Positions 1 to 32,000 of a DNA stretch of 32,000 nucleotides are shown here, piece by piece. The DNA is from an uncultured Clostridia bacterium (lineage in GTDB: Bacteria; Bacillota; Clostridia; Christensenellales; Aristaeellaceae): NCBI GenBank assembly GCA_937907055.1, contig CALCTW010000005.1, positions 1 through 32,000 of the forward strand, in the 5' to 3' direction. The translations under genes and the position numbers were made by a program. Every line of letters starts with the position of its first letter. The first letter of the stretch is position 1. A model generated the notes under the pieces. It saw only the letters and a list, made by a program, of their open reading frames with translations. It had not been told where the DNA came from and did not search any database.

Positions 1-32
1 GCGGCGTGCTGTGATATGATAAGGAGGAAACC

Positions 33-185
33 ATGGTGAAGGTACCGGAAAGCGCGTATCTGAGCGGTATCAGGCCGCTGCTTGAAAAGCTGCGCCGCGA
101 GCTGAGTAGCAGCTGCGTCATCAGGAAGTTCTTTGCAAATCCACCGTTTATCCATAATTCATTTTTTAACGACCCGCAAAAATAA
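33..185 (+). CDS. small hypothetical protein (50 aa, below the ORF-track length cutoff)
   Basis: ATG at 33 lies 5 nt after AGGAGG (22-27). The frame reads MVKVPESAYLSGIRPLLEKLRRELSSSCVIRKFFANPPFIHNSFFNDPQK to TAA 183-185. It is convergent with dnaA. No family recognised and coding status is unproven. Confidence 0.25.
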   Translation: MVKVPESAYLSGIRPLLEKLRRELSSSCVIRKFFANPPFIHNSFFNDPQK

Positions 186-228
186 GTAATAATATTTACA
201 AATGCAACCCTTTACGACCCTATAAAAA

Positions 229-1563
229 TTAAATTTTCATTTTTTTATCGATATCATCCACGTAGAGTTTCATCTTCTTGTCTGTTTCGTACAAGTTTGA
301 AACCGTTTTACAAGCATGGAGAACCGTTGCGTGATCTTTATTACCGCAATAAGCACCAATCAATGAGAGCGGTAGCTTCGTATATTTTTTAGCAAAATAC
401 ATACTCAACTGACGCGCTTGAACAATCTCGCGCTTACGAGTATTCGCATTAATCGTGTCTGTTGGGATTTTGAAATAGTCGCAAATAATCTTCTGGATAT
501 ACTCGATAGAGATCTCTTTCGCATTGGATTTCACATACTTATCCACCATTTCCTTTGCCAGATCAACGGTGATGTCGCGGTGATTCAGGGAAGCTTGTGC
601 GAGGATGGCAATCATAGCCCCCTCCAGCTCACGAGTGTTCGAAGTAACACGCAACGCCAAGTAGTCGATAACCTCTTTCGGGAATTTGATACCATTGTTT
701 TCCAACTTCTGGGTAATGATGGCGATACGAGTTTCCAGATCGGGGATCTGCAAATCGGCTGCCAAGCCCCATTTGAAACGGTTTAGCAGACGGGCTTCAA
801 AACCAGCAATTTCCACTGGAGACTTATCTGCCGTGATGATAATTTGCTTATTGCGTTGATGCAACCAGTTGAAAATATGGAAAAACTGCTCCTGCGTCTT
901 ACCTTTGGTCCCGGAAATGAACTGGATATCATCGATCATCAGCACGTCAAAATTGCGGTATTTTTCACGGAATTCATTGGCGCTCTTGCTGTTCTGAATG
1001 TTGTTGATCACTTCATTTGTGAAAGCTTCGGCGGTCAGATAGCAGATGCGGGTGTCCGGTCTTTCATCCAGGATATAATGACCGATAGCCTGCATCAGAT
1101 GCGTCTTTCCAAGGCCGACTCCGCCGTAAATGAACAGCGGGTTGAAGGCTTCGTTCGGACTTTCCGCCACAGCAAGCGCGGCAGCATGCGCGAAACGGTT
1201 GTTATTGCCCACGACGAAGGAGGAGAAGGTATAGCGCGGGTTCAGCATGGAGCGCCCAATGTTGGACTGCGCCTTCTTTTCCATTTCCGCCGCGCCGTTC
1301 ATAAACTCCTTGGCCTCGGCAGGGGGCATGAGCTTGGCCGTGATCTTATGCCCGGCGCACTGGGTGAGGGCATTGGTGATCAGTTCATTATAGCGGGGCT
1401 GAACAAAACGATAATAGAAATCAGTTGCGGTTTCGATGTAAAAATGATCGTCTTTCAGCGCGACCGGCTTCAGGGCGGAACTGATCCAGGTGTTGAATGT
1501 CACCTCGGTCATATCCTCACGCATCAGGCTGCAGGCCTGTTCCCATAAAGTCATGTGATCCAA
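229..1563 (-). CDS. dnaA: chromosomal replication initiator protein DnaA
   Basis: 444-aa ORF with a DnaA-type N-terminal domain (TFNTWISSALKPV), AAA+ Walker A GGVGLGKTHL, Walker B LMIDDIQF and a C-terminal DNA-binding helix-turn-helix region (IVQARQLSMYFAKKYT...DHATVLHACK). TTG start at 1563 lies 8 nt after GGAGG (complement of 1572-1576). Confidence 0.95.
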   Translation of the reverse strand: MDHMTLWEQACSLMREDMTEVTFNTWISSALKPVALKDDHFYIETATDFYYRFVQPRYNELITNALTQCAGHKITAKLMPPAEAKEFMNGAAEMEKKAQSNIGRSMLNPRYTFSSFVVGNNNRFAHAAALAVAESPNEAFNPLFIYGGVGLGKTHLMQAIGHYILDERPDTRICYLTAEAFTNEVINNIQNSKSANEFREKYRNFDVLMIDDIQFISGTKGKTQEQFFHIFNWLHQRNKQIIITADKSPVEIAGFEARLLNRFKWGLAADLQIPDLETRIAIITQKLENNGIKFPKEVIDYLALRVTSNTRELEGAMIAILAQASLNHRDITVDLAKEMVDKYVKSNAKEISIEYIQKIICDYFKIPTDTINANTRKREIVQARQLSMYFAKKYTKLPLSLIGAYCGNKDHATVLHACKTVSNLYETDKKMKLYVDDIDKKMKI

Positions 1564-1682
1564 AGCAGTTGCCTCCGTTTATCGCTCTATCAGGAAATCG
1601 CGGTCAGACCGGCTGCTCTGAATACAGAAGCGCCGGATGCCGCGGCAAGTTCATGGAAGTACACGTGTTTTCACGCTTTGAT

Positions 1683-1711
1683 ATCATAACAAAAGGCCTT
1701 TTGCTTTTCAA
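1683..1711 (-). promoter_or_regulatory. candidate sigma-A promoter for dnaA
   Basis: On the minus strand: TTGAAA (1711-1706), 17-nt spacer, TATGAT (1688-1683) preceded by TGT (extended -10). The spacer contains the palindrome AAAAGGCCTTTT. Confidence 0.45.
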
Positions 1712-1941
1712 GGGTGCTCGGATTGGGGAAAAAATGAAGGATTCGGTCATTAAACAGACCAGCGGAAAAACAACGCCACTATATTTTGCGATACCTTCCG
1801 GCTTTGCCCCCTATTGCTCGAAATCGTGCCTTCTCCCTTTTGGGAAAATGACAGAATTATTAAATTTGTTTGCTGAGAAATGAAAAGGCGGATGTGAAAG
1901 ATACCGGGGGCGGGCCGGATGCGGCGAGCGTAAATGTTTCA

Positions 1942-1969
1942 TTGAATATATGAGATGATATGATATAAT
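1942..1969 (+). promoter_or_regulatory. candidate sigma-A promoter for the TraX-family gene
   Basis: TTGAAT (1942-1947), 16-nt spacer, TATAAT (1964-1969) with TG at 1961-1962 (extended -10). Confidence 0.55.
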
Positions 1970-2045
1970 GAAGCAGGGATGATGATCGGAAACGGACCGT
2001 GTCATGATCCGGGAAATACGGAAAGAGGATTCGGGAGATCGAACG

Positions 2046-2948
2046 ATGCAGGAACAGGTGAACGATCTTTCTCATGAAAATACATCCGGGGCGGCAGCAC
2101 AGGATCTGACCGCCATGAACGGACGGCCGAAAAAAGTGCGTGTGGCCGGGAATACCGCGACCAACACTTTGAAGCTGATCGCCCTTCTGTTTATGGTCAT
2201 CGATCATGTGGGCGCGGTTTTCTTTACGCTCAAAACGGGACATTATATACCGGAGATGCGTATGTTTGGGCGGATCGCTTTCCCGCTGTACGCGTGGTGT
2301 ATAACCGTTGGTGCTGAGTATACGCGTGACATCGGGAAGTATCTGCTCCGGATCCTGATCATCGGCGCGATTGCGCAGCCGGTCTACGCGTGGGCGATGC
2401 ACCATGAATGGTATCAGTTCAATATCTACGCAACGCTCTTCCTCGGGCTGATCGGTATCGCCGGCATAAAACTGAATCGCTTCGGCAGCCGATACTGGAT
2501 GCCGCTTCTGGCGGTCATGATCTCACTGGTCGTGAAGGTGGATTATGGTTTCCAGGGTGTCCTGTTTATCATGTTCCTTTATATGTGCCGGGAACGGCGC
2601 AGCGCGATCGTTGCCGTGATAGCCGCGTACTGTCTTTTCTGGGGCTACACCAGCGGCAGTCAGCTGACAGAGGTGTTTGGCATTACATTGCCTAAAAAAC
2701 TGGATTGGCTGCCGTATGGTCAGTATCTGCTGAACAGCATTTTCAGAATGCAGGCCTGCGCGGCTTTCGCGATCCCGTTTATGGTACTTCGGATGAAGAA
2801 TATCCGATACCCGAAGCGAAGCGTACAGATCACGTTGATGGGGCATACATTCAGCGTTCCTGTTGACGTGGGAAAGATCATCGGGTACGCGGCTTATCCC
2901 GGTCATCTGCTGATCATCGGGATCATCAGGGCGCGGATGGGGATCTGA
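2046..2948 (+). CDS. TraX-family integral membrane protein (putative acyltransferase-like)
   Basis: Polytopic membrane protein with the TraX-type N-terminal signature LKLIALLFMVIDHVG...GRIAFPLYAW. The ORF opens at 2004; I prefer ATG 2046 (GGGAG 8 nt upstream), so the start is uncertain between 2004, 2046 and 2115. Confidence 0.8.
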   Translation: MQEQVNDLSHENTSGAAAQDLTAMNGRPKKVRVAGNTATNTLKLIALLFMVIDHVGAVFFTLKTGHYIPEMRMFGRIAFPLYAWCITVGAEYTRDIGKYLLRILIIGAIAQPVYAWAMHHEWYQFNIYATLFLGLIGIAGIKLNRFGSRYWMPLLAVMISLVVKVDYGFQGVLFIMFLYMCRERRSAIVAVIAAYCLFWGYTSGSQLTEVFGITLPKKLDWLPYGQYLLNSIFRMQACAAFAIPFMVLRMKNIRYPKRSVQITLMGHTFSVPVDVGKIIGYAAYPGHLLIIGIIRARMGI

Positions 2949-3044
2949 GGATCAGGAGGATTCATCTCCCCGGTTTATTGATACCGGCTTGCAGGATCAT
3001 CTACGCGGAATCTTCGCGGATTCAGCGTATTGATCTGTAAAATA

Positions 3045-3075
3045 CCGTATTCCACCAAACAGGAATGCGGTTTTT
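3045..3075 (+). terminator. rho-independent terminator after the TraX-family gene
   Basis: 9-bp stem CCGTATTCC (3045-3053) / GGAATGCGG (3062-3070) with one G-U pair, followed by TTTTT (3071-3075). Confidence 0.55.
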
Positions 3076-3120
3076 GTTATTTCGGGGCTGTCTTGACCGC
3101 CGAAAGAGGATTGTTACACA

Positions 3121-3146
3121 CATTAAGAAGCATTAACATACATTAA
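3121..3146 (+). promoter_or_regulatory. three phased CATTAA direct repeats (candidate regulator binding site)
   Basis: CATTAA occurs at 3121, 3131 and 3141, exactly 10 bp apart, about 135 bp upstream of the PG-binding repeat gene. Confidence 0.3.
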
Positions 3147-3154
3147 ACCAATTT

Positions 3155-3178
3155 GAAATACTTCCTCAATAGTATTTC
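3155..3178. promoter_or_regulatory. perfect 8-bp inverted repeat (operator or RNA hairpin candidate)
   Basis: GAAATACT (3155-3162) and AGTATTTC (3171-3178) are exact reverse complements separated by 8 nt, in the leader or promoter region of the PG-binding repeat gene. Confidence 0.3.
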
Positions 3179-3279
3179 TTTGGGGGGTGTGTTATACTTT
3201 TCATGGTGTTTTGCAGCGTTCTTTAGATATACATTTTCGGGACGGCAAAACACATCACAGACCTGAGGAGGTATTCCCA

Positions 3280-4830
3280 ATGATGAAAAAGCTGATCTCT
3301 CTTCTGCTGGCGATCATTTTGGTGCTTTGCGCCGCGATGCCCGTAGCGTTCGCTTATAGCGTGAGTGACCTGAAGCGCACCCTTGAATATAATATGAAGG
3401 GTGACGATGTGAAGATGGTCCAGGAACGTCTGCAGTTCTACGGATACTACAGTTATGACACGACTGATCCGAATCAGCCGACCGGTCACTACACCAATTC
3501 CGTGAAGCAGGCTGTGCTGAAGTTCCAGAAGGCCAATGGTCTGAAGCAGGATGGTAAAGTGGGCCCCAACACCTGGGGTATCCTTGTGACTGATACCGGT
3601 GTCAAGAGCTCCGAGGATGTGACCTACACCAAGCTTACCTACGGCATGACGGATGATCTGGTCGTGACCGCGAAGTATCGTCTGGCGTTCTATGGTTTCT
3701 GGGATGTTCAGCCCGACACCATGGGCAAGTATTTCTCCGCCAACCTGAAGGCTGCTGTTCGCCGCTTCCAGAAGAGGAACGGTCTGACCGATGACGGCGT
3801 GATCGGTGCCAAGACCTGGGCTGTTCTGAACGGCACCACCGGCGTGCATTTCACCGATCCTACCTTTGAACGCATCGAGCGCGGCGATAACGACGACCGT
3901 GTCAAGACCGTTCAGCTGGCGCTGAAGAATTATTACTACTACACCGGTAAGATCGACGGCGACTTTGACTCCGAAGTGGAAAAGGCTGTTGTCCGCTTCC
4001 AGGAGAGCAACGGCATGACTGCTGACGGTATCGTGGGCGAGAAGACCTATGACGCGCTCGTCAACGGGACTGCCGATATCCTGAACGGCGCGATCCCCAA
4101 GGTCGCCCTGTATGAAGGTGTACGCGGCTACGACGTGTATGTGCTGCAGAACCGTCTGTATTCCCTCAACTTCCTGACCGGTATTTATCACGAGGGCCTC
4201 TACGATACGAAGACCGTTGAAGCCGTCAAGGCTTTCCAGGCTAAGAACGGTCTGCCCGAAAACGGTATTTTCAATAATGAGACCGTCCGTTATCTGTGGG
4301 CCAGCGATGTGAGCGCCAACGAAGATATCAAGAAGGATACGATTGAGGACTTCCCGAAGCTTTCTCTCTACAGCACCGGTAAGGATGTCAGCAATGCTCA
4401 GATGAAGCTGAAGACTGCCGGTTTCCTGCTGGGCAAGGCTGACGGCAAGTTCGGCCCGATCACCGAAGAAGCTGTCCGCAAGTTCCAGAAGGCCAACGGC
4501 CTGTATCCCGATGGTATCATCGGCGAACAGACCTGGCTCCTGCTGAACGCGATCGATGTGACCTACGCTGATCAGGAGATCACCATTCCCGATCAGACCA
4601 GCAGCACCGTTCCCACCCGCAAGCTGTTCATCGGCACCAGCGGATCTTCTGTCAGCTGGCTGCAGAAAAAGCTGGCCGACCTCGGATATCTGACTTATTC
4701 CGATATCGATGGTAAGTTCGGCCCGATCACCGATGGCGCTGTGAGGTCCTTCCAGAAGGATCAGGGCCTGACGGATGACGGTATCGTCGGCAACAAGACC
4801 TACAACGCGCTTTACAACGCTGCCCCGTAA
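3280..4830 (+). CDS. secreted protein with six PG_binding_1 (peptidoglycan-binding) repeats and no recognisable catalytic domain
   Basis: ATG 3280 follows GAGGAGG (3265-3271). Signal peptide MMKKLISLLLAIILVLCAAMPVAFA. Six ~60-aa repeats each end in the PG_binding_1 signature, e.g. AVLKFQKANGLKQDGKVGPNTW, AVRRFQKRNGLTDDGVIGAKTW, AVVRFQESNGMTADGIVGEKTY, AVKAFQAKNGLPENGIF, AVRKFQKANGLYPDGIIGEQTW, AVRSFQKDQGLTDDGIVGNKTY. Confidence 0.85.
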   Translation: MMKKLISLLLAIILVLCAAMPVAFAYSVSDLKRTLEYNMKGDDVKMVQERLQFYGYYSYDTTDPNQPTGHYTNSVKQAVLKFQKANGLKQDGKVGPNTWGILVTDTGVKSSEDVTYTKLTYGMTDDLVVTAKYRLAFYGFWDVQPDTMGKYFSANLKAAVRRFQKRNGLTDDGVIGAKTWAVLNGTTGVHFTDPTFERIERGDNDDRVKTVQLALKNYYYYTGKIDGDFDSEVEKAVVRFQESNGMTADGIVGEKTYDALVNGTADILNGAIPKVALYEGVRGYDVYVLQNRLYSLNFLTGIYHEGLYDTKTVEAVKAFQAKNGLPENGIFNNETVRYLWASDVSANEDIKKDTIEDFPKLSLYSTGKDVSNAQMKLKTAGFLLGKADGKFGPITEEAVRKFQKANGLYPDGIIGEQTWLLLNAIDVTYADQEITIPDQTSSTVPTRKLFIGTSGSSVSWLQKKLADLGYLTYSDIDGKFGPITDGAVRSFQKDQGLTDDGIVGNKTYNALYNAAP

Positions 4831-4848
4831 TCATTTATAAGGATCGAT

Positions 4849-4880
4849 GGACCCGCCTGAATACAGGTCGGGTCCATTTT
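4849..4880 (+). terminator. rho-independent terminator after the PG-binding repeat gene
   Basis: Stem GGACCCG (4849-4855) / CGGGTCC (4869-4875), 13-nt loop, followed by ATTTT. Confidence 0.6.
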
Positions 4881-5079
4881 CTATGACGGATGGCGGGGCA
4901 AATAAAGATAGAGGACTCCTTCCCCGGCGAAAGCGCGGCCGGCGAAGGCCGGATCAGGCGGAGGCGGCATCGCGATATGAACCCCGGACCCATGAAATGA
5001 AAGGGCTTTGGGGAGCGGCAAGGAATTGAAAAACATATCAAAAATCGCCGGAAACCCTGATCGATCCTGAGAAAATAAT

Positions 5080-5108
5080 TTGACGCTCGTCATAACTTAT
5101 GATATAAT
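5080..5108 (+). promoter_or_regulatory. sigma-A promoter for yebC
   Basis: TTGACG (5080-5085), 17-nt spacer, TATAAT (5103-5108) with TG at 5100-5101 (extended -10). GGAGG at 5128-5132 precedes ATG 5143. Confidence 0.7.
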
Positions 5109-5142
5109 CCTTGAGTGATTTTCTTATGGAGGTAATGTTAAC

Positions 5143-5889
5143 ATGTCCGGACATTCCAAATGGCATAATATTCAGGCCAAGAAGGGCAAGACTGACGCCG
5201 CTCGCGGAAAGATCTTCACCAAGATCGGTCGTGAGATCGCGATCGCAGTGCGCGAAGGCGGCGCGAATCCTGATAGCAACAGCAAGCTGAAGGATATCAT
5301 CGCCAAGGCAAAGGCCAACAATATGCCTAACGATAACATTCAGCGCAGCATCAAGAAGGCTGCCGGTGAAGGCACCGGTGCCAACTATGAAGAAATGACC
5401 TATGAAGGATACGCTCCCGGCGGTGTCGCCGTGATCGTTGAGATCGTGACCGATAACCGTAACCGCACCTCCAGCGATGTGCGTCATATCTTCGATAAGA
5501 ACGGCGGCTCTCTGGGCACTCCCGGCAGCGTCGGCTATATGTTCGATAAGAAGGGCGTCATCGTGATCGAGCGCGAACCCGGTATGGATGAAGACGAGAT
5601 GATGATGCAGGCTCTGGAATGCGGCGCCGAAGACGTGAAGGTGGAAGAAGACGCCTTCGAAGTCATCACCGCTCCCAATGACTTCAGCGCGGTTCGTGAA
5701 GCGCTTGAAGCGGCGGGCTTTGCTTTCGTTTCTGCCGATAAGCAGATGATCCCTCAGAACACTGTGGCTGTGACCGATCCCGATACCATCACCAAGATCC
5801 AGAAGCTGCTGGATATGCTGGATGATAACGATGATGTCAGCGAAGTGTATCACAACGCTGAGCTGCCCGAAGAAGAAGAGGAAGAATGA
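5143..5889 (+). CDS. yebC: YebC/PmpR-family DNA-binding transcriptional regulator / translation factor
   Basis: Near-invariant N-terminus [32 protein letters not shown], typical length (248 aa) and acidic C-terminus. Confidence 0.93.
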
Positions 5890-6725
5890 AAAAACGGATA
5901 TTAGCGGTTGTTCTATTGCTTCTGCTGACATTCGGTATCGTCGGTCCTTCAGTTGCGGACAGCGAATTAAGCGTGGAGCGGCATTTTGCCGCTCCAACTT
6001 ATTATGACTCCTATCTTACGATACCGACCGGAAAGACGTTTGCCTATTACGCGCAGAATGATCCGCTCTGGGGCGGGATGTGCTACGAATCACGGAATTC
6101 CGGAAAGTGGCGTCCCTTCCGTGACGGCGGATGCTGCCCGACCAGTGTGGCCATGGCGCTTCGGTGTATACTGACGCCGGAAGAGCTGCTGGCGCTTTCG
6201 GATCATTATAAAACGCCCTATTCGCTTTGTGAGGACAGCATCAACCGTGTACGCTGTGACAGCAGATGCACCCGTTATTTCATTACATCGGCTGCTGATT
6301 ATGCCAAGTTCCTTCCGGTCGTGATGGGCGATTTTGCCACCGGCAATAATGACCGCGGCATTGTTTCGCGCGCCGATAATGTGGGTACAGGCCTTCAGTT
6401 TATCGATGCTCTTGTTTCGATCTTTGATCTGGAACTGAAAAAGACAGAATCCATCAAGGAAGCTGTGATCGCGGCCGATAACGGCTGCGGCGTTGTGGCA
6501 TTTGCCGGAAGGGACGGCGCCTTCACCGGTACCGGTCATTATATCTTGCTGGCCGGCGCGGACGAAGACTACTATTACTTCCTCGATCCGCTTTGCCGTG
6601 AGGATTATTCCAAAACGGACAAGTACGGGACGATTACGGTCTTCGATCAGGGAAGTGTGGGCGTGAAAAAAGAAAAACTGCTTGACGCACGTCTGTATTC
6701 TTTTATCATTCTATCAAAAAAGTAA
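5886..6725 (+). CDS. secreted papain-fold cysteine peptidase-like protein (Peptidase_C39_2-like)
   Basis: ATG 5886 overlaps the yebC stop (ATGA). Signal peptide [24 protein letters not shown]. Candidate nucleophile context QNDPLWG...[12 protein letters not shown] and a distal [10 protein letters not shown]...YYYFLDP (His/Asp), as in C39-like peptidase domains. Family call is by motif only. Confidence 0.62.
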
Positions 6726-6727
6726 AA

Positions 6728-6746
6728 ATCCCGCGGTGAGCGGGAT
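6728..6746 (-). terminator. hairpin terminator, U-tract only on the minus strand (serves the methyltransferase gene)
   Basis: Stem ATCCCGC (6728-6734) / GCGGGAT (6740-6746). AAAAA at 6724-6728 gives a T-tract only when read on the minus strand. Confidence 0.5.
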
Positions 6747-6770
6747 CATGAAGGGCTGCACAGGGGATGA

Positions 6771-7523
6771 TCATTCATCCGCTGGCAGATCATATATCCT
6801 TTTGACCTCGTCGGTATCCGTACCGTCGGGGTTTTTTGTGATCAGCGGAGGCTGAATGATCACACCGTCGGACGCGCCCTTGACGGCATCCACAAGGATC
6901 AGCCGGGCGGGGGCGTTCAGATAGGAGTGGACGAAACGGAGCTGCTTTGGAATCAGGGAAGCCTCGGCCAGCACGGATAATAATTCACCGCTTCTGGCCG
7001 CGGGAAGCATGATGAAAAGATGACCGTGATAACGCAGCAGATACTTCGCAGCGGCGGCAATATCCTGCAGGGTGCATTCTGTTTCCTGACGGGCCGGGCG
7101 TTTGTCCGGATTTTGCGAGAGCAGGGCGGCATCCTTTCTGGAATACGGGGGATTGCACACGACGGCATCATATTGCGCGTGCGGAAGGAGACTTCTGATC
7201 TCCCGTAGATCACCCTGAATCACATGGATGACGGATCCAAGCGCGTTCAGCTCCATGGTGCGCCGTGCGCGTTCCGCCGCGTCGGGGTTGATTTCAATGG
7301 CTTCCGCCTGCCCTAACCGGCAGCGCGCGTGGACCAGCAGCGGAAGAATGCCGGTGCCTGTTCCGAGGTCGACCAGACGGCTGCCTTTTTTGACTCTCGC
7401 AAAGTCAGCCAGCAGCACGGAATCCATCCCGAAGCAAAAAGCGCCTTTTTTCTGAATGATCTTCAGACCATCTCTTTGAAGATCATCGATCCGTTCGCCG
7501 TCGAACAGTTGTACATCATTCAT
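6771..7523 (-). CDS. SAM-dependent N6-adenine methyltransferase, TrmN6/YfiC (YabB)-like tRNA methyltransferase
   Basis: ERIDDLQRDGLKIIQKKGAFCFGMDSVLLADF N-terminus, motif I VDLGTGTG and motif IV VVCNPPY. I prefer ATG 7523 (MNDVQLF...) with GGAGG upstream rather than the ORF-track start at 7568. Confidence 0.85.
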   Translation of the reverse strand: MNDVQLFDGERIDDLQRDGLKIIQKKGAFCFGMDSVLLADFARVKKGSRLVDLGTGTGILPLLVHARCRLGQAEAIEINPDAAERARRTMELNALGSVIHVIQGDLREIRSLLPHAQYDAVVCNPPYSRKDAALLSQNPDKRPARQETECTLQDIAAAAKYLLRYHGHLFIMLPAARSGELLSVLAEASLIPKQLRFVHSYLNAPARLILVDAVKGASDGVIIQPPLITKNPDGTDTDEVKRIYDLPADE

Positions 7524-7651
7524 GCTTCCGCGACCTCCGCAGACTTGATGAAAAGGGTGTAGGACCATGATCTCAACGAGTGATCTCCGTTACCGGAGAA
7601 ACACTGAAATCAATAAAGAACCGGCCCTGAAACACCGAAATCCGGTTTTGA

Positions 7652-7680
7652 AGTATATCATGGCCGGAACTATTTTGCAA
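7652..7680 (-). promoter_or_regulatory. candidate sigma-A promoter for the methyltransferase gene
   Basis: Minus strand: TTGCAA (7680-7675), 17-nt spacer, TATACT (7657-7652) preceded by TGA (extended -10). Confidence 0.5.
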
Positions 7681-7731
7681 ATGAAGCATACAGCATTGAT
7701 ACGGAGGAGCGTAAAATCCGGTAACAGATAC

Positions 7732-7760
7732 TTGTAAAAGAACACGAAATAAGGTAAAAT
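7732..7760 (+). promoter_or_regulatory. candidate promoter for tilS (would give a near-leaderless mRNA)
   Basis: TTGTAA (7732-7737), 17-nt spacer, TAAAAT (7755-7760). The tilS ATG is only 8 nt downstream of the -10 element and has no clear Shine-Dalgarno sequence. Confidence 0.4.
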
Positions 7761-7768
7761 AATTAGGT

Positions 7769-9061
7769 ATGAAGACACTTGACCTTTTGTCTTTAGTCCG
7801 TGACAGTTATGCTGCTGCGGGAAGCCCGGAAAGCGTGCTGGTCGCGTTATCCGGAGGGGCCGATTCTGTGGCGCTGATGCTTCTTTTGAAAGCATTGCGC
7901 GAGGAAGGCACACTGCCTCACTTGGAGGCGGTACATGTCAATCATGGCTTGCGGGAGAACAGCGCACAGGAAGAAAAGCGTGTGCGCCTTTTGTGTTTGG
8001 AACAGGATGTTCTGCTGCACACTGTACACGTGACAGTGAAAAACGGAAACCTGGAGGCACAGGCACGCGCCGCCCGCTATGAAGCCATTGAGACAGTCCT
8101 GCAGGAGACAGGGATCCGGTGCCTTGCATTGGCGCATCACGCGGGGGATGTCGCGGAAACAGTGCTGATGCGTTTGATCCGCGGATGCGGAGACGGTCTG
8201 TCTTCGATCCGGGAGATCTCCCACGCTCAAGGCAGTTATATGCTGTGGCGTCCGCTGCTGTCGGCGGTGCCGGAAGAACTGAAGGCTTATGATACGGCTT
8301 TGAAGATCGCATGGTGCGAGGACGAAAGCAATCAGGATACCTCCTATACGCGGAATTATATCCGCCACGAAGTGCTTCGTCCGCTGGAGGAACGCGCCGG
8401 TAATGTCCGGCGAAATATCACAAGATCCGCGCTGATCCTGCAGGATGAACAGGATCACTTTACAAAGCTGGCGATGTCCTTTCTTCAGTGTCACGCGGGC
8501 CGGGAACTGATTCCGTGGCTGGACGCGGAAGCGCTCGCCGGGCTTGATAAAGCAAGCAGACGTGCTGTGATCCGCGCGTTCACGAAGCCCTATGTTTCCG
8601 AACTTACGTTTGATGAGACGGAAGCCGCGCAGCTGCTTCAGCACGGCGGGGGCATCAATCTGCGCGGCGGATGCCGGTTGGAACGCTATGGAAGCAGGCT
8701 GTATCTGACCACAGCAGAACGACCGGAAAAGCCGTCAGGCGAGATCCTGTTTGTACCCGGCGGCAACAACGCGGTGCCGGACGGAAAGAATATGCAGCGA
8801 ATGCCCGTCTCCGTGGCGGGTCGATGTAAGCTTCGCTTCCGCAGGCCCGGGGATAAGATCATGCCCTTCGGAATGAAGGAAATGAAGTCGCTGGGGGATT
8901 ATCTGACAGACCGTAAGGTTCCGCGGCCTGTACGGGATCGATTGCCGGTCATGGCCATAGAGGATCGCGTGATCTGGGTGATCGGCGTCGGCTGTGATGA
9001 AGCCTGCCGGTGCGATGATACAGAGGAAACGGTACTGGTCACATATCAGTGCCTGGAATGA
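7769..9061 (+). CDS. tilS: tRNA(Ile)-lysidine synthetase
   Basis: PP-loop motif LVALSGGADSVAL near the N-terminus, a 430-aa protein, and the conserved Firmicutes order tilS-hpt-ftsH. Confidence 0.9.
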   Translation: MKTLDLLSLVRDSYAAAGSPESVLVALSGGADSVALMLLLKALREEGTLPHLEAVHVNHGLRENSAQEEKRVRLLCLEQDVLLHTVHVTVKNGNLEAQARAARYEAIETVLQETGIRCLALAHHAGDVAETVLMRLIRGCGDGLSSIREISHAQGSYMLWRPLLSAVPEELKAYDTALKIAWCEDESNQDTSYTRNYIRHEVLRPLEERAGNVRRNITRSALILQDEQDHFTKLAMSFLQCHAGRELIPWLDAEALAGLDKASRRAVIRAFTKPYVSELTFDETEAAQLLQHGGGINLRGGCRLERYGSRLYLTTAERPEKPSGEILFVPGGNNAVPDGKNMQRMPVSVAGRCKLRFRRPGDKIMPFGMKEMKSLGDYLTDRKVPRPVRDRLPVMAIEDRVIWVIGVGCDEACRCDDTEETVLVTYQCLE

Positions 9062-9097
9062 ACAATAGATTCAGGAAGAAGAAAGAGGGTTTATCCG

Positions 9098-9661
9098 ATG
9101 GAACGCAACGCGAATATTTATAACGATATCGACAGGATCCTGCTGGATCGGAATGAGATTGCCGAGAAGGTGCAGGAGCTTGGCAAGATCATCACGCGGG
9201 ATTATCAGGGAAAGGATCTTGTACTGATCGGTATTCTGAAGGGCGCGATGGTCTTCTTTTCCGATCTGATTCGTGAACTGGATCTGCCTCTGAATGTCGA
9301 ATTCATGGCTGTTTCTTCTTATGGCCGCAGCACCAAGAGCAGCGGTGTTGTCCGCATCCTGAAGGATCTGGACCGTGATGTGAGCGGGATGCATGTGCTG
9401 ATCGTGGAGGATATCGTGGACAGCGGCATGACGCTGAGTTATCTGAAGGAAGTGCTGAACACCCGGAACGCGGCTTCTGTTGAGATCGCTTCTCTGCTGG
9501 ATAAACCCGCTCGCCGCCGTGTGAATCTGCAGGTCAAATACAGCTGCTTTGATATTCCGGATGAGTTTGTGGTCGGATATGGGCTGGATTATGACGAAAA
9601 GTATCGTAATCTACCGGATATCGGGGTGCTGAAGCCCGCGATCTATGAAAAGGCTGAATAA
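9098..9661 (+). CDS. hpt: hypoxanthine(-guanine) phosphoribosyltransferase
   Basis: PRPP-binding motif VLIVEDIVDSGMTLSYL, downstream FVVGYGLDY motif, 187 aa. Confidence 0.93.
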   Translation: MERNANIYNDIDRILLDRNEIAEKVQELGKIITRDYQGKDLVLIGILKGAMVFFSDLIRELDLPLNVEFMAVSSYGRSTKSSGVVRILKDLDRDVSGMHVLIVEDIVDSGMTLSYLKEVLNTRNAASVEIASLLDKPARRRVNLQVKYSCFDIPDEFVVGYGLDYDEKYRNLPDIGVLKPAIYEKAE

Positions 9662-9694
9662 AGATATCAATTAAGAATTCCGGAGGAAATCGAT

Positions 9695-11584
9695 TTGCGT
9701 AGAAAGTCAAATCTTATCGGCTATCTGGTAATGCTTCTCCCGCTCGTTCTGGTCATTTTGCTGATCAGCGGTGTGGGGTCTACTGATAACAAACAGAGAC
9801 AGTATTATTCCCTGATCAAGGAGATCCAGGAAGGGAAGATCGACAAGGGCTGTATTCAGGGAAACCAGTTCTACTGGACGCAGAAGGGCAGTGACAACAG
9901 CAATTATTTCCCCGACCGTTATGATTATCATACGGTGATCGGCGGGGACTTTTATGATACTGTGACCAAGCTGACCGCCGAGAAGATGGGGAAGAGGCCG
10001 GATGAAGTCTCGGCCGCGGATTATGGCTTTGATCTGTATTACCGCGCTGTAGAGAACAACGAGTTCGTGACGATCTGGCTGCCGACACTGGTTCCCTGCG
10101 CGCTGATTATCGTGCTTTATATGATGCTGGTGCGTTCACAGAACGCGAGCAGCAACAAGGCGATGAATTTCGGTAAAAGCAAGGCGCAGCTGGTGGATCC
10201 GGCGCACAATAAGACGACCTTTGCCGATGTTGCCGGCGCAAAGGAAGAAAAAGAGGAACTGGCGGAGATCGTCGATTTCCTGAAGGATCCCAAGAAGTAC
10301 ATTGATCTGGGCGCGCATATCCCGACCGGTGTGCTGATGGTGGGCCCTCCGGGTACCGGTAAGACCCTGCTGGCCAAAGCTGTAGCCGGCGAAGCAAAGG
10401 TTCCCTTCTTCTCCATTGACGGTTCCAGTTTTGTGGAAATGTTTGTGGGCATGGGTGCCTCCCGTGTTCGAGATCTGTTTGAACAGGCAAAGCGCCGCGC
10501 GCCGGCGATCATCTTTATCGATGAGATCGATGCTGTCGGCCGTCACCGCGGCGCCGGTCTGGGCGGCGGTCATGATGAGCGCGAACAGACCCTGAACCAG
10601 CTGCTGGTGGAGATGGACGGTTTTACGACCAATGAAGGGATCATTGTTCTGGCCGCGACAAACCGCCGCGATATTCTGGATCCCGCGCTGCTGCGTCCCG
10701 GCCGTTTTGATCGTCAGGTCACGGTCAATTATCCGGATATGGAAGGTCGTGTGGAGATCCTCAAGGTGCACAGCAAAGGAAAGCCGCTGGCTGAGGGCGT
10801 GGACCTTGAAAATATCGCAAAGCGTACGCCCTACGCGACCGGCGCGGATCTTCGCAACATCATGAACGAAGCTGCCATTCAGGCTGTGCGCCGTCAGAGC
10901 ACCACGATCGAACAGAACGATATCATTGAAGCGGTCGAACGGATCCAGATGGGCCCTGAAAAGAAGAGCCATAAGGTGCTGCAGGAGGACCGCGTTATTA
11001 CCGCTTATCACGAGGCCGGCCACGCGGTGGTTGGACATTATCTGCCAAAGTGCGATGATGTGCACATGATCACGGTCGTTCCCAGAGGTCAGGCGGGCGG
11101 TTTCACGCTGGCGCTGCCTGAAAAAGAATTTGATCACTCGGGACGCGAAGAACTGCGTCAGAAGGTCGCGATGCTGCTGGCCGGACGTGCCGCGGAAAGC
11201 ATTACGCAGCAGGATATCTGCACCGGCGCGGTGAGCGATCTGAAGCGCGCGACGGAGATCGTGCGCAGCATGGTGACCAAGTTTGGCATGAGCGAAGAAC
11301 TGGGGCTGATGTATCTGGGCAGCGATCAGGAAGTTTTTGTGGGCATGGAATTCGGACAGAGCCGCGAATACAGCGACGCGACAGCTGCCAAGATCGATCA
11401 GAATGTGAAGCAGATCCTGGATGATTGCTATAAGATGGCCGCGGATGTGCTGACCGAACATGCGGACGCGCTGCACAAGGTGGCCAATCTGCTGATCGAA
11501 AAGGAAACAGTAGATCGTAAGGCATTCCTTGAGTGCCTGGGTGAAGAAGAGAAAAGTGAACGGATGAAGAGCATTAATGGATAA
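9695..11584 (+). CDS. ftsH: ATP-dependent zinc metalloprotease FtsH
   Basis: N-terminal TM, periplasmic loop and second TM. AAA+ Walker A GPPGTGKT, Walker [10 protein letters not shown], second region of homology, Zn site HEAGHAV. TTG start at 9695 lies 8 nt after GGAGG (9682-9686). Confidence 0.95.
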
Positions 11585-12467
11585 TCATCATTGCTTTCTT
11601 GCGGATCTTCATATGCACTCGACCGCGTCGGACGGCAGATTGACACCGTCCGAGTTAATGGAGCGCGCGGCGGCTGCCGGGTTAAAGGCGGTCGCGCTGA
11701 CGGATCATGATACGACAGCCGGGATCGACGAAGCGCGCGAAACAGCGGAAAAGCTGGGAATGGCGTTCCTTCCCGGGATCGAGATCTCGACCGGTAATGG
11801 CGGCGATATCCATGTGCTTGGTTATGGCATCGATCCCGAAAATGAAGAACTGAATGTCTTCTGCGCCCAAATGAAACAGGACCGGATCGATCGGATCCCG
11901 AAGATGATGCGAAAGCTGGCAGACATCGGTATGCCGCTTGACACGGAACGCGTGATGGCGTTGGCGAAGGGGAGCGTCGGCAGGCCGCACGTAGCCCGTG
12001 CCATGGTGGAAGCCGGTTATGTGAATGACCCACAGGAGGCTTTTGCCCGGTATCTGGGAAGCGGAATGCCCGCTTATGTGCCCCGTACTGAAGTCGCGAC
12101 CGAAGAAGCGGTCAGGCTGATCCTGAAGGCAGGTGGCGTTCCTGTGCTGGCGCATCCGGGAGATTATCCGGATGAGGCGAAACGGATACTTGAAGCAAAT
12201 GAGAAACGAGGCTGGGGGTTAAAGGGAATTGAGGTTTATTATCCTCATCACCTGGAAAACACCTTTGAACCCTGGATGACGATCGCCCGTGAAAAAGCCT
12301 TGCTCGTGACGAGTGGGAGCGATTTCCACTTTGACGGCGATGGACATCATGCGGCTGTTGGAGAAATGGCCCGATACTGGAAGACCGCGGAAGAGGATAC
12401 GGCTCTTCTGATGCAGGCGGTCAGAAACACTTTTACACAAGGAGCAGAGAATGCGTCGACCCGGTAA
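11577..12467 (+). CDS. PHP-domain phosphoesterase (TrpH/YciV-like)
   Basis: DLHMHSTASDGRLTPSEL...ALTDHDT N-terminal metal-binding motifs and a later AHPG motif. The start overlaps the ftsH stop by 8 nt. Confidence 0.85.
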   Translation: MDNHHCFLADLHMHSTASDGRLTPSELMERAAAAGLKAVALTDHDTTAGIDEARETAEKLGMAFLPGIEISTGNGGDIHVLGYGIDPENEELNVFCAQMKQDRIDRIPKMMRKLADIGMPLDTERVMALAKGSVGRPHVARAMVEAGYVNDPQEAFARYLGSGMPAYVPRTEVATEEAVRLILKAGGVPVLAHPGDYPDEAKRILEANEKRGWGLKGIEVYYPHHLENTFEPWMTIAREKALLVTSGSDFHFDGDGHHAAVGEMARYWKTAEEDTALLMQAVRNTFTQGAENASTR

Positions 12468-14130
12468 CAATCAGAACAGATATAAAAGCGGTAATGCGAA
12501 CGGCGCGGGCCCGACTTATATTCCCGGTCAGACGGGAAGCAGAGGGGTCTACGGGAATGATCTTTCGCAGTTGAAAACACAGTTCAACACACAGCAGCCC
12601 CCGGTCGGCGGAGATCCGGACGGTGATGGAAAGAAGCGGCTGAATCCGGTAGCCTTGATCCTGATCGGGGTTGTGCTGCTGATCGGGATCGCGGTCGCGG
12701 TTTTTGTGATCAGCGGGCGAAACAATACGCCGATCGATCCGGACACAACCCCCGGTCCCAACGCGTCCAACGCGCAGAAGCGCGCGTATGTACAGCAGTT
12801 TGAAGGCTGTTACGCGCATAACATCTTCATTGACGGGATCGATATCGGCGGTAAGACGATCGCGCAGGTTCAGCAGATCATGAATGAGCATATCAATCAG
12901 GTCGGCAGCGGCTGGAGCCTGAAGCTGACCTATCAGGGACATGAATTCATTGAACTGACGGATTCGCTGATTGGCATCCATTTCGATGTTGATCAGATCA
13001 CTAAGGTACTGAATGAAGCCTATACGATCGGTCACAGCGGAGATATCGAAAAAGATTATGAGGATCTGATGTCTCTGAATGAGACGCCGCGTGAGCTTTA
13101 TACGGCAAAAAGCAGTGTTGACGCGGAACTGATCCGTTCCTACCTGACGCAGATCGCGGATAACATTGCAAAGGCGCCTTCGGATGCTTATCTGGCTTCC
13201 TTCAATCCCAATCTTCCGGATCCGTTCAATATCGTGGAGGAAGTCTACGGTGTTTCTCTGGATGTGGAAAGGTGCCTGAACGAGATTATTGAAATGGCCA
13301 GTGCCGGCCGCAGCGGTACTTATATCCTGAATCCGGATTATATCCAGCCTGAGGTCACCACGGTGGATATCCGCAAGACCGTCACACTGCTGGCGACCGG
13401 TACGACTCCGGTCAACAGCGCGTCGACCGAGAACCGTACCAATAACATCCGTGTTGCCTTCTCGAAGATCAACGGACTGATCCTGAATGACGGGAAGAAC
13501 TTTTCCTTTAACTCGGTCGTCGGTAAGCGTACCACGAAAAACGGCTTCCTTGAAGCCCCGGCTTATGTTGATAATGAGACCGTTATGGAAGTCGGCGGAG
13601 GTGTGTGCCAGGCCAGCAGTACGCTGTACGCGGCTGTTGTGTGCGCTAATCTGAAGGTGACTCACCGTGAGCCGCACAGTATGGCGGTCAATTACTGCGA
13701 TTTCGGTTTTGACGCGACCGTCAACGGTGAAGGCCACGTGATCGACTTTACCTTCCAGAACAACAGTGGCGGAAAGATCTATATCACCGCGCATGTGGAA
13801 AGCACGAATACCCGTAAGCAGCCGTATAAGTGCGTGATCCGGATCTTCGGACCGGCATTTGAGGAGGGTGTCTCCTACAAGATGCGCAGCGAGGAGATCG
13901 AAACGATCATCGGTTCTGAACAGCCGCCCGTTTATAAGAGGGAAGACGGCACGCACGGCCTGACTTATACAGATGAACTGTATATGGTAAAGGAAGCTGT
14001 GGACGGTCACATCGTCGTCACCTACCGGCAGAAACTTCTGAACGGCACAGTTATCGAAGAAACGAAGATCAGCGAGGATACCTATCCCGCACAGCCGGCT
14101 GTTTATTACAGAGGCACAAAACAACGGTAA
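12451..14130 (+). CDS. VanW/YoaR-like membrane-anchored cell-wall protein
   Basis: Disordered N-terminus, one TM (ALILIGVVLLIGIAVAVFVI), VanW core FSFNSVVGKRTTKNGFLEAPAY...GGGVCQASSTLYAAV and a G5-like C-terminus. The start overlaps the PHP gene by 17 nt. Confidence 0.85.
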   Translation: MRRPGNNQNRYKSGNANGAGPTYIPGQTGSRGVYGNDLSQLKTQFNTQQPPVGGDPDGDGKKRLNPVALILIGVVLLIGIAVAVFVISGRNNTPIDPDTTPGPNASNAQKRAYVQQFEGCYAHNIFIDGIDIGGKTIAQVQQIMNEHINQVGSGWSLKLTYQGHEFIELTDSLIGIHFDVDQITKVLNEAYTIGHSGDIEKDYEDLMSLNETPRELYTAKSSVDAELIRSYLTQIADNIAKAPSDAYLASFNPNLPDPFNIVEEVYGVSLDVERCLNEIIEMASAGRSGTYILNPDYIQPEVTTVDIRKTVTLLATGTTPVNSASTENRTNNIRVAFSKINGLILNDGKNFSFNSVVGKRTTKNGFLEAPAYVDNETVMEVGGGVCQASSTLYAAVVCANLKVTHREPHSMAVNYCDFGFDATVNGEGHVIDFTFQNNSGGKIYITAHVESTNTRKQPYKCVIRIFGPAFEEGVSYKMRSEEIETIIGSEQPPVYKREDGTHGLTYTDELYMVKEAVDGHIVVTYRQKLLNGTVIEETKISEDTYPAQPAVYYRGTKQR

Positions 14131-14141
14131 AAATGAACAAT

Positions 14142-14167
14142 AAAAAAGACCCGAAAGGGTCTTTTTT
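14142..14167. terminator. bidirectional rho-independent terminator between convergent genes
   Basis: AAAAA-AGACCC-GAAA-GGGTCT-TTTTT: 6-bp GC-rich stem (14147-14152 / 14157-14162) flanked by an A-tract and a T-tract. Confidence 0.75.
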
Positions 14168-14194
14168 ATATGCGGTGCAGGGTATCGATAAGGA

Positions 14195-14944
14195 TCATTT
14201 GGCGCCGCCGGTACATTCGCCCTGCATGAGGTTGATCGTTCTTTCCAAAGCGTCCTTGCTGTTACCCCAGGGCTTATCGGCGTTCCGGTAATCAAATTTC
14301 TGGGTGAAATACTCAAGGTCGTCACGATCCTGCTGCAGGGTGTCCTTTAAGTGATCCAGCAGGAGGGAGGAGAGCGACTGAAGTTCTTCCGGAGAGCATT
14401 CCGACTTTGCAAGGGCGATCAGGGCCGCGGTATCCGGGATGCAAAGACCTTTGCTTTTTTCAAGCGCGGACCTGAAGGAGGCATCGTTCCGATACAGATG
14501 CAGGAATGTGTACAGGTATTTGGCCATCGTTTCACGGATGTCATCGCAGATCACGCATCCCTGTGAGATGGATAGCAACGCGGAACAAAGGGGATCCTCC
14601 AAAGCGGCTTCGGGATTGCCGGTCTTTTTGAAAAGAGGAAAACCGCGCTTTCTGGAAGCGGAAGAAGGGGTCAGCTTGTCCAGATTTCGCAGGGTCTCAT
14701 CCGCGTGTGAAAGCATGAGCAGCGCGAGCCCCAGTTTGTTCTTCTGACCGAGCAGGGCACGCTGATGAGCAGCGCAGAACCCCTTTTTGTTTACCTGAAT
14801 ACGGACATCCGGTTCCATGACAGAGCCGCCCAGATAGTATTCCACACGGCGGTTCTCTACTGTTTCTCTCAGGGCGCAGACCGGGCAATTACGGCCGCTT
14901 TTCATGGCATCCCATACAGGGATCGTATCAAGATGATATCTCAT
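14195..14944 (-). CDS. uncharacterised cytoplasmic Cys-rich protein (possibly DUF6062-like) with duplicated CxxC...GxCxxH/D pattern
   Basis: 249 aa with no TM. CPVC (aa 20-23) is followed by GFCAAH; a second CVIC is followed by GLCIPD. The start codon lies 3 nt after the stop of the upstream gene. The DUF assignment is from memory and unverified. Confidence 0.7.
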   Translation of the reverse strand: MRYHLDTIPVWDAMKSGRNCPVCALRETVENRRVEYYLGGSVMEPDVRIQVNKKGFCAAHQRALLGQKNKLGLALLMLSHADETLRNLDKLTPSSASRKRGFPLFKKTGNPEAALEDPLCSALLSISQGCVICDDIRETMAKYLYTFLHLYRNDASFRSALEKSKGLCIPDTAALIALAKSECSPEELQSLSSLLLDHLKDTLQQDRDDLEYFTQKFDYRNADKPWGNSKDALERTINLMQGECTGGAK

Positions 14945-14947
14945 AGA

Positions 14948-16492
14948 TCAATTGGTCTGACGGGCAGGCGAGCCGCATTTTGTGCAGGGACTGAGCGCTT
15001 TGTACTGGTCGTTATTGACCTCAAAGTAGTAGAACTGTTGCAGCGCGCGGCGTGCCGTAGAGTCCATCGAGGTGCATTGCTTATCAATATGATAGTAGCT
15101 TCCGCCGTTCGGATTGTAGTAAAGGATCATATTGGGATTGGCGGTCGGCTTCGGGGTCGGGGTGGGAGCCGGGGTCACGATATCCAGTTTGCCTTCGGCC
15201 TGCAGGGCTTCAACAGTGACCAGAACGCCGGAGAGGGAATCCGGATCGATGTACCAGGTGGAGTTGACCTTGAGCATCAGGACCGTATAACGGTAATATA
15301 CATCAGAGGAGTCGAACACCTTTCCTTTGACCAGCATGGTAATGGTGCGGGAACTATCGGCTTCACTGCCGTCGGTTTTTTCGATAGAATACTGAAGCGG
15401 CGTGATATCGCCTAACTTATGGAACAGTGTGACTTCGGCATTCTGCTGCTGTGTGACCCAGTCGGGACGGCAAAGCTGGATACAATCGGCATACTGCTTC
15501 TGAGCCCACTTGCTCATAAACAGTTCAAGCTGATGCTTGGCGGCAGAGGTGGTGGTATTGGCGGTGGCGGTCGGTTCGTTTGTCACCTGAATCACAGCAG
15601 GCTGTTGTGTAACGTCAACGGGGACAGGCTGTTTGTTGCTGTTCGAGGTAGAGCAGCCGTTGGCGACAGTGGAGATCAGGAACATGCCGATCAGAATGAG
15701 GATGAAGGCACAGTAGATGTAAGTGAAACGCTTCCGCCAGCTTTCGTTGAAAGCCTTGAGGAGGTACATGACACCGATGAAACCGCCGATGACGAGCGCC
15801 GCGATCAGGCAGGGGAGCGTTTGCATCAGCGTGCCCTTCAGGGTGACCACCAGAATGAAAGCGATCAGGAATAGCAACGGAAGACCGACTGTGAAAGCGA
15901 TGAGCAGCCAGAGGGGACCGTTGAGATCGCTGTTGCCGAGTTTCTTTTCAAATCTGGGCTGCTGCTTCAGGGGTGGCTCGTTGGCCTGAGGCGCGTAAGT
16001 GTAGGGGATCTGCGCCGCTGGCTGCTGCTGCGGCTGAGGCTGCTGATACTGTTGCTGTGCCTGAGCTGCGCGCATGGCTTCCATCTGGGAATAAGCGGCC
16101 TGTTCCTGCAGGAAGGCCTGCTGGCGGTATCCGGGCTCCTGCCTGGGACCGGTGGCGGGCTGAGCAGCATACGGGACATACGCGGGCTGATTATACACAG
16201 GCATGCTCTGCACAGGCTGGTTATACACGGGCATTCCCTGTACAGGCTGATTATAAGCAGGCTGACCATAGCCGGGCTGCTGGGGATAGGCCTGCTGCAT
16301 GTAGGGATCAGCGCCGTTGAACGCAGCCGGATTCACATTCTGCTGAGAGGGCTGCTGATAAGGCTGATTATTCGCGGGGACAGGCTGCGCCTGTTCGGCG
16401 GGCTGTTCTTTTTTGAGTATATTACGGGTCTGACGCATCGCTTCAGGACCATACATCGGAGATGAAGAATAACGATTTTTGTTAGAACTCAT
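14948..16492 (-). CDS. Pro/Gln-rich membrane protein with an extracytoplasmic domain and a C-terminal H/C3 module
   Basis: I prefer ATG 16492 (MSSNKNRY..., GGGGGA upstream). About 190 aa of low-complexity P/Q/Y-rich sequence, three predicted TM helices, an exported globular region, a PT-rich linker (TPAPTPTPKPT) and the terminal module ILYYNPNGGSYYHIDKQC...SPCTKCGSP. Confidence 0.75.
   Translation of the reverse strand: MSSNKNRYSSSPMYGPEAMRQTRNILKKEQPAEQAQPVPANNQPYQQPSQQNVNPAAFNGADPYMQQAYPQQPGYGQPAYNQPVQGMPVYNQPVQSMPVYNQPAYVPYAAQPATGPRQEPGYRQQAFLQEQAAYSQMEAMRAAQAQQQYQQPQPQQQPAAQIPYTYAPQANEPPLKQQPRFEKKLGNSDLNGPLWLLIAFTVGLPLLFLIAFILVVTLKGTLMQTLPCLIAALVIGGFIGVMYLLKAFNESWRKRFTYIYCAFILILIGMFLISTVANGCSTSNSNKQPVPVDVTQQPAVIQVTNEPTATANTTTSAAKHQLELFMSKWAQKQYADCIQLCRPDWVTQQQNAEVTLFHKLGDITPLQYSIEKTDGSEADSSRTITMLVKGKVFDSSDVYYRYTVLMLKVNSTWYIDPDSLSGVLVTVEALQAEGKLDIVTPAPTPTPKPTANPNMILYYNPNGGSYYHIDKQCTSMDSTARRALQQFYYFEVNNDQYKALSPCTKCGSPARQTN
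16184..16260. repeat. imperfect 30-nt tandem repeat (about 2.6 copies) inside the P/Q-rich coding region
   Basis: Units at 16184-16213 and 16214-16243 match at 25 of 30 positions, and a third partial unit starts at 16244. On the minus strand they encode QPVQGMPVYN / QPVQSMPVYN / QPAY. Confidence 0.6.
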
Positions 16493-16527
16493 AGATCCCC
16501 CTGAAATCAAATGGAAATGCACCGAAA

Positions 16528-16536
16528 ATTATAGCA
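16528..16536 (-). promoter_or_regulatory. extended -10 element (TGCTATAAT) upstream of the P/Q-rich protein gene
   Basis: Minus strand reads TGCTATAAT (complement of 16528-16536), about 36 nt upstream of ATG 16492. The -35 element is weak (TTTTCT). Confidence 0.35.
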
Positions 16537-16645
16537 TGAGATCAGCAAATAGAAAAGAAAAAACTGATAATTTATTAAGAAACGATGAAGAAAATGACCG
16601 GGTTCATAATTTTTTCGGGTGTGATGCCGTAAGAATAACAGTTTT

Positions 16646-18085
16646 TTAATCGATCGGATATACCCCACGCTTCGGCGGATTACACTTGGTGCAGGGACGA
16701 AGTGAAGAGAAGGCGGATTCGTTCAGCTGACGGTATTCAAAAGGAGAAAGCGGCAGGTAACGGGAAGCGACAGAAGCGCAGTTTTCCGTACTGTGATAGT
16801 ATTTGCCGCCGGTGGGATTATAGTAAAGGGTCGGATTCTGCGCTTTGATGATGCAAAGCGGACACGGCTGCAGATCGGCAAAAGCAGGCTCCTGTAAACA
16901 GGTGATCCGCGCCGGCAGCAGGGGCCAGAATTCCGGATCCAGCAGAGAACAGCACGGATCCTGATGATAATATGCGCCGTCGATCGTTTCAAGATAGATG
17001 ATCTGTTCCGGAGAGGTGTTTTCGGTGAGTGTACGATATGTTTCCGGGCGGAGCAGCGGAACACAGGTGGCGCAGGGGGTAAGGTTGCGGTAAGGATCCT
17101 GTAAAAGATCATAGTAATTGATCGGGACGAGCGGCAGATATCGGGAGGCAACGGCAGTGCAGGTATCATATTTGTGATAGGTTTTCCCGCCGGCGGAATT
17201 GACATAAACCGTGCTGTCATTGGCAGGAAGGGCAAGGCTGCGCCCCGGGCTGTCCTCCCAGATGACGAGGCGGCTCGTCATGCGGCGGTTATTCCAGAGC
17301 CAGGTCATATTGACCCCTTCGGCGTTGGGCTTGCGCTGTACACGAATACAGCCGTGACTGGCCCGTGTTCCCAGCGCTTTTTCACAGGTGTCAAAATCAA
17401 TATAGTCATCCCTCACGATATAGGGGACCTGATGCAGAATATCACCACGATTGAAACGCAGACCCATTTCGCAGACAAGATTGTCACTGTTGAAATCACC
17501 GACAGGGGAACAGATGATAAAATCACCGCTCATGGTCTCGTTGTACAGTTTGCCTTTGGAGGGGATACCGGTGGAGCAGAGCAGCGTGGAGAAAAGCTTG
17601 CCGTCCACGAAGATATAGATGCGCTGTGTCATTTTATCGATCACAAGCGCGTATTTTTCATTATTCGGGGTGACTTCTTTCAGATATTTGCTCTCGACGT
17701 AGCCGGTCACCAGCTGATTATAGGCCTTAACGGAAGAATCGGAAAAGGAAGAGGAACGAAGCTCGATCTTGGTCCAGCCGTTACTGAGTGTTTCCAATAC
17801 ATGAACGCCCTGAGAGGCATAGGTGCAATCGGCGATTGCCCTGGAAGTCTTTGAAGGCTCGGCGCGTACCAGATACTGGTCCTTCTGGTTGCCGTCCAAT
17901 ACAGTGAGCGGCGAGCAGAGCATCTTCCATACGGCTTCTGTATCATCGATATCCATGGGCGTACACCAATAACAACCTTCCCTGCCGCATTTCTGCGTAC
18001 CGGGGCAGGGCTGTTCCGCCAGCGCGGAGACGGATAAAAGAAGAAGGATCAAAAGCACGGAAAAATACAGAATAGCTTTTTTCAT
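16646..18085 (-). CDS. secreted L,D-transpeptidase (YkuD family) with an SH3b-like domain and three C-terminal H/C3 modules
   Basis: Signal peptide MKKAILYFSVLLILLLLSVSALA, Cys-rich stretch CPGTQKCGREGCYWC, SH3b-like region (YLVRAEPSKTSRAI...GWTKIEL) and YkuD catalytic motif RASHGCIRV (Cys codon 17348-17350). Three ~52-aa modules follow at 17057-17212, 16850-17002 and 16673-16831. Confidence 0.85.
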   Translation of the reverse strand: MKKAILYFSVLLILLLLSVSALAEQPCPGTQKCGREGCYWCTPMDIDDTEAVWKMLCSPLTVLDGNQKDQYLVRAEPSKTSRAIADCTYASQGVHVLETLSNGWTKIELRSSSFSDSSVKAYNQLVTGYVESKYLKEVTPNNEKYALVIDKMTQRIYIFVDGKLFSTLLCSTGIPSKGKLYNETMSGDFIICSPVGDFNSDNLVCEMGLRFNRGDILHQVPYIVRDDYIDFDTCEKALGTRASHGCIRVQRKPNAEGVNMTWLWNNRRMTSRLVIWEDSPGRSLALPANDSTVYVNSAGGKTYHKYDTCTAVASRYLPLVPINYYDLLQDPYRNLTPCATCVPLLRPETYRTLTENTSPEQIIYLETIDGAYYHQDPCCSLLDPEFWPLLPARITCLQEPAFADLQPCPLCIIKAQNPTLYYNPTGGKYYHSTENCASVASRYLPLSPFEYRQLNESAFSSLRPCTKCNPPKRGVYPID

Positions 18086-18110
18086 GGACGGCTCCTTTCC
18101 AACAGGAAAA

Positions 18111-18138
18111 ATTATAACATAGATCGAACGGCATTCAA
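18111..18138 (-). promoter_or_regulatory. candidate sigma-A promoter for the L,D-transpeptidase gene
   Basis: Minus strand: TTGAAT (18138-18133), 16-nt spacer, TATAAT (18116-18111) preceded by TGT (extended -10). An AAAGGAG RBS precedes ATG 18085. Confidence 0.55.
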
Positions 18139-18260
18139 ATAGGCATCCGCCTTTAAATATGTAAAAACAGAGAAATACCGCGAAAAAATACCGGATTACA
18201 CCTGAGATGTGAACGTATACAGCCGGAAATATAAATAGTTAAATGTTTTACTATTAAACG

Positions 18261-18290
18261 ATTGACAATCAAAAACGGGGTGATATAATG
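18261..18290 (+). promoter_or_regulatory. sigma-A promoter for the marR-ABC operon with an overlapping palindrome (candidate MarR operator)
   Basis: TTGACA (18263-18268), 16-nt spacer, TATAAT (18285-18290) with TG at 18282-18283. The 11-bp palindrome GATTGACAATC (18261-18271) covers the -35 element. Confidence 0.6.
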
Positions 18291-18314
18291 GGCAAGGTGT
18301 CAGGAGGATGATGC

Positions 18315-18809
18315 ATGGAACACTGGGAATTGGCGGCTGCGATCCGCCGTTTGGAACTGATGCGTAAGATCCGTGTACGCAAGGCGCTGGCCGAGAATGA
18401 CCAGCATCCGGGTCAGACGCCGCTGATGCATTATATCATGGACCATGATGGATGCAGTCAGCGTGAGGTGGCAGAAGAACTGGCGATCACACCGGCTTCT
18501 GTTGCCACCAGCCTGAAGAGACTGGAGAAAAAGGGATGGATCATCCGGAAGATGGATGATCATGACTGCAGAAAGAATACGCTTTCACTGACAGAGCAGG
18601 GACGTGATGTGTTGCTGAAGGGGGAAACGGTATTCGAGCAGTTGGATGAGCAGATGCTGCAAGGGATCAGCGAAGAGGAACTCATCCTTTACAAAAAACT
18701 ATGCGACCGTATGTTCGAAAACCTCGCGGACGACTCGACCCGCGATCTGAATCTGATCAGACTGCAAAGGGCGGCAGAGGATACGGAAAAGATAGAAAAG
18801 GAGGAATAA
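18315..18809 (+). CDS. MarR-family transcriptional regulator
   Basis: Winged-HTH core SQREVAEELAITPASVATSLKRLEKKGWIIRKMDDHDCRKNTLSLTEQG. GGAGG (18303-18307) lies 7 nt before the ATG. Confidence 0.88.
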   Translation: MEHWELAAAIRRLELMRKIRVRKALAENDQHPGQTPLMHYIMDHDGCSQREVAEELAITPASVATSLKRLEKKGWIIRKMDDHDCRKNTLSLTEQGRDVLLKGETVFEQLDEQMLQGISEEELILYKKLCDRMFENLADDSTRDLNLIRLQRAAEDTEKIEKEE

Positions 18810-18811
18810 CG

Positions 18812-20554
18812 GTGGAATACTTAAGAATCCTGAAGCGGTTTGCCGGCAAGTATACCTGGGCACTCATCTGCTGCCCGTTGGTCATGATCGGCGAAGTGGT
18901 GATGGAGACTCTGATCCCAAGGCAGATGACAGAACTGATCGATAACATTATTCCCGGCGCGGCGGAAAGCGGTAATGTCAGCGGTGTGCTGGTGTGCGGT
19001 CTGATCATGGTCGCGTTTTCACTGGTCAGTATGGCGTTCGGTATGGCCGGCTCCCGACTTGGCGCGATCGGCGGTATGGGCTTCGCGGCCAATCTGCGCA
19101 GCGCGCTGTTTGGGAAAGTGCAGACGTTTTCATTCAAGAACATCGATAAGTTCAGCACTTCTTCGATCGTTACGCGTCTGACGACTGATGTGAGCCAGCT
19201 GCAGAATACGACGATCATGATGATCAAGATGGCGTTCCGTGCGCCCTTCCAGATGATCTGCGCGCTGGTGATGGCATTGACGATCAGCCCCACATTGTCT
19301 CTGGTGATGGTGGTCTCGATCCCGATCCTTGTGATTGGTCTGGCGCTGATCATGAAGTCAGCCCATCCCAGATTCCGCGCGATGCTGGATAAGTATGACG
19401 CGCTGAACGGTTCTGTGCAGGAAAATCTGATCGCCATCCGGGTGGTAAAGGCATTTGTGCGCAGTAAGCATGAGAAAGAAAAGTTTGAGATCAGTGCCGA
19501 TGATGTGATGAACGCGCAGCGCAGCGCGGAAAAGATCGTGCTGCTGAACAGCCCGCTGATGCAGATCGTGATGTACAGCAGCATCTGCGCGGTTCTGTTC
19601 TTCGGCGGTACGCTGATCTTTGGCGGTGACCTGAAGGTGGGACAGCTGTCCGCGTTTATCACCTACATTACGCAGGTACTGTTCAGCCTGATGATGCTCT
19701 CTTTCCTGTTTATCAGTTTTGTAATGACCAAGGCCAGCTGCGCCCGTGTGAATGAGGTGCTGAAGGAAGAAGCTGACATCACGAGCCCTGAACATGGCTG
19801 CACCGAGATCGAAGACGGCTCGATCGTGTTTGATCATGTCAACTTCAACTATCAGGGCGAAAAGAGCAATTATGTGCTGCAGGACATCAATCTGCGCATC
19901 GAGAGCGGCGAGACGATCGGCGTGATCGGCGCGACCGGCAGCGCGAAAACAACCCTGGTTTCTCTGATCCCACGTTTGTATGATGTGACAGAGGGAAAGG
20001 TGCTGGTCGGCGGACGCGATGTGCGGGATTATGACCTGCATGCCTTGCGTGATAAGGTGTCCATGGTCCTTCAGAAGAATGTGCTTTTCTCCGGCTCCAT
20101 TGCCGAGAATCTGCGCTGGGGCGACGCGGAGGCGACGGATGAAGAGGTTACCGAGGCCTGCAAGATCGCGTCGGCGGATGGATTTGTCCGTTCCTTCCCT
20201 GATGGCTATCAGATGGACCTGGGACAGGGCGGCGTCAATGTATCCGGCGGTCAGAAGCAGAGGCTTTGTATCGCACGGGCTTTGCTGAAGAAGCCCAAGA
20301 TCATGATCCTGGATGACGCGACAAGCGCTGTGGATACCGCGACGGACGCTTCCATCCGTTCCGCTCTGCGTACACAGATGAGCGGAACGACGACCATCAT
20401 CATTGCCCAGCGTATTGCTTCCGTTAAGGACGCGGACCGGATCCTGGTGCTGGATGACGGAAGGATCGCCGATATCGGAACACATGATGAACTGATGGCA
20501 CGCTGTGATATTTATCGCGAAGTGTATGAATCCCAGCAGAAAGGAGCTGAGTAA
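18812..20554 (+). CDS. ABC exporter permease/ATPase subunit 1 (degenerate nucleotide-binding site)
   Basis: I prefer GTG 18812 (AAGGAGGA at 18798-18805) over the ORF-track start at 18701, which overlaps marR. Six-TM exporter domain plus NBD: Walker A GATGSAKT, signature VSGGQ, Walker B ILDDATSAVD (Asp in place of the catalytic Glu) and H-loop IIAQR (Gln in place of His). Confidence 0.9.
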   Translation: MEYLRILKRFAGKYTWALICCPLVMIGEVVMETLIPRQMTELIDNIIPGAAESGNVSGVLVCGLIMVAFSLVSMAFGMAGSRLGAIGGMGFAANLRSALFGKVQTFSFKNIDKFSTSSIVTRLTTDVSQLQNTTIMMIKMAFRAPFQMICALVMALTISPTLSLVMVVSIPILVIGLALIMKSAHPRFRAMLDKYDALNGSVQENLIAIRVVKAFVRSKHEKEKFEISADDVMNAQRSAEKIVLLNSPLMQIVMYSSICAVLFFGGTLIFGGDLKVGQLSAFITYITQVLFSLMMLSFLFISFVMTKASCARVNEVLKEEADITSPEHGCTEIEDGSIVFDHVNFNYQGEKSNYVLQDINLRIESGETIGVIGATGSAKTTLVSLIPRLYDVTEGKVLVGGRDVRDYDLHALRDKVSMVLQKNVLFSGSIAENLRWGDAEATDEEVTEACKIASADGFVRSFPDGYQMDLGQGGVNVSGGQKQRLCIARALLKKPKIMILDDATSAVDTATDASIRSALRTQMSGTTTIIIAQRIASVKDADRILVLDDGRIADIGTHDELMARCDIYREVYESQQKGAE

Positions 20555-20556
20555 GA

Positions 20557-22464
20557 ATGCCTCCGCAAAGAATGCGCGGAAACGCGAAGCCCAAGGATAC
20601 AAAAGCTTCTATGCGCCGGGTGATGCAGTATCTGAAACCGTTTAAGGCGCAGCTGGTTCTGGTTGCTTTCTGCATTCTGATCAGCACGGCTACAAGTACC
20701 GCGGGTACTTATCTGCTCAGGAATGTGATCAACGAGTTCCTTGAAGTCACCGGTCAACACTGGCAGGACATCGGCGCGCTCGGACAATTCGTGCTGGCCA
20801 TGCTGCTCATGTATGCCGCCGGCGCGATGAGCACGTTCATTTACAGTCAGGTGATGATGCGTGTAAGCACCAAAGCGCTGAACACAGTCCGCAAGGATAT
20901 GTTCGATCATATGGAGGATCTGCCGATCGCGTATTTTGATCGACATACGCACGGCGAGATCATGAGCCATTATACCAACGATACCGATACCCTGCGCGAG
21001 TTTATGTCGCAGACCCTGCCGCAGGTGTTCACTTCTGTCTTTACGATCATCTTTGCCGCGTTCTTCATGATCTCCCTGAACGGGTGGCTGATGATCCTGG
21101 TGCTCATTCTGATGCCGATCATGATGTTCCTCACGGCGAAGATCGGTAAGATGTCGGGTAAGAACTTCGTTTCTCAGCAGAAGGCGATCGGCCGGATCAA
21201 TGGTTATATCGAGGAGACGATCTCCGGCCAGCGTGTTGTGCAGGTGTTCTGCCATGAAGAGAAGGCGATGGAGGACTTTGAACGCTACAACGAAGAAGTG
21301 CGTCAGGCCGGTACACGCGCCAATACTTTCGCCAGTATCCTGGGACCGATCATGAATAACCTGAGCCACTTCTATTATGTGATAACCGCGCTGGTCGGCG
21401 CGATCATGGTGGTTGTCGGAAGGACGAACCCCGGCAGTGTTTTCGCGACAGATGTCGGTACCCTGATCAGCTTCCTGACATTCACCCGTACCTTCTCGCA
21501 GCCTATCAGCAACCTGGCGCAGCAGATGAATACGGTGATGCTGGCCCTTGCCGGCGCGGAGCGCATCTTTGAGATGATGGACGAACAGCCGGAAGAAGAT
21601 GAAGGGTATGTGACGCTGGTCAACGCGCGGAAGGATGAAAACGGCAACATTACGGAATGCGAAGAACACACCGGGATCTGGGCGTGGAAGCATCCGCACA
21701 ATGAGAGCGGCACTGTTACCTACACGGAGCTGAAGGGCGATGTGCAGCTGGAGGGTGTCAATTTCGGTTATGTGCCGGAAAAGATAGTGTTGAAGAATGT
21801 ATCCCTCTACGCGCGTCCCGGTGAGAAGATCGCTTTTGTCGGTTCTACGGGCGCGGGAAAGACAACGATCACAAACCTGATCAATCGTTTTTACGATATT
21901 CAGGAAGGTAAGATCCGCTACGACGGTATCAATATCACCAAGATCAAAAAAGATGATCTGCGCAGATCCCTGGCGATGGTATTGCAGGATACGCATCTGT
22001 TTACCGGTACTGTACGGGATAACATCCGCTATGGTAAACTGGACGCGACGGAGGAGGAGATCCAGCGCGCGGCGAAGATCGCCAATGCCGATTTCTTTAT
22101 CAGCCATCTGCCCAACGGCTATGACACGATGCTGACCAATGACGGCGCGAATCTTTCTCAGGGACAGCGTCAGCTGCTGGCAATTGCCCGCGCGGCGGTT
22201 GCCGATCCTCCTGTGCTGATCCTGGATGAAGCGACTTCTTCCATCGATACCCGTACGGAAGCGCTGATCGAGAAGGGCATGGACGGCCTGATGAACGGGC
22301 GTACTGTGTTTGTCATTGCCCACAGGCTTTCCACGGTGCGCAACAGCGAGGCCATCATGGTGCTGGAAAATGGCGAGATCATTGAGCGCGGCAATCACGA
22401 GACCCTGATCGAACAGAAGGGAAAGTATTATCAGCTTTACACCGGTATGTTCGAGCTTTCCTGA
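20557..22464 (+). CDS. ABC exporter permease/ATPase subunit 2 (consensus catalytic residues, atypical signature)
   Basis: Starts 3 nt after subunit 1. Walker A GSTGAGKT, Walker B LILDEATSSID with the catalytic Glu, H-loop VIAHR, and signature LSQGQ instead of LSGGQ. Confidence 0.9.
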   Translation: MPPQRMRGNAKPKDTKASMRRVMQYLKPFKAQLVLVAFCILISTATSTAGTYLLRNVINEFLEVTGQHWQDIGALGQFVLAMLLMYAAGAMSTFIYSQVMMRVSTKALNTVRKDMFDHMEDLPIAYFDRHTHGEIMSHYTNDTDTLREFMSQTLPQVFTSVFTIIFAAFFMISLNGWLMILVLILMPIMMFLTAKIGKMSGKNFVSQQKAIGRINGYIEETISGQRVVQVFCHEEKAMEDFERYNEEVRQAGTRANTFASILGPIMNNLSHFYYVITALVGAIMVVVGRTNPGSVFATDVGTLISFLTFTRTFSQPISNLAQQMNTVMLALAGAERIFEMMDEQPEEDEGYVTLVNARKDENGNITECEEHTGIWAWKHPHNESGTVTYTELKGDVQLEGVNFGYVPEKIVLKNVSLYARPGEKIAFVGSTGAGKTTITNLINRFYDIQEGKIRYDGINITKIKKDDLRRSLAMVLQDTHLFTGTVRDNIRYGKLDATEEEIQRAAKIANADFFISHLPNGYDTMLTNDGANLSQGQRQLLAIARAAVADPPVLILDEATSSIDTRTEALIEKGMDGLMNGRTVFVIAHRLSTVRNSEAIMVLENGEIIERGNHETLIEQKGKYYQLYTGMFELS

Positions 22465-22479
22465 GTATCAAATAGATGA

Positions 22480-22512
22480 CGGTCACGGCCCGGAAAAGCC
22501 GGGCTGTGACCG
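22480..22512 (+). other. strong 14-bp hairpin without a U-tract between the ABC operon and the helicase gene
   Basis: CGGTCACGGCCCGG (22480-22493) pairs with CCGGGCTGTGACCG (22499-22512), with one G-U pair and an AAAAG loop. No T-run follows. Confidence 0.45.
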
Positions 22513-22525
22513 GTCCGGAGTTATT

Positions 22526-23701
22526 ATGAACGAGAATGAATGCAGATTTGACAGCCTTGATCTCTCGGATGAGATCATGAAGGCCATCGGGAAGATGGGC
22601 TTCAGAACTGCTACAGCAGTGCAGAAGGAAACGATCCCCGTGATGATGGATGGTCACGATGTGATCGCGATCGCCCCGACCGGAACCGGTAAAACGCTGG
22701 CCTTCGGCATCCCCATGCTGGAATATATCCGGCTTGAAGGGGAGGAGGTGCAGGAACTGGTACTGGCGCCGACACGTGAACTGGCATGCCAGATCGCGGA
22801 GGAACTGCGTCATCTGGCGCAGTATATCCCGCAGATCCGGATCTCCGTTCTTTATGGCGGTCAGGCGATCAGCACACAGATCAGCCAGCTGAAAAAGAAA
22901 CCGCAGATCGTTGTGGCTACGCCGGGAAGAATTCTTGACCATATCAAACGCGGAAATGTGCGGCTGAACGGTGTTCATACGCTGGTACTGGATGAAGCGG
23001 ATGAAATGCTGAACATGGGCTTTATCAAGGATGTGACGACCATTATTGAAAAGGTGCCGCGCAACCGTCAGTTTGTTATGTTCAGCGCTACGACCAACCG
23101 CGATGTGATGACGATCTCCTGGAAGTACCAGCGGAATCCTGTGGAGATCACGATCCAGGCTACGCAGGAGAATAAGCCCAAGATCAAACAGTTCATGATC
23201 AATGCTGAACGCGAAGAAAAGTATGAAGCACTGCTTTACCTGCTTGACAGCGGTGTGTATGGACGGATGATGATCTTCTCCAACACCAAGGATATGTGCC
23301 AGCGCCTCAGCGACAGGCTGAAGAAGGCCGGTTATGAGGCGGAAGCGCTGCACGGAGATATTCCGCAGAGCAAGCGGAATACCATCATGTCCGGCTATAA
23401 GCGCGGTAAATTCCCGATCCTGGTCTGCACGGATGTGGCCGCGCGCGGCATCGACGTGGATGATGTGGAAGCGGTGATCAATTATGATCTGCCCAAGGAG
23501 AATGAATACTATGTGCACAGGATCGGCCGTACGGGACGGGCCAAGAAGCATGGTGTCGCTTTCAGCATGGTGGAATTCCGGGATAAGGTACGTCTGGATG
23601 AGATCGTCAAATATACAGGCATGATGCCGCAGAAACTGGCGTTTGATGATATGGATGTTCTGCGGAATGAAGAAGGAGACGCTTTCTTCAAGAATATCTG
23701 A
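22526..23701 (+). CDS. DEAD-box ATP-dependent RNA helicase
   Basis: Q-motif region, motif I APTGTGKT, motif II LDEADEM, motif III SAT and motif VI HRIGRTGR. Confidence 0.92.
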   Translation: MNENECRFDSLDLSDEIMKAIGKMGFRTATAVQKETIPVMMDGHDVIAIAPTGTGKTLAFGIPMLEYIRLEGEEVQELVLAPTRELACQIAEELRHLAQYIPQIRISVLYGGQAISTQISQLKKKPQIVVATPGRILDHIKRGNVRLNGVHTLVLDEADEMLNMGFIKDVTTIIEKVPRNRQFVMFSATTNRDVMTISWKYQRNPVEITIQATQENKPKIKQFMINAEREEKYEALLYLLDSGVYGRMMIFSNTKDMCQRLSDRLKKAGYEAEALHGDIPQSKRNTIMSGYKRGKFPILVCTDVAARGIDVDDVEAVINYDLPKENEYYVHRIGRTGRAKKHGVAFSMVEFRDKVRLDEIVKYTGMMPQKLAFDDMDVLRNEEGDAFFKNI

Positions 23702-23757
23702 GATCGATGATCTGAAATGTCAGATGAGAATTTAAAAAATAGAATATGGTATGTTAT

Positions 23758-23796
23758 GAACCGCTTTTTCTGATAAATGGAAAGCGGTTCTGTTTA
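23758..23796 (+). terminator. rho-independent terminator after the helicase gene
   Basis: Perfect 10-bp stem GAACCGCTTT (23758-23767) / AAAGCGGTTC (23781-23790), followed by TGTTTA. Confidence 0.7.
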
Positions 23797-23824
23797 TAGT
23801 GCAAAGAAATAGTAATATTAAGGA

Positions 23825-23853
23825 TTGAAAAGCGAAGAAAGAAAAGATATAAT
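23825..23853 (+). promoter_or_regulatory. candidate sigma-A promoter for the membrane protein, zinc-ribbon and uxuA genes
   Basis: TTGAAA (23825-23830), 17-nt spacer, TATAAT (23848-23853). AAGGAGG precedes ATG 23879. Confidence 0.55.
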
Positions 23854-23878
23854 AAAGTATATAAGGAGGCAATCAGAT

Positions 23879-24853
23879 ATGAACAGGAAGATCTCTGTCG
23901 CTCCGATTGTTCTGTGTGCCGTCAGCCTGACAATGCAGGTACTTTCGAACGTTCTTTTTGGGGTTTTCAATATATCGGTCCCCATCACATTAATATTGCT
24001 GTACATGATCCTGCGTAAAGCCAAAGTCAATTGCCGTATTGTGCAGCCGGTGGTTTTTACGGTATGGATGTTGTTCGCGATCATCGCGATGTTCCGTCAA
24101 TCAACGATCTTTCTTGTGTGCTATATCCTTTTATCGCTTCCTCCGGTCATCTGGTTTACGGTGGCGGCTTATACCGGCCTGAATGTGAAGGGCCTTCATG
24201 TTGCCGCTCCGTTGATGATGATCTTCTATGATTTTTTAGTGTTGATCATCGATCTTGCAGTGGTAGGTGTTTATTTTTCTGCCATGATGGTCGTCAGTCT
24301 GTTCTTCAGCATGACGAGTTCAGTTCTGTTTAACATTGCGCTGATGGTTTTTGCGCTGAAGGTTGGATTTATCAGCCCGTTCAGGAAGCAGAGCCCGATG
24401 ATCAATACAGAGGAGACACAGGTATCGGAGACGAACCCCGTCGCTGCTCCTGCCGTCAAAGATGTGAAGCCTTCCTCTCCTGTGCCGGTTGCCGCCGCGG
24501 AAGAGACAGAATGCGAAACCATTCCGAATACCGAAGGTGAATCTGCTCCGGCCGAGAACAACGAAGCAGATACGATCGAAGAAACTGATATGAATCATGA
24601 TGCGCCGGTACTGGATTATCAGGAAAGAGGGAAAAATGAAACCGGCGCGCTCGGGACGATCGGCTATCAGAGCCGTTTGAAGCCTGATGAAAATACGGAG
24701 CGGCCTGTGATGGAATTCGGCGATCCCGGGGATTTGCTGAATGATCCTGTTCATGACCGTTCGCGTATCCAGACATATCAGCAGTATGTTGAGGAAGCCA
24801 ATGTACCTGTGCTTGATCAGGTGAAGAAAAATAACGAAAACCCGGAAGCATAA
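23879..24853 (+). CDS. hypothetical polytopic membrane protein with a long acidic, disordered C-terminal tail
   Basis: I prefer ATG 23879 (MNRKISVAPIVL...). About 5-6 hydrophobic helices in the first ~175 aa, then a ~150-aa E/D/P/T-rich tail. No family recognised. Lower GC than its neighbours by eye. Confidence 0.65.
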   Translation: MNRKISVAPIVLCAVSLTMQVLSNVLFGVFNISVPITLILLYMILRKAKVNCRIVQPVVFTVWMLFAIIAMFRQSTIFLVCYILLSLPPVIWFTVAAYTGLNVKGLHVAAPLMMIFYDFLVLIIDLAVVGVYFSAMMVVSLFFSMTSSVLFNIALMVFALKVGFISPFRKQSPMINTEETQVSETNPVAAPAVKDVKPSSPVPVAAAEETECETIPNTEGESAPAENNEADTIEETDMNHDAPVLDYQERGKNETGALGTIGYQSRLKPDENTERPVMEFGDPGDLLNDPVHDRSRIQTYQQYVEEANVPVLDQVKKNNENPEA

Positions 24854-24875
24854 AGACAGAAAGAAGGGAACGATT

Positions 24876-25067
24876 ATGCGTTGCGGATGCCCGGAATGCG
24901 GAGCGTTTATGATCCATTCCGAAACCTCAAATGATTGTGTCTGCCCGGATTGCCTGTACAGATGTCATGCCTGTCAGGGAACAGGTACGGCGATCAGCCG
25001 GGAAGAAGCCCTGCATCTGCGGGAGATCCTGGGTGAAATGAAAACGAAAGATAATAAGGAGGAATAA
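24876..25067 (+). CDS. small Cys-rich zinc-ribbon protein (63 aa)
   Basis: MRCGCPECGAFM...CVCPDCLYRCHACQGTGT has eight Cys in the first 33 aa, including a CxxCxGxG motif like DnaJ CR-type zinc fingers, followed by a charged helix. Its stop lies 3 nt before the uxuA ATG, and its last codons carry the uxuA RBS (AGGAGG). Confidence 0.55.
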   Translation: MRCGCPECGAFMIHSETSNDCVCPDCLYRCHACQGTGTAISREEALHLREILGEMKTKDNKEE

Positions 25068-25070
25068 CAT

Positions 25071-26138
25071 ATGGACATGACATTGCGTTGGTACGGCCCC
25101 GGTTTTGACAGCGTAACTTTGGAACAGATCCGTCAGGTTCCGCTTGTAAAAGGTGTGATCACCACACTTTATGACACGACGCCCGGTCAGGTATGGGAAG
25201 ACGCGGCGATCAAGAAGATCAAGGGCGTGGTAGAGGAAGCCGGCCTGACGATCAAGGGTATCGAAAGCGTTAACATCCATGATGATATCAAGGTGGGCAA
25301 CGGCCGCCGCGATGAATATATCGAGAATTATATCACCACCCTGGAACGCCTGGGTCAGAATGACATCCATATGGTGTGCTATAACTTCATGCCTGTTTTT
25401 GACTGGACCCGCAGCGATCTGGCCAAGCCTCGTCCGGACGGAAGCACCGTTCTGAGCTATGATCAGGCGCTGGTCGATCTGATCGATCCGGATAATCTGA
25501 TGGCGCATATGGATGAGAAGAGCAATGGCTTTGTTCTTCCCGGCTGGGAACCGGAGCGCATGGCGAGGATCAGGGAACTGTTCGCCATGTATGCCGAGGT
25601 GGATGCTGAGAAGCTCTTCAACAACCTGGTTTATTTCCTGAAGGCGATCATGCCGGTCTGCGATAAGTATGACATCAATATGGCGATCCATCCGGATGAT
25701 CCGGCATGGCCTGTGTTCAATCTGCCGCGCATCATTACCTGCAAGGAAAACATCCTGCGTATGCTGAATACCGTGGATAACGTGCATAATGGTATCACGC
25801 TTTGCACCGGTTCTCTCGGCAGCAATCCGAAGAACGATCTTGTCGACATCATCGGCGCCGTTAAGGGACGAATTCACTTTGCGCACGTCCGTAATATCAT
25901 TTTCCGCGGAGAGGGCAAGTTTGATGAAGCAGCGCATCCCAGCGAGGATGGCAGCTTTGATATGTATGCGATCATGAAGGCCCTGTATGACAGCGGCTTT
26001 GACGGTCCCATCCGTCCGGATCACGGCCGCATGATCTGGGGTGAGAAGGCCATGCCCGGTTACGGTCTGTATGACCGCGCGCTGGGCGCCTGCTACCTGA
26101 CCGGTCTGTGGGAAGCGATCAAAAAGAGCGCGAAGTAA
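25071..26138 (+). CDS. uxuA: mannonate dehydratase
   Basis: UxuA signatures throughout: LRWYGP N-terminus, VCYNFMPVFDWTRSDL, MAIHPDDP, LPRII, RPDHGRMIWG and PGYGLYDRALGA. Confidence 0.9.
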   Translation: MDMTLRWYGPGFDSVTLEQIRQVPLVKGVITTLYDTTPGQVWEDAAIKKIKGVVEEAGLTIKGIESVNIHDDIKVGNGRRDEYIENYITTLERLGQNDIHMVCYNFMPVFDWTRSDLAKPRPDGSTVLSYDQALVDLIDPDNLMAHMDEKSNGFVLPGWEPERMARIRELFAMYAEVDAEKLFNNLVYFLKAIMPVCDKYDINMAIHPDDPAWPVFNLPRIITCKENILRMLNTVDNVHNGITLCTGSLGSNPKNDLVDIIGAVKGRIHFAHVRNIIFRGEGKFDEAAHPSEDGSFDMYAIMKALYDSGFDGPIRPDHGRMIWGEKAMPGYGLYDRALGACYLTGLWEAIKKSAK

Positions 26139-26163
26139 TCGAATATCGGAATCATTCACTTTC

Positions 26164-26197
26164 AGAGAGCCTGATCATCCGGGCTCTCTTTCTTTTT
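26164..26197 (+). terminator. rho-independent terminator after uxuA
   Basis: Stem AGAGAGCC (26164-26171) / GGCTCTCT (26182-26189), followed by TTCTTTTT. Confidence 0.7.
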
Positions 26198-26373
26198 GCC
26201 TGCGCGGTATCATGTTTTGATAATTTACATTTATAATGAAAGAAATACTGCTGAAATGTATTGCGTTTTGTTTCGCGATGTGATAAATATATAGATAATG
26301 CGAAGATGTGTTAAACAGGAAATATATTACATGCTCGCAGCGAAGTAAAGTGACCCTTTCATGGAGGATATAG

Positions 26374-27345
26374 ATGGACGAAAGTAAGATTACGATCAAC
26401 TGGTATCCGGGACATATGGCGAAGGCCAAGCGAATGCTGGCGGATCAGCTGCAGCGGGTGGATGTGATCATCGAATTGTGTGACGCGCGTCTGCCGAAGA
26501 GCAGCCGGAATCCGGATCTGCTGCGGATGGGCAGGAATAAGCCGCGTGTCGTTCTGCTGGGGAAGGCTGACCTGGCGGATCCCGTGCAGACGGATAAATG
26601 GATTCGCCGTTTCAAGGAAGAGGGCGCGATGGCCTGTATGGCGCTTGATACACGCGTGAAGGCAAAGGCAATGCTTCCGCTGATCGAAAACGCCGCGCAG
26701 CGCGCTGTGGACAAGGCGGCTGACCGCGGCATCAGGAAAACGGTTCGCTGCATGGTGGTCGGCGTGCCCAATGTGGGCAAGAGCACATTCATCAATCGTC
26801 TGCACGGCAGTTCCATTACCAAGACAGGCGATAAGCCGGGCGTAACGCGCTCCACACAGTGGGTCAAGATCAGCCCCTATCTTGAACTTCTTGATTCTCC
26901 GGGTCTTCTGTGGCCGCGTCTGGATGATAAGCTGGCCGCGAGGAGACTGGCTTACATCTCCGCGATCAAGGATGATGTGCTGGATACGGCTGAACTGGCC
27001 ATGCAGCTGCTGGAGGATATGATGGTCGCCGCGCCGGCTTCCACGAAGGAGCGCTTTAAGATCAAGGATGAAACAGCAAGGGGCGTGGAGCTTCTGGATG
27101 AAGTATGCCGCGGACGCGGTTTCCTGATGAAAGGCGGCGTATACGATTATGATCGCTGCTGTGCTGTTGTTCTCGATGAGTATCGTGCCGGAAAGCTTGG
27201 ACGTATCACTCTTGAGCATTGTGAAAATGTAAAAAAGCCTGAAGAGAAGAAACCTCAGGAATCCGATAAGCAGGAGAATGAAACGCTCGTTCTCCCTGAA
27301 GAAGAAGGAACCGATCATGCGAAAGACGAGACAGCAGAGGCTTGA
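26374..27345 (+). CDS. rbgA: ribosome biogenesis GTPase A (YlqF/RbgA), circularly permuted GTPase
   Basis: INWYPGHMAKAKR N-terminus, with a G4-like LLGKADL preceding G1 GVPNVGKST (permuted order). Carries an acidic/Lys-rich C-terminal extension. GGAGG at 26363-26367. Confidence 0.92.
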   Translation: MDESKITINWYPGHMAKAKRMLADQLQRVDVIIELCDARLPKSSRNPDLLRMGRNKPRVVLLGKADLADPVQTDKWIRRFKEEGAMACMALDTRVKAKAMLPLIENAAQRAVDKAADRGIRKTVRCMVVGVPNVGKSTFINRLHGSSITKTGDKPGVTRSTQWVKISPYLELLDSPGLLWPRLDDKLAARRLAYISAIKDDVLDTAELAMQLLEDMMVAAPASTKERFKIKDETARGVELLDEVCRGRGFLMKGGVYDYDRCCAVVLDEYRAGKLGRITLEHCENVKKPEEKKPQESDKQENETLVLPEEEGTDHAKDETAEA

Positions 27346-27937
27346 AGAACTGATGCAGGTGGACGGCTGCCTGTATGAACAGGGTATCGTGTTTGCCGGG
27401 ATCGATGAAGCAGGCCGCGGACCGCTCGCGGGAGATGTGTTTGCCGGATGCGTCATCATGCCGAAGGAGCCCCTGATCGAATGGGTGGATGACAGCAAAA
27501 AACTGAGCGAGAGTAGGCGAGAGGCTGTTTTCGAGCAGATCATGCAGACCGCTTTGTATGTTGGCGTCGGAAGGGCGGACCCGGAAGAGATCGACCGGAT
27601 CAATATCCTTGAGGCGACCAAGAACGCCATGCGCCGGGCCGCAAAAGACGCGAACGCTTCTATCTATCTCATTGACGCGGTGAAAAATGTCGGCTTAAAC
27701 GGTATGGAGAATCCGATCATTCATGGTGATGCCATCAGCTACGCGATCGCTGCCGCCAGTATCGTGGCAAAGGTATCCAGGGATCGAGAGATGGCGAAAA
27801 TGGATGAGCTGTATCCGGAATACGGCTTCGCGAAGCATAAGGGGTACGGTACGGCGGAGCATATCGCTGCCTTAAAGAAGTACGGCCCCTGCCCGATCCA
27901 CCGGCGCAGTTTCATTGGGCATTTTGTGGAATTGTGA
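27317..27937 (+). CDS. rnhB: ribonuclease HII
   Basis: GIDEAGRGPLAGDV catalytic motif. I prefer ATG 27317 (MRKTRQQRLEEL), which overlaps the rbgA 3' end by 29 nt. rbgA-rnhB adjacency is conserved in Firmicutes. Confidence 0.92.
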   Translation: MRKTRQQRLEELMQVDGCLYEQGIVFAGIDEAGRGPLAGDVFAGCVIMPKEPLIEWVDDSKKLSESRREAVFEQIMQTALYVGVGRADPEEIDRINILEATKNAMRRAAKDANASIYLIDAVKNVGLNGMENPIIHGDAISYAIAAASIVAKVSRDREMAKMDELYPEYGFAKHKGYGTAEHIAALKKYGPCPIHRRSFIGHFVEL

Positions 27938-27938
27938 T

Positions 27939-28283
27939 ATGGGAACCTATCGGGAACAGTATAAGACCGGCCTGCTGGGAGAATGGAAAGCAGCCGCTTA
28001 TCTGAAGCGTAAAGGAATGAAGATCATCACAAAACGCTTCCGCTGCGGAGACGGTGAGATCGATCTGATCTGCAGGGATGAAGATACCTTGTGTTTTGTG
28101 GAGGTCAAGTACAGGCCGGAGGGCATGCCGGGAGACGGAATCGCCGCGGTCGATCGCGAAAAGATCAGAAGATGCAGGAACGCGGCAAAAGGATATCTGA
28201 AGGCACATCCCTGTGAATGCCTTCGCTTTGATGTGGTGGAGATCACAAAAAGCGGTGTGAGGCATCTGAAAAACGCGTTTTAA
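27939..28283 (+). CDS. YraN-family (UPF0102) putative endonuclease
   Basis: GLLGEWKAAAYLKRKGMKII...GEIDLICRDEDTLCFVEVKYR matches the UPF0102 core. ATG 27939 lies 1 nt after the rnhB stop. Confidence 0.85.
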   Translation: MGTYREQYKTGLLGEWKAAAYLKRKGMKIITKRFRCGDGEIDLICRDEDTLCFVEVKYRPEGMPGDGIAAVDREKIRRCRNAAKGYLKAHPCECLRFDVVEITKSGVRHLKNAF

Positions 28284-28293
28284 GGAGTTTGTA

Positions 28294-31200
28294 ATGACTA
28301 AAAAATACCGCATTCTGGTATTGGTTCTGCTATGCGTAATGTGTATCCTTTGCGGATGCAGTGAAAAGCAGACGACCGAAGCGGGCACTGAACTGCTGAA
28401 GAACGGTGATTTTTCCGTACTTGCGGCAGACGGGCTTCCTGCTGACTGGTACACGGATGCATACTTGATCGAAAAAGTGTATACCGATTATGAGGTCATC
28501 GAAGAAGATGGCGCTCAAATTCTGCATATCACGAATTTCTACCCGAATGACGCGCGGCTTGTGCAGGAAGTGAATGTGGATCCGGATCGTTATTACCTTC
28601 TGCATGGCTTTGTGAAGGCTGACGCGGCAGGCGGTCTCGGTGCCAATCTTTCTATCGGTGATATCTACGCTTTCTCTGAAAGTGTATACGATTCAGAGGG
28701 CGAATGGATCGAAATCAGCTATTACGGAAAAACGGACAGTGAACGCAAGTCTGTAAAGGTATTCGCGCGTCTCGGCGGATATGGCGGCGAGGCCATCGGT
28801 GAAGCCTGGTTCAGGGATCTGTCTTTGGTTCAGGTCGAAAGCATCCCGGAAGGCTGCTTCGCGGCGCAGTGGTACACGCAATCGCAGGCGAATAAACTGA
28901 TCGATGATGATGATGCCGACGCGCAGCCGACTGCTTCCCGCGGAATGATGATCATTCTGCTGACAGCCGGGCTGTATCTTCTTTTCGCGGAGAATCTGCT
29001 GCTGTTCATCCGTAAAGAACGTCCCGTTCGTCTGGTAACGAAAAAATCAAAAGAGGTCATACCGCTTGCAGTCATGCTGATTCTAGCGGCTGTGACGCGC
29101 GTTGTGATCGCGATCCTGATCCCCGGTTATGATGTGGATATCGGTTGCTTCACATCCTGGACGGCAACCATGCAGTCCTCCCTGCCGTGGGGCTTCTATG
29201 CCAACAGCGGCTTCTGCGATTACCCGCCGGGCTATATGCTGGTGCTGTGGATCTTCTCTCTGGGGATGAGGCCGACAGCGCTGATGGTCAAGATGCCTTC
29301 CATCGTGTTTGATCTGCTGCTTTCCGTTTTGATCTACACCGAAGGGAAGAAGCGTATCAATACGCGTATGGCGCTCGCCATGGCATGCCTGTACGCGTTC
29401 AATCCCATGACGCTGGTCACAGGCGCGGCCTGGGGACAGAGCGATGCCGTGATGACCGGTCTGCTGATCCTGAGCGTGATCTACGCGATGAGAGGCAACT
29501 GGAAGGCAGCTTTGCCTGTATACACCTTATCGGTACTGATGAAACCGCAGGCCCTGATGTTTGGCCCTGTGGGGCTTATCGCGCTCGTGTTGCATCTGAT
29601 CTTCGTGTTCCGCAAAAAAACAGATGAAAAGAAGCTGGTATGGAAATCCCTGATCGATGTCCTGATCGGCGTTGGTATATCGTTCACACTGCTTGTGATC
29701 ACTTCGCTCCTCTTTATGGGAGAACAGGATGTCTTCTGGCTGGTAAAACTGTACGGGAATACGATGGGCAGCTATGCTTATACCACCGTGAATGCCTGCA
29801 ACAGTTATTTCCTGGCCGGTCTTAACTGGGCAGCGGCAAATGGCGGGATGAGCCTTGGCGCTTATCTGATGATCCTGATGACCTACGCGCTGCCTTCTGC
29901 CGCGATGCTGATCGTTTCTCTGCGCCGTTACCTGAAGAATAAAGAACTTCCCGAAAACGGCCGGAAGCTGATGCATGCTGTTATCCTGTTCGGTGTTATC
30001 ATCTGTATGATCGCGTTGGGCGGTCTGCTGATGAAGGCATTCGGCTGGCTGACATATGCCAATTTCTCCGCCTATGTCATTGTCTGCAATATCCTTCTGG
30101 TGGGATATCTGTACATTAAGAATCATGATATTCACAACCTGCCACTTTGCGGCGCGCTCCTGCTGGTATTGCTTTTCAATACCGGAAGCATGATGCATGA
30201 ACGGTATCTTTTCCCTGTCATCGGGTTGCTGATCATCGCGTATCTTGCGAATAAAGATCGTCGATTGATCCCTTTGATGATCGGGATCACGATCGCGGGC
30301 TTCCTGAATGTCGGATGCGTATTGGAACGGAATATCCGCATCGGCGGTGTTGCCGCGCATCTGTCGGCTCCCATTTTTGGTATCAGTAGTGACATGGCCG
30401 TGCTGGAGTATCTGTCTGCGGGGCTGAATGTGCTGATGTGCATGATCACCCTCTATATCGCGCTGGATATGATGGCACTCGGTCACCGTGCCGGCGAGCT
30501 GTCCCTGATCTGCGGGAAGCGTGATGACCGCGTCGATGAAAACACGAACGCGGAAAAAACAAAGGCGCGGAACAACATGGACAGCATGCTTTTAAAGAAG
30601 CATGAAAAAAGAACGAGCCGGATGTCTGTCCGCGATGTCATGATCATGACGGGGATCACGCTTGCATATAGTGTATTGGCGTTTACCAATCTCGGCAGCA
30701 TGAAGGCACCGGAAACCTACTATAAGGCCGTTTCCGCGAATGAGCAGATCATCTTTGATCTGGGCAGCGCGCAGGATTTCAAGGTGATGTACTTCTGCGG
30801 CATCCAGAATGTGGATGAGTACACCTTCAAGGTATCTGTCAGCGATGACGGCACAAATTGGGGCGCGCCTTTTGAGGCGACTGCCGAAGACGGCGATTGC
30901 TTCCGCTGGAAGTATGTTGCCAATGGTGTGGTCTATTACGGACGATATGTCAGGCTGGAAACCGGCGCTTATCCCGGTCTGTGGCTGAATGAGGTTCTCT
31001 GCCGCACCGCGGAAGGTGATACGCCAATCCCGATGACGATGGTCAGTGGGCCTGAAGGGGCAGAAGCGCTGTGCGATGAACCGGATACGCTGGAAGGCGA
31101 ACCGGAGGACTGGTGGAACAGTACCTATTTTGACGAGATCTATCACGCGCGTACGGCATATGAGCATCTGCACAGTCTGGTACCTTACGAGACGACACAT

Positions 31201-32000
31201 CCGCCGCTTGGCAAGGTGATCATGAGCTGGGGTGTGGCTATCTTCGGCATGTGTCCGTTTGGCTGGCGATTTATGGGCACGCTGAGCGGCGTGCTGATGC
31301 TGCCTGCCATCTATATGCTTGGACGGCTGCTGTTGAAGAAACGCCGCTTCGCGGTCGGCGCGATGCTGATGCTGACGCTGGATCAGATGCATTTCACGCA
31401 GACCCGCATCGCGACGATCGACACGTTCGTGGTACTGTTCATCCTGTGGAGTCTGTATTTCATGGTCTATTGGGTGAAACAGGACTGGTTTGGCACCAGG
31501 TTCTGGAGAACACTGGTTCCGCTTGGTATGTCAGGTCTCTTCATGGGGCTTTCCATTGCAAGCAAGATGACCGGATGCTATAACGGAATCGCTCTGGCTT
31601 TGATCTTCTTTATCACTTTGTTTGCAAGAATGCGGCAGGCATCCAAGGCAAAGCAAATGCTTGCTGATGAGAACAACGAAAAGCTGAAGGGAAGCAGTGC
31701 CCCGGGACTGATCCCGGATGATCGCAGGGAGGCTGTCAGAACAGCAGCCGGGAAAACAGGAAAGCACGTGAGCATTACGCTGCTTTGCTGCCTTGTATTC
31801 TTTATCCTCATTCCTGCTGTGATCTACTATTGCTCCTACATTCCGTACTTCTCCTACGCCCATGGCGGTGTTACCGTAAAACGTGTGATCGACGCCTTCT
31901 ACGGTATGCTGGGCTATCACTCACAACCGGGACTGGGCATGGATCATTACTTCTATTCGCCCTGGTATGAATGGCCGCTGAATCTGCGCCCCATGTGGTA
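28294..32000 (+). CDS. very large multidomain envelope glycosyltransferase (3' partial): lipoprotein signal, CBM-like module, GT-C block 1, discoidin-like insert, PMT/GT39 block
   Basis: Not in the supplied ORF track. ATG 28294 lies 6 nt after AAGGAG (28282-28287). I read every codon to 32000 and found no stop (1,235 codons). Motifs in order: MTKKYRILVLVLLCVMCILCGC, LLKNGDFS...DW, YDVDIGCFTSW, CDYPPGYMLVLW, LMKPQALMF, MHERYLFP, IFDLGSAQDFKVMYFCG...DDGTNWG, YFDEIYHARTAYE, ETTHPPLGK, FGWRF, HYFYSPWYEWPL. Confidence 0.85.
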   Translation, partial: MTKKYRILVLVLLCVMCILCGCSEKQTTEAGTELLKNGDFSVLAADGLPADWYTDAYLIEKVYTDYEVIEEDGAQILHITNFYPNDARLVQEVNVDPDRYYLLHGFVKADAAGGLGANLSIGDIYAFSESVYDSEGEWIEISYYGKTDSERKSVKVFARLGGYGGEAIGEAWFRDLSLVQVESIPEGCFAAQWYTQSQANKLIDDDDADAQPTASRGMMIILLTAGLYLLFAENLLLFIRKERPVRLVTKKSKEVIPLAVMLILAAVTRVVIAILIPGYDVDIGCFTSWTATMQSSLPWGFYANSGFCDYPPGYMLVLWIFSLGMRPTALMVKMPSIVFDLLLSVLIYTEGKKRINTRMALAMACLYAFNPMTLVTGAAWGQSDAVMTGLLILSVIYAMRGNWKAALPVYTLSVLMKPQALMFGPVGLIALVLHLIFVFRKKTDEKKLVWKSLIDVLIGVGISFTLLVITSLLFMGEQDVFWLVKLYGNTMGSYAYTTVNACNSYFLAGLNWAAANGGMSLGAYLMILMTYALPSAAMLIVSLRRYLKNKELPENGRKLMHAVILFGVIICMIALGGLLMKAFGWLTYANFSAYVIVCNILLVGYLYIKNHDIHNLPLCGALLLVLLFNTGSMMHERYLFPVIGLLIIAYLANKDRRLIPLMIGITIAGFLNVGCVLERNIRIGGVAAHLSAPIFGISSDMAVLEYLSAGLNVLMCMITLYIALDMMALGHRAGELSLICGKRDDRVDENTNAEKTKARNNMDSMLLKKHEKRTSRMSVRDVMIMTGITLAYSVLAFTNLGSMKAPETYYKAVSANEQIIFDLGSAQDFKVMYFCGIQNVDEYTFKVSVSDDGTNWGAPFEATAEDGDCFRWKYVANGVVYYGRYVRLETGAYPGLWLNEVLCRTAEGDTPIPMTMVSGPEGAEALCDEPDTLEGEPEDWWNSTYFDEIYHARTAYEHLHSLVPYETTHPPLGKVIMSWGVAIFGMCPFGWRFMGTLSGVLMLPAIYMLGRLLLKKRRFAVGAMLMLTLDQMHFTQTRIATIDTFVVLFILWSLYFMVYWVKQDWFGTRFWRTLVPLGMSGLFMGLSIASKMTGCYNGIALALIFFITLFARMRQASKAKQMLADENNEKLKGSSAPGLIPDDRREAVRTAAGKTGKHVSITLLCCLVFFILIPAVIYYCSYIPYFSYAHGGVTVKRVIDAFYGMLGYHSQPGLGMDHYFYSPWYEWPLNLRPMW

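Follow-up and report, generated by a model that had tools for sequence, protein, structure and literature searches.

A membrane glycosyltransferase gene combining two GT-C modules and two carbohydrate-binding-type domains in a Clostridia genome

In actinobacteria, O-mannosylation follows the order Ppm1, Pmt (GT39), and then PimE or another GT87 enzyme; Pmt initiates and the GT87 enzyme PimE elongates, both using polyprenyl-phosphate mannose (PMC12757957), and the mechanism of PimE has been described (PMC12041525). In mycobacteria, a heterodimer of Pmt with a GT87-like protein is backed by pull-down; the same study reported that the mycobacterial ML2687c lacks catalytic residues, and noted a Paenibacillus GT87–GT39 fusion (UniProt V9WAU2) as a single-chain analogue of PMT dimers (bioRxiv 10.64898/2026.07.15.738315). 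In Streptococcus mutans, PgfS works with two GT-C enzymes to glycosylate adhesins anchored in the wall (bioRxiv 10.1101/2024.05.05.592596).

Here, we analyzed a gene at the end of a 32,000-nucleotide stretch of DNA (the window) from an uncultured Clostridia bacterium. A preliminary description of this DNA had called the reading frame hidden. It is not, as databases already annotate the gene. Nor is the architecture undescribed: GT87–GT39 fusions are a recognised kind, known from machine annotation and from one mention in the literature, since the July 2026 preprint cited above notes them in Paenibacillus.

The gene and its neighbourhood

As first described, the plus-strand frame that begins at ATG 28294 stays open until base 32000. 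It spans 1,235 codons, with a chance of ~2e-26 computed from the base composition of the window. The closest homologue, a 96%-identical relative, is 1,418 aa long, from which we judge the complete gene to have 1,418 codons; the window thus holds its initial 87% and lacks the last 183 codons. The gene is missing from the list of open reading frames only because the lister drops those that run off the source, and the minus-strand frames listed over it are antisense shadows, as had been recognized. All motifs quoted in the preliminary description were recovered where it had placed them: LCGC (residues 19-22), GYDVDIGCFTSW (278-289), CDYPPGY (308-314), KPQALMFGP (417-425), MMHERY (633-638), YFDEIYHART (945-954), HPPLGK (969-974) and FGWRF (989-993).

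The genes rbgA, rnhB and yraN, closely packed or overlapping, lie just upstream (Table 1), and the gap of 10 nt reported between yraN and the glycosyltransferase gene was confirmed in the sequence. A consensus scan found no plus-strand terminator-like site from rbgA to the glycosyltransferase gene. Judging from sequence matches, the region 26164..26224 is likely to be the start of a transcription unit that includes the gene. The same three genes precede it in 73-77 of the 80 species-representative loci, and the order rbgA-rnhB-yraN-[gene]-comM-dprA-topA is kept at nearly all of them. We found no GT2, GtrA or sortase gene near the gene in the window, nor in the 96%-identical relative. In a Christensenellales relative whose gene lies in the same rbgA...comM slot, GtrA follows immediately after it. 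In Paenibacillus, GT2, GtrA and sortase genes come after the fusion gene in three of four contexts, the GT2 being PgfS-like (E 6e-91) and ArnC-like (E 8e-54); in P. soyae, the fusion gene lies inside a nucleotide-sugar and glycosyltransferase cluster, adjoining a gene for an SLH-domain protein.

Table 1. Features of the glycosyltransferase gene and its upstream region (positions in the window)
Feature	Position	Strand	Basis or remark
Terminator-like hairpin after uxuA	26164..26189	+	consensus scan, consensus match alone
Promoter-like site upstream of rbgA	26196..26224	+	consensus scan, consensus match alone
rbgA	26374..27345	+	Pfam MMR_HSR1
rnhB	27278..27937	+	Pfam RNase_HII
yraN/UPF0102	27915..28283	+	Pfam UPF0102
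Shine-Dalgarno AAGGAG	28282..28287	+	sequence; 6 nt before ATG; overlaps yraN stop codon
Signal peptide with lipobox L-C-G-C (Cys22)	28294..28359	+	sequence
CBM4/9-type beta-sandwich, residues 30-192, extracytoplasmic	28381..28869	+	model, Foldseek, profiles
Extra TM helix TM0, residues 213-240	28930..29013	+	hydropathy; model helix 213-240
GT-C module 1, residues 255-730, 14 TM helices	29056..30483	+	profiles, Foldseek
GYDVD (D282)	29137-29139 (D282)	+	invariant extracytoplasmic motif, module 1
DYPP	29218-29229	+	invariant extracytoplasmic motif, module 1
WGQSD	29431-29445	+	invariant extracytoplasmic motif, module 1
KPQ	29542-29550	+	invariant extracytoplasmic motif, module 1
VNACN..NW	29788-29829	+	invariant extracytoplasmic motif, module 1
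MHERY	30193-30207	+	invariant extracytoplasmic motif, module 1
RNIRIGG..HLSAP	30328-30372	+	invariant extracytoplasmic motif, module 1
Charged cytoplasmic linker, residues 731-778	30484..30627	+	low pLDDT
TM1 of PMT module, residues 779-800	30628..30693	+	hydropathy, model
CBM32 / F5-8 type C (discoidin) beta-sandwich, residues 805-925	30706..31068	+	Pfam, PDB profile, Foldseek
GT39 PMT catalytic core, residues 940-1235, cut by window end	31111..32000	+	Pfam, Foldseek
DE motif D947/E948	31132-31137	+	PMT core
HPPLGK	31198-31215	+	PMT core
FGWRF	31258-31272	+	PMT core
TQTRIATID	31396-31422	+	PMT core

Domain architecture and conservation

The product is a four-domain membrane glycosyltransferase with ~27 helices, which has every folded domain and conserved motif on the outer side of the membrane. 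Its parts follow in the order signal or lipid anchor, CBM4/9-like domain, TM0, 14-TM GT-C module (module 1), linker, TM1, CBM32 domain, and GT39 PMT module with a 4TMC tail. The N-terminal anchor puts the CBM4/9-type domain outside the cell. A lipoprotein-type signal had been proposed here; the signal peptide does carry a lipobox, with the caveat that this is confined to the small sub-clade of the window (~6 of 121 homologues), the others having a plain signal or anchor. The CBM4/9-type beta-sandwich, also proposed earlier, was modelled as all-beta (pLDDT ~80-95) and matched the CBM70 structure 4d0q both in a PDB profile search (E 1.4e-4) and by Foldseek (TM 0.65), which also returned CBM4 (CBM4-2), CBM16 and CBM61. 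Among 26 relatives, 7 are recognised by Pfam CBM_4_9; the window sequence itself is not. The helix TM0, followed by the basic loop IRKERPVRLVTKKSKE, corrects the topology, bringing the chain back to the cytoplasm ahead of module 1.

The first polytopic block had been read as a GT-C module within residues ~226-735, and the fold was indeed detected, at ~255-730. Module 1 has a GT-C_A fold, nearest to GT87 PimE, GT57 ALG6 and GT50 PIG-M. PIG-M was its sole PDB match by sequence profile (E 3e-7); by Foldseek, the top GT-C match was ALG6 (6snh, 504 columns), with PIG-U (8imx) and PimE (9dm5) also found (TM 0.50-0.56), these alignments spanning ~500 columns. Pfam assignments vary by member among 26 relatives (PMT_2 in 15, PIG-U in 7, Alg6_Alg8 and ALG3 in 2 each, GT87 in 1); in the window protein, Alg6_Alg8 gave no match and GT87 scored below threshold. 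In its DYPP-type and H-E-[KR]-type motifs, module 1 resembles ALG6/8. D282, DYPP, WGQxD, KPQ and MHERY occur unchanged in 80-81 of 81 loci; Paenibacillus, Lachnospiraceae and stand-alone module-1 homologues keep them too. Overall, conservation reaches 95% or more in 90 columns of module 1, mostly in extracytoplasmic loops; at the first Asp of its DxD, ~30% of relatives have G, N or S instead. The spacing D282/F286/Y310/Q382-D384/K417 parallels that of the mutationally essential D58/Y62/Y92/D160-Q163/K195 of PimE, an equivalence based on spacing and position in the predicted model rather than on superposition.

Downstream, the charged linker and single TM helix noted earlier correspond to residues 731-778 and to TM1. 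The discoidin-like module just before the catalytic loop was likewise recovered; it sits between TM1 and the DE motif, as an insertion into the first extracytoplasmic loop. In the window protein Pfam F5_F8_type_C is below threshold (16.7-21.6 bits; cutoff 28.2); it is found, however, in 23 of 24 relatives, at best with E 2e-9, profile searches against the PDB returned CBM32 (5zu6, 4a42), neuropilin and lactadherin, and Foldseek also gave CBM32 matches. The GT39 core with its Asp-Glu motif is supported by Pfam PMT (40.4 bits; cutoff 22.7) and PMT_2 (51.2 bits; cutoff 26.1). The window ends after the start of PMT_4TMC, a domain that scores 77.5 bits in a full-length relative (P0001). The PMT module of a full-length relative matches Pmt4 (9i5k, E 5e-12, TM 0.69) and Pmt1/Pmt2 (6p25) by Foldseek. 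Since the module lies far below the cutoff of the NCBI Pmt equivalog (34 vs 800) and has 12-16% identity to solved PMTs, it may use a sugar other than mannose and an acceptor other than protein.

The single-chain fusion is genuine and ancient. Databases hold more than 475 homologues that cover the full length of the translation, and a relative is present in 368 species-representative genomes; a module-1 profile retrieved 1,198 representatives at E<=1e-30, mostly fusions. The family is widespread among gut and soil Firmicutes and found across Bacillota, with the four-domain architecture also in cultured Paenibacillus and Lachnospiraceae. Stand-alone module-1 homologues of ~440 aa exist as well, without an adjoining PMT gene. 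In all 80 species-representative loci fetched, both modules lie in one ORF, save for copies cut by contig ends and two frameshifted copies, whose breaks fall within the PMT core and not at the junction. Compared with the linkers, the four folded domains all show purifying selection: mean pairwise identity is 0.75 in the PMT core, the most conserved part, 0.55 in the CBM4/9-type domain, 0.50 in module 1, and 0.18 in the linker 731-778, which is in frame in every intact relative.

Proposed function and alternative readings

We give a probability of roughly one half to the reading that best explains the whole, a fusion of two GT-C enzymes that glycosylates proteins outside the cell. The acceptors would most likely be secreted or wall-anchored proteins, with polyprenyl-phosphate-sugars as donors. 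A GT2 of the GtrB/PgfS type, encoded elsewhere in the genome, would place a hexose or HexNAc on polyprenyl phosphate, and a GtrA-type protein would help to turn the loaded lipid outward. The PMT module would then move the sugar onto Ser/Thr of the acceptor through its Asp-Glu motif. Module 1 would probably add a further sugar, D282 serving as base while K417 and H635 bind the phosphate; this would mirror the step that PimE and other GT87 enzymes carry out in actinobacteria once Pmt has acted (PMC12757957). The two beta-sandwich domains would lie over the active sites and hold glycan or acceptor, a role played in other PMTs by MIR domains or by a beta-propeller partner. The donor pathway is extrapolated from distant relatives (~33% identity), given that no GT2, GtrA or sortase gene lies near the gene here or in its 96% relative. 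The preliminary description had suggested a self-contained glycosylation machine: the tandem GT-C and binding modules are there, but "self-contained" is overstated, because donor synthase and flippase are still needed, and these are adjacent in Paenibacillus relatives, not here.

That the frame could be an assembly or frameshift artefact joining two ordinary neighbouring genes is extremely improbable: no stop or frameshift separates the halves in independent assemblies, the junction being in frame across hundreds of samples as well as in cultured species with complete genomes, and a TM helix follows the linker, as PMT topology requires. A weightier doubt concerns module 1, which might be a non-catalytic partner that dimerises with the PMT module and helps to bind lipid donor or acceptor, leaving one enzyme instead of two. 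Its models are the GT87-like ML2687c/Rv0051, which lost catalytic residues, and the proposed acceptor-recruiting Pmt2. The preprint takes the Paenibacillus fusion as evidence of dimerisation, PIG-U, which has a GT-C fold but no catalytic role, ranks high among the matches of module 1 in both structure and Pfam searches, the first Asp of the DxD varies, and conservation is lower in module 1 than in the PMT core. However, the highly conserved columns fall at positions matching the base and phosphate ligands of PimE, the motifs persist in homologues with no PMT alongside, and strict retention of such a set of Asp, Lys and His throughout Bacillota is not expected of a pure scaffold, so we consider this reading rather unlikely. 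From the intact PimE-like constellation in sequence and model, module 1 is probably a second, autonomous active enzyme and not a dead partner.

The acceptor, in turn, could be an envelope glycopolymer or lipoglycan, such as a secondary cell-wall polysaccharide or teichoic-acid-like polymer, instead of a protein; the enzyme would then decorate or branch it in two steps while the CBMs grip the polymer, much like mycobacterial Emb and AftD. Both accessory domains have polysaccharide-binding CBM folds (CBM4/16/61/70 and CBM32), EmbB is among the structural matches, and the CBM-bearing GT-C enzymes Emb and AftD act on polysaccharides. The P. soyae gene context, the action of PimE, PIG-M and ALG6 on glycolipids and not proteins, and the strong divergence of the PMT module from characterised PMTs point the same way. 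Against this, the characterised GT39 enzymes are all protein O-mannosyltransferases, and the DE motif and HPPLGK are invariant here; PMTs are by far the best structural matches (E 5e-12 vs 3e-6 for ArnT), the Paenibacillus gene is usually linked to a sortase (3/4 contexts), and the GT2 there is nearest to PgfS, which serves a protein-glycosylation system. Moreover, PMTs normally carry lectin-like (MIR) domains. We consider a polymer acceptor rather unlikely, to the same degree as a non-catalytic module 1, and keep protein glycosylation as the preferred reading.

Comparison with known systems

The chain would be a one-polypeptide counterpart of the two-GT-C assemblies formed by yeast Pmt1-Pmt2 and by mycobacterial Pmt with its GT87-like partner, if its modules pack in the same way. 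Like the mycobacterial complex, it pairs a GT39 PMT with a GT87-type GT-C (there Rv0051/ML2687c) and would place an extracytoplasmic beta-rich domain above the PMT active site. Unlike that complex, the two GT-C units form one polypeptide, the CBM4/9-like and CBM32 domains belong to the chain itself, in place of the separate beta-propeller of mycobacteria, and module 1 keeps catalytic-type residues that ML2687c is reported to lack. The window protein is colinear with the Paenibacillus four-domain fusions (33% identity; E 7e-92 and 6e-59).

The eukaryotic Pmt1-Pmt2 and Pmt4 dimers (PDB 6p25, 9e61, 9i5k), the best structural matches to module 2, are obligate two-GT-C assemblies to which the fusion can be likened, sharing the DE motif after TM1, the 4TMC tail and a lectin-like extracytoplasmic or luminal domain. 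Their partner, however, is another GT39, whereas here it comes from a different GT-C family; they carry their lectin domain in loop 5, as a MIR beta-trefoil, not in loop 1 as a CBM32; and sequence identity to the PMT module is 12-16%. ALG6 (GT57) shares the 14 TM helices of module 1, but ALG6/ALG8 and PIG-M (GT50) work in the eukaryotic ER, where their substrates are Dol-PP-glycan or GPI.

The Pgf system of S. mutans comprises the GT2 PgfS, PgfE and two GT-C enzymes, PgfM1 and PgfM2; the three components of Gtr-type systems are GtrA, GtrB and a GT-C. A GT2 makes the polyprenyl-phosphate-sugar and GT-C enzymes transfer it outside the cell to sortase-anchored proteins. Paenibacillus relatives resemble them in the PgfS-like GT2, GtrA and sortase genes after the fusion, whereas PgfM1 and PgfM2 are separate proteins, and that linkage is absent in the lineage of the window. 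In its logic, the proposed scheme agrees with actinobacterial O-mannosylation: a polyprenyl-phosphate-sugar outside the membrane, initiation by GT39 and elongation by a GT87-type GT-C. Module 1 matches PimE in structure (TM 0.56) and in the spacing of catalytic residues, and differs from it in having 14 TM helices, as in ALG6, and a sub-threshold Pfam GT87 score. The actinobacterial enzymes are separate proteins without CBMs, from a different phylum.

An uninterrupted frame and its family

The plus-strand frame that opens at ATG 28294 runs without a stop for 1,235 codons and reaches the window end, as the preliminary description had proposed; given the base composition of the window, the chance of an equally long stop-free frame is ~2e-26. 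An AAGGAG lies 6 nt 5' of the ATG and overlaps the stop codon of yraN, from which the gene is separated by 10 nt. The ORF had also been described as hidden, which it is not: it is absent from the ORF list because the lister leaves out ORFs running off the source, the minus-strand ORFs listed over the same stretch are antisense shadows, and the family has been annotated by machine. Since a relative with 96% identity, found on an independent 32-kb contig (protein P0001), is 1,418 aa long, the last 183 codons lie beyond the window.

A homology search identified more than 475 full-length relatives of the protein. Scanning one genome per species with two peptide motifs from the N-terminal glycosyltransferase block (module 1), both taken from one sub-family, we found a relative encoded in 368 species-representative genomes. 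In the 80 loci fetched, one ORF of ~1,350-1,560 aa combines the module-1 motifs with the Asp-Glu (DE) and 4TMC motifs of the PMT, barring cuts at contig ends and two loci (L053 and L058) with a frameshift within the PMT core, in which the remainder of the PMT is still encoded. An assembly artefact fusing two ordinary genes is thus ruled out: every intact relative reads through the junction in frame, and both breaks fall inside the PMT core. The gene is not artefactual, and it encodes a single chain.

An exhaustive search with the module-1 profile retrieved 7,624 representatives at a threshold of E<=1e-3, of which 1,198 reached E<=1e-30; representatives being clusters at 50% identity, the family comprises at least 1,198 clusters. 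The gene is not unique: it adds a member to a very large family of Bacillota that has been annotated by machine and that the literature mentions once, in passing. The family falls into four size classes: ~1,400 aa, to which the window protein belongs; ~1,275 aa, likewise with all four domains, in metagenome-assembled Christensenellales and many cultured Paenibacillus species; ~1,010-1,080 aa, without the N-terminal carbohydrate-binding module (CBM); and ~410-460 aa, consisting of module 1 standing alone. Cultured Anaeromicropila herbilytica, Butyribacter and Ca. Ornithomonoglobus have proteins of the 1,050-aa class. The window protein is colinear with a P. paeoniae protein across all domains (E 7e-92 and 6e-59). 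For one Paenibacillus protein (P0496), CBM_4_9, GT87, F5_F8_type_C, PMT and PMT_4TMC are all on record, and some source names recognise both halves, e.g. [quoted passage not shown]. Some longer members (P0006, P0007, P0008 and related proteins, 1,500-1,760 aa) have a duplicated CBM32 before the DE motif, and P0006 has ~130 extra residues in module 1, judged by eye from its sequence and from the way its profile match is split; the extracytoplasmic accessory domains seem to vary readily in evolution.

Domain architecture of the fusion

The anatomy outlined in the preliminary description was supported almost point for point, and the motifs it quoted all lie where it had placed them. The domains, together with genes of the window, are listed in the table.

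Features of the window and domains of the glycosyltransferase (GT) protein
Feature	Position	Strand	Remarks
dnaA	229-1563	-	left end of the window
Six-PG_binding_1-repeat protein	3187-4830	+	547 aa, E 8e-106
Methyltransferase gene	6771-7568	-	
VanW + PG_binding_4 protein	12451-14130	+	
DUF6062 gene	14195-14944	-	
ORF	14765-15415	+	216 aa, no Pfam match at E<=1e-5
ORF	15419-15874	+	151 aa, no Pfam match at E<=1e-5
YkuD-like gene	16646-18085	-	479 aa, weak YkuD L,D-transpeptidase domain
ORF	23825-24853	+	342 aa, no Pfam match at E<=1e-5
GT gene	from 28294 to window end	+	
Signal peptide	residues 1-22		MTKKYR, hydrophobic core, then L-C-G-C (Cys22)
N-domain, all-beta	residues 30-192 (nt 28381-28869)		CBM4/9-type by fold
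Extra TM helix	residues 213-240		followed by a basic loop
Module 1	residues 255-730		GT-C, 14 helices
EL1 helices of module 1	residues 280-296 and 298-304		extracytoplasmic loop 1, in the model
Linker	residues 731-778		charged, unconserved
TM helix	residues 779-800		
Mid domain, beta-sandwich	residues 805-925		between TM1 and the DE motif
Pfam PMT match	residues 988-1178		PF02366

The signal peptide ends in a lipobox with Cys at +1, as in bacterial lipoproteins; lipidation itself is a prediction. The LC[GSA]C form is common only to the closest sub-clade (P0001, P0003-5 and P0051), and with a lipobox in only ~6 of 121 homologues, the remainder having an ordinary N-terminal signal or anchor, lipoprotein status is ruled out as a family trait.

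The N-domain had been described as a CBM4/9-type beta-sandwich. Its own sequence has no Pfam CBM_4_9 match, and 7 of 26 relatives do match. Its profile matches the CBM70 hyaluronan-binding module 4d0q over the full length (E 1.4e-4), and in the AlphaFold model of residues 1-760 (mean pLDDT 84.6) Foldseek aligned it to 4d0q at TM 0.65 and to CBM4-2, CBM16 and CBM61 at TM 0.64-0.73. It is thus of the CBM4/9 type by fold and a putative carbohydrate binder. The domain is more conserved than the adjoining catalytic module (mean pairwise identity 0.55 vs 0.50); 21% of its columns reach 95% conservation or more, and its motifs include NDARF.Q, G.GANLS, YGRTG and RLGGYSGE..GEAWF. Conservation this tight, unusual for a CBM, suggests that the domain has a specific ligand or makes an intramolecular contact. 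The TM helix that follows brings the chain back to the cytoplasm, so that module 1 begins in-to-out.

A GT-C fold, which the preliminary description had placed in residues ~226-735, was found. The module-1 profile matches the GPI mannosyltransferase PIG-M (E 3e-7), and in Foldseek the model matches ALG6 6snh, its top GT-C structural match (504 columns, TM 0.50), PIG-U 8imx (TM 0.52) and PimE 9dm5 (TM 0.56); it has the conserved 7-TM core and EL1 juxtamembrane helices of the GT-C_A fold. Pfam matches of single members scatter over PMT_2 (15/26), PIG-U (7/26), Alg6_Alg8 (2/26, best E 5.9e-7, with no match in the window protein), ALG3 (2/26) and GT87 (1/26). For GT87 (PF09594) the window protein scores 18.2 bits, below the cutoff of 25, and among 26 close relatives a single one matches at E<0.01, yet many of the more distant Lachnospiraceae, Paenibacillus and Christensenellales relatives have GT87 on record. 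A tandem duplication is ruled out by a profile-profile probability below 1% between module 1 and the PMT module (module 2), and the two are therefore different GT-C lineages that became fused, not recent paralogues.

Across the family, 90 module-1 columns show at least 95% conservation. D282 (the second Asp of G-Y-x-V-D), DYPP, WGQxD, KPQ and MHERY occur in 80-81 of 81 loci, and the same motifs recur in Paenibacillus, Lachnospiraceae and stand-alone relatives; D282, K417 and H635 are invariant in the alignments. In PimE the catalytic base is D58, which sits at the tip of the first juxtamembrane helix; Y62, Y92, D160 and Q163 matter for activity, and K195 and H322 bind the phosphate (PMC12041525). 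Our model places D282 at the beginning of the first EL1 helix, with F286, Y310, Q382/D384 and K417 at +4, +28, +100/102 and +135 from it, against +4, +34, +102-105 and +137 in PimE, a comparison of spacing and not of superposed structures; H635 of MHERY is the candidate counterpart of the PimE His ligand. A phmmer comparison of one Lachnospiraceae module 1 with the PimE PDB chain gave no match at E<=10, and the residue equivalences with PimE therefore rest on spacing. Complete stand-alone homologues of ~440 aa with the same motifs occur on long contigs with no neighbouring PMT, which argues that module 1 is a functional unit in its own right; their neighbours gave no hint of a pathway.

The mid domain, described as a discoidin-like module placed just before the catalytic loop, is sub-threshold for F5_F8_type_C in the window protein itself (16.7-21.6 bits vs 28.2), while 23 of 24 relatives match (best E 2e-9). 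Its profile matches CBM32 5zu6 and 4a42 (E 1e-4), neuropilin and lactadherin, and Foldseek found CBM32 at TM 0.45-0.58, so that membership of CBM32 or F5/8 type C is convincing at the level of the fold. The GT39 PMT core that follows, from residue 940 onwards, was borne out by Pfam PMT (40.4 bits vs a cutoff of 22.7) and PMT_2 (51.2 bits vs 26.1), with a like result in P0001. YFDEIYHART, holding the DE motif (D947/E948) in the first extracytoplasmic loop after TM1, is invariant in alignments of 40 and 35 sequences, and also in the Paenibacillus and Lachnospiraceae forms. The window stops at the start of the PMT_4TMC module, which scores 77.5 bits (cutoff 32.4) in the full-length 96%-identical relative. 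Structurally, the core is closest to Pmt4 9i5k (E 5e-12, TM 0.69) and Pmt1/2 6p25 (E 2e-8), ahead by a wide margin of the next-best Foldseek match, ArnT (E 3e-6). The equivalog of actinobacterial Pmt (NCBIfam NF058602) gave 34 bits against a cutoff of 800, which places the protein in a distant GT39 branch and not among orthologues of actinobacterial Pmt. Judged by the positive-inside pattern and by how the modelled helices follow one another, the two beta-sandwiches would face outwards, as would every invariant motif of either GT-C module.

Genomic context

In the window the gene is preceded by rbgA, rnhB and yraN, and in the 96%-identical locus (L001) the fusion is followed by comM, dprA, topA, trmFO, hslV and hslU. 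The order rbgA-rnhB-yraN-[GT]-comM-dprA-topA holds in nearly all 80 species-representative loci, with gaps mostly below 50 nt; these loci are mostly from uncultured Clostridia or Christensenellales of rumen and gut. A terminator-like hairpin and a promoter-like site (~26196) lie just 5' of rbgA, and no terminator-like site was found on the plus strand from rbgA to the GT gene, signals that would fit co-transcription. Insertions interrupt this otherwise invariant order in a few Christensenellales genomes: L032, with a 450-aa protein between the fusion and comM (L032:9440-10790) whose C-terminus is TIR-like by eye, and L055 and L057, with M20-type peptidase or amidohydrolase-like genes there. 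The extra DNA between fusion and comM in some relatives carries unrelated genes, for M20 peptidases and for one further protein of no assigned identity; GT2 and GtrA are not among them.

We found neither GT2 nor GtrA in the window, its flanks or L001, and hence no three-component locus of the Gtr/Pgf type there, and none of the genes in the 28 kb upstream qualified as a donor synthase. These encode dnaA, TraX, the PG_binding_1-repeat protein, YebC, TilS, Hpt, FtsH, VanW, the YkuD-like protein and UxuA; genes for MarR, two ABC transporters and a DEAD helicase in the same region were scanned in L001 only. The last of the three ORFs without Pfam matches has a counterpart in L001, a 324-aa gene likewise without them. 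The three upstream cell-wall-related genes (PG_binding_1, VanW and YkuD-like) would fit an envelope-focused neighbourhood.

In three of four Paenibacillus genomes (L088, L089 and L091), by contrast with the window, a GT2, a GtrA-family protein and a sortase directly follow the fusion; the nearest matches of this GT2 are PgfS (E 5.6e-91) and ArnC (E 8e-54), both polyprenyl-phosphate-sugar synthases. A Christensenellales locus with the fusion in the same rbgA...comM slot (L092) has a GtrA gene, alone, directly 3' of it. Directly 5' of the fusion of Paenibacillus sp. HW567, with a 4-nt overlap, lies a gene for a 662-aa polytopic protein (L088:8016-10004) with a weak PMT_2 match, "QDEA" after the first TM helix and a C-terminal CBM_35-like beta-sandwich, possibly a third GT-C-plus-CBM enzyme in the same operon. 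Three Lachnospiraceae loci (L085, L086 and L087) have the CBM-less fusion in a different but again conserved setting, with an unannotated 280-aa gene upstream and two ABC-2-type permease genes directly downstream, and after these DUF2953, the sporulation protein YtfJ and L28, a context with a possible link to export or sporulation.

Beyond dnaA (1564-32000), nearly all scanned or matched coding ORFs of the window are on the plus strand, the exceptions being the three other minus-strand genes in the table, and cumulative GC skew climbs steadily across it; the window looks origin-proximal, on the leading strand. No replication origin could be placed next to dnaA, as DnaA-box matches are neither enriched nor clustered (11 vs 6.1 +/- 2.6 expected).

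Proposed function and comparison with known systems

Protein O-mannosylation of the PMT type is well studied in eukaryotes and actinobacteria; to our knowledge, it is essentially unexplored in Firmicutes. We searched the literature for GT-C enzymes in tandem or dual form, for GT39 in Clostridia and for Christensenella mannosyltransferases, and came upon no dedicated study. The sole mention of the fusion that turned up is one sentence, on distantly related Paenibacillus GT39 enzymes translationally fused to a GT87-family enzyme (bioRxiv 10.64898/2026.07.15.738315).

The best-supported reading is that the protein is a single-chain version of a two-GT-C PMT assembly with built-in lectin-type domains. 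A synthase of the GtrB/PgfS type with a GtrA-type helper would feed the fusion; the PMT module would initiate and module 1, which looks catalytically intact, would probably add a further sugar; the acceptors would be secreted or sortase-anchored proteins. There are precedents for this scheme. According to a 2025 review, in actinobacterial protein O-mannosylation Pmt (GT39) initiates and PimE/GT87 elongates, both using polyprenyl-P-mannose outside the membrane (PMC12757957). In the streptococcal Pgf system, wall-anchored adhesins are glycosylated by PgfS together with two GT-C enzymes (bioRxiv 10.1101/2024.05.05.592596).

A more specific form of the single-chain reading, to which we give roughly three chances in ten, is an intramolecular pseudo-heterodimer with both GT-C modules active: the PMT module attaches the first sugar, the PimE/ALG6-like module adds the next from a second polyprenyl-P-sugar, and the two CBMs read the product and pass it between sites, building O-glycans on envelope proteins. 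If true, no earlier enzyme would be known to "initiate-and-extend" protein O-glycans in a single chain. Its gene would be a core gene of Christensenellales, passed on vertically and fixed in place between rbgA-rnhB-yraN and comM-dprA-topA, and O-glycosylation of proteins would be expected to be pervasive in a major gut lineage, itself heritable, for which none has been described so far. Two rival readings are serious. Module 1 may instead be a non-catalytic partner, as in mycobacteria, a reading that has to accommodate the conservation of its candidate catalytic residues. The acceptor, too, may be a glycopolymer of the wall instead of a protein: the CBMs are of polysaccharide type, P. soyae has a nucleotide-sugar cluster, and the PMT module is divergent, while the sortase linkage in Paenibacillus points to anchored proteins. 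The cultured Paenibacillus and Lachnospiraceae carriers and the Paenibacillus linkage to a PgfS-like GT2, GtrA and sortase make the single-chain hypothesis testable by genetics and glycoproteomics. Christensenellales are a gut lineage of medical interest, and the place of the gene in an invariant housekeeping operon there suggests a constitutive cell-envelope role.

In mycobacteria, Pmt is reported to associate in one complex with three proteins (GT87-like, beta-propeller and DivIVA-like), based on AlphaFold prediction, phenotype correlation and pull-down, and the authors of this July 2026 preprint liken it to yeast Pmt1-Pmt2 (bioRxiv 10.64898/2026.07.15.738315). The present family, whose GT39 PMT is permanently joined in one chain to a PimE/ALG6-like GT-C module and two lectin-type domains, is a natural "Rosetta-stone" fusion, giving independent support to the proposal that bacterial PMTs act as two-GT-C assemblies with GT87-type partners. 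The new point is in the partner: whereas the GT87-like protein of the mycobacterial complex reportedly lacks catalytic residues, module 1 of the fused form retains an apparently complete catalytic constellation.
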